A stretch of DNA of 64,000 nt from Myxococcota bacterium (GTDB lineage Bacteria > Myxococcota_A > UBA9160 > JAFDDA01), in contig OZ245817.1 of NCBI GenBank assembly GCA_965228475.1, forward strand, positions 3,616,001-3,680,000, in the 5' to 3' direction. The notes under the pieces are model-generated. The model made no database searches. It saw only the letters and a list, made by a program, of their open reading frames with translations, and had not been told where the DNA came from. Below, piece by piece: positions 1-64,000 of the stretch (the first letter of the stretch is position 1; each line of letters begins with the position of its first letter). A program made the translations under genes and the position numbers.

Positions 1-972
1 AAGGGCCCCCACGAGTGCAGCGACGCGCTGAAGCTCTTCAAGAAGCCCGTCAGCATGGTCTCGAACTACTGCGCGACGGGAACGGACGCCTTCCGCTACG
101 GCGCGATGGCCGTCGCCTCGGGCATGCACGACGTGGTGCTCGTCGTCGGCTACGACAAGCCCAAGGACCGCGGCGTCTCGGGCCCCTCGGTCATGATGGA
201 CGGCGTCCGCGACCTGCCGAAGACACCCGCCGGCTGGTTCTCCCTGTGCGCCGCCACCTACTTCGAGAAGTACGGAGCGGGCCGGGACGACCTCGCCAAG
301 ATCGCCATCAAGAACCACCACAACGGCACCCTCGCGCCGAACTCCTTCCTGAAGCGCGAGATCACGCTCGAGGACTATCAGAAGGCGCGCCTCATCTCCT
401 GGCCCTTCGGGCTCTACGACTGCGCCGCCCAGACCGACGGCGCCGCCGCCGCCATCCTGGTGCGCGCGGACCTCGCCAAGGAGTTCCGCGCGGACCCGGT
501 CTACGTGAAGGCCGTCTCGATCCAATCGGGACCGAACCCCCAGAAGGACCCGACCAACGACTTCCTCTCCTGGAAGCCCACGGGCTGGGCCGCGACGGAC
601 GCCTACGCCCAGGCCGGCGTCGGCGACCCGCGTGCGGAGATCGGCGTCGCCCAGGTGCACGACTGCTTCTCGCTGACCGAGCTCCTGAGCTACGAGGACC
701 TCAGCTTCTGCGAGAAGGGCGCGGCCAAGGAGCACATCGCGAGCGGGGAGTTCGAGCTCGGCGGCTCGCTTCCGGTGAACACCGACGGCGGCCTGAAGAG
801 CTTCGGCCATCCGACCGGCGCCACGGGCGTGCGCATGATCTACGAGAACGTGCTCCAGCTCCAGGGCCGCGCCGGCGAACGCCAGGTCCCGGGCGTCGAG
901 GGCAAGCTCGCGCTCTCCCACAACATCGGGGGCCACCCCACCGCCTGCGGCATCGCGATCCTCGGCCGCTAG
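1..972 (+). CDS. SCP2-type thiolase (lipid-transfer protein family), 5' partial
   Basis: Frame open from base 1 (KGPHECSDALKLFKKPVSMVSNYCATG); motifs NYCATG, VHDCF, GGLKSFGHPTGATG, SHNIGG. Confidence 0.9.
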   Translation, partial: KGPHECSDALKLFKKPVSMVSNYCATGTDAFRYGAMAVASGMHDVVLVVGYDKPKDRGVSGPSVMMDGVRDLPKTPAGWFSLCAATYFEKYGAGRDDLAKIAIKNHHNGTLAPNSFLKREITLEDYQKARLISWPFGLYDCAAQTDGAAAAILVRADLAKEFRADPVYVKAVSIQSGPNPQKDPTNDFLSWKPTGWAATDAYAQAGVGDPRAEIGVAQVHDCFSLTELLSYEDLSFCEKGAAKEHIASGEFELGGSLPVNTDGGLKSFGHPTGATGVRMIYENVLQLQGRAGERQVPGVEGKLALSHNIGGHPTACGIAILGR

Positions 973-981
973 GAGTCCTGC

Positions 982-1785
982 ATGGATTTCGAGACCCTGC
1001 GCTACGAGGTCGACGGCGGCGTCGCCACGATCACGCTCGACCGCCCCGAGCGCCACAACGCCTTCAACCTCGCGATGGCGGACGAGCTGAAGGCCGCGTG
1101 GGAAGCCGTGGAACGCGACGGCGAGGTCGTCTGCGCCATCGTCACGGGCGCGGGCGAGAAGGCCTTCTGTACCGGCATGGACGTCGCCGACGTGGCGTCG
1201 GGCGACGCCCGGGCGACCGGCTTCCTCCCGCGGGAGGAGGCACCCTGGTTCCAGCTCACCGCCATCCAGAACCGCTGCTGGAAACCCGTCATCACCGCCA
1301 TCAACGGCATGTGCTGCGGCGGCGGGCTCCACTTCGTGGCCGATACGGACCTCCTGCTCGCCGCCGAGCACGCGACCTTCTTCGACACCCACGTGAAGGT
1401 CGGGCTGATTGCGGGCCTCGAACCCGTCGGGCTCGCGCGCCGCATTCCGCTCGAAGCGGTGCTGCGCATGTCCTTCCTCGGCGGCAGCGAGCGCATGAGC
1501 GCCCAGGAAGCCAAGGAGATCGGCCTCGTCGGCGAGGTGCTGCCGGGCGACCAGCTGCTTCCCCGCGCCCGGGAGCTCGCCGCGAAGATCGCCGAGCACT
1601 CGCCCACGGCCCTCGCCCGCTCGAAGCAGTGCATCTGGGAGAGTCTCGACACCGGCCTCGATCAGGCCCTGACCGACACCTGGAACGCGATCGGCGAACA
1701 CTCGAAGTGCGCGGACCTCGAGGAAGGGGCCAAGGCCTTCGTCGAGAAGCGCAAGCCCCGCTGGGTGCCCTACACCGGGGAGTAG
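982..1785 (+). CDS. Enoyl-CoA hydratase/isomerase (crotonase) family protein
   Basis: ITLDRPERHNAF, AFCTGMD, KPVITAINGMCCGGG, C-terminal EGAKAFVEKRKP; AGGAG RBS. Confidence 0.9.
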   Translation: MDFETLRYEVDGGVATITLDRPERHNAFNLAMADELKAAWEAVERDGEVVCAIVTGAGEKAFCTGMDVADVASGDARATGFLPREEAPWFQLTAIQNRCWKPVITAINGMCCGGGLHFVADTDLLLAAEHATFFDTHVKVGLIAGLEPVGLARRIPLEAVLRMSFLGGSERMSAQEAKEIGLVGEVLPGDQLLPRARELAAKIAEHSPTALARSKQCIWESLDTGLDQALTDTWNAIGEHSKCADLEEGAKAFVEKRKPRWVPYTGE

Positions 1786-1787
1786 CG

Positions 1788-2519
1788 ATGTACGAGAACC
1801 TGCTCTTCGACGTCCGCGACGGCATCGCGACGATCACCCTGAACCGGCCCGACAAGCTGAACGCCTACACCACCGAGATGGGCGACGAGGTCTACGACGC
1901 GTTCCAGAAGGTGCGCGGCGACGACGCCGTGCGTTCGGTGATCCTCACCGGCGCAGGCCGGGGGTTCTGCGCCGGCGTGGACCTCGAGCACCTGAAGGCG
2001 CACCAGGCCGGCGGCAAGGCCGGAAGCGGCCCGAAGCTCGGCGAGGAGGCCTTTCTCAAGAAGCTCCCCCTCGAACTCCTCGAGTTCCCGAAGCCCGTGA
2101 TCGCCGCCGTGAACGGCGCCGCCATCGGCGTCGGCATCACGATGATCCTCCCCTGCGACCTGCGCATCGCCGCCGCCGGCGCGAAGCTCGGCGTGACCTT
2201 CGTGCGGCTCGGCATCCTGCCGGGGCTCGGGAGCACCCATCTCCTGCCCCGGCTCGTCGGCTCGGCCCGGGCGCGGGAGCTCGTGCTCACCGGGCGGAAG
2301 TTCACGGCCGAGCAGGCGGCGGCCTACGGGCTCGTGAACGAGGTCGTTCCCGGCGACGCCCTGCTCGCCCGGGCGCGGGAGATCGCCGCGGAGTTCGCCG
2401 AGAGCAAGCCGGCCGTCCTCGCCGCGGCCAAGCGCGCCCTCCTCTACGGCGAGGAACACGGCATGGCCGAGTCGATGAGGAACGAGCAGACCGAGAGCGC
2501 GGAGCTGCGGAAGCGCTAG
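1788..2519 (+). CDS. Enoyl-CoA hydratase/isomerase family protein
   Basis: ATG 1788 (MYENLLFDV) inside track ORF 15..2519; ITLNRPDKLNA, FCAGVDL, PKPVIAAVNGAAIG. Confidence 0.9.
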   Translation: MYENLLFDVRDGIATITLNRPDKLNAYTTEMGDEVYDAFQKVRGDDAVRSVILTGAGRGFCAGVDLEHLKAHQAGGKAGSGPKLGEEAFLKKLPLELLEFPKPVIAAVNGAAIGVGITMILPCDLRIAAAGAKLGVTFVRLGILPGLGSTHLLPRLVGSARARELVLTGRKFTAEQAAAYGLVNEVVPGDALLARAREIAAEFAESKPAVLAAAKRALLYGEEHGMAESMRNEQTESAELRKR

Positions 2520-3169
2520 GCCGTCTCCTTGGCCTCGGGCCGGCTGCGGACGCTCGCGAGCCGCTGCCCGGCGAACACGACCGCCGCGGCGATCCCGACG
2601 GTCAACCCGAAGCTCAGCCAGGGTCGGTCGATCGCCATCGCCCCGAGTGTCGCCATCACGAAGCCCGCGGGCACGGCGCCGACCGCGATGGCCAGCAGCA
2701 CGTGGCTCGTCGGCATGCGCGAGAGCCCCGCGATCAACACGACCCACTCGGCGGGGCCGCCCACGGCCTTCCCGAGCACGATCGCGGTCAGGCCGTAGCG
2801 GTCGTAGAAGCCCTCGGCGCGCGCGACGTCCGCGTCGCCGACCACCCAGCGCGCGCCGCGCGGGCCGAGGAAGCGGACGAGACCGAACCCGATCGCACCG
2901 GCGAGGGTCGAGGCGGCGCTGCCGATGAACCCGCCGAGGAGCGGCCCGTAGATCACCCCGAGCACGAACATCGCCGGTGCCGTCGGCATGGGGAGGACCG
3001 AGTCCGCCGCGATCACGAGCGCGGCGACGGCCCAGGCCCACGGCCCGTAGCCGCGCAGCCACTCGGCGACCTCGTCCATGCTCTCGGGAACCTCGAGCCC
3101 CGAGCCGATCGTGGTCATGAAGGTCAGACCGAACGCCAGGAAGGCGAGCGGGATGAGCAGGAGGCGCAT
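2516..3169 (-). CDS. DedA/VTT (TVP38/TMEM64) family membrane protein
   Basis: Several hydrophobic helices; LPMPT, GVIYGPLLGG, FYDRYG, IAGLSRMP. Confidence 0.8.
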   Translation of the reverse strand: MRLLLIPLAFLAFGLTFMTTIGSGLEVPESMDEVAEWLRGYGPWAWAVAALVIAADSVLPMPTAPAMFVLGVIYGPLLGGFIGSAASTLAGAIGFGLVRFLGPRGARWVVGDADVARAEGFYDRYGLTAIVLGKAVGGPAEWVVLIAGLSRMPTSHVLLAIAVGAVPAGFVMATLGAMAIDRPWLSFGLTVGIAAAVVFAGQRLASVRSRPEAKETA

Positions 3170-3178
3170 CGGGGCTCC

Positions 3179-3880
3179 TCAGTGAGTCGCAGCGACCTTG
3201 ACCGAGAGCTCCGTGCCCTCGTTCATCTCGAGCCGGCCGGAGCGGAACCCGTTCGCCGGGTCCGCCAGCCACGCGAGATAGGCCTCGTAGTTCGACCAGA
3301 ACGCGCCCACGTTGTCGGTCACGAGGGCCGCGCCGGGCCGCATGAAGGGTGCCACGCATTGGAGCACGGCGAGCGCCGCGTTGGGGAACCCGTCGTTCAG
3401 GAAGAAGTCCACCTCGCCGGGCAGGTCGCGCAGGGTCTCTCGCGCGTCCCCCTCCCGGATCTCGACCCATTCCTCGAGGCCCGCCTCGGCCAGGTGCTCG
3501 CGGGCGCGCTTCGCCTTGGCGGGGACGAACTCGCTCCCGATCACCTGCCCGCCGCCGTTGTCGCGAACCGCCGCGGCCAGGTAGATCGTCGAGACGCCGA
3601 AGGAGGTGCCGTACTCGACGATCCGCTTCGCGCCGAGGGCCCGGGCGAGCAGGTAGCAGAAGACGCCCTGGCTGCGGTCGAGGGCGATGAACTTGTCGTC
3701 GAAGACGCCGCCGAGCCGGTCCCAGGGGAGGTCCCGCTTCCGGAGCCAGTGCGGCACGTAGCGCAGGGCCTGGACCATCATGCGCGGGGTCTCCGCGTCC
3801 GCCTCGCGATGCAGGCGGTCGAGGACAGTGCGGACCTTCTCGTCGGGGAGGGCGCCGAGCGCCGCCGGTTCCTGGGCCAT
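3179..3880 (-). CDS. Class I SAM-dependent O-methyltransferase
   Basis: IVEYGTSFGVSTIYLA, EIREGDARETL, DFFLNDG, LVTDNV. Confidence 0.9.
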   Translation of the reverse strand: MAQEPAALGALPDEKVRTVLDRLHREADAETPRMMVQALRYVPHWLRKRDLPWDRLGGVFDDKFIALDRSQGVFCYLLARALGAKRIVEYGTSFGVSTIYLAAAVRDNGGGQVIGSEFVPAKAKRAREHLAEAGLEEWVEIREGDARETLRDLPGEVDFFLNDGFPNAALAVLQCVAPFMRPGAALVTDNVGAFWSNYEAYLAWLADPANGFRSGRLEMNEGTELSVKVAATH

Positions 3881-3906
3881 GGGGCCTCCTTTCGATGGAG
3901 GCTAGA

Positions 3907-3926
3907 ATACGAGCAATTGCTCGCAT
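3907..3926. promoter_or_regulatory. Palindromic candidate TetR operator between divergent methyltransferase and tetR
   Basis: ATaCGAGCAATTGCTCGcAT with perfect 14-bp core at 3910-3923; TAGAAT -10-like hexamer at 3903-3908. Confidence 0.65.
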
Positions 3927-3976
3927 AAACTACTCGCATTCGAAACCGCCCGAAAGCCCGAACGCTGGAGAACGCC

Positions 3977-4591
3977 ATGGCCGCCCGAGCCCGCATCCAA
4001 CCACGCAAACGCCCGCGACAGGCCCGCTCGGCCCGCACGACCGAGGCCATCCTCCAGGCCGCGGCTCGCGTTTTGAAGGAGGAGGGTCCGGCCGCTTTCA
4101 ACACCAACCGCGTGGCGGAGGTGGCCGGGGTGAGCGTCGGCTCGCTCTACCAGTACTTCCCGAACAAGGCCTCGCTGCTCTTCCAGCTCGACGTGCTCGA
4201 CTCCTCGGCCACGTGGTCCGAGATCGAGGTCCTGCTCGGTGACACGAGCAAGCCCGCGAGCGAGCGCATTGGCGACGCCGTCGAACGGTTCTTCCGTTCC
4301 GAGGCCGACGAGATGGTCTGGCGCGGCGCGTTGCGCAAAGCCGAAGCCTTCTTCGAACACACGCCCCAGATCGAGGAGCGCAACCGGCTCGTCCGGGCCC
4401 GCGTGCGCGAACTCCTCGCCGAGGTCCTGCCCAAGGGCTCCCGGGATCTCGACTTCAAGGCCGATCTCTTCTCGACGACCGTCTCGAGCGTCGCCGAGGC
4501 CATCACCGAGCGCACGACGGAACCGAGCGAGGTGCGCCGCTGGGCGAAGGCCACGAGCGAGATGCTGTGCCGTCAGCTCGGGATCGCGTGA
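3977..4591 (+). CDS. TetR/AcrR family regulator
   Basis: HTH: AILQAAARVL..FNTNRVAEVAGVSVGSLYQYFPNK. Confidence 0.95.
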   Translation: MAARARIQPRKRPRQARSARTTEAILQAAARVLKEEGPAAFNTNRVAEVAGVSVGSLYQYFPNKASLLFQLDVLDSSATWSEIEVLLGDTSKPASERIGDAVERFFRSEADEMVWRGALRKAEAFFEHTPQIEERNRLVRARVRELLAEVLPKGSRDLDFKADLFSTTVSSVAEAITERTTEPSEVRRWAKATSEMLCRQLGIA

Positions 4592-4598
4592 GGCACGC

Positions 4599-4612
4599 GA
4601 AGCGGCCGCTTC
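4599..4612. terminator. Palindrome between convergent genes, possible terminator
   Basis: GAAGCGGCCGCTTC perfect palindrome; no U-tract. Confidence 0.25.
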
Positions 4613-4622
4613 CCGCGGAAGC

Positions 4623-5201
4623 TCATTCCGCGCGCGGGTTCTTGCCGAACGCTTCGGCAGGAGCTTCGGCCAGGAGTTCCCGGATCTTCGCCTCGGTCAC
4701 GTCGTAGCGGCCCTCCCCCACCTGGACGTGGCGGATCCGGCCCTGGCGGTCGACGAGATACATCGTGGGCCAGGCCCAGTTCCGGTAGCGCTTCCACGTG
4801 GTGAAGTCGTTGTCGACGGCGATCGGGTAGCGGATCTCCTTGTCGGCGACGTACTCCCGGACGTTGGCGAGATCGCGCTCGAAGGAGAACTCGGGCGTAT
4901 GAACCGCGACGGTGACGAGCCCCTTCTCGGCGTAGCGATCGTGCCAGCGCACGAGATACGGCTCGACGTTCTGGCAGTTCCAGCACGCGAACGTCCAGAA
5001 CTCGACCAGCACGACCTTTCCGCGCAGCCCGGCCATGGTGAGCGGCTCGCTGTTGATCCACGCTTCGGCGTGGAACTCGGGGGCCGTCTTCGGGGGCTCC
5101 GGACGCGCCGCGAACAGGCTCCCGGCGAGCCCCCCGAGCAGCAGGGTCGCGAGGGCGAAGCTCACGGCCCGCGCACCCCACAGAGATGAAGCGTTTCCCA
5201 T
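4623..5201 (-). CDS. Exported thioredoxin-like redoxin (TlpA/DipZ C-terminal-like)
   Basis: Signal/TM segment, LRGKVVLVEFWTFACWNC (CxxC), VHTPEFSFE, NWAWPTMYLVD. Confidence 0.9.
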   Translation of the reverse strand: MGNASSLWGARAVSFALATLLLGGLAGSLFAARPEPPKTAPEFHAEAWINSEPLTMAGLRGKVVLVEFWTFACWNCQNVEPYLVRWHDRYAEKGLVTVAVHTPEFSFERDLANVREYVADKEIRYPIAVDNDFTTWKRYRNWAWPTMYLVDRQGRIRHVQVGEGRYDVTEAKIRELLAEAPAEAFGKNPRAE

Positions 5202-5242
5202 GTTGGACCTCCCCCTCTAGAACGATCGCGGAGAGGCTTCGG

Positions 5243-5698
5243 TTACCGGCGCAGCAGGAAAGGCCGTTTCGTGCTCGAATCGAACCCCAGGGATTCATAG
5301 AAACGGTGGGCCTCGGGCCGATGCGCCCCGGACAGCAGCATGATCTTGTAACAGCCGCGCTCCCAGCAGGCGTCGATGAGGGCGTTCATGACCCGAGCCC
5401 CGTGGCCCTCGCGGCGGTGGGCGGCGTCGGTGACGACGTTCTCGACGACGGCGTAGGGGCGCGCGCGCCGAGTGAGATTCGGCGTGAAGCTCGCGTGGGC
5501 CGCCGCGAGCAGGCGCTCCCCGGCGAAGACGCCGAGGTGGAGCACCCAGGAGCTCGCGAGGATCTCCCGCCACGTCTCCTCGAGGCGCTTTCGCGAGGTC
5601 GCCGCGTCGTCTTCGTGGCGGAACTGCTCGTACAGCCGCAGGAGCTCGTCGAGGTCCTCGGCGCGAAGCGGCCGGACGTGGGTTTCGGTCTCCGACAC
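5243..5698 (-). CDS. GNAT family N-acetyltransferase
   Basis: VENVVTDAAHRREGHG, GCYKIMLLSG, AHRFYESLGF. Confidence 0.9.
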   Translation of the reverse strand: MSETETHVRPLRAEDLDELLRLYEQFRHEDDAATSRKRLEETWREILASSWVLHLGVFAGERLLAAAHASFTPNLTRRARPYAVVENVVTDAAHRREGHGARVMNALIDACWERGCYKIMLLSGAHRPEAHRFYESLGFDSSTKRPFLLRR

Positions 5699-5738
5699 GC
5701 CTCCGAGGATAGCGGGACGCCGGAATCGGAGCGGACCG

Positions 5739-6239
5739 CTAGCGGAGCCCCTCGGCCGCGATCTTGGCGATGGGCTCCACTTCCTCCTCGAAGACCAGCC
5801 GCCCGTCGTCGGCGACCTCGAGGGTCGTGTCGGGGTCCGGCCCCGCGCCCTCGGCCAGGGCCGGCGCCTCCTCCGGGCCGATCACGATCGACCCGCGGAA
5901 GTTCGAGCCGGGCTCGACGACGATGCCTGCGGTCGTGATGTCGCTGCGAACGCGCGCGCCCTTGTGGAGCGCGACGAGGGTCGTGGCGCTGATGTCGCCC
6001 TGGACCTCGCCGAGCACGACGACGACGTCCGCGAAGATCGAGGCGTCGACGGCGCCCGTCTCCCCGACGATCACGGTGCCGCGTGCACGGACCTCGCCTT
6101 CGATCTGCCCGTCGATGCGGACGCCGTTCTGGAACTGGAGCTGGCCGGCCAGCTGGCAGCCCTCTTCGATGAACGTCGCGCTCGGGGGAACTTCGGGCAG
6201 GGCGAGCGCACTCGCCCGCTTCGGTGCGAACCAGGACAT
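5739..6239 (-). CDS. Bactofilin (polymer-forming cytoskeletal protein)
   Basis: ATG 6239 after GGAGG; TFIEEGCQLAGQL..VRIDGQIEGEV..IVGETGAV..VEPGSNFRG beta-helix; acidic tail. Confidence 0.88.
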   Translation of the reverse strand: MSWFAPKRASALALPEVPPSATFIEEGCQLAGQLQFQNGVRIDGQIEGEVRARGTVIVGETGAVDASIFADVVVVLGEVQGDISATTLVALHKGARVRSDITTAGIVVEPGSNFRGSIVIGPEEAPALAEGAGPDPDTTLEVADDGRLVFEEEVEPIAKIAAEGLR

Positions 6240-6346
6240 GGGAACCTCCAGGGGTGCCTCCTCGGTCCGGATCGGACCTTCGGGCGCGGTTCCCAGTGCG
6301 CAGGCGCACAAAGCACGCTTCGGCCGCAGCGGGCTCGGCCCCGCTC

Positions 6347-6790
6347 TCAGGAGCGCGGGGCGATCTGGCGCCAGCGCGCGCGGGCGGTCGTCAGGACCTG
6401 CCCCTCGGCGTCGCGGATTTCGCCTCGGACGTAGACGTCACGGGCCTCGCGGCGCTCGAACTCGCCGATCACCACGATCGGAACGCCGGCCAGGACCGGC
6501 CTGCTGTAGCGGAGCTCGAAGTCGACGGTCACGATGTCGACCTCCTCGTCTTCGAAGGCCACGTGCCCGGCGACGCCCAGGACCTCGTCGAGCAGCGTGG
6601 CCTGGACGCCGCCATGCACGACGTTGGGCGCGCCGCACAGGTGTTCGGGCGCCTCGTAGCGGCACTCGACCCGGTTCTCGCCGGTCCGCGTGAAGGACAT
6701 CCGGAGCCCGCGCTCGTTCGCGTGGCCACAGCCGAAGCAGGTGCCGTCCGGCCCGTCGTTTTCCCAGGTTTCGCCGATCGCGATCTTCAT
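6347..6790 (-). CDS. PaaI family hotdog thioesterase
   Basis: CFGCG..NERGL and VVHGGVQATLLDE; start re-called to ATG 6790. Confidence 0.9.
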   Translation of the reverse strand: MKIAIGETWENDGPDGTCFGCGHANERGLRMSFTRTGENRVECRYEAPEHLCGAPNVVHGGVQATLLDEVLGVAGHVAFEDEEVDIVTVDFELRYSRPVLAGVPIVVIGEFERREARDVYVRGEIRDAEGQVLTTARARWRQIAPRS

Positions 6791-6848
6791 GGGGCGGCAG
6801 GTTACCCTACGGCCGAGACGTTTGAGGTGCGCGCCCGGAGGAACGTTC

Positions 6849-7130
6849 ATGAAGGCGGTCTGGAATGGCCAGGTCATCGCGGAGAGCGACGCCACGCGCG
6901 TCGTCGAGGGAAACCACTACTTCCCGCCGGACTCGCTCCGCCGCGAGTTCTTCCGCGACAGCCCCGAAACGAGCTACTGCGGCTGGAAGGGCACGGCCTC
7001 GTACTACGACGTCGTCGTCGACGGCGAGGCGAACCCGGGCGCGGCCTGGACCTACCGCGAGCCCATGGAGGCGGCCGAAGAGATCCGGGACTACGTGGCG
7101 TTCTGGCGCCGGATCGAGGTCGCGGAATAG
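6849..7130 (+). CDS. DUF427 protein
   Basis: MKAVWNGQVIAESD..VEGNHYFP..CGWKGTASYY..AAWTY; GGAGG RBS. Confidence 0.9.
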   Translation: MKAVWNGQVIAESDATRVVEGNHYFPPDSLRREFFRDSPETSYCGWKGTASYYDVVVDGEANPGAAWTYREPMEAAEEIRDYVAFWRRIEVAE

Positions 7131-7194
7131 TCAGGCCGAAGCCCTAACATGGAACCACGAGTCCGCCGATGCAGAGGCAGTCTCCGACTTTTTC

Positions 7195-7617
7195 GTGAGG
7201 GTCCATTTGTCGTCTTCCCATCCCCTGATACGGGGCCTGGTTGCCGCCGGCTTCCTGGTGCTCTTCGGCGGCCTGTCGACCGCCGCGCCCGCGCTCCTCG
7301 CCGCCGAGCCGGCTGCCGACGCCCGAGCCGACTCCGACGCCGACGCCGAGGACGCGCCGGCCAGCTGGAGCGACCGCCTCAAGGAGGCGAGCGACCGCAT
7401 CGCCCGAGCGCGGCTGCGGGCGAGCAAGGCCGAGGGCGCCTACTCGCGCGCACGACACGACGGGTATCCGCGCGGCGATGCGCTCGGGCAGATCAAGAAG
7501 GAATGGGACGCCGCGGCCGAAGAGCTTCGCGCCGCGCGCGAGGCGCTTCCGGAGCTCGTCGAGGAAGCGCGCCAGGCCGGCGCCGAGGCCTCGGTGCTCC
7601 GCCCCTACGACGGCTGA
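7195..7617 (+). CDS. Hypothetical exported alpha-helical protein (start uncertain)
   Basis: Signal-peptide-like GLVAAGFLVLFGGLSTAAPA followed by amphipathic helices; genome-like codon usage. Confidence 0.6.
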   Translation: MRVHLSSSHPLIRGLVAAGFLVLFGGLSTAAPALLAAEPAADARADSDADAEDAPASWSDRLKEASDRIARARLRASKAEGAYSRARHDGYPRGDALGQIKKEWDAAAEELRAAREALPELVEEARQAGAEASVLRPYDG

Positions 7618-8273
7618 CCCGGCGCGGGCATCAGCTCCCCGGCGAGGGTCCGCTTCAACAGCGCGATCTCCCGGTCGGCCGACACGAGCGGCCGCTCGCC
7701 CTGGAGCATCTCGTTCGTCGCGAGCCCCGAGAGCATCGCGATCACCGCGCGCTCGAGGGCGTGCCGCTCGGCTCGCGCGAGTGGTGAATCGTGGAAGATG
7801 CGCGTCCACAGGGCGTCGACCGCCGCGAGCATCTGGGCCGGGATGGCCGCAGTGCGGGCCTGATTCGAGGGGTTCGGCGCCGCCCGCACCGTGCCGAGCA
7901 GGATCTCGAAGTTCGCGCGGTAGACGGGGCTCCGGAAGTGCGACCAGGCCCGGTCGACCAACTCCCCGACCCGCTCTTCGAGGCCCGAGGCCTCGTCCGG
8001 AAGGTCCGCCAGCCGGCGGGCGAAGCGATCGAATCCCTCCTCGAGCACCGCGGCCAGGAGCTCCTCCTTGTCGCCGAAGTGATGCTGCACCGCACCCCAG
8101 GTGACTTCGGCGCGGCGGGCGATCTCGTTCGCCGAGGCCCGCGCGAGGCCGAGCTCGGCGATGGCCGCGATGGCCGCGTCGAGGATCCGGGCCCGGGTCT
8201 CGGCGCGCTGCTCGGCCCGCGGGCGGCGGGCCCGGGAGCGGCGACGGGGGACGCGGAGAGCGGGCTCGGACAC
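7605..8273 (-). CDS. TetR/AcrR family regulator, divergent from P450
   Basis: RARILDAAI..SANEIARRAEVTWGAVQHHFGDK; start re-called to GTG 8273. Confidence 0.9.
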   Translation of the reverse strand: MSEPALRVPRRRSRARRPRAEQRAETRARILDAAIAAIAELGLARASANEIARRAEVTWGAVQHHFGDKEELLAAVLEEGFDRFARRLADLPDEASGLEERVGELVDRAWSHFRSPVYRANFEILLGTVRAAPNPSNQARTAAIPAQMLAAVDALWTRIFHDSPLARAERHALERAVIAMLSGLATNEMLQGERPLVSADREIALLKRTLAGELMPAPGQPS

Positions 8274-8305
8274 GGTGACTCCCGGCAAGGATTCGGAATC
8301 ACTAC

Positions 8306-8338
8306 CACATTTCACATTGCATGCAAAATGTCAATGTG
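8306..8338. promoter_or_regulatory. AT-rich imperfect inverted repeat, candidate TetR operator
   Basis: CACATTTCACATTGCATGCAAAATGTCAATGTG with perfect core TTGCATGCAA, in the tetR/P450 divergent gap. Confidence 0.65.
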
Positions 8339-8373
8339 CTTCCCTGGCCTCTGCGGTTCCGGAGGTCCCCCGC

Positions 8374-9561
8374 GTGCCCGAGCCCCTCGAATTCAACCCT
8401 TACGATTGGGCCGTCCACGAGGACCCCTACCCGATCTACCGGCGGCTCCGGGACGAAGCGCCCTGCTACCGCAACGAGGCCCTCGGCTTCTACGCGCTCT
8501 CGCGCCACGCGGACGTCCTGGCCGCCTTCCAGGACAGCGAACGGCTGAGCTCCCGGGAGGGGGTCGCCCTCGAGAGCGTGGAGAACGCCGACCGGGTGAT
8601 GTCGTTCCTCGCGATGGACCCTCCGCGGCAGACGCGCCTGCGAGCGCTCGTCTCGCGCGGCTTCACGCCACGCCGCGTCGCGCAGCTCGAGGGCCCGATC
8701 CGGGAGCTCGCGCGGACCTACCTCGACCGCATGGCCGCGGCCGGGCCCCGGAGCGATTGGATCGCCGACTTCGCGGGCCGGCTCCCCATGGACGTCGTGA
8801 GCGAGATGCTCGGTGTCCCGCCCGAGGACCGGGACGAACTCCGGGGGTGGGCCGACGACGTCGTCCATCGCGAGGAAGGCGACTCGGCGGTCCCGCCGAC
8901 GGCGGCGGCGGCCTCGATCCGCCTCCTCCAGTACTTCGGCGAACACGTCGCGCGGCGCCGCGCGCGGCCCGGTGACGACCTGACGGACGCGCTCATCCGG
9001 GCGGAGATCGACGGCGATCGGCTCGAAGACCGCGACATCATCGCCTTCCTCTTCCTGATGATCATCGCGGGGAACGAGACCACGACGAAGCTGCTCGGCA
9101 ACGCCCTCGTCCACCTGGCGCGCCACCCGGGCGAGCGCGCGCGGGTCGTCGCGGATCCGGGATTGATCGCGGGCTGGGCGGAGGAGACGCTCCGCTTCGA
9201 CGCCTCCTCCCAGCTGATCGCACGCGTGGCCACGCGCGACGCCGAGTGGCACGGGGTCGTGATCCCCGCCGGCGCCAAGGTCGCGCTGTTGATCGGGGCG
9301 GCGAACCGCGACGAGCGCGCCTTCGAGGCGCCGGACCGCTACGACGTCGGGCGCGACTGCAAGGAGAGCATGGCCTTCGGCCGCGGCATCCACTTCTGCC
9401 TCGGCGCGGCGCTGGCCCGCCTCGAGGCGCGCGTCTCGCTCGAGGAGTTCATGGGGCGCTTCCCGGACTACGAGGTCAACGAGCCGGGCCTCGTGCGGAT
9501 CCACAGCGGGAACGTGCGCGGCTTCGCCGAGATCCCGCTCGTGCTCTCCCCGGGCGCGTAG
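8374..9561 (+). CDS. Cytochrome P450
   Basis: GTG 8374 after GGAGG; AMDPP, I-helix IIAGNETT, EETLR, heme motif FGRGIHFCLG. Confidence 0.95.
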   Translation: MPEPLEFNPYDWAVHEDPYPIYRRLRDEAPCYRNEALGFYALSRHADVLAAFQDSERLSSREGVALESVENADRVMSFLAMDPPRQTRLRALVSRGFTPRRVAQLEGPIRELARTYLDRMAAAGPRSDWIADFAGRLPMDVVSEMLGVPPEDRDELRGWADDVVHREEGDSAVPPTAAAASIRLLQYFGEHVARRRARPGDDLTDALIRAEIDGDRLEDRDIIAFLFLMIIAGNETTTKLLGNALVHLARHPGERARVVADPGLIAGWAEETLRFDASSQLIARVATRDAEWHGVVIPAGAKVALLIGAANRDERAFEAPDRYDVGRDCKESMAFGRGIHFCLGAALARLEARVSLEEFMGRFPDYEVNEPGLVRIHSGNVRGFAEIPLVLSPGA

Positions 9562-9572
9562 CGCGCCGGGAC

Positions 9573-10037
9573 CTACTCCGGAATCTGGAGCGCCTCGGGC
9601 AGGCCGCCGTCCATGAAGGCGGTCTCCTCGATGCGCTCGGCGATGCGCCAGCCGTCGTCGGTCCACACGAGCTTGTCGTTGTAGAACGCGCCGACCGTGA
9701 AGATGTGGATCGAGCCGTCCGGGTTGTTGAACGTCATCGGGTTGTGCACGTAGGTGCGGGCGGTCGCGCGGTCGCCGTCGATCTGGACGATCGAGTTCGC
9801 CAGGGCGTGGACCGTCACCGGGAACGGCGCGAGGGCCTGCTCGAGCCAGGCGCGGACCTTCGGGTAGTCGCCGGCCACGCCGCCGGCGCTCGTGTAGTCC
9901 ACGTGGGCATCGGGGGTGAAGCAGGTATCGAGCAGCGCCCAATCCTTGGTGTCGATCGCCGTCGTGTAGCGGATCAGCAGATCGTTGATCTGGATCCGGT
10001 CCGAGATCTCGCGGTTCGAAAGTTCGCGTGTGGCCAT
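9573..10037 (-). CDS. NTF2/SnoaL-like protein (BaiE/LinA dehydratase-like fold)
   Basis: ISDRIQINDLLIRYTTAIDTKDW..CFTPDA..GDRATARTY..YNDKLVWTDDGWRIAER; ATG 10037. Confidence 0.85.
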   Translation of the reverse strand: MATRELSNREISDRIQINDLLIRYTTAIDTKDWALLDTCFTPDAHVDYTSAGGVAGDYPKVRAWLEQALAPFPVTVHALANSIVQIDGDRATARTYVHNPMTFNNPDGSIHIFTVGAFYNDKLVWTDDGWRIAERIEETAFMDGGLPEALQIPE

Positions 10038-10051
10038 GACGTCTCCTTGTT

Positions 10052-11566
10052 TCAGATCTTGCGTTCGCGGCCCTGCCAATAAGGGTCGCGCAGTTTGCGG
10101 GTGTAGAGCTTGCCGGAATCGTGCCGGGGCAGCCTCTCCTCGAAGTCGATCGAACGCGGCACCTTGTACCGGGCGAGCCGCTCCCGGCCGAAACCGAGGA
10201 TCTCCTCCGCCAGGCCCTCCCCTGGCGCGTGGCCCGGGCGCAGCTCGACGGCGGCCTTCACGGACTCGCCCCATTCGTCGTCGGGTACCCCGAAGACCGC
10301 GACGTCCGCCACGGCCGGGTGCTCCTGGAGGACCTGCTCCACCTCGGCCGGGTAGATGTTCACGCCGCCCGAGATGATCATGTGCGACTTCCTGTCGGCG
10401 AGGTAGACCCAGCCCTCCGCGTCGACGGAGCCGACGTCGCCGATGGTGAACAGATGCGGTTCCGGGTGGGCCTCGGCGGTCTTCTCGGGCGCGCCGTGGT
10501 ACTCGAACACCTGCGCGATCCGCTCGTGGCGGCAGTAGAGAGCGCCGGTCTCGCCGGGAGGGAGCCGGTGGCCGGCGTCGTCGCGGGCGAACACGTCGAA
10601 GCCGGGCAGCACGCGGCCGACCGTCCCCGGGTGGTCCAGCCACTCCTCGGAGGTCGCGAGCGAGTTCACCCCGCCCTCGGTCGCCCCCCAGTACTCGAGC
10701 AGCACCGGCCCGAACCACTCGATCATCCGCTGCTTCACGGGGACCGAGACCGGGGCCGCGCCGTGCATGACGAGCCGGAGCTTCGGCGCCCGGAACGCCG
10801 CGCGCTCCGCCTCGGGCAGACGCAGCAGCCGGACGAACATGGTCGGCACCATGTGCGTGTGGACGATCTCGCGCTCCGTGAGCGTGCGCAGCGCCGTCCG
10901 CTCGTCCCAGCGCCGGAGGATCACGATCGGTGCGCCGTTCGCCTGGTCGTAGAGGGCGAAGAGCAGCGGCGCGGCGTGATACATGGGCCCGGTGATGAGA
11001 TGCGGGCCGCTCCCGTCGAGGCCGTAGGCGCGACCCATCTCGCACTGGTACGCGAGCGCTTCGCCGAGGGTCGGTTTGCGCGCACGCTTCACGCCCTTGG
11101 GGCGTCCCGTCGTTCCGCTCGTGTAGATCATCGTGCCGCCGGGCGGGCCGGCGAGGTCGATGGGCTCGCTCGAGGCTGCGTCGAGCGCCGCCTCGTACGC
11201 GTCGCCAACCGTCACCACGCGCGGCGCCCCCGCGGCGCGGACGGTCTCCGCGTGGGCCTCGTCCGCGAAGACGACCTTCGCTCCCGAGTCTTCGACGATG
11301 TAGGCGATCTCGTCCTTCGCGAGGTGCCAGTTGATCGGCGTCAGCCAGACGCCGGCCAGGATCGCGCCGACGACGATCTCGACGTACTCGCTGCGATTCT
11401 CCATCAGGACCGCGGCGTGCTGCCCCGGCGCGAGGCCCGCCTCGTCGCGCAGGAAGTGTGCGACGCGCGTGCTGCGCTCGACGAGCTCGGCGAAGGTCCG
11501 CTGCGTCTCGCCATCGTCCACGGCCACGACGTCCGGCCGCGCTCTCGCCTGATCGAGGAGCGTCAC
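10052..11566 (-). CDS. Acyl-CoA synthetase (AMP-forming)
   Basis: IYTSGTTGRPKG, YWGATE, FTIGDVG, IISGGVNIYPAEVE, SGKL. Confidence 0.95.
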   Translation of the reverse strand: MTLLDQARARPDVVAVDDGETQRTFAELVERSTRVAHFLRDEAGLAPGQHAAVLMENRSEYVEIVVGAILAGVWLTPINWHLAKDEIAYIVEDSGAKVVFADEAHAETVRAAGAPRVVTVGDAYEAALDAASSEPIDLAGPPGGTMIYTSGTTGRPKGVKRARKPTLGEALAYQCEMGRAYGLDGSGPHLITGPMYHAAPLLFALYDQANGAPIVILRRWDERTALRTLTEREIVHTHMVPTMFVRLLRLPEAERAAFRAPKLRLVMHGAAPVSVPVKQRMIEWFGPVLLEYWGATEGGVNSLATSEEWLDHPGTVGRVLPGFDVFARDDAGHRLPPGETGALYCRHERIAQVFEYHGAPEKTAEAHPEPHLFTIGDVGSVDAEGWVYLADRKSHMIISGGVNIYPAEVEQVLQEHPAVADVAVFGVPDDEWGESVKAAVELRPGHAPGEGLAEEILGFGRERLARYKVPRSIDFEERLPRHDSGKLYTRKLRDPYWQGRERKI

Positions 11567-13014
11567 GGGAGCCGCGCCTCGCGCAGCGCGGAGCGCCGGA
11601 CCTTGCCCGCGTCGTCGCGCAGGGGCGTATCCACGAACTCGAAGGTCCGGGGCTGCTTGAAGCGGACGAGGCGCTCGGCGAGGTGTTCGCGCAGCGCGTC
11701 CTCTCCGAGCGAAGCGCCCGCGGTGTCGACGATGGCATGGATGCGTTGGCCCAGGTCTTCGTCCGGCAGCCCGACGACGGCGCTGCTGCGGACGTCCGGA
11801 TGCTCGTCGAGCACGGCTTCGACCTCGGCCGGGAAGACGTTGGCGCCGCCCGTCACGATCATGTCGGTCTTGCGGTCGACGAGGTAGAGGTAGCCGTCTT
11901 CGTCGAAGTACCCCATGTCGCCGAGGGTTTCCCAGCCGCCGGCATCCGCGCGCGCCTCGGCCCCGATGTAGAAGTAGGTCGAGCCCTGCCCGCCCTCGGG
12001 CATCATGAAGAGCTCACCGGTCTCGCGCGGCGCGCAGACGGAACCGTCCGGCCGCCGCACCTCGATCTTCCGCCCGGGCGGCGGCTTCCCGACCGAGCCG
12101 GGGTGCTCGAGCCACTCGGTCCCGGAGATCATGCACCCGGCGATGCGCTCGCTCCCACCGTAGGCCTCCCAGATCTTCTCGGGTCCGAGCCAGCCGATCC
12201 ACGCGCGCTTCAACCAGTCCGGACTCGGCGCACCGGTGCACATCACGCGCTCGAGGGAGGAGACGTCGTAGCGCGAGCGAACGTCCTCCGGCAGGCGCCA
12301 GATCCGCTGCATCATCGTCGGCACGAAGAGCGCCCAGTCCACCCGGAGGCGCTCGACCCAAGACAGGCACTCCTCGGCGTCGAAGCGCGAGACGAGCACC
12401 GCGCGTCCGCCGCACAGGATCTGCTGCCACGAGGTGATGAAAGGGCCGGCGTGGTAGAGGGGCCCGGGCGCGAGGGTCGTGCCGTCGGCGCGCATGGCGT
12501 TGGGAACCGCCTCCGGGTCGCACAGCGCGGGGGTCTTCTCGACGATCAGCTTCGGACGGCCCGTGCTTCCGCCCGAGGTCATCGCGCGCACGTAGGGAGC
12601 GACCCGGTCGGGCAGCGGCGCGTCGCCGTCTTCCGCACCGGGCTCGAAGCCCGGCGGCACGCAGGGGTGCGCGCCGTAGGACCCGGCTTCGGCCCCGACG
12701 AGCAGCGCCGGCTCGGCGAGGTCGACGATCGCGCGCCGCTCGGCCTCCGGCAGCCGCGCGGAGACCGGATTCGGCGTGGCGCCGAGCTTCCAGGCCGCGA
12801 GACACGCCTCCATGAACTCGATCCCGTTCGGGAGCGCCACGGTGACGAGGTCGCCTTCCCCGACGCCGAGCCGCGCGTAGGCTCGCGCCAGGCGGTTGGT
12901 TCGACGCTCGAGGGCCCCATGGCTGACGTGCCGGCCCTCGAAGACGATGGCGTCGGCGTCCGGGGCGCGTTCGGCGTGCCAGGCGACGGCGCGCCCGTGG
13001 GAGAGTTGGGGCAT
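11563..13014 (-). CDS. Acyl-CoA synthetase (bile acid-CoA ligase-like)
   Basis: TSGGSTGRPK, EAYGGSE, TLGDMG, GGANVFPAEVE, RDDAGKVRR; ATG 13014. Confidence 0.92.
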   Translation of the reverse strand: MPQLSHGRAVAWHAERAPDADAIVFEGRHVSHGALERRTNRLARAYARLGVGEGDLVTVALPNGIEFMEACLAAWKLGATPNPVSARLPEAERRAIVDLAEPALLVGAEAGSYGAHPCVPPGFEPGAEDGDAPLPDRVAPYVRAMTSGGSTGRPKLIVEKTPALCDPEAVPNAMRADGTTLAPGPLYHAGPFITSWQQILCGGRAVLVSRFDAEECLSWVERLRVDWALFVPTMMQRIWRLPEDVRSRYDVSSLERVMCTGAPSPDWLKRAWIGWLGPEKIWEAYGGSERIAGCMISGTEWLEHPGSVGKPPPGRKIEVRRPDGSVCAPRETGELFMMPEGGQGSTYFYIGAEARADAGGWETLGDMGYFDEDGYLYLVDRKTDMIVTGGANVFPAEVEAVLDEHPDVRSSAVVGLPDEDLGQRIHAIVDTAGASLGEDALREHLAERLVRFKQPRTFEFVDTPLRDDAGKVRRSALREARLP

Positions 13015-13034
13015 GGGTTCCGGGGCGTTGGAAT

Positions 13035-13057
13035 TTACGAGACGCAGCGTATAGTAA
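13035..13057. promoter_or_regulatory. Imperfect palindrome, candidate operator in divergent promoter region
   Basis: TTACGAGACGC-A-GCGTATAGTAA (9/11 arm match) containing a minus-strand TACTAT -10-like hexamer. Confidence 0.55.
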
Positions 13058-13156
13058 TTGACCGCGTCCCGGCAAGCGGCGATCCGAGCCCCCGGGGCCC
13101 TTCCGGCTGCCGAACCCGGAGCCGGCGCGCGAGGGCTTGAGCTAGCCTGCCGCCCC

Positions 13157-14164
13157 ATGGCAAGCGTCCTCGACAACTGGTCCGAAGTCCTCCGCACCCA
13201 GAACCTCTCCGACGAGAAGGAGATGGACTTCGTCTCCCGCTGGCTGCTGATCATCCGCGCGAGCGTCTTCCCGATGACGCTGACGTCCGCGGCGATCGGC
13301 GGACTCCTCGCCTGGTCGGACCCGGCCGTCACGAGCGCGAGCACGACGAACTTCCTGCTCGCGACCCTCGGGCTCGTGCTGGCTCACGCCGCCAACAACA
13401 TGATCAACGACTACTTCGACACCGAAGGCGGCGTCGACACGCAGGGCTACGTGCGCACCGAGTACGCGCCGCACCCGATCTTCTCCGGGCTGATCTCGAA
13501 GGGCGGCCTCGTCGCCGCCATCGTCGCCGTGAACCTCGTCGACCTCGCCATCCTCGTGTACTTCGTGCGCGAGCTCGGCATGGGCGTCGCGTACTTCGCG
13601 CTGGCGGGCTTCTTCGTCTCGGTCTTCTACGTGGCCCCGCCCTTCAAGCTGAAGCACCGCGGTCTCGGCGAGCCGGGCGTCGCGATCGTCTGGGGCCCGC
13701 TCATGGTCGGCGGCACCTACTACGTGACGGCGGGCTCCTTCGCGCCCTGGGTGCTCATCGCGAGCATCCCCTACGCCCTGCTCGTGACGACCGTCCTGAT
13801 CGGGAAGCACTGCGACAAGTACGACGCGGACTCCGCCAAGGGCATCCGCACCCTGCCGGTGATCCTCGGCAAGGAGCGGTCGCTCTTCCTGAACCAGTTC
13901 CTGATGTGGACCTTCATGGTCGTGGTGACCTGCCTCGTGGTGCTCGGCCACCTGCCGGTCTTCACCCTGGCGGTCTGGATCGCGACGCCGCGCATGCTCG
14001 CGGTCTCGAAGATCTTCGACGAACCCCGCCCGAGCGAGAAGCCCGCGAACTTCCCGATCTGGCCGCTCTGGTACGTCGCCTGGGCCTTCGTCTTCACGCG
14101 CTTCGCCGGCGGCCTGTTCATCGCGGGCCTGCTGCTCGGCGCGTTCTTCCCGGTGTACCTCTAG
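13157..14164 (+). CDS. menA: UbiA-family prenyltransferase, MenA-like
   Basis: HAANNMINDYFD, FYVAPPFKLKHRGLGE, DSAKGIRTLPVILG, multiple TM helices; second Asp-rich motif is atypical (KHCDKYDAD). Confidence 0.75.
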   Translation: MASVLDNWSEVLRTQNLSDEKEMDFVSRWLLIIRASVFPMTLTSAAIGGLLAWSDPAVTSASTTNFLLATLGLVLAHAANNMINDYFDTEGGVDTQGYVRTEYAPHPIFSGLISKGGLVAAIVAVNLVDLAILVYFVRELGMGVAYFALAGFFVSVFYVAPPFKLKHRGLGEPGVAIVWGPLMVGGTYYVTAGSFAPWVLIASIPYALLVTTVLIGKHCDKYDADSAKGIRTLPVILGKERSLFLNQFLMWTFMVVVTCLVVLGHLPVFTLAVWIATPRMLAVSKIFDEPRPSEKPANFPIWPLWYVAWAFVFTRFAGGLFIAGLLLGAFFPVYL

Positions 14165-14190
14165 GCGCGCGACGGTCCAGGCGCGCCTAG
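14161..14190. terminator. Perfect 10-bp inverted repeat spanning both stop codons of convergent genes
   Basis: CTAGGCGCGC-N10-GCGCGCCTAG; no U-tract. Confidence 0.45.
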
Positions 14191-15848
14191 GCGCGCAGCT
14201 GGGAGGCGCCGAGGATCTCGCCGACCGCCTCCCGGAGGTCCGCCATCTGCACGGGCTTCATGAGGAAGCCCGTGTTCGGCTCCGAGAATCGCCCCCTCGC
14301 GTCGTAGGGGTCGTGCCCGCTGCAGACGAGGACGGGGAGCCCGGGGCGGAGCCGGCGCAGCGCTTCCAGGCACTGCCAGCCGTCCATGCCCGGCATGCGC
14401 AGATCGAGCAGGACCGCGTCGATCGAATCGCCGGACTCGCGGAAGGTCTCGAGGGCGCTCGGGCCGTCCTCGGCCTCGATCGTCGCGTAGCCGAGCAGGC
14501 CGAGCATGCGCGCGAGGACGCTCCGCACGGCGCGCTCGTCGTCGACCACGAGCACGCACGCCGGGTCCCCGCTCGCCGCAGCGGGCTCGCCGGGCGGAAT
14601 CGGCACGCGCCTCGGCGCCGCGACCATCGGAAGCTCGACCACGACGCGGGCGCCCTTTCCCTCCCGCTCCTCGACGGTGACGGTCCCCTCGATCTCCCGG
14701 ACGAGGACGCGGGCCTCGGCGAGCCCGAGTTCGCGCGCTTCGCCCTGCAGGGTGAAGAAGGAATCGAGGGCTCGGCCGGAGGCCTCGGCACACGAAATGC
14801 CTTCCTCGGCCACGACGATCCGGACCCGCGATGCCGGCGCGTCGGGCTCGAGCGAGACCTTCACCCGGTTCTCCCCCTCTCGCGCCTCGCTCGCGTTCAA
14901 CACCAGGTTCACCAGCGCCTGCTGGAGCTTCCCGCGCTGGGCACGGACCAGGAGGCCGGCTGCGGGGCGCCCTCGCTCGAGGGACGTCTCTTCGGGAACC
15001 ACCGCCTCGAGCATCCCGAACAGCGCGTCGAGCTCCTCTTGTAGGTCGAAGACCGACTCGGGCTCGTGCCCCCGCCCGGCGAAGGCGAGCAGCCTGCGCG
15101 AGAGCAGGGTCGCCCGGTCCGCTCCGCGCAGGACGCCTTCGATCGCGCCCCGCGAGGGATGGCCTTCGGGGAGGTTCATCGAAGCGAGTTCCGCGTCGCC
15201 CATCACCCCGGTGAGCAGGTTGTTGAAGTCGTGGGCCACGCCCCCGGCCACGCGATGGAGCCCCTCGAGCGCTTGAGCCCTCCGGCGCACCTCGGCCGCG
15301 TGCCGCGCCTGCTGGTGGGAGTAGTAGATCACCGAGGGATAGAGGACGAGCATGCAGAGGATCGGGAGCTCGTAGTCCGGAACGTCGTGGAACCACGCGG
15401 CGAACGACATGCCGAGGGTCAGCAGGGTCGCCATCAGTGCGTAGAGCTGGGTGCTCGAGCGGCTCTCCGCGACGCTCGGCGCCTGCACGACGATCAACCC
15501 GATCACGAGCGCCGGGAACCAGAGCTGCGGAACGAAGTGGACCAACGTGACGAGGATCGTGAGGTCGAAGAGCGGCTGGACCCAGGCGTTTTCCTGCATG
15601 GGGACCCGCCGCTCGATCCAACTGGCCGCCGGAACGCAGACGAAGACCAGAAACGCCGCGAGGGGATAGCGGTTGGGCCCGGCGCCAGGGAAGAGGCAGA
15701 GGACGAGCGCGATGCTGACGGCCCCGACGTTCCGGAAGAAGAAGACCGCCTTGGGATGATCCCAGACGGCTCGGACCCTTCTTGCAAGGCTGCGAAGCCC
15801 CGGAAGAACGCGCATGGCCCCTCCAGCATACGCCTCGGGCTCGCGCAT
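14187..15848 (-). CDS. Membrane hybrid sensor histidine kinase/receiver with degenerate ATP-binding domain
   Basis: About 6 TM helices; H-box VAHDFNNLL; N-box NLVLNA; receiver VVDDE, LLDLRMPGMDG, KP. Alternative ATG at 15815. Confidence 0.88.
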   Translation of the reverse strand: MREPEAYAGGAMRVLPGLRSLARRVRAVWDHPKAVFFFRNVGAVSIALVLCLFPGAGPNRYPLAAFLVFVCVPAASWIERRVPMQENAWVQPLFDLTILVTLVHFVPQLWFPALVIGLIVVQAPSVAESRSSTQLYALMATLLTLGMSFAAWFHDVPDYELPILCMLVLYPSVIYYSHQQARHAAEVRRRAQALEGLHRVAGGVAHDFNNLLTGVMGDAELASMNLPEGHPSRGAIEGVLRGADRATLLSRRLLAFAGRGHEPESVFDLQEELDALFGMLEAVVPEETSLERGRPAAGLLVRAQRGKLQQALVNLVLNASEAREGENRVKVSLEPDAPASRVRIVVAEEGISCAEASGRALDSFFTLQGEARELGLAEARVLVREIEGTVTVEEREGKGARVVVELPMVAAPRRVPIPPGEPAAASGDPACVLVVDDERAVRSVLARMLGLLGYATIEAEDGPSALETFRESGDSIDAVLLDLRMPGMDGWQCLEALRRLRPGLPVLVCSGHDPYDARGRFSEPNTGFLMKPVQMADLREAVGEILGASQLRA

Positions 15849-15858
15849 CGGGTCGTTT

Positions 15859-17565
15859 CTACTCGTCGATGAAATCGTTCTCGCCCTCCCCTGCCAGGAC
15901 GTGCTTCAGGACCTTGCCGGCCGCGTTCCGCGGCAGCGCCTCCTCGCGAATCTCCCAGTGGCTCGGGACCTTGAAGTAGGCAAGTGCCTCCCCGACGTGT
16001 CGGCCCAGATCCTCGGTCTTCGGCTTCCCGCCGGCCCGGGGGACGACGAAGGCCTTCACCTCCTGACCGAGCTCCGGGTGGGGCACGCCCACGACCGCGG
16101 CCTCGGCGACCTCCGGATGCTCCTCCAGGCGATGCTCGATCTCGGCCGGATAGACGTTCTCGGCGCCGCGCAGGATCAGGTCCCGCCGTCGGGAGTTCAC
16201 GTAAAGATAACCGTGCTCGTCGAGACGTCCCCAGTCGCCGGTTCGAAGCCACCGACCCGCGCCGATGCTCTCCTGCGTCGCCTCCGGCTTGCCGTGGTAC
16301 TCGCGCATGACGAGGGGGCCCGAGAGATGGATCTCGCCCTCCTCTCCGGGCCCGAGGACACGGCCATCGTCCGGGTCGCGGATCTCGCAGCCGAGGGTCG
16401 GCAGCATGCGGCCGACCGAATCGGGCCGGGCCTCGAGCTCCGCACCGAAGTGGATCGTCGCGAGCCCGGTGTTCTCGGTGAGCCCGTAGCCGAGCCCCAT
16501 CTGACGACGCGCGTTCGGAAAGAAGGAGCGAAGCCGGTCGAGGACGTCCTGCGAGATCGGCGCACCGCCCGAGCCGCACTGCGTGACGCTCGAGAGGTCG
16601 TACTTCCCGGCGTCGGGATGGTCCATGCAGCGGTGCAGCATGTTCCCGAGCGGCCCCCAGCTCGTGACCCGTTCGCGCTCGATCGTCGCCATCGTGTGCT
16701 GCGGGTCGAAGCGCCCCTTCATCCAGACCGTCTTGACCCCGCCGGCGAGGAGCGTCACGGCGCCGGCGTAGAGGCCCGACACGTGGAAGAGCGGCGTCGA
16801 GACGAGCATCACGCGCGGCGGCGGAGGCGGAGCGTCGGGCGGGGGCGGGCCTTGGATCTTCATGAGGCGAAGCCCGTGCCAGACCTGGAGGCGATTGACG
16901 GCGACGATGTTGCGGTGGGTGTTGACGGCGCCCTTGGGGCGCCCGGTCGTTCCGCTCGTGTAGAGGATGCAGGCCGGATCGTCTTCGTCGACGGGGACGT
17001 CCGGGAGGCCCGCCGAGGGGTCGAAGGCCTCGAGCTTCGCGAAGTCGTGCTCGATCACGACGACGGGGATCTTCACGTCGTCCGCGCGCAGGCGGGCCAG
17101 CCGCTTCTCGTCGCCGACGAGGACCTTTGCCCCCGAGTCCTCGAGCCCGTAGAGGATCTCGTCGCGCACCCACCAGCCGTTCATCCCGACCGCGACCGCG
17201 CCCAGGCTGACCGTCGCCCACCAGGTGATGATCCACTCCGGGCAGTTCGCGGCAAGGATCGCGACGCGATCGCCGGGCCCGACGCCGTACTGCGTCGCCA
17301 GCGCGCGGGCCACGGAGCACACCCGGCGGTGGTGTTCCGCGAAGGTGATGCGGCGGTCTTCGTAGACGATGAACTCGGCGTCCCCGAAGGCGCGGGAGCC
17401 CTCCACCAGGGCGCGCAAGGAAGGCAAGCGATCCCGGAAGACCGGCGTCGGCACGCCGAAGACGTTCTCGTGGGTGACGTCGAAGGGTCCGCCCGGGGCG
17501 AGCAGCTCGCGCTCCGCCGCCGCGTGGGCCTCGATGTCGCTCGCCTGGAACGCCGCCGCACTCAC
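15859..17565 (-). CDS. Long-chain acyl-CoA ligase (class I adenylate-forming)
   Basis: ILYTSGTTGRPKG, GYGLTE, WLRTGD, RGAENVYPAEIE, NAAGKV; GTG 17565 overlaps the upstream TGA. Confidence 0.93.
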   Translation of the reverse strand: MSAAAFQASDIEAHAAAERELLAPGGPFDVTHENVFGVPTPVFRDRLPSLRALVEGSRAFGDAEFIVYEDRRITFAEHHRRVCSVARALATQYGVGPGDRVAILAANCPEWIITWWATVSLGAVAVGMNGWWVRDEILYGLEDSGAKVLVGDEKRLARLRADDVKIPVVVIEHDFAKLEAFDPSAGLPDVPVDEDDPACILYTSGTTGRPKGAVNTHRNIVAVNRLQVWHGLRLMKIQGPPPPDAPPPPPRVMLVSTPLFHVSGLYAGAVTLLAGGVKTVWMKGRFDPQHTMATIERERVTSWGPLGNMLHRCMDHPDAGKYDLSSVTQCGSGGAPISQDVLDRLRSFFPNARRQMGLGYGLTENTGLATIHFGAELEARPDSVGRMLPTLGCEIRDPDDGRVLGPGEEGEIHLSGPLVMREYHGKPEATQESIGAGRWLRTGDWGRLDEHGYLYVNSRRRDLILRGAENVYPAEIEHRLEEHPEVAEAAVVGVPHPELGQEVKAFVVPRAGGKPKTEDLGRHVGEALAYFKVPSHWEIREEALPRNAAGKVLKHVLAGEGENDFIDE

Positions 17566-20500
17566 GCCACGAGGTCCCCCATCTCGCGCAGGGTCTCGAC
17601 CACGTCTTCGGGCAGAACGGGCGGCTCCTTCCCGAGGTTCCAGGAGCCGAGCATCAGCTGCGCGGAGCGGTCGATGATCTCGACCATGTCGGCCGCCCGG
17701 CGGAGCGTCCGCCCGCCGACGAGGAGGCCGTGGTTCTTCATCAAGACGGCCCAGCCCTCGCCGATGCCCTCGCCGATCGCGTCGGCCAGCGCGCGGGTGC
17801 CGGGCATGATGAACGGGATCCTCGGAATGTTCCCGAAGAAGGCGGCCTCCGTGGAGACCGGAAGGAACGGCAGGTCGGCGTTCGCGAGGATCGTCGCGTG
17901 GGGGGCGTGGGCGTGGACCACGGCCGTGGCCTCGGCCTTCGCGCGGTAGACCGCGCAGTGCATCATCCACTCGCTCGAGGGCGAAAGGCTCCCCTCGAGG
18001 CGCTTCCCGTCGAGGTCGATGCGGACCAGCAGCTCGGGGCGGAGGTCGCCCTTGAAGAGCTGGCTCGGGGTGATCCAGATCTCGTCCTCGCGCTCGGGGA
18101 CCCGGACCGAAACGTTGCCGCCGGTCGCGGTGATCAGTTCCTGGGCGTAGAGCTCCTCGACCCGGGCCAGGAGTTCGTGACGCACGTCGCTCGCACCGAC
18201 CGAAGTCACGAGCGCCGGTGCTCCGCCGCTGGCCTCCGGATCCGGCAGGCTCGCGAGGTCACCGGGGTCACCGCGTTCCGCCCGGGCCGCCTGGTAGATG
18301 CGCGACAGGTCGGACTGGATCTGCTGCAGCGTCATCGCCTTGGCCGTGTCGCCGCTGAAGGAGAGCCCTCCGTTCATGGCGGCCTGCATCGGGTTGACGC
18401 GGCCCGTGAACATCCCGTCGAGGACGTCGGCGCGCATGCGCAGCTCGACCTCCGGCGCTTCGGGGGGCGCGGTCATCGCCCCCGAGACCGTCCCCGCCCG
18501 CAGCGAGAAATGGAACTCGATCGGGAGATCGTTCAGCAGGAAGTGGAGCGTCACGTCCTTGTCGCGCGAGAACTCGGCCAGCCCGCCATCCGCAGCGATC
18601 CCCGAAACGAAGGCTTCCACCACCGAGGACATCGCGGAGGCGATCTCCGGAGACGCCGCCTCGCTCGCTGCCGCCGCCGCTGCCGGTTCGCCCGCCTCGG
18701 CCGGCTTCTCCTTCGCCCCCTTCCGACGACCTTTCTCGAGGTCCGTCACGGCGGGCCCCGGGCGCGCGGCGAGCTCCTCGAGCGCTTCGGGAGACAGCTC
18801 GGGGCGCGGACGGTCGAGCCGGAAGGCCTCCGCCGCACGGGGGTTCAGCGCGTAGCGCGGCGCCTCGCCCCGCAGCAGACGGGCGAGGTCCTCGGCGATG
18901 ATCCGGCCCTGGTGCGCTTCCACCTCCTCGGTGTTCCCGCCGACGTGAGGGGTGGCGACGACGTTCTCGAAGCCGAGCAGCGGGTGGTCGTGCCCCGGCG
19001 GCTCGACGGGGAAGACGTCGGTGGCGGCGCCCCCGAGCTGGCCGTGCGCCAGCGCTTCGACGAGCGCCGCCTCGTCCACGAGCGCCGCCCGCGCGGAGTT
19101 CACGAGGCAGGCGCCGGGCTTCATGCGCGCGATCTCCGCGCGCCCGATCAAGCCCTCGGTCTCCGGCGTCACCGGCGCGTGGAGACTCACGAAGTCCGAC
19201 TCCGCGAGCAGGAGGTCGAGACCCACGGGCTCGGCCCCGGCCCGGACGATCGCTTCCTCGGGCAGGAAGGGGTCGAAGACGACCACCCGCGCGCCGAAGC
19301 CCGCGAGGCGTTTCGCGACCCCGCGGCCGACGGCACCGAGACCGACCAGCCCCACCGTCTTCTGCCAGAGCTCGCGCCCCCGCAGCGACTGGAACGCCTG
19401 CCCCATCTTCCCCATGTCGCCGGCCTGCACGGAGGGGTCGCGCAGGAATCGATCCGCCGCCACGAGCTTGCGCGCGAGCAGGAGGAGGTAGGCGACCGCC
19501 AGATCCGCGACGGCGTCGGCGTTGCGCCCCGGTGCATTCAAGACGGGGATCCCGAGCGCCGTCGCCGCTTCGAGATCCACGTTCACCGCATCCCCGCGAC
19601 ACGACGCGACGACGCGGAGGTCCGCGGCCCGGGCCATGGCCTGCGCATCGACCACGTCGATCTCCGTCACGAAGACCGCGACCCCCGCCAGGGCGTCGAC
19701 GAGGTCCTGCCCCGTGAGGAGCCGCATGCGCTCGCGGAAGGGCGCGTACTCGACGTCTCCGAGTGCCTCGAGGGCTTCGCGCGACGCCGCGTCGAGGCCC
19801 GCCGTCACCAGGATCCGGGGCCGGGGCGAATCGCCCGCCGCCACGGGCGCCTCGTTGCGGCGGGTCATGACCGCGGGCAGCACGGCCTGGAAGGCGAGGT
19901 CGGCGCCCGCGCCGTGCGCCTCGCCCAGGGCGCGCCAGTTCTCCCGGACGGGCGCGTAGAAGGCTGCGCGCTCGGCATCCGGTGCGAGCGTTCGCTCGGG
20001 CTGCGCGTGATGCTCGGCCGCCGCCTCGAGGGAGTCGAAGCATCCGGCGGCGACGCCGGCGCAAAGGGCGGCACCGAGACCCGTCGCCTCGGGCTGCGGC
20101 CCGATCGCCACCTCCCGCCCGAGCACGTCCGCCAGGAGCTGCCCGAAGAACCCGCTGCGCGAGAGGCCGCCCGTCAGCGTGACGGCGCTCCCGGGACGCC
20201 CGCTCGCGCGCTCGAGCTGTTCGACGGTGCCGTGCAGCGCGAAGGCCAGACCCTCCGCGATGGACCGTGCGAGACCTCCGCGCCCCGCCGTTTCGTCGGC
20301 GGCGAGATGGCTCAGGGTGAGATCGCCGAGCGGGAGGGCGAGCGAACGCGCGTCCCCGATCTGTGCGCCGAAGGTCGAGCGGAAGCCATGGGCGCCGGGC
20401 GGAGCCGCGGCGGCCTCGGCGAGCAGACGCGCGGCGGGCTGCGGTGCGTCGGGCGCGAGCAGGCGTCCGATCCAATCGAGGGCCTCGCCGGCCGGCCCGG

Positions 20501-21401
20501 CGTTGCTCTCGGCGACCCAGCGGCCCGACACCAGATGGTGTCCACGCCACAGGCGTCCTTCGGCGTCGCGGGGCACCTCGTCGAAGACCTGCATCACGGG
20601 AAGCGTGCTCCCGGCCACGGCCCCGACGTCCGCGGGGGCGAGGACGCCGGCACCGAGCAGGGCGCACTGGGTGTCGCCGCCGCCGAGCGCCACGGGCGTT
20701 CCGGGACGCAGGCCGAACGCTTCCGCCGCCTCGGCGGTGAGACCGCCCAGCCGGTCGCCGGCGCGGCCCAGCTTCGGGAAGGCCGCCGCCGGAAGGCCGA
20801 GCCGGTCGATCCACTCCCAGGCCCACTCGCCCTTGCGAAGATCGAAGACCATCGTGCAGCCGGCCTGGCTCGGCTCGGCGGCGATCTCGCCACAGAGCCG
20901 GAAGGCGAGCCATTCGTCGAGCGAGAGGACGTGGGCGACCCGGGCGAAGGCTTCGGGCTCGTTGCTCGCGAGATGCATGATGCGAGCCGCCGGCATGAAT
21001 GGGGCCGGCCAGTGGCCCGTGGCCGCGGCGATCTCCGCACCGTCGGAGGCGGCCAACCCGATCGCCTCCCCGGCGGCGCGCGCGTCCCGATTGGACGCCG
21101 CCTGCACAGCAGTGCCATCGGCCGCGAGCAGGACGCTCGAGAAGCGCATGGCACTCGCGGCGACGCCGGCCACCTGTTCGGGCCGCGCATCGGCGCGCCC
21201 GAGGGCGTCCCGGGTGGCCTCCCCGAGCTTTCGCCACAGCGCGGGAAGGTCGACGTCGCTCCCGGTCCCGCCCGTCCCGGGCGCCGCGGCGTGGACGAGC
21301 CCACGCGACGCCCCGAAGACCGCTCCGCTCTCAGCGTCGACGAGCCGAGCGCGGGCGCCGCCGCCGCCGATGTCGAAGCCGAGCAGGTAGGTGGCGCTCA
21401 C
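17562..21401 (-). CDS. Four-domain fusion: FGGY kinase + D-2-hydroxyacid dehydrogenase + SCP2 + class II aldolase (1279 aa)
   Basis: FGGY: GFDIG, GGGDTQCA, TGGLSRS..QLLADVLG, EATGLGAA. Dehydrogenase: GLVGLGAVG, NSARAALVD, DVFPVEP, TPHVGG. SCP2: MFTGRVNPMQAAMNGGLSFSGD. Aldolase: TGGNVSVR, SSEWMMH, VHAH, KNHG. No internal stop. Confidence 0.9.
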   Translation of the reverse strand: MSATYLLGFDIGGGGARARLVDAESGAVFGASRGLVHAAAPGTGGTGSDVDLPALWRKLGEATRDALGRADARPEQVAGVAASAMRFSSVLLAADGTAVQAASNRDARAAGEAIGLAASDGAEIAAATGHWPAPFMPAARIMHLASNEPEAFARVAHVLSLDEWLAFRLCGEIAAEPSQAGCTMVFDLRKGEWAWEWIDRLGLPAAAFPKLGRAGDRLGGLTAEAAEAFGLRPGTPVALGGGDTQCALLGAGVLAPADVGAVAGSTLPVMQVFDEVPRDAEGRLWRGHHLVSGRWVAESNAGPAGEALDWIGRLLAPDAPQPAARLLAEAAAAPPGAHGFRSTFGAQIGDARSLALPLGDLTLSHLAADETAGRGGLARSIAEGLAFALHGTVEQLERASGRPGSAVTLTGGLSRSGFFGQLLADVLGREVAIGPQPEATGLGAALCAGVAAGCFDSLEAAAEHHAQPERTLAPDAERAAFYAPVRENWRALGEAHGAGADLAFQAVLPAVMTRRNEAPVAAGDSPRPRILVTAGLDAASREALEALGDVEYAPFRERMRLLTGQDLVDALAGVAVFVTEIDVVDAQAMARAADLRVVASCRGDAVNVDLEAATALGIPVLNAPGRNADAVADLAVAYLLLLARKLVAADRFLRDPSVQAGDMGKMGQAFQSLRGRELWQKTVGLVGLGAVGRGVAKRLAGFGARVVVFDPFLPEEAIVRAGAEPVGLDLLLAESDFVSLHAPVTPETEGLIGRAEIARMKPGACLVNSARAALVDEAALVEALAHGQLGGAATDVFPVEPPGHDHPLLGFENVVATPHVGGNTEEVEAHQGRIIAEDLARLLRGEAPRYALNPRAAEAFRLDRPRPELSPEALEELAARPGPAVTDLEKGRRKGAKEKPAEAGEPAAAAAASEAASPEIASAMSSVVEAFVSGIAADGGLAEFSRDKDVTLHFLLNDLPIEFHFSLRAGTVSGAMTAPPEAPEVELRMRADVLDGMFTGRVNPMQAAMNGGLSFSGDTAKAMTLQQIQSDLSRIYQAARAERGDPGDLASLPDPEASGGAPALVTSVGASDVRHELLARVEELYAQELITATGGNVSVRVPEREDEIWITPSQLFKGDLRPELLVRIDLDGKRLEGSLSPSSEWMMHCAVYRAKAEATAVVHAHAPHATILANADLPFLPVSTEAAFFGNIPRIPFIMPGTRALADAIGEGIGEGWAVLMKNHGLLVGGRTLRRAADMVEIIDRSAQLMLGSWNLGKEPPVLPEDVVETLREMGDLVA

Positions 21402-22687
21402 GCGCGGGCGGCCGTCGGCTCGAAGGTCACCGGAAGCGCCTTGGGGGCCCGGAAGATCATGCCCGTGATGTGGACGTCCTCGGCGGCCGGATCGAGCGCG
21501 AGCCCGGGCAGCCGATCGAGCACCGCGTTCACGACGGTCTCGGTCTCGGCCTTCGCCAGATGCATGCCGAGGCAGCGGTGGGGGCCGAAGGCGAAGGCCA
21601 TGTTGGTCTTCGTCTCCCGGAAGAGGTCGAACTCCCCGGGCCGGTCGTAGCGGTCCGCATCGCGGTTGGCGGCGCCGAGGTTGACGCTGACCGTGGAGCC
21701 GGCGGGAATCTCGACGCCCGCGACCTCCGTGTCGCGCGTCGCCGTGCGCATGATTCCGAGCAGCGGGCACTCCCAGCGGAGCCCCTCCTGGACGGCCTGG
21801 GGCAGGAGGGAGCGATCGGCCCGAAGGGCCTCGAGCTGCGCCGGGTTCGAGAGCAGGCCGAACAAGAGGTTGCTCGAGGAGCGGTAGGTCGTCTCCGCCC
21901 CCGCCGGCGCCAGCAGGCGCAGGAAGGCGAAGATCTCGTCGTCGGTCAGGCGCGTGCCTTCGAGCTCGGCGTGGGCCAGCACGCTGATCAGGTCGTCGCG
22001 CGGGTCGCGGCGCCGGTCGGCCAGCACGCGGGCGAAGATCTCCTCGAGGCCGGCGGAGGCCTTGGCGCCCCGCTCGAAATCGATCGAGACGCTGATCAGC
22101 TCCACCGCGAGCCGGTGGAAGTCCGGGAAGTCGCGCGCGGGCAGGCCCATCATCCCGGCGATGACCGCCACCGGGAACGGGAACGTCAACTCGCGCACGA
22201 GATCCGCCGAGCCGCGCGCCGAGAAGCGATCGATCAGCCCGTGCACGACGGGGGCGATCAGGTCCCGCTCCCACGCTTCGATCGCCTTCTTGGTGAAGGC
22301 CTTCTGGATGAGTCCGCGGTAGCGGGAGTGCTCGGGCTCGTCCATCTGCAGGATCGTCCGGCCCATGACCTGGCCCATGGTCTCGGCGTAGCCGGCCGAG
22401 GAGAAGGTCTCCCCGTCGCGCAGCACGTGGGAGACGGCCTCGTGACTCAGCGCGACGTAGATCTCCGAGGACATGCCGGGCGGGAGCTTCACGTCCACGC
22501 CTTCGCCGCCCATGAGTGAGCCGGTCTCGATCTTCACGACGGGCCCCTGGGCCCGGAGCGCGGCGAAGATCGGGTACGGATCGCGCACGTTCCCCATGCC
22601 GGCGGAACGGTTGAACTCGTCGAAGGGGTCGTAGTCCCCGCTGCCGCCGTGAGCGGCGAGCAGTCCGGAAACGAGGTCTTCGCTCAT
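21398..22687 (-). CDS. Cytochrome P450
   Basis: MDEPEH, LAPAGAETT, EGLRWE, heme motif FAFGPHRCLG; ATG 22687 overlaps the tetR stop. Confidence 0.95.
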   Translation of the reverse strand: MSEDLVSGLLAAHGGSGDYDPFDEFNRSAGMGNVRDPYPIFAALRAQGPVVKIETGSLMGGEGVDVKLPPGMSSEIYVALSHEAVSHVLRDGETFSSAGYAETMGQVMGRTILQMDEPEHSRYRGLIQKAFTKKAIEAWERDLIAPVVHGLIDRFSARGSADLVRELTFPFPVAVIAGMMGLPARDFPDFHRLAVELISVSIDFERGAKASAGLEEIFARVLADRRRDPRDDLISVLAHAELEGTRLTDDEIFAFLRLLAPAGAETTYRSSSNLLFGLLSNPAQLEALRADRSLLPQAVQEGLRWECPLLGIMRTATRDTEVAGVEIPAGSTVSVNLGAANRDADRYDRPGEFDLFRETKTNMAFAFGPHRCLGMHLAKAETETVVNAVLDRLPGLALDPAAEDVHITGMIFRAPKALPVTFEPTAARA

Positions 22688-23352
22688 GGAGTCCTCCTCG
22701 GCGCCGCGGGGGCGTCGCCGTTGGTCCCAAGCAGCCGGTGGGTGATGCGGAGGACCTCGGCGCGGTGGGCGTCGAGGTGTTCCTTCGCGAGGGGATCGAA
22801 GTCGAGGGCGGGGAAGAGCGTCGGGATCGCGGAAACGAAGAAGACGGTCGCGCCCGCGATCGTCGCCGCGAGATGGGCCGGGTCGATCGGCGTGCGGATG
22901 CCGCCGTCCTCGCTCGCGCGGGACTCCTCGATCGCCCGCTTCGCGAGTTCGACGAAGGGTCCGGTGTGGCGCAGGATCACCGGGCCGTCGGTACCGGTCG
23001 CGCCGGCGATCTCGCGCAGCAGCAGCCGCGCGAAGGTGGGGCGGCGCCCGACGAAGTCGACCCAGGCGGAGATCGCCAGGTCGACGCGTTCCGCCATCGG
23101 CCCCTTGCTGGAGAGCGGCGGGGCGACCTCCTGGTAGAGGCCGTCGAGCACGTGCGCGATCACGGCGTCGTAGAGCGCCGGCTTGTCGCGGAAGTAGTAG
23201 ACGATGGACGCGCGGCGGATGCCGACGCGGGCCGCGACGTCCTCGAGCCGCGTCGCGGCGAACCCGTTCTCTGCGAACAGGACCTCGGCGGCTTCGACGA
23301 TCGCCGCCCGGGTCCGCTCCGCCTTGGCGGTCGTCTTCCGGCCTTCGCTCAT
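22684..23352 (-). CDS. TetR/AcrR family regulator
   Basis: AIVEAAEVLFAENGFAATRLEDVAARVGIRRASIVYYFRDK. Confidence 0.95.
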   Translation of the reverse strand: MSEGRKTTAKAERTRAAIVEAAEVLFAENGFAATRLEDVAARVGIRRASIVYYFRDKPALYDAVIAHVLDGLYQEVAPPLSSKGPMAERVDLAISAWVDFVGRRPTFARLLLREIAGATGTDGPVILRHTGPFVELAKRAIEESRASEDGGIRTPIDPAHLAATIAGATVFFVSAIPTLFPALDFDPLAKEHLDAHRAEVLRITHRLLGTNGDAPAAPRRTP

Positions 23353-23359
23353 CGGGCCT

Positions 23360-23381
23360 TTCTACCTGCATGCAGGCAGAA
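23360..23381. promoter_or_regulatory. Near-perfect palindrome, candidate autoregulatory TetR operator
   Basis: TTCTACCTGCATGCAGGCAGAA, 7 bp from the tetR ATG; overlaps the RBS and abuts a minus-strand TGTAAT -10-like hexamer. Confidence 0.7.
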
Positions 23382-23419
23382 TTACAATCGCGAATTCCCG
23401 GGCGGGGCGAGGCGCGCGG

Positions 23420-24628
23420 CTAGCGGGTCAGGAGGATCGCGCTGGCCAGGGGCCCGCCGCCGGCGGCCGCGACGGCGACCTGGGGCGTCGGCGCGACCTG
23501 CCGCTCGCCGCCCTCGCCCCAGAGCTGGACGCAGGCCTCGTGCAGGAAGCCGTAGCCGTGGAGGCGGCCCGCCGACAGCTGGCCGCCCTGGGTGTTCAGG
23601 GGGATCTCGCCGTCGCGCGCGATGCGCGTGCCGCCTTCGAGGAAGGGGCCGCCCTCCCCTTTTCCGCAGAAGCCGAGGGCTTCGAGCCAGGCCAGGGTGA
23701 TGAAGCTGAAGCCGTCGTAGAGCTCGGCGACGTCGACGTCCGCCGGCCGGAGGTCCGTCCGCTCCCAGAGCATGGCGGAGGCGTCGCGCAGGGCCATGGT
23801 CGTCAGGTCGTCCCACTGGTCCCAGGACGGACGCCCGTGGATGGCGGTGCCGACGGCCTCGACGCCGATCGCCGGCCGGCGGAGGTCCCCTGCCCTGTCC
23901 TTCCGCGAGACGATCACCGCCGTCGCGCCGTCGCACGGGACGTCGCAGTCGAACAGGCCGAGCGGGGTCGAGATCATGCGCGCGCCGAGGTAGTCGTCGA
24001 GACTCATCGGCTCGCGGTAGATCGCCGCCGGGTTGAGGGCGGCGTTCTTGCGCGCGTTGATCGCGATCTGCCCGAGCTGCTCGCGCGTGGTGCCGTACTC
24101 GTGGAAGTGTCGCTGGGCGCACAGGGCGATCCAGTTCGCGGCCGAGTAGGCGCGGAAGGGCAGCGACCACTCCATCGCTCCCGAGGGCCGGAAGCCGCGG
24201 CCGCCACCGCCGCCCGAAGGCAGGCCGATCCCCGAGCGGCCGCCCTTGCCCTGGGCCGTCGCCTCCCACACCGAGCGGAAGCACAGCACGTGGTTCGCGA
24301 GCCCGCCGGCCACCGCCATGCACGCGTTCACGACCGACCCGAGCTGGCCCGGCATCTCGAGGCCGCCCGTGTACCAGCGCAGGGAGAGCCGCAGCGCATC
24401 GTGGACCTCGGCCACGCCCGCCCCGGTGAAGCCCGGCGCACCACCCATGGCCCCGGGGTACGTCGCGATCCCGTCGACGTCCTCGCGGGTGAGGCCGGCG
24501 TCCTCGATGGCCGCGACGCAGGCGTCGAGCGTCAGGTCGAGGGGGTCGCGGTCGATCCGGCGGCCGATCTGCGACTGGCCGATCCCCGTGATGCAGGCCT
24601 TGCGCTCGGCGATTTCGCTCGCCGTCAC
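23420..24628 (-). CDS. Thiolase-fold protein, Ltp2-like aldolase type
   Basis: FDCDVPCDGA, AELYDGF, NTQGGQLSAGRLHG; lacks the canonical nucleophilic Cys motif; coupled to DUF35. Confidence 0.88.
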   Translation of the reverse strand: MTASEIAERKACITGIGQSQIGRRIDRDPLDLTLDACVAAIEDAGLTREDVDGIATYPGAMGGAPGFTGAGVAEVHDALRLSLRWYTGGLEMPGQLGSVVNACMAVAGGLANHVLCFRSVWEATAQGKGGRSGIGLPSGGGGGRGFRPSGAMEWSLPFRAYSAANWIALCAQRHFHEYGTTREQLGQIAINARKNAALNPAAIYREPMSLDDYLGARMISTPLGLFDCDVPCDGATAVIVSRKDRAGDLRRPAIGVEAVGTAIHGRPSWDQWDDLTTMALRDASAMLWERTDLRPADVDVAELYDGFSFITLAWLEALGFCGKGEGGPFLEGGTRIARDGEIPLNTQGGQLSAGRLHGYGFLHEACVQLWGEGGERQVAPTPQVAVAAAGGGPLASAILLTR

Positions 24629-25068
24629 GCGGGCAGGGATCCCGAGCCGGGTTCGGGCTCGAACAGCGGGAACCAGACGTCGTCGTCGTGGGCTTCGAAG
24701 ACGACGCGAACGCGCATCCCGATCGTGACGTCCTCGGGCGCGCAGTGGACGACGTTCGTCATGAGCCGGAGCCCGGGCTGCTCGTCGAGCTCGACGATCG
24801 CCACCACGTAGGGATGGTCCGCCGAGGGGACCCAGGGCTGGTGGTTCAGGGTGAAGGTGTGGACGGTGCCGCGGCCGCTCACGGCTTCCGGCGCCACGTC
24901 CTTCGACCAGCAGGCGCCGCAGCGCGGTGCCGGCGGGTGGATGAACGCTTCGCAGGCCCGGCAGCGCAGGATGCGCAGGACCCCTTCGCGCCCGGAACGC
25001 CAGAAGTGCTCGTTGGCGGCGGTCACGCGCGGAAGCAGACGGAACGGGTTCTCGGGGGCCTCGGCCAT
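24625..25068 (-). CDS. Zn-ribbon/OB-fold DUF35 protein
   Basis: RCRAC..PRCGAC, VSGRGTVHTFT, PYVVAIVELDE, IGMRVRVVF. Confidence 0.92.
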   Translation of the reverse strand: MAEAPENPFRLLPRVTAANEHFWRSGREGVLRILRCRACEAFIHPPAPRCGACWSKDVAPEAVSGRGTVHTFTLNHQPWVPSADHPYVVAIVELDEQPGLRLMTNVVHCAPEDVTIGMRVRVVFEAHDDDVWFPLFEPEPGSGSLPA

Positions 25069-25093
25069 CGGGCCGCAGTCTATCAGGCCGGAC

Positions 25094-26314
25094 CTAGAGC
25101 AGGTCGATCTGCCCGTCGAGGTAGGGGAGATCCATGATCGACTCGTTGCTCGCGCGGCGGCCGGCGGCGAGCTCGGTCACGACCTGGGCGATCGCGGGAT
25201 CCTCCCGGGAGAGCCGTTCGAAGTCGCTGCGCGGGAGCACGAGGGCCCAGCACTTGCCCTCGGCCATGCAGGCCGCGACCGCGGGCTCTCCGGTCACCAT
25301 GGACATCTCGCCGAACACGTCGCCGGGCTCGAGGCGAGCGAGGCGGCGGTCTCCGACCGCGTCCGAGTGGATCACGTCCACGCGGCCGGCGAGCAGCGCG
25401 AAGAGCCCTGGCGAGGGGTGCCCCTGCCGGACGAGCGCGGCGCCGTCCTTCATCTCGACGAAGCGGAAGCGGCGCGCCACCGCGTGGCGCTCGGCGCCGG
25501 GCAGCGAGGTGAAGAACGGGCTCGTGCGGACGAGGCGGTCGATCAGGCGATCGCGCACGTAGCCGAGCACGACCTCGAGCACCTTCGGCTCGGCGCGCAT
25601 CAGATCCGAGAGCAGACGGCGGTCCACCGCGAGGAGCTTCGTATCGACGAGGGCCTCGATGGTGGCGCTGCGCGGCCGTTCGGTGAGGAGCGAGATCTCT
25701 CCGAAGAAGTCTCCTTCTTCGAGCACCGCGAGCTTCTTGCGCGGCTCGCCTTCGGCCACGGGGACGACGGCGCCCTCGGCGATCACGTAGAGCGTGTCGC
25801 CCGGGTCGCCCTGGTGGAAGAGCTCGTGGTCCGCGGCGAGCTCCACGAGGCGCGCCCCGTCGATCAGGCGGCGCAGGCTCGCGCTGTCGAGACTCTCGAA
25901 GAGCGGGGTGCGCGGGAGCGTGTCGCGCGCCCAGCGGCGCGCGTCGTCGCCGCTCGTCTCCTTCCAGTCGAGCTCGATCTCGACCATCGGCTGGGCGGTC
26001 ATCTCGTTGTCGAGGGAGAGCGCCGGGGCCTCTTCCATGACGTCCTCGAGCACGAGTTCGTCGAGGGGGGCACCCTTCTCGAGCTCCACCGGCGGCCGCT
26101 CGGGAACCGGCGTCTCGTCGGCGTGAAGCTTCTCGCAGAGCGCCTCGATGCGTTCCTTCGTCCCCGGGTGATCGGGGTCGACCAGGAGGATCCGCTTGCA
26201 GGCGGCGATCGCCTTCAGCGGGGAGTTCTCCCGCTCGTGCCGTTTCACCGCCCGTTCGAGCGTCTTGATGCGGGCGGCGTCGTCGCGAACCGGAAGCGGA
26301 GTCGGGTCACTCAT
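25094..26314 (-). CDS. Tandem cyclic-nucleotide-binding domain protein
   Basis: FHQGDPGDTLYVI..GDFFGEISLL..PRSATI and a second domain GDVFGEMSM; N-terminal TPR-like helix pair; no HTH. Confidence 0.88.
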   Translation of the reverse strand: MSDPTPLPVRDDAARIKTLERAVKRHERENSPLKAIAACKRILLVDPDHPGTKERIEALCEKLHADETPVPERPPVELEKGAPLDELVLEDVMEEAPALSLDNEMTAQPMVEIELDWKETSGDDARRWARDTLPRTPLFESLDSASLRRLIDGARLVELAADHELFHQGDPGDTLYVIAEGAVVPVAEGEPRKKLAVLEEGDFFGEISLLTERPRSATIEALVDTKLLAVDRRLLSDLMRAEPKVLEVVLGYVRDRLIDRLVRTSPFFTSLPGAERHAVARRFRFVEMKDGAALVRQGHPSPGLFALLAGRVDVIHSDAVGDRRLARLEPGDVFGEMSMVTGEPAVAACMAEGKCWALVLPRSDFERLSREDPAIAQVVTELAAGRRASNESIMDLPYLDGQIDLL

Positions 26315-26357
26315 CGCCCTTCGTTATCGGCCACCTCGGGCTCGCCTTGACGCGCGC

Positions 26358-28595
26358 CTACTTGTCCGAGGCTTCGTGGACGCCTTCCCAGTCCGCGGCA
26401 GCCGGCGCGGACCCGTTCGCGGTGAGACGCTCCGAGTGAAGACCCCAGAGCGTCTCCAGGGAACCATCGAGCTCCCGGCAGCGGGCGAGGGCTTCGCGGG
26501 CTTCGGCCCAGCGGCCGGCGCGGTAGGCCGCCAGGAAGGCTTCGTTGGCATCGAGGAGCGCGAGATAGGCGGTCCCACCGGCGACGTCGGCGCCGCCGAG
26601 GAGCGCGTGGACGGGCTCGGCCTGGGCGCGGCCCTTCACGCGCAGCCGATCGAGTTCGAGGGTCGCGAAGCCCTCGAGCGCCTGGCTCGTGCGGTCCCCG
26701 ACGATGATCGGAAGGCCGTAGGTCTTCGACTGGCCTTCGAGCCGGGAGGCCAGGTTCACCTCGTCGCTGATCACCGAGTAGTCGAAGCGCTGGTCCGAGC
26801 CGAAGTTTCCGACGCAGCACGGCCCCGTGTTGATTCCGATGCCCATGCGCAGACGCGGAACCTTCGAGGACCCGGCCGCGGCCTCGGCGGCGAGGGTCTC
26901 GTTCAGGCGGCCGAGCTCGGCCTCCATCTCGAGCGCCGCTTCGCAGGCATGCCGTGCGTGCTCCGGATCTTCGAGCGGCGCGTTCCAGAACGCCATGATG
27001 CAGTCGCCCATGTACTTGTCGATCGTTCCGCCGTGGTCGAGGATCACGCGCGTCATGGGCGTGAGGAAGCGGTTCACGAGGCTCGTGAGCTCCTCCGGAT
27101 CGAGCTGCTCCGAGATGGTGGTGAAGCCGCGGATGTCGCAGAAGAGCACGGTCATCTCGCGCGTCTCGCCGCCGAGCCGGAGCAGGCCGGGATCCCGCGC
27201 GAGTTCCTCGACCAGGCGCGGCGCGACGTAGCGTCCGAAGGCGGACCGGACCTCGCGCCGCTCGCCTTCGGTGCGAAGGAAGGCCGAGAGCGAACCCGTC
27301 AGGTAGACGAACACGATCGCCGTCCAGGCGTAGACCGGGGCGACGAGCCAGAGGTGCTCGCGGAAGGCCCAGTAGGAGAAGCCGCCGGCAAGGACGAGGC
27401 CCGCGACCCCGATCCCGGCGCACCAGAGCGCGCCGACCCGGGGCAGCAGGACGATCAGCAGCAGGCCGATCGCGAGGATGCCCAGGAACTCGGCGCCCTT
27501 CGCCCAGTCCGGCCGCTCGAGGTAGTGCCCGGTCAGCACCTGCTCGACGAGCTCCGCGTGGAGCTGGACGCCCGGCGTGGCCGGGTCGCGCGGCGTGGCC
27601 CGGATGTCCTTCAACCCCTCCGCGCTCGTCCCGACGAACACGATGTGCCCGGCCAGGAGCTCCGGGTTCACGCTGCCGTCGAGCACCTGCCAGGCCGGCA
27701 CGTAGCGCTCGGGCACGGCCTCGGTGAAGTGGATCCAGACGCGGCCGTTGCGGTCCGTCGGGATCTGCACTTCGCGGCCGATGCGGATCTCGACGATGCC
27801 GGAGCCCGCGCCGAAGGCATCCGTCCCGCCCGCGTTCGAGGACTTCACCAGGTAGGAGCCTCCGGCGGTCGCCACGCGCAGCGCCTCGGCAGCGAGCGAG
27901 GGGTGCAGCACCTCGCCGTGGCGGAAGAGCAAGGGCACGCGGCGGAGCACGCCGTCGCGCTCGGGCCAGGGCAAGGCGAAGGAGCCCGCGCCACTCGCCG
28001 CCTCGTGCAGCGCCGGCAGGTTCGGGACCCCGCCGAGGAGATCCGGAAGGAAGCGCCGCGGGTCGTCGCCGAGGTGGCTCACGCCCGCTTTCGGCTCGGG
28101 CACGCGCCCTCCGGCGTGATCCATGAGCACGAAGCCCGCGACCACGCGCATCTCCCGGAAGGCCTGGGCGAAGACGGCGTCGTGATCGGGCAGGCCTTCG
28201 GCCCGGGCGGTGAACTCCGCGTCGGCGCTCTCCGCCCAGAGGGGAAGGACCTGCGCCGGGGAGGTGCGGTCGGGTTCCGCGAAGACGACGTCGAACGCCA
28301 CGACGGCGACGTCGAGCCGCGCGAGCGCTCGCACCAGCTCCGCCAGGTGGGTCCGCGGCCAGGGCCATTGCCCCATGCGCTGGAGGCTCGCGTCGTCGAT
28401 GTCGATGATCCGCACGGGCAGCGGCTCGTAGACGCGCGGGTGCCAGCGCTGATACGTGTCGAAGACCGCGAGCTCGGCGCGCTCGAGGATCGGTGGCTCG
28501 AAGAAGCGGAGCGAGAGCGCGCCGGCGAGCGCCGCGAGAGAAGCCCACGTGGCGATCGAAGGCAGCGCCCACGCGAATCGGCTTCGAGGTTTCAT
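26358..28595 (-). CDS. CHASE2-domain class III adenylate cyclase
   Basis: IIDIDDASL..GQWPWPR..FDVVFAEPD (CHASE2), 3 TM, VLFCDIRGFT, IDKYMGD, FDYSVISDEVNLASRLE; ATG 28595. Confidence 0.93.
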   Translation of the reverse strand: MKPRSRFAWALPSIATWASLAALAGALSLRFFEPPILERAELAVFDTYQRWHPRVYEPLPVRIIDIDDASLQRMGQWPWPRTHLAELVRALARLDVAVVAFDVVFAEPDRTSPAQVLPLWAESADAEFTARAEGLPDHDAVFAQAFREMRVVAGFVLMDHAGGRVPEPKAGVSHLGDDPRRFLPDLLGGVPNLPALHEAASGAGSFALPWPERDGVLRRVPLLFRHGEVLHPSLAAEALRVATAGGSYLVKSSNAGGTDAFGAGSGIVEIRIGREVQIPTDRNGRVWIHFTEAVPERYVPAWQVLDGSVNPELLAGHIVFVGTSAEGLKDIRATPRDPATPGVQLHAELVEQVLTGHYLERPDWAKGAEFLGILAIGLLLIVLLPRVGALWCAGIGVAGLVLAGGFSYWAFREHLWLVAPVYAWTAIVFVYLTGSLSAFLRTEGERREVRSAFGRYVAPRLVEELARDPGLLRLGGETREMTVLFCDIRGFTTISEQLDPEELTSLVNRFLTPMTRVILDHGGTIDKYMGDCIMAFWNAPLEDPEHARHACEAALEMEAELGRLNETLAAEAAAGSSKVPRLRMGIGINTGPCCVGNFGSDQRFDYSVISDEVNLASRLEGQSKTYGLPIIVGDRTSQALEGFATLELDRLRVKGRAQAEPVHALLGGADVAGGTAYLALLDANEAFLAAYRAGRWAEAREALARCRELDGSLETLWGLHSERLTANGSAPAAADWEGVHEASDK

Positions 28596-28666
28596 CAGGA
28601 GATGGTTCCGAAATCGCGCCCGGCGGCGCAAGGGCCGGGATCGACTCCCGGACGCCGGCGCGAAGT

Positions 28667-29998
28667 TCAGGGGACGAAGAAGCCCGGGATCCGGCCGAGG
28701 TCGCCGGTGAGGACCGGCCCGCCGGGCTGCGACACGCTCACCTTCGCGGCGATCTCCGCGGCCACCTGCCCGTTCACGTTCAGCACGTCGGCGTTCACGA
28801 GCACGAAGCAGGGCAGGCAGCTCGGGCTGTGATTGAAGCTCGTCGGGATCGCGAAGATCGCGTTGCCGCCGTTCCCTGCCGCGAAGTCGGTCGCGACGGC
28901 GTTCAGCACGACCCCGTTGCCGGGGAAGAGGCCGAGCACCGGCGAGGTGATGTTCTGCATGCCGAAGGAGGCGAGCTGCTGGCCGAAGTCGAGCACGAAG
29001 CCGAAGTCGAAACCGCCGCCCGAGGCGAAGCTCACCCCGGGCTGGTTGTAGACCGCCATGCCGGTGTTGATCGCGTTGAGCTGTTCGATGGTCGCGATCT
29101 GGACCCCTCCCTGGAAGGGGAGCTGCCCGGCCACGGTGTCGACCTGGTTGACGTTCGTGAGCTGCCCGACGTCCGCGAGGATCTGCTTGCTGAACTGGGC
29201 GCCGACGGCCGTGCCCTGGCCCGAGATCTTCGTCGCCGTCGGGGCGTTGGTCGGGGCCGCGGCGAGCACCGCCTGGGGCCGCGGCCGGTTCCGCTTCGCT
29301 TGCACCCGAGGTTTCGGAGCCGGAGGCTGCGCCTCGAGGTCGCCCTCGATCTTCACGAGTTCGGGAAGCTTCATCTGGAACGGGTCGCTCGGCGGCCCGC
29401 CGCCTGCAGGGAGCCGCGTCGCCCAGTTGGCGCGCACGAGGTCGACGGTGCGCCCGCCGCTCTCGATGCGCACGGCGCCGACGCGGTCCTGCCCGTTGGC
29501 GTTGCGGCCGGGTCCGAGCAGTACGATGACGGCGCTGCCGTCGTCCTCGACCTTCCCCGCGACGATCGTTCCGCGGATGCCGATCGTGCCGGTCGGCAGG
29601 CGCAGCCGGACGTCGTCGGGCCGATCCTTGGCGATCCGGCCCGAGACGAAGCGGAAGACGCCCCGGACGATCTGGGCATCGAGCTTGCCCTTGCGGCTCT
29701 TCGGGTCGTAGACGAACTCGTCGATCGCGATCTCGCTGTCCGGCCCGAGGGTGAAGACGGTCTCGTCCAGCAGCAGCACCTGCATGCCGGAATCGCCGCC
29801 GCTGCGCAGGGCATCGGCCAGGTAGATCTTCTCTCCGCTCGCGACGCCCCGTGCGGCTTCCTGCGCGCGGGCGAGTTCGACGGAGCCCCGAACCGCCGCG
29901 GAGACGCCGGCCAGCTCGGCCGCCGGCGAGGCCGATGCGAAGCCCATCGCCGCGCATGCGGACAGCGCGGCGAAGCGAAGGGAAGAGAGACGGCTCAT
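28667..29998 (-). CDS. Exported FecR-domain protein with beta-rich C-terminal domain
   Basis: Signal peptide; LLLDETVFTLGPDSEI..GVFRFVSG..PTGTIGIRGT; Pro/Lys/Ala linker; ATG 29998. Confidence 0.85.
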   Translation of the reverse strand: MSRLSSLRFAALSACAAMGFASASPAAELAGVSAAVRGSVELARAQEAARGVASGEKIYLADALRSGGDSGMQVLLLDETVFTLGPDSEIAIDEFVYDPKSRKGKLDAQIVRGVFRFVSGRIAKDRPDDVRLRLPTGTIGIRGTIVAGKVEDDGSAVIVLLGPGRNANGQDRVGAVRIESGGRTVDLVRANWATRLPAGGGPPSDPFQMKLPELVKIEGDLEAQPPAPKPRVQAKRNRPRPQAVLAAAPTNAPTATKISGQGTAVGAQFSKQILADVGQLTNVNQVDTVAGQLPFQGGVQIATIEQLNAINTGMAVYNQPGVSFASGGGFDFGFVLDFGQQLASFGMQNITSPVLGLFPGNGVVLNAVATDFAAGNGGNAIFAIPTSFNHSPSCLPCFVLVNADVLNVNGQVAAEIAAKVSVSQPGGPVLTGDLGRIPGFFVP

Positions 29999-30015
29999 GC
30001 GGGGCTCCTCGGGCA

Positions 30016-31479
30016 TCAGAAGGACCACTGGCGCGAGATCGCCAGGGAGACCTTGGTGTCGTCGTAGGTGTAGTTCGTGAGGTTCGACTCGACGCGGTAG
30101 TAGTCGGCGCCCACGGTGAGAACGGTGCCGGAGGCGATCTCCGCGGCGCGGCGCCAGGGCATGAGGCTCTCGAGCGGAACGCCGATCACGACGTTCGCCC
30201 GGGCGCGCACGTCGCGGCGCCGGCGTTTCGTGCTGATGCGTCGGTCGGCACGCCAGTAGCTGTCTCGCCCCGCCAGGACCTGCGTCATCAGGAACCGTCC
30301 GGACCCGAGCAGCCAGGTGTGGCGCAGACGGAGTTCGGGGCCGTCGTAGGAGAAGACGTCGTTGGTGCGGGGCGTCGCGCTGCCGCGGGCGTCCTTCACC
30401 AGGTAGAGGAAGTCGCCGTCGAGCTGGTGGGTCGGCCGCGGGCGGAAGCTCGCACCGACGCGCGCTTCGGCCCGGACGCCGGTGTGCTCGTTCGACGTCG
30501 CGCTCTGCCGGATCGCGTCGTAGTCCTGCCATTCGCCCCGGACCCCGAAGCGCTGCGAGAAGCGCGGCGAAACGGAGCGGTCGACGGCGATGTCGAGGCC
30601 GGCCGTCTTCAAGAACGTCTCCGAGGAGAGCTGGATCACGCTGCCGACGACGCGCGGCGTGACGTCGGCCACGCGCGTTCGGTACCGGCCGCCGAGATCC
30701 AGGGCGTAGGCCCGGGTGTTGAAGTCTCCGAGGTCGAGCTGCTGGGAGACGTAGGTCGAGAAGGAGCCGAGGAGCACGTGCCCCTCGTGGAGTCCGAGGT
30801 CGTGTTCGAAGCCGGCCTGGGCGAGGCCGTAGAAGGCGAAGTCGTCCTGCTCGCGCGAGGAGGAGACGAGGTCGAGCTCGAGCCGCGCGCCTCCGAGCTG
30901 GATCAGCCGCGAACCCGAGAGCGGCGCGCTGTTGCGATTGGTCTCGTAGTTGGCACCGAAGGTCAGGGAGGTATCGACACGCGTCCGGCGTTGGCTGCGC
31001 GCGACCTGCTTGCGGTAGCGCTCGACCTCCGCGCGCTCGGTCTCGCTGAGCGGCCCGTCGGCGAGCGTGTCGAGCTCGCGCTCGGCCTCGACGAGAGAGT
31101 CGAGGCGGTAGAGGACGATCGCGTAGAGCAGGCGGACGCCGGCGAGGTCCGGTTTCAGCAGGAGGATGCGCTCGAGCGTCGCGGCGGCGCCGCGCAGCTC
31201 GCCCTCGCGCACCTGCTTGCGCGCCCAGCGGTAGCTCGTCTCGATGTCGTCGGGGTTCGCGAGCACGTCGGCCCACGTGACGTCTTCCCCTTCGAGCGCA
31301 GCCAGGGCCTCGGCCTCGGCGCGGGCCTCGCGCTGGGCGGCGAGCCGGTCCGCACCCTGGCGGAGCCGCTCGTCCTGGTCGCGGGCCGTGCTCTGGCCCT
31401 CGACCGGCAGCCCGAACGCAACGGTGAGAGCGAGAAAGACCCCGGCGCACGGCGTGCGCCAACGAAGCTGCGGCGACAA
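30016..31479 (-). CDS. TPR + outer-membrane beta-barrel protein (Slam-like architecture)
   Basis: Signal peptide; TPR AAATLERILLLKPDLAGVRLLYA; GANYETNRN then alternating beta strands; terminal Phe (RQWSF). TTG start uncertain. Confidence 0.8.
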   Translation of the reverse strand: MSPQLRWRTPCAGVFLALTVAFGLPVEGQSTARDQDERLRQGADRLAAQREARAEAEALAALEGEDVTWADVLANPDDIETSYRWARKQVREGELRGAAATLERILLLKPDLAGVRLLYAIVLYRLDSLVEAERELDTLADGPLSETERAEVERYRKQVARSQRRTRVDTSLTFGANYETNRNSAPLSGSRLIQLGGARLELDLVSSSREQDDFAFYGLAQAGFEHDLGLHEGHVLLGSFSTYVSQQLDLGDFNTRAYALDLGGRYRTRVADVTPRVVGSVIQLSSETFLKTAGLDIAVDRSVSPRFSQRFGVRGEWQDYDAIRQSATSNEHTGVRAEARVGASFRPRPTHQLDGDFLYLVKDARGSATPRTNDVFSYDGPELRLRHTWLLGSGRFLMTQVLAGRDSYWRADRRISTKRRRRDVRARANVVIGVPLESLMPWRRAAEIASGTVLTVGADYYRVESNLTNYTYDDTKVSLAISRQWSF

Positions 31480-31635
31480 AGCGGTGTTCCCCCCGCCCCG
31501 AAATCGGCCGCCGGCGCCCTATTCCTGAGGGAAAGCGGGCGGCTCTCGCATCTCGTGCACAAAGTGGGGGGATTTCAACTCAAGCCGGCGGGACGCTCGG
31601 CCGTTCCTCCCCTCAATCGCAATGAGGAGTCCGAC

Positions 31636-32178
31636 ATGAGGAGCTTCCCCCGCTCTTCCAGCATCCCCCCGACCCGCGAGCCCGAAGGCGCGCCGGTCCA
31701 CATGCCCGCCTGGGACCTGCCCGGCGTGCGAGAGATCCGCGCCACGCCGCCTGAGCAGGCGAACCTGGGCCTCGGCTGGGCGGCGGTCGTCTTCTGCACC
31801 TTCGGTGCGCCCCCCGCGCTGGTCCTCGCGGGTCTGGTGGCCGGCGGTGAAGCGCCGGTCGGCTTCTGGGTCGCGGCCTGCGGCTTCTTCTTCCTGGGCC
31901 TCGGCCTCTCGCTGACGCTTCGTCCGCTTCCCCCGCGCCGGGTCTTCCGCCCGCGCGGCGCGCCCACGAAGGGCGGTGCCCGGAAGGCCATGGCAGCCCG
32001 GCGTGCGGCCTCCGCCGAACGCTTCCAGTTCGGAGCGGAACTGCGCGAAGAGTTCCCCACCCTCTCGGCGGACCTCTCGCGGGTGGAGCTGCTCGAGCAG
32101 CTCGCGAAGCTCCGCGAGCAGGGCGACCTCTCGAACGCCGAGTTCCGCGCGGCGCTGAAGGGCCTGCTCGGCGAGTGA
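31636..32178 (+). CDS. Two-TM protein with C-terminal SHOCT domain
   Basis: GAGGAG RBS; two hydrophobic helices; LEQLAKLREQGDLSNAEFRAALKGLL. Confidence 0.75.
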   Translation: MRSFPRSSSIPPTREPEGAPVHMPAWDLPGVREIRATPPEQANLGLGWAAVVFCTFGAPPALVLAGLVAGGEAPVGFWVAACGFFFLGLGLSLTLRPLPPRRVFRPRGAPTKGGARKAMAARRAASAERFQFGAELREEFPTLSADLSRVELLEQLAKLREQGDLSNAEFRAALKGLLGE

Positions 32179-32192
32179 CGCGCTCGGTGTAG

Positions 32193-32206
32193 CGCGCTTC
32201 GGCGCG
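32193..32206. terminator. C(UUCG)G hairpin between convergent genes
   Basis: CGCGC-TTCG-GCGCG. Confidence 0.3.
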
Positions 32207-32210
32207 GGCC

Positions 32211-32870
32211 CTAGGGGCTCGATTCTCCGGTCGCGGTCTGGATCAGGATCCGCGCGCAGGTCTCGACGAGATCTTCCTGGCTGGCGCCGAAGGCGCGGAT
32301 CTCCCGATGGAAGGCCGCCAGGCGCTCGAGCATCGACGCCATCGCCGCCGCCGCGGCGTAGGGGTGAATGCTCCGGGCGATCCGATCGGCGCGCTGGGCC
32401 TCTTCGACCTTCCCGGAGAGCGCGTCGAGGAGCGGCTTCATGAAGTCCCGGCGCACGCGCTGGAAGCGCCGGTCCCCCTCTTCGCTCGCCAGGTTCCGGA
32501 CGCGCAACACTGCATGGTGTTCGTCCCAGTGGCGGATGAAGCCCTCGACCAGGGCACGCCCCGCCTCGAGCCCCTCCGCCCCGCTCCAGGTGCGCTCGAC
32601 GAGCGCGACCAGCGCCGGCACGTCGCCGTTGGCTTCCTCGGCGAGACGCAGCACCGCCTCGGGCACGTCCTTGAAGTACTGATAGAAGGTCGCCGGCGAG
32701 GCATCGACGGCGCGTGCGATCTCGACGACCGACAGATCCCGCAAGCCCCGCTCGGCCAGGAGGTCCCGCGTCGCCTCGAGCAGCCGTTCGCGGGTCTTCC
32801 GCGCGCGCGGACCGAGCGAGCGCCCGCTCTGGTCCACCGGTGCCTTCGCGCTCTTCGTGCCCCGTGCCAT
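32211..32870 (-). CDS. TetR family regulator (candidate reader of the TCTGAC-N5-GTCAGA box)
   Basis: TRERLLEAT..LSVVEIARAVDASPATFYQYFKD. Confidence 0.93.
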   Translation of the reverse strand: MARGTKSAKAPVDQSGRSLGPRARKTRERLLEATRDLLAERGLRDLSVVEIARAVDASPATFYQYFKDVPEAVLRLAEEANGDVPALVALVERTWSGAEGLEAGRALVEGFIRHWDEHHAVLRVRNLASEEGDRRFQRVRRDFMKPLLDALSGKVEEAQRADRIARSIHPYAAAAAMASMLERLAAFHREIRAFGASQEDLVETCARILIQTATGESSP

Positions 32871-32905
32871 CCGCTCTCCACGCCCCGAGCAGCCTGCCGG
32901 GCCCG

Positions 32906-32926
32906 GATCTGACGTTATATCAGATC
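32906..32926. promoter_or_regulatory. TCTGAC-N5-(G/A)TCAGA operator, copy 1, on the tetR promoter
   Basis: GATCTGA-CGTTATA-TCAGATC; minus strand reads TGaTATAAC (extended -10) in its centre. Confidence 0.75.
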
Positions 32927-32966
32927 GGCCTCTCGCTGGAGTACTTGTGGCGTGCTGGCGGCCCTT

Positions 32967-35900
32967 CTATGGCGCTTCGCGCAAGTCGGAGAGACGACTC
33001 GTGATCAAGTCTCGATCCCTCCCGGCAAGCCCATACACCTGGAAAGCCAAGTCATCGATCCGGCGATCGAGCGACTGCCGCTCGCGTTCGTTGACCGCCC
33101 GCTCCTCCGGTGTCCGGCCACGGCTCGCGGACAGCGCCACCCTTCGCCTTACAAGTCCATCAATAGCATCGTGCTGCACCGGCACAGCGCTGCGGCGGGG
33201 TATCGAGAGCCTGCCTACCTGGTTCCAGAAGTATTCGTACTGCCCTGCGCTCGTCAGCTTTCCGATAAATCGATAGCGGAACGTCAAGGCGAGGGAGTTC
33301 AAGAGTCCAAGGATGTAGTACATGGACTCCTCCTGTTGATTCTCGTAGAGGACGGTGGTGTCGGTGAGGCCGAGGAATTCGGAACGAGCATCGAAGGCGA
33401 ATCGATTCCGGCTGGCGCGGTAGGGGCACCAAATCCGCGCTCTGTCCACGTACTCTTGGTGGAGCGGCCACGTAAAACGCCACCACTCGCAGTCGCCTCG
33501 CTTGAAGGCAGCCCGGTTCCGAAGCCCTTCCTCGTGGCTCCGGAGGTGCGCCTGTAGCCCCTGCGGCAAGTCGGCGAATCGTGCCACCTGCTCAAGAAAC
33601 AAGACGGGCTGCCCCGAGTCGGAGATGTGGAAGCGGTCTATGTTCGAGTTTCGCACCCGGGTGTAGTAGTAAGTCGCGGGAACCTGCCAATCCTTTAGCT
33701 GATCCATCGACGGACCGGCGAAGGCGGCGTTGAGACCTGTCTCCATCCCCTTCCCAACGTGAAGGATCTCGGACACCGGCTCACCCTGCCCGTCGATTCT
33801 TCGCAGGACGCGCTCGACCTCCTCGGATGCGAAGATCCACGGCTCACGCGAGAATGCCTCTTGGGGAACAAACAACCGTTCAAAGAGTGCGGTCTCTTCG
33901 CGCTGAGCGGCCAGATCTCCTGGCACGAAATCGCGCGCAACGAGATCGAACACCTGGGCCGGTCCCTCGCCTGATGGGCGATTCTTCTCCAAGGTCACGA
34001 TCGCAGTTGCTATCCCGACTCCCGGGAACACGTAAAAGTCCCGGAAGTCCAGAATGTGATGAACGCGCGCGTTGCCCCCAATGAAGAAACGCAACTTGTC
34101 CGCCTTGTACGCTTCGCGGAACGCACGAGAAACAATGAAACCGATACGTCCGCGCGAGATACGAACTGCAGTGGCCAAGAAGTAGAAGAGCACGTCTGTC
34201 TTGTCGCGATGAATCTCTGGATACACGGCTTTGAGGTAGTCAAGGCGCGGGTCCTTCCTGCCCCAGGTGTCATCGACACTGTAGTAGGGCGGATTGCCGA
34301 CTACCGCGTCGAAACCGGGCTGAGGGCCCTCGAAAACCTCAGGGAACTCGCGCTCCCAATCGAAGCAGTTGATCCTCAGCCGCTCTTCGTCGTCGGCAAG
34401 TGGGAGGCCCAACTGGGCGTAGTAGTCGGTGCCGACCAATGAGTTCCCACACCTGATATTTCTGTCGAGATCAGGGAGGGCCCGCTCCTGAAAAAGGCTC
34501 AGGTTCTGGCCGATCGTCTCCTCGGACTCACCCTCAAGGACTTTCAGGAGGAGCGCAAGCTTGGTGACTTCGACTGCCTGGGGATCGATATCGACTCCGA
34601 AGATATTCGAGATAAGAATCCGCTTCCGCTCGCTCGAAGTGAGTCGCCAATCACCGTGACGAGCGCGATAGAGCCGAGGCGGTCTGCCGCGAGCGTGACG
34701 TTCCGGGTTGTCATTCACATAGCGGTTGAGATACCAGTCGAGCAGGTACTGATATGCAACGATTAGGAAGGATCCGCTACCGCAAGATGGATCGACGATT
34801 CGAAGAGTTCGTGCTGTCTCCGGCGTTTGCCCCTCGAGCAGCGAGCCTAGGGTCTCCTGAACGATGTAGCGGACGACAAACGAGGGAGTGTAGTAGACTC
34901 CGCCGGCCTTCTTGACCTCTGGCTTCTGCTCGACTCTCACACTGCGATCCGGGGCGAGCGTCAGAGTGTTTCCCAGAAACCGTTCGTACGTTTGACCCAA
35001 GATGTCTGCCGGTAGTACCGAGAACTCGTACGGGCTGTCGGGGTAGTAGAGGGGTTTCAGGATCCTGCGCAGAGTCGTATCACCGACCTTCAGGAGTGGC
35101 GTCAGACCATCCGGCGCAGTTGCCCGCCCCTTCTCAACGCGAAAATGGAACAGACCCGAGTTATACCGATCATCCGAACGCCTAAATACTCTGAGCAGCT
35201 CGCTATAGATTCCATCCCGCTCGCAAATTTTCTGAAGCTGTCCGTACGGTTCTACTCCACGGTCTTCGCAGATCCGTAGGAATACGATGCGGTCTATCGT
35301 CACCTGGACTGCGTAGTTGAGCTCTCGAAGCGACAGGTCGGCGTTCTCTCGAGCGAAGTCCTGAGCGAAATCAATGCGCCATCTCTCGATCTCATCAAGG
35401 AAGGCCTCATCAACCGCCTCTGTTCCGCGCCTACCCTTCGTCGAGTCGACATACCGATCGAACGAACCAGAAGCAAGGGCCTCCCGAGAGAAGACTGACT
35501 CGATCTCGGCCCAGCGGTCCTTGTACTCTTCGAACTTTAGATACTTGATTCGCGCAGTCGCAGCGCCGTGTTCTTTCTTGGGAGGGATGCGACAGTCGTA
35601 GATCGCGAACTCCTCGAAGTCGGTAAGTACCGAGAGCGGAAGACCTGCTGACCACCCATAGCGCCGCAGCTGGTAGGAGGGCCCAGACGCAGTCTCGAGA
35701 GCAGTTGCGGGCTTCTTCGCCTCGACGAAGAATCGACGCTCACCACCGACACGAAAGCAGTAGTCGGGAGCTTTGACACTCCCTTCGATTCGTATCGAGT
35801 CCTCATGAATTACTTCTTTGTAGGGCTCCGGATATCCTTTCTCGTTTGCGACATCCCAACCGAGCGCGCCAAAGAGCGGATCGAGAAACTCTTTGCGCAG

Positions 35901-35990
35901 CTGAGCCTCGTTGTAGCTTGCGGCCTTGTACGACCGATAGTTCTCCCTAAACCGTCTGACCAGCTCAAGTACAGCGGCGGGCGCGGACAA
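32967..35990 (-). CDS. Type IIG restriction-modification enzyme (fused nuclease + N6-adenine MTase + target recognition region)
   Basis: APDY..VEAKK nuclease motif, GVYYTP, motif I DPSCGSGSF, motif IV GNPPY; start re-called to TTG 35990 (GGAG upstream), track start 36032. Confidence 0.9.
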   Translation of the reverse strand: MSAPAAVLELVRRFRENYRSYKAASYNEAQLRKEFLDPLFGALGWDVANEKGYPEPYKEVIHEDSIRIEGSVKAPDYCFRVGGERRFFVEAKKPATALETASGPSYQLRRYGWSAGLPLSVLTDFEEFAIYDCRIPPKKEHGAATARIKYLKFEEYKDRWAEIESVFSREALASGSFDRYVDSTKGRRGTEAVDEAFLDEIERWRIDFAQDFARENADLSLRELNYAVQVTIDRIVFLRICEDRGVEPYGQLQKICERDGIYSELLRVFRRSDDRYNSGLFHFRVEKGRATAPDGLTPLLKVGDTTLRRILKPLYYPDSPYEFSVLPADILGQTYERFLGNTLTLAPDRSVRVEQKPEVKKAGGVYYTPSFVVRYIVQETLGSLLEGQTPETARTLRIVDPSCGSGSFLIVAYQYLLDWYLNRYVNDNPERHARGRPPRLYRARHGDWRLTSSERKRILISNIFGVDIDPQAVEVTKLALLLKVLEGESEETIGQNLSLFQERALPDLDRNIRCGNSLVGTDYYAQLGLPLADDEERLRINCFDWEREFPEVFEGPQPGFDAVVGNPPYYSVDDTWGRKDPRLDYLKAVYPEIHRDKTDVLFYFLATAVRISRGRIGFIVSRAFREAYKADKLRFFIGGNARVHHILDFRDFYVFPGVGIATAIVTLEKNRPSGEGPAQVFDLVARDFVPGDLAAQREETALFERLFVPQEAFSREPWIFASEEVERVLRRIDGQGEPVSEILHVGKGMETGLNAAFAGPSMDQLKDWQVPATYYYTRVRNSNIDRFHISDSGQPVLFLEQVARFADLPQGLQAHLRSHEEGLRNRAAFKRGDCEWWRFTWPLHQEYVDRARIWCPYRASRNRFAFDARSEFLGLTDTTVLYENQQEESMYYILGLLNSLALTFRYRFIGKLTSAGQYEYFWNQVGRLSIPRRSAVPVQHDAIDGLVRRRVALSASRGRTPEERAVNERERQSLDRRIDDLAFQVYGLAGRDRDLITSRLSDLREAP

Positions 35991-36263
35991 TTCAACTCCC
36001 CTTCCAACGAACCAGAATGCTGTTCGAACCAAGAAGAGTATGCCCTCGTAGAGTCGACACAGCCCCTTTTTTGTCGGGCCAACGCAGGCTAGGCGGCAGC
36101 CGAAAGACAGTTCTGGAACGCGTTAGCACCTTGACGCTCGCGCTTCGCGAAGCGATGAAAGCGTGACTAGGCCGGCAGATCAGACCTACAGCGGAGGGAA
36201 ACCGACAGTAGGTTGATTTCGGGCTCGGGACCGGGGTAGAAAGGTTCGAGCTGCGAGGTCCCG

Positions 36264-37427
36264 ATGCCCGCGTCCCACAGTGCGCCCCCCGGCCCGGCCG
36301 ACGAGATCGCCGTCGTCGCCGCGATCCAATCGGCCGCGCTCGACCCGGAGCATTGGCACGAAACGCTCGCCCTCCTCGACCGGACCCTCGGCGGCTCGAC
36401 CGTCGCGTTGCACTTCTCCTTCCCCGCGCCCGGCGAGCCGGTGCGCGCCTTCATGCACGGCTACGACCCGGCGAAGATCGTGGAGTGGGAGGAGCACCTG
36501 CGCGAGGTGGATCCCTGGGTCCGCGACATCCAGCGCGGGCTGCTGCCCGAGGGCAAGGCCCTGTTCTCCCTCGTGCCCCACGAGGAATTCCGGGCCAGCG
36601 AGTTCAGTGCGGACTTCCTCGAACCTCAGGAGCTGCGCCCGTTCGACAGCGTCGCGGTGGCGCTCGACGGAAGCGGCCCCGACATGCGCGCGGCGCTCGG
36701 CCTGACTCCCAAGAAGGGCTCGCCGGTGCGCGGGGCGGACGAGCTCGCCTTCATCCAACGCCTCGTTCCCCACCTCCGGAACGGCGTCGCGCTCTCCCGC
36801 CTCGTCTCCGGCTTCGAGCCGTCTCTCGACGTCCTCGACACCCTGACCGCGGGGCTTGCCCTGCTCGACGAGCGCGGCCACGTCTGTGCGGCCAACCGCG
36901 CGCTGCGCGAGCGCGCCGAGCGACGCGACGGGCTGCGCATCGAACGCGGCAGGCTCGAGGCGGAAGGCGCGCGCGACCGAGGGTCCCTCGCCCGGGCGTT
37001 GGCGGACGTCCTGCGTCCGGCCGAAGCGATCCCTTCGGGTGCGACGGTCCGCATGGGCGACGAGCGGCGCCCTTTCGTCTTGCACACCTTCCCCGTTCCC
37101 CGACGCGAAGCGCCCCCCGGCTGGGTGGGCCCCTTCGGCGCCGCCGCGGGGGTCTGGGTGATGGATCCGAGCACGGGCGCGCCGGCCTCGGCCGACGTGC
37201 TCGGCGCGGCCTTCGGCCTCACCCCCGCCGAAGCGCGGACCGCCGCGATCCTCGCCGAAGGGCGCGCGCCCGCCGACGTCGCGGACGCGCTCGCCATCAC
37301 CCGGAACACCGCGCGCGAGTACACCAAACGGGTGCTCTCGAAGGCGGGCGCGCGACGCCAGCCGGAGCTCGTCCGCCGCCTGATCTCGGTGCTGCCCCCC
37401 GCACGCCTCGAAGACGAAGACCGCTAG
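36264..37427 (+). CDS. LuxR-type HTH regulator with N-terminal GAF/PAS-like region
   Basis: AGLALLDERGHVCAAN (PAS-like); FGLTPAEARTA..AEG..TRNTAREYTKRVLSK..RQPELV. Confidence 0.88.
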   Translation: MPASHSAPPGPADEIAVVAAIQSAALDPEHWHETLALLDRTLGGSTVALHFSFPAPGEPVRAFMHGYDPAKIVEWEEHLREVDPWVRDIQRGLLPEGKALFSLVPHEEFRASEFSADFLEPQELRPFDSVAVALDGSGPDMRAALGLTPKKGSPVRGADELAFIQRLVPHLRNGVALSRLVSGFEPSLDVLDTLTAGLALLDERGHVCAANRALRERAERRDGLRIERGRLEAEGARDRGSLARALADVLRPAEAIPSGATVRMGDERRPFVLHTFPVPRREAPPGWVGPFGAAAGVWVMDPSTGAPASADVLGAAFGLTPAEARTAAILAEGRAPADVADALAITRNTAREYTKRVLSKAGARRQPELVRRLISVLPPARLEDEDR

Positions 37428-38584
37428 TGGACGCGCGCCTCGGCGACCAGCAGCTCCTCCTCCGGGATTCCGCGCGGGATTTTCTCGCGCGCGAATGTCC
37501 GATGGCTTACGTGCGCGAGATGATGGAGCACCCGGCCGGAACGACGGAGGCGTTCTGGGGAAAGCTCGTCGAGCTCGGCTGGACGGGACTCGTCCTCCCG
37601 GAGGCCGTCGGCGGTGCCGGGCTCGGCTGGCTCGACCTCGCGGTCGTCCTCGAGGAAGCCGGCGCCGCGCTCCTCCCGGGGCCGTACTTCTCGTCGCTGG
37701 TGCTCGGCGCCGGATCCATCGCTGCGGCGGGCGATGCCGCGCAGCGCGAGCGTCTGCTTCCGCCCCTCGCGCGCGGCGAACGCCGCGCGACCCTGGCCCT
37801 CGCCGAGCCCGGAGGGGGCGCGCTCGGGCCGATCTCGCTCTGCGCCCGCCCGGCGGACGGCGGCATCCGCCTCACCGGACAGAAGGTCTTCGTACCGGAC
37901 GGCGCCCACGCCGACGAGATCGTCGTCGCCGCGCGGCGGGATCACGCGGACGGGCCGCTGCTGCTCGCCCGGATCCCGAGCGACCGCAGCGGCCTGCGAG
38001 CCCGCCCGGTCGCCTTCACGGATGAGACGCGCAAACTCGCGGAACTCGAGCTGCACGAGGTGTTCGTTCCGGAGGAAGACGTGCTCGGCGGCGAGACCGA
38101 CGCAGAAGCGACGCTCTCCCGCGCCCTCGACCGGGCACGCGTCGCGCTCGTCGCGGAGATGACCGGCCTGGCCGCCCGGGTCCTCGATCTCTCGGTCGCC
38201 TTCGCGCGCACCCGCGAACAGTTCGGCCAGCCGATCGGGAGCTTCCAGGCCATCCAGCACAAGTGCGCCGACATGCTCCTGCGCGTCGAGAACCTCCGGT
38301 CGGCCACCTGGGCCGCCGCCTGGGCCCTCGACGAAGACGAAGCCTCCGCCCACGAGGCCGCGTGCATGGCCCAGGCCTACGCTTCTTCCGCTTGCAGCGC
38401 CGTCGCCGCCGAGGGCATCCAGATCCACGGCGGGCTCGGCTACACCTGGGAACAGGATCTCCATCTCTACTACAAACGTGCGAAGGCCGTTGAAGCCGCT
38501 CTCGGCGACGGCAGCGAGCACCGCGAGCGCGTCGCCGCGCTCGTTCTCGACGGACCCGATCGGAAGACCGGGACCTCGGGGTAG
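37427..38584 (+). CDS. Acyl-CoA dehydrogenase family protein, probable non-catalytic beta-type subunit
   Basis: GTG shares 1 bp with the upstream TAG; REQFGQPIGSFQAIQH, IQIHGGLGYTWE; reduced ALAEPGG motif. Confidence 0.9.
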   Translation: MDARLGDQQLLLRDSARDFLARECPMAYVREMMEHPAGTTEAFWGKLVELGWTGLVLPEAVGGAGLGWLDLAVVLEEAGAALLPGPYFSSLVLGAGSIAAAGDAAQRERLLPPLARGERRATLALAEPGGGALGPISLCARPADGGIRLTGQKVFVPDGAHADEIVVAARRDHADGPLLLARIPSDRSGLRARPVAFTDETRKLAELELHEVFVPEEDVLGGETDAEATLSRALDRARVALVAEMTGLAARVLDLSVAFARTREQFGQPIGSFQAIQHKCADMLLRVENLRSATWAAAWALDEDEASAHEAACMAQAYASSACSAVAAEGIQIHGGLGYTWEQDLHLYYKRAKAVEAALGDGSEHRERVAALVLDGPDRKTGTSG

Positions 38585-38593
38585 ACTCGCTCG

Positions 38594-39469
38594 ATGCCCG
38601 AAACACAGCCGGCTGATTTCCTCGCGGACTCCGAGATCCGGTTCGACGACGGCGCCGAGATCGGACGGGTCGACCTCTCGCCCCGCTGGGCCGTCTGGGG
38701 GCCGAACGGGGGCTACCTCGCCGCCATCGCCCTGCGCGCCGCGATGGCGCGCAGCCGGCTCCCGCGGCCGGCGAGCTTCCACTGCCACTTCCTCGCCATC
38801 GGGGAGTTCGCACCGGCAGCGCTGCACGTCTCGACGCAGGGAGGAGGCAAACGGGCCGAGTCCCTTCGCGTGGAGATCGTGCAGGAAGGGCGAACCCTGC
38901 TCTCCGCTTCCGTCTGGATGGTCGACGAGGGCCTCGGCGGGTACACCCACGACTTCGGTAGGGCGCCGGCAGTCCCGCCTCCGGGCGACCTGCGCAGCTA
39001 CCACGATCTCGTCGACAACTACGACGAGTGGTATCCGATCTGGCGAAGCATGGAGGGCCGGCCCACGCGGTGGCAGGAAGGCCACCCGGAACCCGGAGAA
39101 CCCGTCTCCCGGACCTGGCTCCGCTTCACCGGCACACCGATTCCCGACGCGCGGGCCGACGCCCTGCGCCAGCTGTTCTGGCTCGACTACCCGGGCTGGA
39201 ACGCGACCATCGCCGCACACCGCTGGCCCTTCCCGTACCTCACGCCCAACCTGGACCTGAACGTCCAGTTCCACCGCTTCGCACCGGAAGCGGACTGGAT
39301 GCTCGCCGACGGGAACGTCTGGGTCGCCGAGGACGGCCTCGTCGGATGCGTCTCACGCCTCTGGTCCGAAGACGGGCGGCTGCTCGCCTCCGCGACGTCG
39401 AACCATTCGTGCCGGCCCAACCCGCAGTACGAGCAGGACCTGGCCGAGGCGCGGGCGCAGGAGCGCTGA
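38594..39469 (+). CDS. TesB-like double-hotdog thioesterase
   Basis: WGPNGGYLAA, NLDLNVQFH, LWSEDGRLLAS. Confidence 0.85.
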   Translation: MPETQPADFLADSEIRFDDGAEIGRVDLSPRWAVWGPNGGYLAAIALRAAMARSRLPRPASFHCHFLAIGEFAPAALHVSTQGGGKRAESLRVEIVQEGRTLLSASVWMVDEGLGGYTHDFGRAPAVPPPGDLRSYHDLVDNYDEWYPIWRSMEGRPTRWQEGHPEPGEPVSRTWLRFTGTPIPDARADALRQLFWLDYPGWNATIAAHRWPFPYLTPNLDLNVQFHRFAPEADWMLADGNVWVAEDGLVGCVSRLWSEDGRLLASATSNHSCRPNPQYEQDLAEARAQER

Positions 39470-39475
39470 GGCCCG

Positions 39476-40945
39476 TCAGCTTGCGCGGAAGGTGCCGTCG
39501 GCGGAGACGCGCACGGTCCGGCCGCACCACTCCTCCGCCATGCAGGCGGCCAGCAGGGACGGGTCTTCGCTCGCTGCGACGGTCCGGTCGCCGTTCTCGA
39601 GGTCGCAGACGGCGATGGCGCGCTTCGGGGCGCCGGCCTCGTGGAGCAGGGTGTAGCCCCCGACCCGAGCCGCCCCCTCGAACCGGCCGTCGAGACGCCG
39701 GACCCGCGTCGCGGCGGCGACCTCTTCGCTCACGTCGTCGAAGGCGAAGGGCGCCGAGGGCGCTTCGGTCGAGAGGGCCAGGAACCCCTGCTTGGTGAAC
39801 ATCCCGCTCACCGCGGTCACGAGGCCCGTCGCATCGGCCGATTCGCGCAGGAGGCCCGCCATGCGCGCCGTCGCCTGCAGCACGTAGTTGTTCACGGGAC
39901 CGCCCGCGAAGGGCATCCCGCCCGTGACGGTGAAGGGCCCCTCGCTGCGGCCGAGGGCGCGCGCGAGAAAGCGAACGGCGACCGGGAAGCAGCTGTAGAG
40001 ATCGACGTGGGTGAAGTCGGCCGGCGCGACGCCCGACGCTTCGCACACGCGCTCGGCCGCGATGCGCGCGGCCTCGCTCTCGAAGAGCACGTCACGCTCG
40101 CAGACGGCGGCCATGTGGTTCGACTCGCTCGCGGCGAGCGGATGGATCGCGCGGTCCGGCGCGATGCCGAGCGCCTGCGCCCGCTCCGCCGAGCAGAACA
40201 GGAGCGCCGCCGCCTGGTCCACGTTCCAGCCCGAGGTGTGGAGCTTCGCGTAGGGGAAGGCGAGCATCGGATTCGCGGTGCCGGGCGTCGCGATCGTTTC
40301 GGCGGTGAAGGGGGCGCGGCGCCAGGCCTCGGGGTTGTCTTGGGCGACGCGGCTGAAACCTTCGTAGAGACGGCCGAGCCTCTCCGCGTGCTCGCCGATC
40401 CCGAGACCCTCCTTCGCGCGGAGCGCACTCTCGAGCAGGGCGTAGTAGCCGACCGGGAAACGCAGGCCGCGCTCCCACTCGATCTCCGCCCAGAGGGCGT
40501 CGTGCGGCCGCCACAGGTGGGTCGGCGCGACGTCGCGCTGCTGGGTCTCCTCGAGCTCGACGCCGGCGATCTCGGCCCGGAGGCTCCGGTACTTCGCCTC
40601 GCCCCCCACGACGAGGGCGACGTCGGCTTCCCCATCGCGAATCGCCCGGCACGCATCCGCAAGCAGGGTCGTCTGGAGGACGCCGAACTCGGCGAGGATC
40701 GTCTCCGCCCCGGCGGAGCCCAAACGCTCCGCGAGCAGCCGCCCCGGGTCCGGGTAGCTCCAGAAGCCACGCGGCACGGCGATGCGGTCCAGACGGCCGA
40801 GCAGCGCCGGCGCCCCCGCGTCCTCGGCCGCGGCGCGCACGGCTTCTTCCATCAGCGCAACGGGCTCGAGGGCGTCGCGTGCGTCTTCGCAGCGGCGGGT
40901 GGCCGTTCCGGCGCCGACCAGGAGCGGGGTGCGCGAGTCGATCAG
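39476..40945 (-). CDS. Thiolase-like protein with extra C-terminal domain
   Basis: TPLLVGAG, AFPYAKLH..NVDQAAA, DLYSCFP, TVTGGMPFAGGPVNNY; probable CTG start after GGAGG. Confidence 0.85.
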   Translation of the reverse strand: MIDSRTPLLVGAGTATRRCEDARDALEPVALMEEAVRAAAEDAGAPALLGRLDRIAVPRGFWSYPDPGRLLAERLGSAGAETILAEFGVLQTTLLADACRAIRDGEADVALVVGGEAKYRSLRAEIAGVELEETQQRDVAPTHLWRPHDALWAEIEWERGLRFPVGYYALLESALRAKEGLGIGEHAERLGRLYEGFSRVAQDNPEAWRRAPFTAETIATPGTANPMLAFPYAKLHTSGWNVDQAAALLFCSAERAQALGIAPDRAIHPLAASESNHMAAVCERDVLFESEAARIAAERVCEASGVAPADFTHVDLYSCFPVAVRFLARALGRSEGPFTVTGGMPFAGGPVNNYVLQATARMAGLLRESADATGLVTAVSGMFTKQGFLALSTEAPSAPFAFDDVSEEVAAATRVRRLDGRFEGAARVGGYTLLHEAGAPKRAIAVCDLENGDRTVAASEDPSLLAACMAEEWCGRTVRVSADGTFRAS

Positions 40946-41757
40946 CCCGCCTCCCCGTAGAAGAGGCGCGCGGCGTTGCCGTGGAGGTAACCGTCGAGCA
41001 CTTCGGCGGGCAGGTCGAGCTTCCTCGCTTCCTCGATGCAGCGATCCATCTGGATCGCGGGATGATCGGAAGCGAAGATCACCTTGCCCTTCCCCCGCGT
41101 CCGCATGAAGTGGATCAGCTCGGGCGGCAGATACTTCGGGAGATAGGCCGACGTCATCAGGTGGAGGCCCGGATATTTGAGCATCAGGCGGATCGCGACG
41201 GCCCACCAAGGGTCGGCGCCGTGAGCCATCACCAGCTTCAACTCCGGGAAGTGCAGACAGACCTTGTCGAGATGCATCGGATGCTGGCACTCACCGGGGG
41301 CGGGGGGCCCGGGGATCCCCGTATTGATCGTGATCGGCAGATCGAGCTCGATGCACTTCGCGTACACCGGGTAGTAGACGGCGTCGTTCGGGGCGATGTC
41401 GAGATAGAAGGGCGTGATCCGGGCCAGCACGACGGGATGGTTCGCATGGAACGCCTCGAGCGCGCGGAGCGCCTTCATCCCGCGCCGCGGGTCGAGCTGA
41501 GCCCCGAGCGAAAAGCGCTCCGGGTGCTTCTCCGCGAACTGCAGCACGTGCGGCGAGGGCTTGCCCGGGTCCGTCGTCAGGATGGCGCGCTCGACGCCGC
41601 AGGCGTCCATGCGCTCGAGCGTCTCTTCGACCTCGTAGTTCCGGAAGAAGTCCTCGCCCTGCTTGAAGTACTGGCTCGCGACGGTGACCAGGTAGTCCGG
41701 GCGACCGAGCTCGGCCATGTTCACGTTCACCCAGGCGTCGATGACGCGTCCGCTCAT
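40942..41757 (-). CDS. Amidohydrolase_2 family protein
   Basis: YPVYAKCIELDLP, NTG, FPELKLVMAHG, TSAY, VIFASDHP; ATGA overlap. Confidence 0.9.
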   Translation of the reverse strand: MSGRVIDAWVNVNMAELGRPDYLVTVASQYFKQGEDFFRNYEVEETLERMDACGVERAILTTDPGKPSPHVLQFAEKHPERFSLGAQLDPRRGMKALRALEAFHANHPVVLARITPFYLDIAPNDAVYYPVYAKCIELDLPITINTGIPGPPAPGECQHPMHLDKVCLHFPELKLVMAHGADPWWAVAIRLMLKYPGLHLMTSAYLPKYLPPELIHFMRTRGKGKVIFASDHPAIQMDRCIEEARKLDLPAEVLDGYLHGNAARLFYGEAG

Positions 41758-42728
41758 CGGAGGCCGCCTCGCGAGGCCGCCTCGGCGGAGTGTTCGCTGA
41801 AGAACTGGGCGTACCACTTGCGATACGTGCGGAAGTGCTCGTCGCCTTCGGCGAGCACCGGGCGCTCCCAGAACGTCTTGTTCTCCCAGATCGGGATGTC
41901 CTGGGCCATCTGACGTTCGAGGTCCTTGATGATCGCGGCGCCGACGCCGCGCGCCGCGTCCGCCCCGCCCTGCTTCGAAACCGTGTAGGCGAAACTCACG
42001 TCCGTCGTCTCTTCGTCGAGGGGCGTCGCCGTGTTGATCATGAGCGTATCCACGATACCCGAGAGCCGCACGGCCTGGAGCGCCGGCCCGTAGTCCGTGG
42101 TGTAGATGCCGCCGGTGACCTCGCCCTTCGGCGTCCCGAGCTTCATGCGATTCTTCACGGAGAAGACGGGGCCCTCGGCGTGGACTTCGCTCTCCGGGAT
42201 GGTGTGTGCGCCGTGGACGTACTTGAAGTGGACGCCATCGACGCAGTTCTCGTTCATGTCGAGCCAGCGCGCCCGCACCGTCCAGTGGCGGACCTCGAGG
42301 GGCGTCCAATCGGGCGAGCCGACCTCCTCGAACTCCGGCACCTCGTAGGCGGGCGGCCGTCCCTCGGCGTCGTGGTGAAGGAAGACGATCCCGTTGCGCT
42401 CGCAGGTCCGCCACGCCCGGAGCCGGGCCTTCGGCGGGATCTTCTTCGCGTAGGGGACGTGTTCGCAGCGCCCGTCCGGCCCGAACTCCCAGGCGTGGAA
42501 CGGACAGCGCACCCGGTTTCCGCCGACGACCCGTCCGCCGTGGCCGAGGTGCGCCCCGAGGTGCGGACAGAAGGCATCGAGCACGTGCGCCGCGCCCTCG
42601 GCGTCGCGGTAGGCGATGAGTTCCCGGCCGAGCCGGCGGAACGCCGCGACCTCACCGGCCTCGATCTCCTCGGCGTAGGCGAGGCGGAACCAGCCGTTGG
42701 CGTAGGCGGGGAACGGGTAGCGGCTCAT
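41754..42728 (-). CDS. Rieske non-heme iron oxygenase, KshA/Neverland-like
   Basis: CPHLGAHL..CPFHAW; NENCVDGVHFKYVH; QDIPIWENK; ATG 42728. Confidence 0.9.
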   Translation of the reverse strand: MSRYPFPAYANGWFRLAYAEEIEAGEVAAFRRLGRELIAYRDAEGAAHVLDAFCPHLGAHLGHGGRVVGGNRVRCPFHAWEFGPDGRCEHVPYAKKIPPKARLRAWRTCERNGIVFLHHDAEGRPPAYEVPEFEEVGSPDWTPLEVRHWTVRARWLDMNENCVDGVHFKYVHGAHTIPESEVHAEGPVFSVKNRMKLGTPKGEVTGGIYTTDYGPALQAVRLSGIVDTLMINTATPLDEETTDVSFAYTVSKQGGADAARGVGAAIIKDLERQMAQDIPIWENKTFWERPVLAEGDEHFRTYRKWYAQFFSEHSAEAASRGGLR

Positions 42729-42751
42729 CGCGTCCTCGGCGGGCCCGGCAA

Positions 42752-42772
42752 AATCTGACGGACCGTCAGATT
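42752..42772. promoter_or_regulatory. TCTGAC-N5-GTCAGA operator, copy 2
   Basis: AATCTGACGG-A-CCGTCAGATT; overlaps a minus-strand TTGCCG-17bp-TCCAAT promoter candidate (42798-42770). Confidence 0.8.
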
Positions 42773-42816
42773 GGACCATATCCGCCTTCGTTCGGCAATC
42801 CGGGCGGATCTCGCGG

Positions 42817-44055
42817 TCAATGGTCGGACGGGCCCCGCCCCAGCAGGAACCCCGCGAGCGCACGGATCGTCGGGTCTTCGTGGGAATCGGCGAGCGCGCG
42901 GAGGGCGCGGCTGCCTTCGGGGCCCGCGAAGGCCAGGGCGAGGACGGCTCCCCGCGCGGCCTTGGCCGGCCCGGTGCGGATCTTCTCGACGAGCGGCGGC
43001 ACCACCGGCGCGCCGAGCTCCCCGAGCGCCCGGGCGGCCGCCGCACCCTCGGCTCCGTTCGGGCTCGCGAGAAACGGCTCGACGTCCGCCAGCGCCCACA
43101 CGCCCTTGCGCTCGACGAGCGCCCGGATCGCCGCGGCACGGACCTCGGCCACCGGATCCTCGAGCCCCTTGCGCAGCGCCGCATCCGGGAGACCCGCCGC
43201 GGCATGGGTGAACGCCGCCGCACGCACGTCCGCCTCTTCGCGCGCCAGCCACCCCCGCGCCTGCTCCGCGCTCGGCACGTTCCCGAGCCCGATCCAGGCC
43301 GCGATCGCCTCCGCCGCCAGCGGTTTCCCCTTCGCGAACTGGGCGCGAACGTCGTCCGAAAAGACCGCGAGCTTCCGCTCGGCGATCACTTCGAGCCAGC
43401 GCGCACGGAGTGCGGGCGTGCGCTCCTCCGAGACGAGGAGCGCGCGAAGCGAGGCGAGCGCCGCAGGGGAGAGGCCCTGGCCGAGGCCCGGCGTCGCGGC
43501 GAGACGCTCGAGGGCGGAATGGGCGAGCGCCGGCGCGCCCTGCACCGTCAACGCCGCGAGCGGCGTTCGGGCATCGGCGGAGCCGGAGAGAACCGCGGCG
43601 AGGCCCTCGATGCTCGGGGCGTCGGGGTTCCGCAGGAAGGCACGGCCCCGGTCGGCCACCGCGAGGGCCGACGCGCCCTCGAGGCGCGTCCGCCAGATCG
43701 ACCAGCCCGGGAGCGGCTCGAGGGCGACCAGGATCCGTGTGCCCGGATCGAAACGACGCGGGCGCTCGCGGGCCAGCTCCTCCCAGGCGATCGCGAGGGT
43801 GGCACCGGGCGTCGTCTCCCCGCGCAGGACGGTCTCGACGCGGAGCCCGGCCCGATGCGCCACCTCGTCGAGCGCTTCGACCGGTCCGACTTCGCCGACG
43901 ACGACGTACGGGGCTTCGAGCGACGCCTCGAGCAGGCCGCTTCCCGCGGCCGGCACCTTCGCGGCCGCGCCCGAACGCTCTTCGGCCGAAGCACTCCCGA
44001 GTGCCAGGACGAGAAGCAGCCCCAGGCCGGCGCGATGAACGAAGCCTCGGGTCAG
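42817..44055 (-). CDS. Exported HEAT-repeat protein
   Basis: Signal peptide GLGLLLVLALGSASA; repeats ADVRAAAF, DPVAEVRAAAIRAL, AAAARALGELG; probable CTG start. Confidence 0.7.
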   Translation of the reverse strand: MTRGFVHRAGLGLLLVLALGSASAEERSGAAAKVPAAGSGLLEASLEAPYVVVGEVGPVEALDEVAHRAGLRVETVLRGETTPGATLAIAWEELARERPRRFDPGTRILVALEPLPGWSIWRTRLEGASALAVADRGRAFLRNPDAPSIEGLAAVLSGSADARTPLAALTVQGAPALAHSALERLAATPGLGQGLSPAALASLRALLVSEERTPALRARWLEVIAERKLAVFSDDVRAQFAKGKPLAAEAIAAWIGLGNVPSAEQARGWLAREEADVRAAAFTHAAAGLPDAALRKGLEDPVAEVRAAAIRALVERKGVWALADVEPFLASPNGAEGAAAARALGELGAPVVPPLVEKIRTGPAKAARGAVLALAFAGPEGSRALRALADSHEDPTIRALAGFLLGRGPSDH

Positions 44056-47000
44056 GGCGCGAGCCTGACGCCCGGCGCGTCGAAGCCCGGGTTGCCGTCG
44101 ACGTCGGCGTAGAGCGCGTTGGTCGCGCCGAGCGCGAGGACGCCGCTCTCGCCGAGATTCCCGTCGAGCAGGTCGGCCAGGGTTCCGTTCCCGCCCTGCG
44201 AGAGGCTGCTCGGGTAGACCGGGAACATCGGCTCCGAGACACCGTCGGTGCCGCGCACGATCACCACGAACCAGGTGTCCTCGCCGAGGCTGTAGGGCAG
44301 CTCGAGTTGGAGTTCCTGGCGCGCCGCCCCGGGGATGCCCGCATCCACCACGACCGGCGGCGGCAGGACGAAGTCGACGCCCGCAACGAGCGTCGCCGTC
44401 GGCGCCGCGTTGAAGGCGACCGGCGTTCCGCCCGAGGTGCCGCTCACCGAGGTTTCCGCGTTCGCGTAGATCTCGACGGTGTCGAAGGACGCCCAGACCG
44501 GAGCCTGGACGTCGATCACGAGGATCACGTCCCCGTCGCCCGCGGTGTCGAGCGTGGTCGATCCGCCGAGGGCGAGGCTCGCCTCGTTCGACGGCGTGTC
44601 CGCTTCGCGAAGGCGGGTCTGCACGTAGAGGCCCTGCCCGCCCGTCGAACGGCCGGTGAGGACCGCCTCGCCGACGTCGTCGGGATCGATCAGCGACGGA
44701 TCGTCGGTCGGCGACGCCGTCCAGCTCCGCGCCCCGGCCGTTCGCAGGTTCAGGAAGGTGTGCGTGTCCGTGTCGGCGATGAAGGTCGTCGGATAGCCCT
44801 GGTTCAGCAGGTTCATCCACACCCCGATCCGCCCGAAGCGGAACTCGTTCTGGGCGCCACGGGTCGAGCCGTTCCACAGCTCGAGCGCCGGGAAGGGGTG
44901 GAAGTAGTTCGTGACCGCCGGGTCGAGCCGGAAGGCCGCCGCCTCCGCCGGGGTGATGAACGACTGCGGCGGCTCCGCGGACGTATCGATCTGGAGCGGA
45001 GCGAAGTGGCTGTTGATGTGGTTGATCTGGACCGCGACCGAGTTCGAGGTGTTCTGCGGCAGCCCGTTCGAATCCACCTGGTTCAACACCTTGTCGTGGA
45101 TCTCTTCCGGCGAAAGGATGTAGCTCCCGAAGGCGGGGAAGTCCTGGCCGGGGGGAGCGGAGCCGCCCCAGTCCGTCGAGCCGCCGGAGGGGCGCGCCGG
45201 GTCGAGACCCAGCGGATAGGCGTTGTAGTGACCGGTGTCGAAGGTGGTGATCTCCTCGCCCGTGGTCCCCGTCAGCCAGGCGCCGAGGCCCTCGGCCGCG
45301 ATGGCCGGGTTCGGGTCCGTGCGGGAGTCATGATCCGTGGCCACGAAGTTCTCGACGCCCTCCCCTGCGAACTGCTCCACGCGGTTCAGCAAGCTGATGC
45401 GGGAATCCGGGCTGTTGGTGGAGTGGACGTGGAAGTCCGAAGAGACGAAGCCCGGCGTCTCGAGCACGCGCGTCAGCGCGGCCGCGACGCTGGCGGTCAC
45501 GCCGGCCTGGATCGTCACGGGCTCGCGGTGGAGCGAGTACTCCGTGCCGCGGGAAACCGCGATCTCGTAGCTCCCAGGCTCGACGTCGAACTCGACGATG
45601 CCGTCGGCGCCCGTGTACTTCACCGCGCTGACGCCGAAGGGGAGCGGGTCCTTCGTGATGTCGTTGAACGTGCCTCCGTCGTCGATGAAGAAGCCGAGGA
45701 AGTTGAACGTGATGCGCGGCTCCGGGCTCGGGTCGAAGCCGACCACGGTCACGCGCGCCGGGAGGGACTTGTCCGCGCCGGGGCGGTTCGGATCCACGAC
45801 GGCCACGCGAAGGCGGCCCGTCGCCGGGAGCGCGATGTCCTGGACCACGGCTCCGCCGTCGGCCACCACGATCGGGTGGAGGAGCGGAGTCGTGCCGCCG
45901 CCTTCGTAGGGCGCCCCCTCCTGGGCGGCCGCTACGGAGTAGCTCCCGACGGGCACGCGCCCCGAGTAGCAGCCCGCCGCATCGGTCACGAAGGAGGTCG
46001 TCAGCTCCGCGATCAGCCCGCCCGATTCCGGACCCACCGCGACGCGAGCACCGGGCGCCGGCGCGCCACCGACGGTCACGCAGCCGGAGAGCGTTCCGAA
46101 CTGGGCGCCGAGCAGCTCGATCTCCGCGTCGATGATCTCCGAGGCCCCGCCGGTGCCGACGAGGAACACGCGGCTGTAGCCCTGGCTCTCGCCCGGAGCG
46201 ATCTCGATGGTCGGCGGATCCGCCCCGGGGAGCAGGAGGTTCGGAACGGAGTTCTCGGACAGGATGAACGAGACCCCCGAGGTGCTGAAGCTCGAGTCCG
46301 AGAGCCCGCTGCCGAGCGAGGGCAGACCGATCCGGCCGTAGGAGACGCCCTCCGCCTGTCCGAAGCCGAAGTAGGAGAAGCTCGAGAGGCCGGGGATGGC
46401 GGTCAGCTCCCCGATCCCGGCGTCGAAGAACAGGCTGCTCGGTCCGTCCAGCTTCGTGTACTGCTCGAGCTCACCCATGCCGTTGATGTAGTCGCCGGGG
46501 AAGAGGCCGATGGGGTCGGGGCCGTTGTTGAAGAACGTCGTCGTCACGAGCACGCGGTTTCCGGGCTCGCCGCTGCGGCGCGGCTCCAGCTCGTAGCGCG
46601 TGCAGCCCTCGACGTCGTAGTCCTGATCGTCGATGCCGGGCGGAAGCTCCACGCCGAAGTTCGCCACCTGGCCCGAAGCGTTGATGTAGTCGATCAGATC
46701 GTCGGGGCCGCAGCTCTCGACGATCGCCGCCGTGCCGTCCTGTCCGTCGTTCAGGACCACGACGCTCGTCGCGTTGATCACGGTTTCGACGTTGACCGAG
46801 GGCGCCATCTCGAAGAAGTTGTCGCGGCCGGGATCGGAGAGCAGCTCGGCGTCGATCAGGTTCCCACCGTACTGGCCGATCGAGTAGAGGTCGCGAACGT
46901 TGGCCTGCTGGACCACGAAGCGCGCGACGTCGTTGCGCAGCATGAAGTCGCCCTTGCGGTTGTGCGCGAGCGGGCCCGTCAAGAGGTCGGCCGGGTCCGT

Positions 47001-47372
47001 GATCTCGTAGGCACTCGCCTTCCCGGGCGGCAGGTACTCGAACTTGGTCTTGTACAGCTCGCTTCCGCCGCCGAGGAGCGGAGCAGTCGCCTCGAAGACG
47101 TTCTTGTCCCGCAGCGGCGGGCCGGGCTCGACGGCCACGGTGAATCGGCCGCCGGGGCCCTCGACGGCGGGAACGAGTTCGCCGTTCAGCCGGACCTCGA
47201 CGCCGCTCGCATCGTGACGAGCCGGGTCGAGCTGCAGCACGGCCTCGAACTCGTACGTGAGCACCGTCGAATCGTTGGGCGGGGACTGCCACGGGTCGGG
47301 CGGCGCGCAGCCCGGGCCGGCCGAGGCGAGGGCGACGAAGGCGAGGACGGGAAGGAGCAGAAGACGGTGCAT
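44052..47372 (-). CDS. Large exported PHP-like (CehA/McbA-type) metallohydrolase with beta-sandwich domains
   Basis: Signal peptide with Cys (AGPGC); DFHVHS..SPDS, ATDHD, GEEIT, GHYNAYP, INH, DTDTH. Confidence 0.8.
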   Translation of the reverse strand: MHRLLLLPVLAFVALASAGPGCAPPDPWQSPPNDSTVLTYEFEAVLQLDPARHDASGVEVRLNGELVPAVEGPGGRFTVAVEPGPPLRDKNVFEATAPLLGGGSELYKTKFEYLPPGKASAYEITDPADLLTGPLAHNRKGDFMLRNDVARFVVQQANVRDLYSIGQYGGNLIDAELLSDPGRDNFFEMAPSVNVETVINATSVVVLNDGQDGTAAIVESCGPDDLIDYINASGQVANFGVELPPGIDDQDYDVEGCTRYELEPRRSGEPGNRVLVTTTFFNNGPDPIGLFPGDYINGMGELEQYTKLDGPSSLFFDAGIGELTAIPGLSSFSYFGFGQAEGVSYGRIGLPSLGSGLSDSSFSTSGVSFILSENSVPNLLLPGADPPTIEIAPGESQGYSRVFLVGTGGASEIIDAEIELLGAQFGTLSGCVTVGGAPAPGARVAVGPESGGLIAELTTSFVTDAAGCYSGRVPVGSYSVAAAQEGAPYEGGGTTPLLHPIVVADGGAVVQDIALPATGRLRVAVVDPNRPGADKSLPARVTVVGFDPSPEPRITFNFLGFFIDDGGTFNDITKDPLPFGVSAVKYTGADGIVEFDVEPGSYEIAVSRGTEYSLHREPVTIQAGVTASVAAALTRVLETPGFVSSDFHVHSTNSPDSRISLLNRVEQFAGEGVENFVATDHDSRTDPNPAIAAEGLGAWLTGTTGEEITTFDTGHYNAYPLGLDPARPSGGSTDWGGSAPPGQDFPAFGSYILSPEEIHDKVLNQVDSNGLPQNTSNSVAVQINHINSHFAPLQIDTSAEPPQSFITPAEAAAFRLDPAVTNYFHPFPALELWNGSTRGAQNEFRFGRIGVWMNLLNQGYPTTFIADTDTHTFLNLRTAGARSWTASPTDDPSLIDPDDVGEAVLTGRSTGGQGLYVQTRLREADTPSNEASLALGGSTTLDTAGDGDVILVIDVQAPVWASFDTVEIYANAETSVSGTSGGTPVAFNAAPTATLVAGVDFVLPPPVVVDAGIPGAARQELQLELPYSLGEDTWFVVIVRGTDGVSEPMFPVYPSSLSQGGNGTLADLLDGNLGESGVLALGATNALYADVDGNPGFDAPGVRLAP

Positions 47373-47437
47373 GGGGCTCTCCAGCGACGGCATTCGAACG
47401 ACCGTTCATTCTACACCCTGCCGCCATGCAACCGACC

Positions 47438-47470
47438 TGGAAACGCCACCCTGGCGGCGTGGAAACGCCA
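47438..47470 (+). repeat. 11-bp direct repeat with 22-bp period
   Basis: TGGAAACGCCA at 47438-47448 and 47460-47470. Confidence 0.6.
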
Positions 47471-47525
47471 TCCGGCACATCCGGCAGGTGAAAGGAAGGC
47501 GCAGCCAGGCGGCAGGCCGGGCCGC

Positions 47526-48698
47526 CTAGCGGCGCGGCAGCCCGAGGGCGCGCTGGGCGACGATGTTGCGCTGAATCTCCGAGGTCCCGGCGTAGATCGT
47601 CGCGGCCCGGGACCAGAGGAGCTCGTGCTGCCAGAAGCCGTCGTCGACGGCGGCCGGGTCGCCCCCGGGAACGAGCGCTGCCTCCCCCAGGATCTCGAGC
47701 GCCGTGTCCTTGATCCGTTGATCGAGCTCGCTCCAGAAGATCTTCAGGACGGACCCTTCGGGACCGGGCTCCTCCCCGTGCTCGAGCTTCGTCGCGTTCC
47801 GGTAGCCGGTCATGCGCAGGATCATGAGCTCGCTCGCGAACTCTCCGAGCTTCTGGCGGATCACCGGGTCGTCGGCCGCCGTTCCCGAGCCGCGCGGGGT
47901 GCGTCTGGCCAGCTCGACGAGCTTTCGGAACTGCATCTGCAGCCGTTCGTGGGCGGAGGCCGTTCCGCGCTCGACGTTCAGGGTCGTCATGACCACGTCC
48001 CACCCGCGATGGAGCTCGCCGACCAGGTTCTCGCGCGGCACGCGGACGCCGTCGAAGAAGACCTCGTTGAACCAGGCCTCGCCGGTCATCTCGACGAGGG
48101 GCCGGATCGTGATCCCGGGCGAGCGCATGTCGACGAGCAGGAAGGAGAGGCCCCGGTGGCGCTGGCTCTCGGGGTCCGTGCGGACGACGAGAATGCACCA
48201 CTCCGAGTGCTGGGCGAAGCTCGTCCAGATCTTCTGCCCCGTGACGACGATCTCGTCGCCTTCGACGTCCCCGCGCGTGCGCAGGGCGGCGAGGTCCGAG
48301 CCGGCGCCCGGCTCCGAGAAGCCCTGGCACCAGACCTCTTCGCCGCGCAGGATCGGCCCGAGGTAGCGCTCCTTCTGCGCGTCGGTCCCATGATGGATCA
48401 GGGTCGGGCCGACCAGCGACGTGCCGACCGAGAGCTGGATCAGGTTCGGGGCTTCTGCGCGGGCGTACTCTTCTCCCCAGATGAGCGCCTCGATCACGCT
48501 GGCCCCGCGCCCGCCGAACTCGCGCGGCCAGGTCAACCCGGCGTAGCCGCCTTCGTGGAGGGTCGCCTGCCAGCGGCGCCCGAACGCCACGCGCTCCTCG
48601 GTGCGATCGGGGCCGGGCCCCTCGGGCACGTTGGCGCGGAGCCACGCGCGCACCTCCGTACGGAAGGCGGCCTGTTCGGGGGAGTCACGCAGATCCAT
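47526..48698 (-). CDS. Acyl-CoA dehydrogenase (alpha/catalytic type)
   Basis: WCQGFSEPGAGSDLA, GQKIWTS, FNEVFFD, TTLNVERG, TIYAGTSEIQRN. Confidence 0.95.
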   Translation of the reverse strand: MDLRDSPEQAAFRTEVRAWLRANVPEGPGPDRTEERVAFGRRWQATLHEGGYAGLTWPREFGGRGASVIEALIWGEEYARAEAPNLIQLSVGTSLVGPTLIHHGTDAQKERYLGPILRGEEVWCQGFSEPGAGSDLAALRTRGDVEGDEIVVTGQKIWTSFAQHSEWCILVVRTDPESQRHRGLSFLLVDMRSPGITIRPLVEMTGEAWFNEVFFDGVRVPRENLVGELHRGWDVVMTTLNVERGTASAHERLQMQFRKLVELARRTPRGSGTAADDPVIRQKLGEFASELMILRMTGYRNATKLEHGEEPGPEGSVLKIFWSELDQRIKDTALEILGEAALVPGGDPAAVDDGFWQHELLWSRAATIYAGTSEIQRNIVAQRALGLPRR

Positions 48699-49953
48699 GC
48701 AGGCTCCGTTCGGCGGCGGGGCCGACGCGGCTCGATCGTTCGTCGCGCACCCCCAGCATCATCCACAGGACCGCGCCGTTGACCAGGGTGAAGGCCACGA
48801 ACGCCGGCAGGTAGCTTCCGGTCCGGTCGAAGACCCCGCCCGCGAAGACCGGGCCGAGCCCCCCTCCGACGAAGAGCGCGACCATCAACACGCCGTAGAT
48901 CTTGGCCATGTGGTCGACGCCGAAGCTGTCCGCGACCAGCAGCGGCAGCAGCACGTTCTCCGCCGCCACGGCAAAGCCGTGCGCCAGCAGGAAGAGCAGC
49001 AGGAGGAGCGGCTGGTTCGCGAACAGCAGCAGCACCGAGGCGAGCCAGAGCAGGGCGAAGTTCAGGAGCACGGCGCGCCGGTGGGAGATGCGGTCGGCGA
49101 ACCAGCCGATCGAGAGCTTCCCCGCCACGCCGACGAAGGCGGCGCCCGCGAAGCTCGCCGCGGCCCGGCCGTCGGAGTAGCCGACGTCGCTCAGGTACGC
49201 GGCCAGGTGTTGATGGACGCCCAGGTAGTAGAAGTAGAAGAACACGAGGCCCGCGAAGAGAAGCCAGAACGAGCGGGTGCGGAGGGCGGCGGAGAGGTCG
49301 AGTGCATCGGGCCCGACGGCGCCCGCGTGGGTCGCGATCTCGCCCTCCCCCTCGGGCACCCAGCCATCGGGGGGCTCGCGCACGGCGAACCAGGTGAAGG
49401 GGAGGATCAGCGCGAGGACGAGACCCGCGATCACCACCAGCGCTTCGCGCCAGGAGCCGCCCGGACGTCCCGCGATCCATGCCGCCAGCAGCGGGATCAC
49501 CGTTCCCCCGAGGTTCGAACCGGTGTAGACGAAGCCGAGCGCGAGGCCCCGCCCGTTCGCGATCCACTGGGAGGTCACCGCCGCGACCGGGATGTCGCCG
49601 AGCCCGACCAGCGAGATCCCCATGCACAGCGAAAGCGCGTAGAAGTGCCACAGGGCGTCCATCTCGCTGATGCCGACGAAGGTCCCCGCGAGCAGGACCG
49701 CCGCGCCGGACATCACACCGCGCGCACCGAGGCGATCCGTCAGCGCGCCGACGAGCGGGGAGCCGACGGCGTAGCCCAGCAGCAGCGGCACGCTCGACCC
49801 GGCGAACTGGGCGCGCGACCACTCGAACTCCGAGACGATGTGCTTGAGCATCACCCCGAAGAAGTACGAGCAGCCGAGCCCGATCTGCGCGACGAGGCAG
49901 CCGACGAGCACCGGGCCCGAGGGCCCGCGAAAGGCTCGCGCGAGCTCGTTCAC
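48685..49953 (-). CDS. MFS transporter
   Basis: About 12 TM; GALTDRLGAR and GWFADRIS loop motifs; GTGA overlap. Confidence 0.9.
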   Translation of the reverse strand: MNELARAFRGPSGPVLVGCLVAQIGLGCSYFFGVMLKHIVSEFEWSRAQFAGSSVPLLLGYAVGSPLVGALTDRLGARGVMSGAAVLLAGTFVGISEMDALWHFYALSLCMGISLVGLGDIPVAAVTSQWIANGRGLALGFVYTGSNLGGTVIPLLAAWIAGRPGGSWREALVVIAGLVLALILPFTWFAVREPPDGWVPEGEGEIATHAGAVGPDALDLSAALRTRSFWLLFAGLVFFYFYYLGVHQHLAAYLSDVGYSDGRAAASFAGAAFVGVAGKLSIGWFADRISHRRAVLLNFALLWLASVLLLFANQPLLLLLFLLAHGFAVAAENVLLPLLVADSFGVDHMAKIYGVLMVALFVGGGLGPVFAGGVFDRTGSYLPAFVAFTLVNGAVLWMMLGVRDERSSRVGPAAERSLHGSA

Positions 49954-50426
49954 CCTGCGGCGGGGGCGTAGAGCACGAGGCCCTTGTAGAGCAGCGACGG
50001 CTTCTCGTTCCCGACGACGTGCACCGCCGTTTCGGTCGTGACGAGCGTCCCCTTCGGCTTCGCCACGGCCGCAGCGAGGCGCGCGCGGGCATGCACCTGG
50101 CTCCCGCAGGGGACCGGCGCCAGGAAGCGGAAGCCGTCCGATCCGTAGTTGACCGCGCTCCCGTACCCGACGATGGAAACCGTTTGCCCGGGGCGCAGGG
50201 CCGGAACCAGCGAGAGCGTGAAGAAGCCGTGGGCGATGGGGCCGCCGAAGGGGCTCTCCTTCTTCGCGCGCTCGACGTCGACGTGGATCCACTGATGATC
50301 GCCGGTGAGTTCGGCGAACCGGTCGACCTTTTCCTGGGTCACGTCGGTCGGCGGGCCCCACTCGCCGAACTCCTCGGAAACGGCGGCGGACAGCGCGGTG
50401 ACGTCGTCGAAGCGGATCTCTTGCAT
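49950..50426 (-). CDS. MaoC family dehydratase
   Basis: FAELTGDHQWIHVD..PIAHGFFTLSL; ATG 50426. Confidence 0.92.
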   Translation of the reverse strand: MQEIRFDDVTALSAAVSEEFGEWGPPTDVTQEKVDRFAELTGDHQWIHVDVERAKKESPFGGPIAHGFFTLSLVPALRPGQTVSIVGYGSAVNYGSDGFRFLAPVPCGSQVHARARLAAAVAKPKGTLVTTETAVHVVGNEKPSLLYKGLVLYAPAAG

Positions 50427-50440
50427 GGTTCCTCCTTGAG

Positions 50441-51649
50441 TCAGCGCACGACGCCATCGGCCTCGAGCGCGGCGATCTCCTCCTCGGAGAGCCCGAGGAG
50501 GCCCCCGAGCACTTCCCTCGTGTGTTCTCCGAGATTCGGTCCAGGGCGGCGAAACCCGCCTTCGCTCTCGCCGAGGCGGAACCCCGATCGCTCGAAGGCG
50601 AGCGTTCCGAGATGAACGTGTTCGATCGGGACGAAGTGCTTTCGGTGAGCGAGCTGGGGGTCGGCGAGAAGCGCATCGAGATCCGCGACGGGGCCGGCTG
50701 CGACGCCCGCCGCCTGGAGGCGCTCCGAAAGCTCCGCGGCTTCGCGTTCCCGCGTGAAGGCCGCGAGGTGCCCGTCGATCTCTTCCTCCGCGGCGAGGCG
50801 CCCGGCGACCCCCGCGAGCGAATCGTCGCTCGCCCACGCCGGCTCCCCGAGCACGCCCCGCAGCGCCCGCCACGCCTCGTCGTCCGTCACCTCGATCGCG
50901 ATCCAGGCATCCTCTCCGCGGCACGGGTAGACGCCGTGCGGTGCGGCGCGCTCGCTCGCGTTGCCGCGCCGCGTCTCCACTTCCCCGTTCGCGCTGTAGC
51001 GGACGACCATCTCGGAGAGCCCGTAGACGCCGGCCTCGATCTGGGAGACGTCGATCGTCCGCCCGCGGCCCGTGCGCTTCCTCTCGAGCAGTGCCGCCGC
51101 CAGGGCGACGGCCACGAACCGCGGCGCGAGGGAGTCCGTGATGGTCCCGTAGGGTCCGTGAGCCTCGCGGTCGGGCCAGCCCGTCAGATGGTTGAAGCCG
51201 GCGATCGCGGAGCCCTGCCCGCCGAACCCCGGGTACTTGCGCTGCGGCCCGGTCTGACCGAACAGGCAGCCGGAGACGACGATGGCGTCGGGCCGGATCG
51301 CGTGGATCCCCTCGGCGTCGAGCCCCCACTTTGCCATCACGCCCGGCGAGAAGTTCTCGGCGACCACGTCCGCCCAGGCGACCAGGCGCTTCACGAGGGC
51401 GACGCCGGCCTCGCTCCGCATGTCGATGGCGACGCTCTCCTTCTCCGGGTTCAGCAGGACGTACATCGGCGATCCGTCGAGACCGTGCTTGGAGTCCTTC
51501 GTCAGAAAGAGCGCACGCAGAAAGTCGGGGCGCGCCGCGGATTCGACGCGCACGACGCGCGCCCCCTGCTCGGCGAAGTACCGCGTCGCCACGGGGCCCG
51601 CCGCCCCGGAGCCGAGTTCGAGCACGTTCAGTCCGGCGTAGACCGACAC
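50441..51649 (-). CDS. Family III CoA transferase (CaiB/BaiF), BbsF-like
   Basis: ADVVAENFSPG, FGQTGP, YGTITD, PNLGEHT; GTG overlaps the upstream TAG. Confidence 0.92.
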   Translation of the reverse strand: MSVYAGLNVLELGSGAAGPVATRYFAEQGARVVRVESAARPDFLRALFLTKDSKHGLDGSPMYVLLNPEKESVAIDMRSEAGVALVKRLVAWADVVAENFSPGVMAKWGLDAEGIHAIRPDAIVVSGCLFGQTGPQRKYPGFGGQGSAIAGFNHLTGWPDREAHGPYGTITDSLAPRFVAVALAAALLERKRTGRGRTIDVSQIEAGVYGLSEMVVRYSANGEVETRRGNASERAAPHGVYPCRGEDAWIAIEVTDDEAWRALRGVLGEPAWASDDSLAGVAGRLAAEEEIDGHLAAFTREREAAELSERLQAAGVAAGPVADLDALLADPQLAHRKHFVPIEHVHLGTLAFERSGFRLGESEGGFRRPGPNLGEHTREVLGGLLGLSEEEIAALEADGVVR

Positions 51650-52863
51650 TAGACGACCCCGTCCGCCGCGAGCTTCTCGAGTTCGCCCGGCCCGAGGCCG
51701 AGTTCTTCGTAGACCTCGGCGTTGTGTTCCCCGATGCGGGGCGCGCGTCGGCGGATCCCGACCGCGCCGTCGCCGGCCCGTGCGAAGAAGGCCGGGTGCT
51801 CGATGGCCGCACCGAGTTCGGGGTAGTCGAGGGTCGTGAACAGCTCGCGGCTGCGCAGCTGCGGATGCGCGAGGATCTCCCGCGCGTCGTTGCACGGGGC
51901 GAGCAGGATGCGGCGCTCGAGCGCCCCGTCGTAGAGCTCGCGCATGGTGCGGCTCGCGAAGAAAGCGCCGAAGGCGTCTTCGAGCCGCGCGACCTCTTCG
52001 TCGGAAACGGTGAGATGGCTGTAGCCCGCCCAGTCGTACCCGCGCAGCCAGTCGGGCGCGAGGTCCGCTTCGGCCATCCACGAGACGGTCGCCTCGAGGT
52101 TCGGGATGCGGGCGGCGCCGCCGCGCAGACCGAACGAGATCCAGCCATCGCGGGCCGCCCAGATTTCCCGGGTGCGGCCGAGACGCGCGCCGCTTCGCCG
52201 CAGGGGCCGAGGCTGGTGTGCGTGCTGACCCGGCGCCGAGAGCAGACTCTGCAGCTGGGTCTCGTGGAGGGAGACGTCGACGTGCTGGCCGCGCCCCGTC
52301 TCTTCGCGCTGATGGAGCGCCATCACGATGCCGAGGGCCGCCTCGGGCCCGGCGTGGATCCACGCGCTCGGGAGACTGCATCGGACCGGCGGCCGGTCCG
52401 CGTGGCCGGTGAGCATCATGTTCCCGCCCAGGGCCACGACGACGAGGTCGCCGGCCCGCCAGGAAGCGCGGGGCCCGCTTCCGCCGAACGGGGTCACCGA
52501 ACACCAGACGAGGCCCGGTGCGTCGGCCCGGCAGTCCTCGAAACCGATCCCGTCCGCCGCCATCTTCCCGGTCGGCGCGGTCTCGAGGACGACGTCGAAG
52601 CGCGCGGCCAGGCGGCGGAAGACCGAACGGCCCGCCTCGCTCGCCCGGCAGAGGGTGATGCCGCGTTTGCTCGTGTTGAGCGCGAGCCAGGCGAGGCTCC
52701 GCTCGGGGTCCGCTTCGCCGTTCAGGTAGGGCGCGCGGCGCCCGCGCAGATCGCCTCCGGGCGGTTCGACCTTCACGACGTCGGCGCCGAGGTCGCCGAG
52801 CACCTTCCCGGCGAGGAAGCCCGATTCGTCCGAGAGGTCGAGCACGCGCACGCCGGCCAGCAA
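51649..52863 (-). CDS. Family III CoA transferase (CaiB/BaiF), BbsE-like
   Basis: VRVLDLS, LGADVVKVEPPGGD, LNTSKR, GRGQHVDVS, APRIGEHN. Confidence 0.92.
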   Translation of the reverse strand: MLAGVRVLDLSDESGFLAGKVLGDLGADVVKVEPPGGDLRGRRAPYLNGEADPERSLAWLALNTSKRGITLCRASEAGRSVFRRLAARFDVVLETAPTGKMAADGIGFEDCRADAPGLVWCSVTPFGGSGPRASWRAGDLVVVALGGNMMLTGHADRPPVRCSLPSAWIHAGPEAALGIVMALHQREETGRGQHVDVSLHETQLQSLLSAPGQHAHQPRPLRRSGARLGRTREIWAARDGWISFGLRGGAARIPNLEATVSWMAEADLAPDWLRGYDWAGYSHLTVSDEEVARLEDAFGAFFASRTMRELYDGALERRILLAPCNDAREILAHPQLRSRELFTTLDYPELGAAIEHPAFFARAGDGAVGIRRRAPRIGEHNAEVYEELGLGPGELEKLAADGVV

Positions 52864-52898
52864 GTCGGATCCTCCCGGCCCGGTAGGGTATCACCGTT

Positions 52899-52915
52899 TC
52901 TGACACATCGTCAGA
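52899..52915. promoter_or_regulatory. TCTGAC-N5-GTCAGA operator, copy 3, in divergent promoter region
   Basis: TCTGAC-ACATC-GTCAGA; TATGCT -10-like hexamer at 52925. Confidence 0.8.
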
Positions 52916-52956
52916 TTCGTGGAGTATGCTGCGGCCGATGCACGAGCCGGGTTCCG

Positions 52957-53736
52957 ATGCACGTTCGTGAGCTGCTCGACCTCTCCGGGCGCACGGCCCT
53001 CGTGACCGGCGGCGGCCGCGGGATCGGTCGCCACATCGCCGAAGGCCTCGCGGAGGCGGGCGCCGACGTCGTCGTCGTGTCGCGAAAGCGCGCGAACCTC
53101 GATGCGGCCGTCGCCGCGATCGAAGCCGAAGGCCGCCGGGCCTGGGCCTTCGAAGCCGACCTCTCGAAGCCCGAGGCGATCGACCGCGTCGTGGCCAGCG
53201 TGGCCCAGGAGATCGGACGCGTCGACGTGCTCGTCGCGAACGCGGGCTTCGCCTGGGGCGAGCCGGTGCTCGAGCACGGCCTCGAAGGCTGGGACAAGGT
53301 CTACGACCTGAACGTGCGCGGCACCTTCTACCTCTGCCAGCAGATGGCGCGCGCCATGAAGGACGCCGGCGGCGGCGCGATGATCCTGGTGAGCTCGATC
53401 TCCGGCCTGCGCGGCGCCCGCGACGAAGAGCAGCCGTCCATCGCCTACAACTCGAGCAAGGGCGCCCTCGTCACCCTCACCAAGGATCTCGCGGTGAAGC
53501 TCGCCCCCTTCGGCATCCGCGTGAACGGCATCGCGCCCGGGCCGTTCTCGACGGACATGATGGATCACATGCGCGAGAACCCCGAGCGCTGGGCCGGGTT
53601 CCGCAAGCGCATCCCGCTCGACCGCGCGGGGGAAGCCGACGACGTCAAGGGCGCCGCCGTCTTCCTCGCGAGCCGCGCCGCCGCCTACGTGACGGGGCAC
53701 ACCCTCGTCGTCGATGGCGGCATCATGGCGATGTGA
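52957..53736 (+). CDS. SDR family oxidoreductase
   Basis: TGGGRGIG, ANAG, YNSSK, VNGIAPG; ATG 52957. Confidence 0.93.
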   Translation: MHVRELLDLSGRTALVTGGGRGIGRHIAEGLAEAGADVVVVSRKRANLDAAVAAIEAEGRRAWAFEADLSKPEAIDRVVASVAQEIGRVDVLVANAGFAWGEPVLEHGLEGWDKVYDLNVRGTFYLCQQMARAMKDAGGGAMILVSSISGLRGARDEEQPSIAYNSSKGALVTLTKDLAVKLAPFGIRVNGIAPGPFSTDMMDHMRENPERWAGFRKRIPLDRAGEADDVKGAAVFLASRAAAYVTGHTLVVDGGIMAM

Positions 53737-54244
53737 AGTCGGCGCGCGCGAGGGCGTAGTGGATCGTCTCGCCCGAGGGGCCGGGCTCCCGACCCGTCTC
53801 GATGAAGCCGAGGCGGTCCGCAACGCGGATCGACGCGGCGTTCGGGGAATCGATGCTCGCCCGGATCGGGTCGAAGCCCCGGGCCTCGAAGCCCCAGGCG
53901 AGCGCTGCACGGGCCCCCTCGACGGCGAACCCCCTGCCCTGGCTGTCCGTATCGAGGACCCAGATGATCTCGCGCACCGGCGGCTCGAAGAACTCGCGGT
54001 AGCCGAACAGGCCGACGATCCCGCCGCTCTCGCGGCCTTCGGCCAGGAAGAGGCCGGCGCTTTCGCGGAAGTCCTCCTGGCTCTGGGCGATCACCTCCTC
54101 GCTCCAGGAGCGGGGCATCACCTCGTCGTCGAGCAGGTAGCGGCGCACGACGGGCTGGGCGAAGAGCGCTTCGAGGCCTTCCGCGTCGGACGGTTCGAGG
54201 GGGCGCAGCCGCAGCCGCTCGGTTTCGAGAAGGGGATTCGCCAT
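53723..54244 (-). CDS. RimJ/RimL-type GNAT acetyltransferase
   Basis: LETERLRLRPL, QGRGFAVE, NAASIRVADRLGF. Confidence 0.88.
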   Translation of the reverse strand: MANPLLETERLRLRPLEPSDAEGLEALFAQPVVRRYLLDDEVMPRSWSEEVIAQSQEDFRESAGLFLAEGRESGGIVGLFGYREFFEPPVREIIWVLDTDSQGRGFAVEGARAALAWGFEARGFDPIRASIDSPNAASIRVADRLGFIETGREPGPSGETIHYALARADFTSP

Positions 54245-54305
54245 GGCCGGAGCGTAGCGAGCACCTCGGGGCCCGGTAGACTGACGCCGCGCTCGCGGAG
54301 GAAGC

Positions 54306-55142
54306 ATGAAGCAACTAGAGGATCGCGTGGCCGTCGTCACCGGCGCCGCGAGCGGCATCGGCCGGGCCCTGGCCGTCGCGTTGGCGAAGAAGGGCTGCCA
54401 CCTCGCCCTGGTGGACGTGAACGAAGCGTGCCTGCAGGAGACCGCGGCGATGGCCGGAGCGACCGGCCGCAAGGTCTCGACCCACCTCGTCTCCGTCGCC
54501 GACCGCGAGGCCATGCGCGCGCTGCCCGAGCAGGTCGTCGCAGAGCACGGCCACGTCCACATCGTGGTGAACAACGCGGGGGTCGCCCTCGACGCGAGCT
54601 TCGAGGACGCGAGCCTCGAGAACCTCGACTGGATCGTCGGGATCAACTTCTGGGGCGTCGTCTACGGCTGCAAGTTCTTCCTGCCCTACCTCCGGCGCGA
54701 GGAGGAAGCCCACATCGTGAACCTCTCGAGCCTGTTCGGAATCATCGGCGTGCCACGCAACAGCGCCTACTGCGCCACGAAGTTCGCGGTGCGCGGCATG
54801 ACCGAGTCCATGTGGTGCGAGATGTCGAAGGAGGGCATCGGCCTCTCCACCGTCCACCCCGGCGGCATCAAGACCAACATCGCACGCGCCGCGCGCACGG
54901 GCGCCGGAACGGACACGAGCGAGTTCGCCGGCGAGTTCGACAAGCTCGCCCGCACCTCGCCCGAGCGCGCCGCCGAGAAGATCGTGCGCGGCATCGAGAA
55001 GAACCAGCTCCGCGTCCGCATCACGAGCGAGACGTACCTGCTCGACTGGCTGAAGCGCCTCTTCCCGACCGCGACCCAGGCGCTGATCCGGCGCGGCGCG
55101 GACCGGGTCCCGCAACAGCCCTCGGCCGGCACCCCGTCCTAG
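54306..55142 (+). CDS. SDR family oxidoreductase
   Basis: TGAASGIG, NNAG, YCATK, VHPGGIKT. Confidence 0.95.
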   Translation: MKQLEDRVAVVTGAASGIGRALAVALAKKGCHLALVDVNEACLQETAAMAGATGRKVSTHLVSVADREAMRALPEQVVAEHGHVHIVVNNAGVALDASFEDASLENLDWIVGINFWGVVYGCKFFLPYLRREEEAHIVNLSSLFGIIGVPRNSAYCATKFAVRGMTESMWCEMSKEGIGLSTVHPGGIKTNIARAARTGAGTDTSEFAGEFDKLARTSPERAAEKIVRGIEKNQLRVRITSETYLLDWLKRLFPTATQALIRRGADRVPQQPSAGTPS

Positions 55143-55145
55143 GCC

Positions 55146-55532
55146 CTACCCCTTCCGAGCGATCGCCCGGATCTCGGCGAGCAGACCCGGAACCACGAGT
55201 GCCGTGACACCGACGGCCGTCCAGGCCGGGAACGGCTCCTCGATGAAGCGGCCCTTCACCTCGGCGAACTTGCCGATGTGGTCCGGCAGGTCGACGTGAT
55301 AGGTCGTGAGGTCGACGAGATCCGCAAAGCCGAGACCCGCCTCCTCGAGCACCGAGGCGAGGCTCTCGAAGGCGAGCTCGAACTGGCGCCCGGGCTCCGA
55401 GGGAACGCGCCCGTCGGCCTCGAGCCCCACCTGCCCCGAGATGAAGACGAACGGGTCGCTCTCGATTCCCGCCGAGAAACCGAACTGGCGATTGACCGCG
55501 GCCGTCGCGGCCGGCTGAACGGGCTTCTTCAT
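55146..55532 (-). CDS. RidA/Rid family protein
   Basis: FISGQVG, PAWTAVGVTAL, AEI; ATG after GGAGG. Confidence 0.9.
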   Translation of the reverse strand: MKKPVQPAATAAVNRQFGFSAGIESDPFVFISGQVGLEADGRVPSEPGRQFELAFESLASVLEEAGLGFADLVDLTTYHVDLPDHIGKFAEVKGRFIEEPFPAWTAVGVTALVVPGLLAEIRAIARKG

Positions 55533-55554
55533 GGCTTCCTCCACGGGGCCGCGC

Positions 55555-55613
55555 TTGCAATGCGAGGCCGCGAAGGGTCATGCTAAGGGCTCGAGACAGC
55601 AGCGCCAGCTGTC
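55555..55613 (+). promoter_or_regulatory. Candidate sigma70 promoter and downstream inverted repeat for the CYP153 operon
   Basis: TTGCAA-18bp-CATGCT followed by GACAGC-N7-GCTGTC just before GGAGG. Confidence 0.35.
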
Positions 55614-55625
55614 CTGGAGGGCCCC

Positions 55626-56915
55626 ATGAGCGAATCTGCCACGACCCCGGAGTTCCCTTCCCTGGGCCAGGCCGGCACGGACCCCTACTCCGTCCCTCTC
55701 GAGAAGATCGACATGTCGGACTCGGAGATCTTCGAGACCGACGAGATCTGGGGCTACTTCGAGCGGCTCCGCAAGGAGGACCCGATCCACTACTGCGCCG
55801 AGAGCGAGTTCGGCCCGTTCTGGTCCGTGACGAAGTTCGACGACATCGTCACGGTCGAGAAGGACCCCGAGACCTTCTCCTCGGCCGTGAGCATCGTCGT
55901 GGGAGACCCCGACCCGGACTTCCCGATCGAAGCCGGCTTCATCACGATGGACGGACCGAAGCACATCGCCCACCGGAAGACGGTCCAGCCCGTGGTGGCT
56001 CCCCGCAACCTGAAGCGCCTCGAACCCCTGATCCGCGAGCGCGTCATCGAGATTCTCGACGGCCTGCCCGTGGGCGAGACCTTCGACTGGGTGGACCGCG
56101 TCTCGATCGAGCTCACCACCGGCATGCTCGCGACCCTCTTCGATTTCCCCTACGAAGAGCGGCGCAAGCTCACCTTCTGGAGCGACATGGCGACGGCGAG
56201 CCCCATGCAGGTGGGCGCGACCGGCCACACCGAAGAAGAGCGCCGCGGCGCCCTGCTCCAGTGCCTCGCCGAGTTCCAGGAGCTCTGGAAGCAGCGGGAA
56301 GGCTCCCCGGCGGAAGGGGACTTCGTGGCGGCCCTGGCCAACGGCGCCGCCACCAAGGACATGCCGCCGCTCGAGTACCTCGGCACCCTCATCCTGCTGA
56401 TCGTCGGCGGCAACGACACGACGCGCAATTCGATCAGCGGCGGCGTCCTGGCCCTGAACGAGAACCCCACCGAGTATCAGAAGCTGCGCGACGACCCGAG
56501 CCTCATCCCGAACATGGTGAGCGAGATCATCCGCTGGCAGACGCCGCTCGCCCACATGCGCCGCACCGCCACGCGCGACACCGAGCTCGGCGGCAAGCAG
56601 ATCAAGAAGGGCGACAAGGTCGTCATGTGGTACGTCTCGGCCAACCGCGACGAAACCGCCATCGAGAACGCCAACCAGTTCCTGATCGACCGCGCGGACG
56701 CGAAGCGCCACCTCTCCTTCGGATGGGGCGTGCATTTCTGCGTCGGCAGCCGGCTCGCGGAGATGCAGCTTCGCATCCTCTGGGAGGAGATCATGGCGCG
56801 CTACGAGAAGGTCGAGGTCGTGGGGGAACCCGTGCGGGTGCGCTCGAACTTCGTCAAGGGCTTCGAGAGCATGCAGGTCCGCCTGCACCCGTGGCCCGAA
56901 GGCTCGAAGCGCTAG
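55626..56915 (+). CDS. Cytochrome P450, CYP153-like terminal hydroxylase
   Basis: FWSVTKFDDI, LIVGGNDTTRNS, EIIRWQTPLAHMRRTA, heme motif FGWGVHFCVG. Confidence 0.92.
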   Translation: MSESATTPEFPSLGQAGTDPYSVPLEKIDMSDSEIFETDEIWGYFERLRKEDPIHYCAESEFGPFWSVTKFDDIVTVEKDPETFSSAVSIVVGDPDPDFPIEAGFITMDGPKHIAHRKTVQPVVAPRNLKRLEPLIRERVIEILDGLPVGETFDWVDRVSIELTTGMLATLFDFPYEERRKLTFWSDMATASPMQVGATGHTEEERRGALLQCLAEFQELWKQREGSPAEGDFVAALANGAATKDMPPLEYLGTLILLIVGGNDTTRNSISGGVLALNENPTEYQKLRDDPSLIPNMVSEIIRWQTPLAHMRRTATRDTELGGKQIKKGDKVVMWYVSANRDETAIENANQFLIDRADAKRHLSFGWGVHFCVGSRLAEMQLRILWEEIMARYEKVEVVGEPVRVRSNFVKGFESMQVRLHPWPEGSKR

Positions 56916-56918
56916 CCG

Positions 56919-57671
56919 ATGGCCTCTGCAGCCCCGCACCCTCCGAAGGGACGGATCCGCCCGCTCGTCGCACTCCGCGCGATCGCGGATCAACTGCGCG
57001 ACAACGAGGACACCGCAGCCGGCGCCCGCTTCGTCTACGCCCTCCAGGGCCCGGTGACGGAGCGCGTCTTCCAGCGGTTCCGGAGGGACCCGGACGGCGC
57101 GCGGATCCTCGCCGAGAGGCGTTCGATCCGAGAGACCCTCGAGGATCGCGAGGCGCTGCGCGCGCTTCCGGAGGGAACCCTCGGCCGCGAGTACGTCGAG
57201 TTCATGGATGCAGAGGGGATCAGCCTGACCGGCTTGCACGAAGCCATCGCCGAGCCGGCGCGGGAGATCCTCGGCGAGATGGACGAGGAGCGGCAGCTCG
57301 TGCTCGACCGCATCACGGATCTCCACGACCTCTGGCACGTCGCCACGGGCTACTCCCGCGATCTCGTCGGCGAGTTCGCGCTGCTTGCGCTCGGCTACGA
57401 GCAGCTCGGGAACCCCGCCTACCGGCTCTCGCTCTTCGCGGTCCGTCCGCTCTGCGCCCTCCAGGCGCCGGGCGCCAACGCGCTCATCGACGACGCCCGC
57501 CGGCGCGGGCGCGAGGCCCGGTGGCTTCCGACCCAGGATTGGGAGAGCTACCTCGCGCTTCCGATCGAAGAGGCCCGGGAGCGCCTCGGCCTGGGCCCGC
57601 CGCCCCCCTACACCCGCTACTTCCGCGTGGGCAACCGTCTTCGGCCCGAGCGCCACGACGAGGCCGCGTAG
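56919..57671 (+). CDS. Coq4 family protein
   Basis: LRALPEGTLGREY and HDLWHVATGYSRDLVGE (HDxxH-x11-E). Confidence 0.88.
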   Translation: MASAAPHPPKGRIRPLVALRAIADQLRDNEDTAAGARFVYALQGPVTERVFQRFRRDPDGARILAERRSIRETLEDREALRALPEGTLGREYVEFMDAEGISLTGLHEAIAEPAREILGEMDEERQLVLDRITDLHDLWHVATGYSRDLVGEFALLALGYEQLGNPAYRLSLFAVRPLCALQAPGANALIDDARRRGREARWLPTQDWESYLALPIEEARERLGLGPPPPYTRYFRVGNRLRPERHDEAA

Positions 57672-57721
57672 CCTCGACGGGACGGCTTCCATCCACTCCA
57701 ACCATGAAGGGGAGTCCCGAC

Positions 57722-58552
57722 GTGGACGTCTGGCAAGACAAGAGCGCAGTCATCACGGGGGGCGGATCCGGCATCGGGAAGGCCCTCGGTGCCGCGCTCG
57801 CGGGACGCGGGGCACGGGTCTGGCTGAGCGACGTGGACGGCGATGCGGCCGCGGCCGCCGCCGCGGAGATCGGCCACGGTGCCGCATCGGCCGCCCTCGA
57901 CGTAACGGATGCGGAGGCCGTGAAGCGCCACGTCGAAGACGTCGCGCGCAGCCACGGGCGGATCGACGCCGTCTTCAACAATGCGGGGATCGGCGTCGTG
58001 GGAGATCTCCGCGAGCTGAACCTCGACCACTTCGACCGCTCGATCGACGTCAACATCCGCGGCGTGGTGCACGGCATCCTTGCGGCGTTCCCACTCATGA
58101 AGGGACAGGGCGGGGGCATCATCGTCAACACGGCATCCGCGGCGGGGCTCCTTCCCCTCCCGCTGATGGCGCCCTACTGCATGAGCAAGCACGCCGTCGT
58201 CGGCCTCTCGAACTCCCTGCGGCCCGAGGCGGCGCGGCACGGCGTACGGATCAACGTGCTCTGCCCGACGGCGATCGAAACGCCGCTCCTCGAGACCGAC
58301 GTCTCCCGTGAGCTCGGCGCCGCGTGGCGGCCGGACCTTCGCGCATACCTCACGGAGGTCGGCGGCCCGCCCTACCCCGTCGACCGCTTCGTCGACTACG
58401 CCCTCGAGCAGATCGAGAGGGACCGCGGCGTCATCGTCGCGCCGCGCGGGGCGCGGATCCGGCTCGCCTTCAACCGGCTTTTCCCGTCCGTCGTCGAACG
58501 CATGTCGAAGAAGGCCTACCTCGGCATGCTCGCGACGCGGCCGAAGGACTGA
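57722..58552 (+). CDS. SDR family oxidoreductase
   Basis: TGGGSGIG, FNNAGI, YCMSK; GTG 57722 (alternative ATG 57704). Confidence 0.92.
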   Translation: MDVWQDKSAVITGGGSGIGKALGAALAGRGARVWLSDVDGDAAAAAAAEIGHGAASAALDVTDAEAVKRHVEDVARSHGRIDAVFNNAGIGVVGDLRELNLDHFDRSIDVNIRGVVHGILAAFPLMKGQGGGIIVNTASAAGLLPLPLMAPYCMSKHAVVGLSNSLRPEAARHGVRINVLCPTAIETPLLETDVSRELGAAWRPDLRAYLTEVGGPPYPVDRFVDYALEQIERDRGVIVAPRGARIRLAFNRLFPSVVERMSKKAYLGMLATRPKD

Positions 58553-58559
58553 GACGGCT

Positions 58560-59378
58560 TCACTCGAGCCCGAAGACCCGCTCGGCGTTTCCGGCCAGGA
58601 AAGCCGACTGGACGTCCGCCTCGAGCCCGAGGTCCGCGAGACCGGCGAGGGCCTTCTTGGGCGGGATCATCGGGAAGTTCGTTCCGAACAGGACCTTGTT
58701 CCTGCCGTTCGTCTTCAGGTAGTCGACGAGCGCGGCCGGGTAGCGCCGCACGGTGTAGGCGGACGTGTCGATGTAGAAGTTCTCGTGCTTCGTCGCGACC
58801 GCGATGGCTTCGTCGGTCCACGGGTATCCGATGTGGCCCCCGACGACCACGAGCTCCGGGAAGTCGAGGCAGACCTGGTCGAGGTAGATCGGCCGCCCGA
58901 CCTCGGAGGGCATGAGCGGGCCCGTGTGACCGATCTGCGTGCAGAACGGGACGCCGAGTTCGCAGCAGGCGACGTACACGGGGTAGAAGCGGCGATCGGT
59001 CGGCGGCGCTTCCCATAGCCAGGGGAGGACGCGGATCGCCTTGAAGCCGAGCTCCTCCACGCAGCGGCGGATCTCGGCGACCGCGGCCATCGGCTTCGAG
59101 AGATCGACCGAGCCGACGCCGGCCAGCCGGCCGGGTGCTTCGGCCACGAAGGACGCGACCTCGTCGTTCGAGATCATCACGTTCCGCGGCCCGTACCAGG
59201 CGCTGAGCAGCGTGGTCGAGACGCCGCCGTCGTCCATCGCCTGGAGCGTCAGCGAGAGCGGGATTTCTTGCACGGACTCTTCCGCCGCGCTCCGGTTCCA
59301 TCGCTTCAGCGAATCGAAGATGGGGTCGTTCCAGTGTCGCGGCGTCGGATGCTGGGCCCAGGCGTCGATGATCTTCAT
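58560..59378 (-). CDS. Amidohydrolase_2 family protein
   Basis: IIDAWAQH, QIGHTGP, VGGHIGYPW, DTSAY, VLFGTNFP. Confidence 0.9.
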   Translation of the reverse strand: MKIIDAWAQHPTPRHWNDPIFDSLKRWNRSAAEESVQEIPLSLTLQAMDDGGVSTTLLSAWYGPRNVMISNDEVASFVAEAPGRLAGVGSVDLSKPMAAVAEIRRCVEELGFKAIRVLPWLWEAPPTDRRFYPVYVACCELGVPFCTQIGHTGPLMPSEVGRPIYLDQVCLDFPELVVVGGHIGYPWTDEAIAVATKHENFYIDTSAYTVRRYPAALVDYLKTNGRNKVLFGTNFPMIPPKKALAGLADLGLEADVQSAFLAGNAERVFGLE

Positions 59379-59404
59379 TGGCTCCCCCGCACGGAGCCCT
59401 ACTT

Positions 59405-61060
59405 CTAGCCCGAGTAGCGGTGTCCCGCGATCTCGACGCCATCCGCGGCGAGCCGGGCGGCGGCCTTCTCTGCGAGCGGGGCGACCTGGAGCTTCTGGTT
59501 TCCGGTGTACTCGACCTCGCTCTCGTCGAACAGAAGAACGAGCCGCGGAACCTTGTACGCCGCGAGGCCGTCCTTCAGGAACGCCCGCAGCGCCTCCGCA
59601 TCGAGGTCGGCCCCCTCGACCGGCACCGCGCACAGCACGACCGCCTCCCCGAGCGTCGGGTGGGGAACGCCGATGGCGGCGCTCACGTGGACGCCGGGGA
59701 AGCGGAGCGCACGCGCCTCGATCTCGAGGGGCGAGACGTTCGCACCGCCGGTCTTGATCAGGTTCGAGAGGCGTCCCGTCCAGTGCAGGTAGCCGGCTTC
59801 GTCGATCGTGCCGGCGTCCTGGGTGCGGAAGAAGCCGTTTTCGTCGAGGAAGTCCTCCGGGTCGGCCTTGTAGTAGCCCCGCATGAAGGTGCGGCCCTTC
59901 ACGGCGATCTCGCCGTGGGCGCCGACGGGAAGTGACTCGCCGGTGTCCGGGTCGACGATGCGGATCTGCATCCCGGGGAGCGGCTTCCCGTGGGTCGGCT
60001 TGCGAATCTCGGCGGGGGTCGCGGCGGGGAGCGCCGAACAGATCGTGAACGTCTCGGAGAGGCCATAGCTCGCGTAGGTGCTGTACTCGTCCTTCTCGAG
60101 CCCGACGAGCGGCGCGAGCGGCGAGCTGAACTCGATCTTGCGCGCGCTCGAGAGGTCGCGCGTCTTCGCATCGGGATGCTCGGCCATCTCTTTCTCCTGG
60201 TGCGGCCAGGCATGGATCACCGTCGCGCGCTCGGCTTCGATGCGCGCGAGGGCCCGGCCGGCGTCGAGGGCCTCGTCGGTGAGCACCACGGCGCCGGCCG
60301 CGAGACCCGCGCCCAGGGACATGCAGATCCCGGCGGTCCAGAAGAACGGGAAGACGGTGTAGACGACGTCGTCGGAGGAGAGGCCCATCAGCTCCGCGAA
60401 TCGCCAGCTCTGGACGACGGGCGCGCGCTGCATGTGGAGGACGCCCTTCGGGAGCGACGTCGTGCCCGACGTGTAGATGATCATGGCATCGTCGCTCGGC
60501 GCGATGCCCGCTGCGATGGCGTCGAGCCGCGCCTCGGGGACGTCCGCGCCGAGCGCCAGGAGTGCCTCCCAGGGTTCGAGCGGGAGCGGCCCGCCCCCTC
60601 CGGCGACGAACACGCACCGGAGCTGCGGAAGCGACCCGATCGTCTCGAGGAGCTCGTCGCCGAGGTCGCGTCCAAGGAGCTGCCGCTGCATCAGGAGGAC
60701 CGCCACGTCGCCGTGATCGAGGACGTGATCGCGCTCTTCCTGTTTGGCGAAGGTGTTCACCGGGACCAGCACGCCCCCGGCGAGCGCGACGGCGAACGCC
60801 GCGACGGCCCAGTCGGGCCCGTTCGCCATCCAGAGACCGACCCGCGTCCCCTTGCCGACGCCCGCACCGAGGAGACCCCGCGCGAGACGCCGCGCCTCGT
60901 CGCGCAGCCCCGCGTAGCTGAGCTCCCGCTCGGGCGAGCGGATCGCCGGGCGGGCGCCATGGCGGGCGGCCACGTCGTCGAGGAAGCGGGCGAGGGTCTG
61001 TTGGTCCCGCGCGGGCTCGAGACGCCACTCGCTCACACCGTTCCGGGAGGCACCGCTCAT
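59405..61060 (-). CDS. Acyl-CoA ligase (class I adenylate-forming)
   Basis: IIYTSGTTSLPKG, SYGLSE, FRTQD, KTGGANVSPLEIE; ATGA overlap. Confidence 0.92.
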   Translation of the reverse strand: MSGASRNGVSEWRLEPARDQQTLARFLDDVAARHGARPAIRSPERELSYAGLRDEARRLARGLLGAGVGKGTRVGLWMANGPDWAVAAFAVALAGGVLVPVNTFAKQEERDHVLDHGDVAVLLMQRQLLGRDLGDELLETIGSLPQLRCVFVAGGGGPLPLEPWEALLALGADVPEARLDAIAAGIAPSDDAMIIYTSGTTSLPKGVLHMQRAPVVQSWRFAELMGLSSDDVVYTVFPFFWTAGICMSLGAGLAAGAVVLTDEALDAGRALARIEAERATVIHAWPHQEKEMAEHPDAKTRDLSSARKIEFSSPLAPLVGLEKDEYSTYASYGLSETFTICSALPAATPAEIRKPTHGKPLPGMQIRIVDPDTGESLPVGAHGEIAVKGRTFMRGYYKADPEDFLDENGFFRTQDAGTIDEAGYLHWTGRLSNLIKTGGANVSPLEIEARALRFPGVHVSAAIGVPHPTLGEAVVLCAVPVEGADLDAEALRAFLKDGLAAYKVPRLVLLFDESEVEYTGNQKLQVAPLAEKAAARLAADGVEIAGHRYSG

Positions 61061-62253
61061 GCCGGCGCCGGAAGCGTCTCGGTCGGCAGCAGGAGCTCGG
61101 CCTGCCCCGCCGCCATGACCTGCTCCTTCTGGTTCGTCATGGTCACCTTCACCGCCGCCACGGGCTGGCCGCTCGGATGGTCGTGGGAGACCCCGGTGAC
61201 CTCGCCGTCGAGGAAAGTGACGTCGCCGGTGAAGGCGGGCGAGCGGTAGGACATGTTGCTGTGGAGCACCTCGCCCCACTCGCCGACCCAGTTGCCGAGG
61301 TAGTCGAGGATCCAGGCGCCCATGCTCGCCCCGTAGCCGTAGCCGCGCGGCAGCCCGATCAGCTGGGCGTAGCGGTCCTGGACATGGCCGCGCGACGGCC
61401 CCTTGTAGAGGCCGTCGGCCTGGGACGGGTCGAGCTTCGCCGCTTCGCGGTCGCGATCCATCTCGGGGAGCCAGCCGGCGCGCCAGAGCGAGCTGGGCCC
61501 GCCGCTGTCCTCGAAGGCGCCCCACACCGTCATCAGGTAGGAGCGCCACTCCGTGGTGAAGCTTGCCACCGTGTGCGGCCCGATCACGCGCTGGGGCAGC
61601 GCATCGCCCTCCTTCACGAACAGGCGCCGGTCGTGGCCGAGGTCGCGGATCGACTGGATGTACTCGAACTGGCGCTTCTCGAGGTCCGCGAGGTCGGCAT
61701 CGCTCCACTCGGGCGCCTCGTCCTGCATGAAGAGCGCCTTCTGGCGGGCCTCGTCGGCGCGGTAGCGGACCGAGGTGCTCCTCTGCTTCGCGACCACCAT
61801 ACCCTGCTGGTTGATGTAGGTCGTGTCGCCGCGCGAGAACATGGTCGGCCCGGCGAACTTCGTGTCCGAGACCTTGTAGTCGAAGAGCATGCGGTCCTGG
61901 CGAATGCGGTCGCCGGCGCGGATGCGCTGGCCGTAGAACCACCACTCGTCGCCGCCGAAGATCATGTGGGTCCCGGGGATCGTTCCCTGGATCGCCGGCG
62001 CCGCGCCGTGGCTGTCGTCCGTGCAGACCGAAAAGGACTGCTGGGCGACGATCTCCCCGAAACGCCCCTCGGCGGCGTATTCGTCGTCGTAGTAGAGCGG
62101 GTTCGGGTTCTGCATGCCCTGGGCCCAGCGGCGGACGTCGTTCACGTGGACGTCGTCGCGCATGTGGGCGCCGCCCAGGGGCACCCCGATCCAGCGGTCG
62201 ACGTCGCTCGTGTCGAAATCCGGGAAGCGCTTCTTGACGTCCTCCCACCTCAT
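61057..62253 (-). CDS. Tandem MaoC-like (double hotdog) dehydratase
   Basis: DVRRWAQGMQNPNPLYYD..FGGDEWWF and GPSRGH..YGYGASMG..SPAFTGD; ATGA overlap. Confidence 0.8.
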   Translation of the reverse strand: MRWEDVKKRFPDFDTSDVDRWIGVPLGGAHMRDDVHVNDVRRWAQGMQNPNPLYYDDEYAAEGRFGEIVAQQSFSVCTDDSHGAAPAIQGTIPGTHMIFGGDEWWFYGQRIRAGDRIRQDRMLFDYKVSDTKFAGPTMFSRGDTTYINQQGMVVAKQRSTSVRYRADEARQKALFMQDEAPEWSDADLADLEKRQFEYIQSIRDLGHDRRLFVKEGDALPQRVIGPHTVASFTTEWRSYLMTVWGAFEDSGGPSSLWRAGWLPEMDRDREAAKLDPSQADGLYKGPSRGHVQDRYAQLIGLPRGYGYGASMGAWILDYLGNWVGEWGEVLHSNMSYRSPAFTGDVTFLDGEVTGVSHDHPSGQPVAAVKVTMTNQKEQVMAAGQAELLLPTETLPAPA

Positions 62254-63389
62254 TCCGGGACGTCCAGGGCCTGGGGGAGCCCGTAGAGGTCGACCATGTT
62301 CCCGACGAGGATCTGGTAGCGCTCGCGCGCGGGCACGCCGTCGAGCAGCTCGCCGACCACCTTGCGGCTGTAGGGCCAGTCGTTGCCGTGGTGCGGGTAG
62401 TCCGTGCTCCAGGCCATGTTGGCGACGCCGACGTCGTAGCGGTTCTTGATGCCGATGCGGTCGTGGATGAAGGTGCAGCACCAGTTCGAGTGGAAGTACT
62501 CGCTCGGCAGCCGTTGGATTGCAATTCCGGTGTGGGCGCGGTTGCGCCAGTAGAAGTTGTCGAGCTGCTCGAGGCAGGCCGGGATCCAGCCGACGTCCGT
62601 TTCGACGCCGAGGAACTTGAGCTTCGGAAAACGATCGTGCACCCCGCCCATGATGATCTCGCACATCACCTCCGGGAAGAGCGACATGCCGGCCAGCGCC
62701 ATGTTGGCGATCGCGCCCGGCCCCTCGAGCGCCCCCGTGGATTGCCGGCTCGGCCGCACGATGCGGATGTGGATGCTGACGGGCATCTCGAGCTCTTCCG
62801 CGACGGCGAAGAACCGGTCGTCCTCGGGCCCGAGCGTGTCGCCGCCGTTCGGCCAGGCGGTGATGATGCAGCCGCGCATGCCCTTTTCCTTGCAGCGGCG
62901 AAGCTCGGCGATGGCCTCCTCGACGCCGAGGTTCGGCATCTGGGCCAGGCCGAAGAGCCGCTCGTGGTCGCCCGCCGCGAACTCGTCGTGGATCCAATCG
63001 TTGTAGGCCTGGACGCCGGCCCGGTGGAAGTCGACGTCCTGGTTCCCCATGAAGTGGTACATGGTCCGCTGGGAGGGATAGAGGAACTCGGCGTCGACGC
63101 CGTCGAAGTCCATGTCCTCGAGCCGCGCCTTTCCGTCGAAACAGCCCTTGCGGATCGTCTCGTAGGTGTACCCGCGCCACTTGATGTCCTCGTACCGCAT
63201 GCCGGGCGTCGCCACGAGACCGAGGTACATGAGCGGCTTGCCTTCGCCGAAGAACCAGGCGTCGCCGCCCTCCTCGTCCTTCACGAGCTTCGGCGCGCGC
63301 TCGTGGTACTGCTTCGGCAGCCACGTTTCCCAGATGTGGGGCGGCTCCACGGTGTGGCAGTCCGCGTCGATCAGCCGGTACTCGCGCAT
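62250..63389 (-). CDS. Amidohydrolase_2 family protein
   Basis: IDADCHTVEP, LYPS, AYNDW, PVSIH, HDRFPKL, WSTDYPH. Confidence 0.92.
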   Translation of the reverse strand: MREYRLIDADCHTVEPPHIWETWLPKQYHERAPKLVKDEEGGDAWFFGEGKPLMYLGLVATPGMRYEDIKWRGYTYETIRKGCFDGKARLEDMDFDGVDAEFLYPSQRTMYHFMGNQDVDFHRAGVQAYNDWIHDEFAAGDHERLFGLAQMPNLGVEEAIAELRRCKEKGMRGCIITAWPNGGDTLGPEDDRFFAVAEELEMPVSIHIRIVRPSRQSTGALEGPGAIANMALAGMSLFPEVMCEIIMGGVHDRFPKLKFLGVETDVGWIPACLEQLDNFYWRNRAHTGIAIQRLPSEYFHSNWCCTFIHDRIGIKNRYDVGVANMAWSTDYPHHGNDWPYSRKVVGELLDGVPARERYQILVGNMVDLYGLPQALDVPE

Positions 63390-63430
63390 GGGGTCTCTCC
63401 TCGAGACGCCCTGCGGCGGGCCGCAGGGCG

Positions 63431-63453
63431 GAATCTGACGGTGTGTCAGATTC
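63431..63453. promoter_or_regulatory. TCTGAC-N5-GTCAGA operator, copy 4
   Basis: GAATCTGAC-GGTGT-GTCAGATTC; overlaps a minus-strand TAGAAT -10 (63455-63450). Confidence 0.8.
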
Positions 63454-63485
63454 TATCCCAGGGCCTCGGAGAAAGGGAACCCCGT

Positions 63486-63506
63486 CCCGGCCCGGCGCGG
63501 GCCGGG
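63486..63506 (-). terminator. GC hairpin downstream of the HupE/UreJ gene
   Basis: CCCGGCCCG-N3-CGGGCCGGG; weak T content downstream. Confidence 0.35.
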
Positions 63507-63541
63507 GAGGAAGAACCGGAACGATTCCGACGGCTTCGGCC

Positions 63542-64000
63542 CTAGGGGTGGGCCAGAGCCGCGACCGTTCGCTCGATCGCCCAGTAGCCGGCCAGGCCGC
63601 CTAGACCGTACGCCGCGGCGTGGGCGCGCCAGGCGGAGGGAACCGCCTGCGCGGGCCCGCGCAGGGCCCGGGCCGCGGCCAGGGCCACGGCCACCAGCCC
63701 GAGCTGGCCGAGTTCGATGCCGAGATTGAACGCGACGAGCGCCGTCACGATCTCCCCGCGCGGCAGGCCGATTTCGGAGAGCGCGCCGGCGAACCCCAGG
63801 CCGTGGAGCAACCCGAACGCCCACGCCATCCGCCAGGGCCGTTCGCGGAAGCCCGCGAAGGATCGCCCTTCGCGCGGCACCAGCTCGACGGCCAGCGCGA
63901 GGAGCGTCGCGGCGATGGCCACCTCGGCCCAGCGCGAGGGTACGGGCGAATGGCCGAGTGCCGCGATCGAGAGCGTCACGCTGTGCCCGAGCGTGAAGGC
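63542..64000 (-). CDS. HupE/UreJ family membrane protein, 5' partial
   Basis: AFTLGHSVTL, FGLLHGLGFA, AFNLGIELGQL; frame open to the window edge. Confidence 0.88.
   Translation of the reverse strand, partial: AFTLGHSVTLSIAALGHSPVPSRWAEVAIAATLLALAVELVPREGRSFAGFRERPWRMAWAFGLLHGLGFAGALSEIGLPRGEIVTALVAFNLGIELGQLGLVAVALAAARALRGPAQAVPSAWRAHAAAYGLGGLAGYWAIERTVAALAHP

Follow-up and report, generated by a model that had tools for sequence, protein, structure and literature searches.

What could be the task, and the substrate, of a single protein that joins an FGGY kinase, a dehydrogenase of the D-2-hydroxyacid family, an SCP2 sterol-carrier fold and a class II aldolase? Such a fusion is encoded in the window (the whole stretch of 64,000 nucleotides that was analysed). 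Its four modules are intact in one chain, which is translationally coupled between a cytochrome P450 and a CasG-like CoA ligase and lies 3' of a conserved operator (Table 1). We estimate, with a probability of roughly 0.55, that the fusion shortens the terminal tetrol of a bulky lipid by three carbons, giving DHAP and a lipid aldehyde. The best candidate for this lipid, proposed tentatively and by analogy, is bacteriohopanetetrol (BHT).

Table 1. Features of the fusion locus, in positions of the window
Feature	Position	Strand	Basis or remark
Thiolase-like (lipid-transfer type) gene and ChsH2-type OB-fold gene	23420..25068	(-)	Upstream of operator
22-bp palindromic operator	23360..23381	.	Likely bound by adjacent TetR; sole strong site of genome
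TetR-family repressor, head of operon	22684..23352	(-)	Pfam
Cytochrome P450	21398..22687	(-)	Start overlaps TetR stop; stop overlaps fusion start
Fusion gene, 1279 aa	17562..21401	(-)	Translation, Pfam, homologues, contig comparison
FGGY kinase module, aa 1-495	19917..21401	(-)	Pfam and nearest solved relative LsrK; Asp10, Arg86, Asp106, Asp243 conserved
D-2-hydroxyacid dehydrogenase-family module, aa 527-860	18822..19823	(-)	Arg771/Glu800/His819, GxGxxG, NAD-type Asp710, family loop CRGDAVN
Ala/Glu/Lys linker, aa 861-920	18642..18821	(-)	Poor conservation; first part alone conserved
SCP2 sterol-carrier fold, aa 921-1045	18267..18641	(-)	Pfam and model; predicted packing on aldolase
Class II aldolase module, aa 1070-1279	17565..18194	(-)	Best match DrdA/FucA; Asn1096, Thr1111, Ser1142-Ser1143-Glu1144, three His
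CasG-like acyl-CoA ligase	15859..17565	(-)	653.7 bits to steroid-24-oyl-CoA synthetase (cut-off 750); start overlaps fusion stop

Translation of the gene (window:21401-17562(-)) gave no internal stop over 1279 aa. The mechanical ORF extends to 22730, beyond the GTG at 21401, which was taken as the start since it overlaps the P450 stop (GTGA) and since relatives of 1230–1320 aa align to the fusion from the first residue of the query. Single contigs spanned the stretch in 2 of the 4 runs compared (two studies; one is possibly the source of this DNA), with 0 differing letters and 0 gaps. Dehydrogenase, SCP2 and aldolase domains were detected by Pfam in all of the best 120 of 730 matches, and FGGY_N in 119 of them (one row being the query itself). 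The intact contigs and this shared architecture rule out an assembly chimera or frameshift, so that the single uninterrupted frame claimed in the first-pass annotation, which had proposed a check for stops and frameshifts at the junctions, is upheld. The module coordinates it gave likewise agree with the Pfam bounds, all above the curated cut-offs: FGGY_N (5–250), FGGY_C (291–452), 2-Hacid_dh (531–853), 2-Hacid_dh_C (637–821), SCP2 (951–1029; 43.3 bits against a cut-off of 21.3) and Aldolase_II (1076–1251). The segment it had read as a linker is poorly conserved.

The kinase module belongs to the FGGY kinases by both Pfam domains and both catalytic aspartates. As Asp243 is kept in 106 of 106 aligned rows and Asp10 in 104 (the other 2 being gaps), it does not look dead. 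The canonical DxGT phosphate-1 loop is absent, DxGG being found in 104 of 106 rows; the DIGGGG loop, remarked on as atypical at first pass, is therefore a family trait, with Gly13 (104/106) where LsrK has Thr (DAGT). The second module had been called an NAD-type dehydrogenase with an Arg/Glu/His triad, and it is placed among the D-2-hydroxyacid dehydrogenases by both Pfam domains, the triad (invariant in 106/106 aligned rows) and the NAD-type Asp. It scores 237.2 and 209.1 bits against the PGDH and glyoxylate reductase equivalogs, below the NCBIfam cut-offs of 454 and 455. Its characterised relatives act on 2-hydroxy acids, and no characterised family member acting on a polyol phosphate was found. 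The pTM values of the predicted structures (0.88 for kinase plus dehydrogenase, 0.86 for SCP2 plus aldolase) suggest that the modules are packed rather than loosely strung.

SCP2 domains bind many lipids. The assignment of the middle domain to this fold, also made at first pass, is confirmed by the Pfam score and by the match of its model to human SCP2 (Z 11.7, rmsd 2.0 Å, 107 residues aligned). It is predicted to pack against the DrdA-like aldolase, is present in 249 of 251 distinct chains holding dehydrogenase and aldolase, and is doubled in 7. In the aldolase, Glu1144 and His1163, His1165 and His1224 are invariant (113/113 aligned rows), in keeping with the earlier call of a metal class II aldolase with Glu and three His. 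The three metal His, the catalytic Glu in an SSE motif and the phosphate-pocket Asn/Thr/Ser identify the FucA/DrdA type. By both sequence and fold, the top PDB match was DrdA (6BTD/6BTG; TM 0.91 over the target, rmsd 1.5 Å), with Glu1144 in the position of its catalytic Glu76. At two places where DrdA has an aromatic residue, the fusion family has Thr1184 (111/113) and Pro1200 (113/113); the FucA equivalents of these positions presumably wall the aldehyde pocket. All NCBIfam subfamily scores (FucA, DrdA-like, AraD, OtnC and Ru1P aldolase), which are whole-protein scores, were below their cut-offs: the values were 113.7/264, 107.2/251, 98.7/250 (OtnC), 97.1/264 and 96.4/300.

The fusion is a widespread, automatically annotated family and not a one-off. 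Within the host's class, 61 of 225 genomes carry it, and it also occurs in other phyla; its catalytic residues are invariant across about 110 relatives. SCP2 is missing from some natural variants (P0419, G069) and the kinase from others (L053, L067, L094-096, L101); still others retain kinase and aldolase with little or no dehydrogenase (P0271, P0510) or are left with the aldolase alone (G056, G110, G135). In G110 the aldolase is fused in frame to the P450; since only one further cluster, 95% identical, was present among the 120 listed of 220 matches, this fusion probably reflects one deletion event and was given little weight as a Rosetta stone. Among the literature matches listed, judged by title and the start of the abstract, nothing relevant to an SCP2/FGGY/aldolase architecture was found.

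The 22-bp palindrome is likely bound by the adjacent TetR. It was found in 50 of the 225 genomes, and the reversed-pattern control gave 0. A wider operator regulon in the host was rejected, its genome having a single strong site (32.1 bits, against 17.4 for the next one and 18.9 in a reversed-genome control); a sigma-70 promoter scan found 0. In 13 loci without an adjacent TetR the operator lies 27–134 bp before the fusion, and the same genomes carry further copies ahead of TetR, of members of the same P450 clade and of a CoA ligase. As the operator stands directly before the fusion even where TetR and P450 have moved away, fusion, P450 and CoA ligase are taken as one regulon. The P450 is nevertheless independent of the fusion, since at least 8 genomes (G022, G027, G059, G060, G061, G184, G186, and G195) have operator and P450 with no fusion adjacent, and two (G039, G063) keep a kinase remnant alone. 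No other gene of the genome scores as high for CasG as the adjacent ligase (653 vs 507 bits); by its score it is CasG-like and not a member of the CasG steroid-24-oyl-CoA synthetases. Three relatives, at 647–703 bits, also fall below the cut-off of NF052580, the next family scoring about 360. Such ligases are common in the class (151/225 genomes), none exceeding the cut-off.

For comparing neighbourhoods, loci were placed in clades by a FastTree tree, the locus set including none from Mycobacterium or Chloroflexota. A P450, CasG-like ligase, KshA-type Rieske oxygenase or second ligase lies within 3 kb in 45 of 101 non-identical loci from several clades, and 56 have no lipid genes (some of these being short contigs), as counted from unfiltered ORFs. 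The thiolase-like and ChsH2-type OB-fold genes recur in 12/124 and 9/124 loci. Elsewhere in the phylum, outside the host's class, 4 of 4 loci are stand-alone and without operator. No conserved phosphatase was found among the neighbour clusters, whose counts come from a simple ORF filter that missed a few true genes. Nor was a conserved aldehyde dehydrogenase found nearby (AdhE-type in 3/124 loci, one Aldedh in 1/20 remote-operator regions), and the fusion loci showed no conserved importer and no conserved enzyme uncapping amino-, glycosyl- or cyclitol-BHPs. MtnK- or MTAP-type kinases and MtnA-type isomerases were absent from the recurrent neighbours, which places the fusion outside the Drd pathway. 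No link to hopanoid-synthesis genes was seen: squalene-hopene cyclase is present in 22 of 61 carriers and 44 of 164 other genomes (P 0.19, kin not being independent), and the host (96% complete) has no match above cut-off to shc or hpnH.

A hydrophobic, polyol-headed substrate had been suggested at first pass, and conservation, SCP2 retention, gene neighbourhood and the shared operator support it. Applied to BHT, lipid head removal would proceed as follows: i) the kinase would phosphorylate the terminal CH2OH (C35), ii) the dehydrogenase would use NAD+ to oxidise the neighbouring carbinol (C34), with the phosphate in the place usually taken by the carboxylate of a 2-hydroxy acid, iii) the metal aldolase would split the 5-substituted 5-deoxyribulose 1-phosphate into DHAP and the lipid (C32) aldehyde, iv) SCP2 would hold the hydrophobic part between and during steps, and v) an aldehyde dehydrogenase encoded elsewhere would yield the C32 acid, which the CasG-like ligase would activate for beta-oxidation. 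The hydrophobic core would be the target of the P450 and the Rieske oxygenase, whose substrate need not be the product of the fusion. The C32 acid would suit such a ligase, since its side chain (ring-CH(CH3)-CH2-CH2-COOH) is shaped as the bile-acid C5 side chain; CasG prefers C5 side chains, the ring system being less important (PMC8399759). DrdA cleaves 5-deoxyribulose 1-phosphate to DHAP and acetaldehyde and accepts various aldehydes (PMC6079011), ribosylhopane is the precursor of BHT (PMC12583986), and bacteriohopanoid diols, cleaved oxidatively, have been named as the source of C30–C34 hopanoic acids (PMC4339782). Polyol chemistry for the kinase, dehydrogenase and aldolase is also supported by an unfused trio of these families that lies next to a polyol permease in Streptomyces atratus. 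A hopanoid substrate would be chemically coherent. We count against lipid head removal the lack of a conserved aldehyde dehydrogenase or importer, the P450 often occurring without the fusion, the missing hopanoid-synthesis link, the commonness of CasG-like ligases, the 56/101 loci without lipid genes, and the SCP2-less and kinase-less variants.

Four other explanations were weighed. The lipid might already bear a ketose or aminopolyol head (as, for instance, in a deaminated sphingoid base or in 35-amino-BHP), with kinase and aldolase releasing DHAP and the dehydrogenase acting on a later 2-hydroxy/2-oxo acid; this would fit its characterised relatives and the kinase-aldolase chains P0271 and P0510, but we regard it as rather unlikely, as the dehydrogenase stays with the aldolase even where the kinase has split off, no aminotransferase or amine oxidase recurs in neighbour clusters of at least 3 loci except a DAO-family gene (4/124), and no second SCP2 fusion lies near the gene in the loci examined. 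That the substrate is a soluble polyol of the ribitol, 5-deoxyribitol or erythritol type, with SCP2 as a structural spacer or lipid-sensing regulatory module, seems less probable still. In its favour, a Streptomyces atratus plasmid groups genes for an FGGY kinase, class II aldolase, SorC-type regulator and RbtT/DalT/CsbX polyol permease (478.5 bits against a cut-off of 375) with one for a dehydrogenase that is 41% identical and shares the CR..VN loop, SCP2-less versions exist, and many fusion copies sit among housekeeping genes; however, homologues of this permease and regulator, and of the sugar-ABC binding and membrane subunits of a Halomarina plasmid, number 0 in 144 family loci, and the near-constant SCP2 and the co-regulation with P450 and CoA ligases also argue against it.

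The first-pass annotation had left the direction open ("cleaves (or builds)"). Cleavage is favoured because an ATP-driven FGGY kinase is present and no phosphatase is conserved. Joining DHAP to a lipid aldehyde, followed by reduction, would make or remodel a polyol-headed lipid and is in line with aldol equilibria, which favour condensation (PMC6079011), and with the cyclase of 22 carriers; we consider it very improbable, since it would need a phosphatase instead of a kinase, the neighbours are degradative and the host lacks any above-cut-off match to shc or hpnH. Hardly credible is a part in the autoinducer-2 pathway, as in many database labels: LsrK is the best NCBIfam and best PDB match of the kinase, and JGI labels agree, but the score of 229.9 bits is far below the PRK10939 cut-off of 528, the identity is about 30%, no lsr transporter or LsrF/G is among the recurrent neighbours, and three extra modules would be left without explanation.

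Bacteria make hopanoids in abundance, and these lipids are key molecular fossils, yet no gene for the breakdown of their side chain was found in the literature searched. It is possible, though doubtful, that the fusion family strips the ribitol-derived tail of BHT to yield DHAP and the C32 (bishomohopanoid) skeleton, as an entry to hopanoid catabolism with its own TetR regulon. If so, the C32 hopanoic acids and alcohols found in soils and sediments would have a dedicated biological route of formation, and the gene would serve as a marker of hopanoid turnover. The question is directly testable with one soluble protein and a one-pot readout (DHAP release, C32 aldehyde). Were another lipid the substrate, the fusion would still be a so far undescribed assembly line that removes lipid heads, the 2-hydroxyacid dehydrogenase fold would probably gain a new activity, and many entries labelled AI-2 kinase would call for correction. 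The present analysis adds the TetR operator, the retention and predicted packing of SCP2, the unfused trio beside a polyol permease, and the CasG-like ligase.

Among known systems, the unfused trios of the Streptomyces atratus and Halomarina plasmids comprise the same three families, with dehydrogenases 41–44% identical; unlike the fusion they have a polyol permease or sugar ABC transporter and no SCP2, and they are uncharacterised. We take B. subtilis YoaC/YoaD to be another unfused kinase/dehydrogenase set of this type; only a guess at YoaDC function is on offer (PMC2885750). LsrK (PDB 5ya0), the nearest solved kinase, has a similar NxDAR motif, whereas the fusion kinase, below the family cut-off, has DxGG for DxGT and a different context. 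The tetronate route Ltn3D-3OtnK-3OtnC also applies a dehydrogenase, a kinase and a cleaving enzyme to a short polyhydroxy chain, but with an SDR dehydrogenase, a sugar-acid substrate and decarboxylation (PMC12994016); the fusion aldolase stays below the OtnC cut-off (98.7 against 250). In the bile-acid C5 side-chain route (CasG/StdA1) the ligase is shared in kind, and heteromeric acyl-CoA dehydrogenases and thiolase/OB-fold pairs of its type recur near fusions, whereas the acid is already present and no kinase, dehydrogenase or DHAP aldolase is needed (PMC8399759). The erythritol enzymes EryA and EryB are, as described, unfused and without class II aldolase or SCP2, EryB being of another family (COG0578), yet here too an FGGY-class (COG1070) kinase acts on a polyol and a dehydrogenase then acts on the polyol phosphate (PMC3522698). 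The DrdK-DrdI-DrdA salvage of 5-deoxyribose (DHAP shunt), as described, relies on separate enzymes that act on a soluble substrate without a lipid carrier, and an MtnK-type kinase and an isomerase take the place of FGGY kinase and dehydrogenase; it shares with the proposed route 1-phosphorylation, a 5-deoxy-ketose 1-phosphate and a class II aldolase releasing DHAP and an aldehyde (PMC6079011).

The four-module fusion gene is real and conserved, and its family is uncharacterised. Translation yielded the uninterrupted 1279-aa frame claimed by the first-pass annotation, with no internal stops, and Pfam returned the claimed modules in the order FGGY kinase, D-2-hydroxyacid dehydrogenase, SCP2 and class II aldolase, all above cut-offs. 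The gene overlaps the stop of the upstream P450 gene and the start of the downstream CoA ligase gene, each time by GTGA. Contigs from two of four sequencing runs span the stretch whole with no differences; one of these contigs may be the source of the window DNA itself. The architecture was not found in literature searches of titles and abstract starts, with most subscription journals and supplements outside their scope.

Locations of the features discussed
Feature	Location	Strand	Remarks
Fusion gene	window 21401-17562	-	1279 aa
Predicted TetR-type operator	window 23360-23381		22-bp palindrome, consensus TTCTACCTGCGCGCAGGTAGAA
Downstream genes	window 8101-14164		second P450, two more acyl-CoA ligases, UbiA/MenA-like prenyltransferase
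Signalling and envelope genes	window 25094-31479		tandem cNMP-binding protein (scanned), then apparent CHASE2 adenylate cyclase, FecR-like protein, outer-membrane protein
Low-G+C segment	window 32001-36000		57-66% G+C vs about 71% elsewhere; possible foreign insert
P450-aldolase in-frame fusion	L161:4719-6653 (genome G110)		same operon slot; one lineage only
Streptomyces atratus plasmid cluster	L156:6345-12273		separate FGGY kinase, 2-hydroxyacid dehydrogenase, class II aldolase

A protein search scoring 8000 candidates gave 730 matches, and the architecture is common to the best 120 of these (one partial, one the query itself). Their source names, which are automatic labels, include Myxococcota, Binatia, Chloroflexota and Eisenbacteria as well as Mycobacterium kansasii, persicum and simiae. 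Judged by its closest named relatives, the host is probably itself a member of the Myxococcota. The SCP2-aldolase half was matched in 67 of 225 genomes of the host's class; 61 count as carriers once 3 weak matches, which are stand-alone aldolases of greater distance, and 3 genomes with the aldolase alone are set aside. In two of the 61 the aldolase has a frame of its own, and three further copies are cut by contig ends. Across a phylum sample, 24/401 match, 4 of them outside the class. Across 251 distinct chains that carry both dehydrogenase and aldolase, SCP2 is single in 242, doubled in 7 and lacking in 2 (a single cluster), the first search being biased to SCP2-bearing matches and the aldolase-led searches free of that bias. 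Two tandem SCP2 domains occur in the deep-branching versions P0018, P0284, P0302 and P0303. At loci L053, L066, L067, L094-L096 and L101, the kinase either forms a separate gene (divergent in L066) or is missing at the locus, leaving kinase-less dehydrogenase-SCP2-aldolase genes that adjoin DUF1329 or similar envelope genes. The family aldolase stands alone, its score intact, in G056 (L162) and G135 (L154); kinase and dehydrogenase orthologues were not found in these genomes (70% and 94% complete) or in G110 (71% complete). In P0294, judged by eye, a family-type aldolase is fused to a SorC-like helix-turn-helix start.

The nearest relative of the kinase module, by sequence and by fold, is LsrK, at a score far below that family's cut-off. 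Its phosphate-1 loop, noted previously as atypical, proved on alignment to carry a family trait (DxGG), and both catalytic aspartates are retained. In the dehydrogenase, 106/106 aligned rows retain Arg771, Glu800, His819 and the NAD-type Asp710; the module scores under the cut-off of every named subfamily. The fold supports the SCP2 assignment. The aldolase best matches 6BTD/6BTG, described as the 5-deoxyribulose 1-phosphate aldolase DrdA (PMC6079011), and Glu1144 aligns with its catalytic Glu76. Two AlphaFold models (mean pLDDT 93-94) gave pTM values of 0.86 for SCP2 plus aldolase and 0.88 for kinase plus dehydrogenase, which suggests that packing is fixed within each pair.

Of 101 non-identical loci, 29 have a ligase like CasG (steroid-24-oyl-CoA synthetase) within 3 kb of the fusion and 29 have the same P450 clade there; at this distance TetR was found in 28, a Rieske oxygenase of the KshA type in 23 and a second ligase in 12. 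Any of the P450, ligases or Rieske genes occurs in 45 loci, across several well-supported clades, with the recurring order TetR, P450, fusion, Rieske, ligase; the other 56 are short, among housekeeping genes or stand-alone, and 4/4 loci from other classes of the phylum stand alone. The adjoining ligase is the best CasG-like gene of the host genome, yet below cut-off; its kind is present in 151/225 genomes of the class. The prenyltransferase downstream in the window seems to follow a kinase remnant in G039 too.

The palindrome precedes TetR in 29/31 loci by strict pattern and in the remaining two by profile score, and from this position TetR is presumed to bind it. The window copy is the sole strong site of the host genome by profile score. 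With one mismatch allowed, the pattern occurs in 50/225 genomes of the class (reversed pattern, 0): in 30/61 carriers vs 20/164 other genomes, kin not being independent. It lies <=3.5 kb upstream in 32/65 loci having >=2.5 kb of upstream sequence, and in 13/85 it sits 27-134 bp ahead of the fusion without an intervening TetR. Since genomes of those 13 carry more copies before TetR, P450 and a CoA ligase, the fusion, P450 and ligase likely share one repressor even when apart. Copies there sometimes precede a luciferase-like monooxygenase or MarR gene; in L216 and L218 (G078, G080) the MarR gene is oriented divergently to genes for an SDR, an SCP-x-type thiolase and a GPH-family symporter. The operator likely defines a small P450/CoA-ligase/fusion regulon. 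Operator and P450 are kept without an adjoining fusion in at least 8 genomes, and two genomes keep kinase remnants, which speaks against a strict pipeline.

The SCP2 module, like the regulon, suggests a lipid substrate, and the fusion probably applies a known sugar-cleavage logic, in a new form, to a lipid. Aldolases of the FucA/DrdA type need a 1-phospho-2-keto-3,4-diol. We infer every chemical step of the route. Kinase and dehydrogenase would generate this group from a terminal 1,2,3,4-tetrol; EryA-EryB sets a precedent for that order (PMC3522698), and these aldolases are described as flexible for the aldehyde (PMC10733421). A hopanoid is a tentative substrate, with a probability of roughly 0.35. 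Because bacteriohopanetetrol (BHT) is reported to be made from adenosylhopane by way of ribosylhopane (PMC12583986), it has a 5-substituted 5-deoxyribitol for a tail, which in the 1-phospho-2-keto form amounts to the DrdA substrate with a substituent. The aldolase would split this into DHAP and a C32 aldehyde, and the C32 acid would then be CoA-activated by the CasG-like ligase. By general carbon numbering, the acid would resemble a bile acid, its five-membered ring bearing a branched side chain of five carbons. The C5 side chain is described as mattering more than the ring system to CasG-type ligases (PMC8399759), and bacteriohopanoid diols, cleaved oxidatively, have been given as the source of environmental C30-C34 hopanoic acids (PMC4339782). 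The host genome has no match above cut-offs to shc or hpnH and would therefore be a hopanoid consumer; in the class as a whole, fusion and shc show no association. Nearby, no aldehyde dehydrogenase for the route, importer or enzymes uncapping composite hopanoids are conserved, and the same title and abstract-start searches found no gene for hopanoid side-chain cleavage.

Homologues of the uptake genes of unfused clusters were not found in 144 family loci, bar a generic ABC ATPase in one. Unlike the fusion loci, the Streptomyces atratus trio lies with a regulator of the SorC type and a polyol permease, a polyol pathway apparently uncharacterised so far; a Halomarina cluster goes with an apparent sugar ABC transporter.
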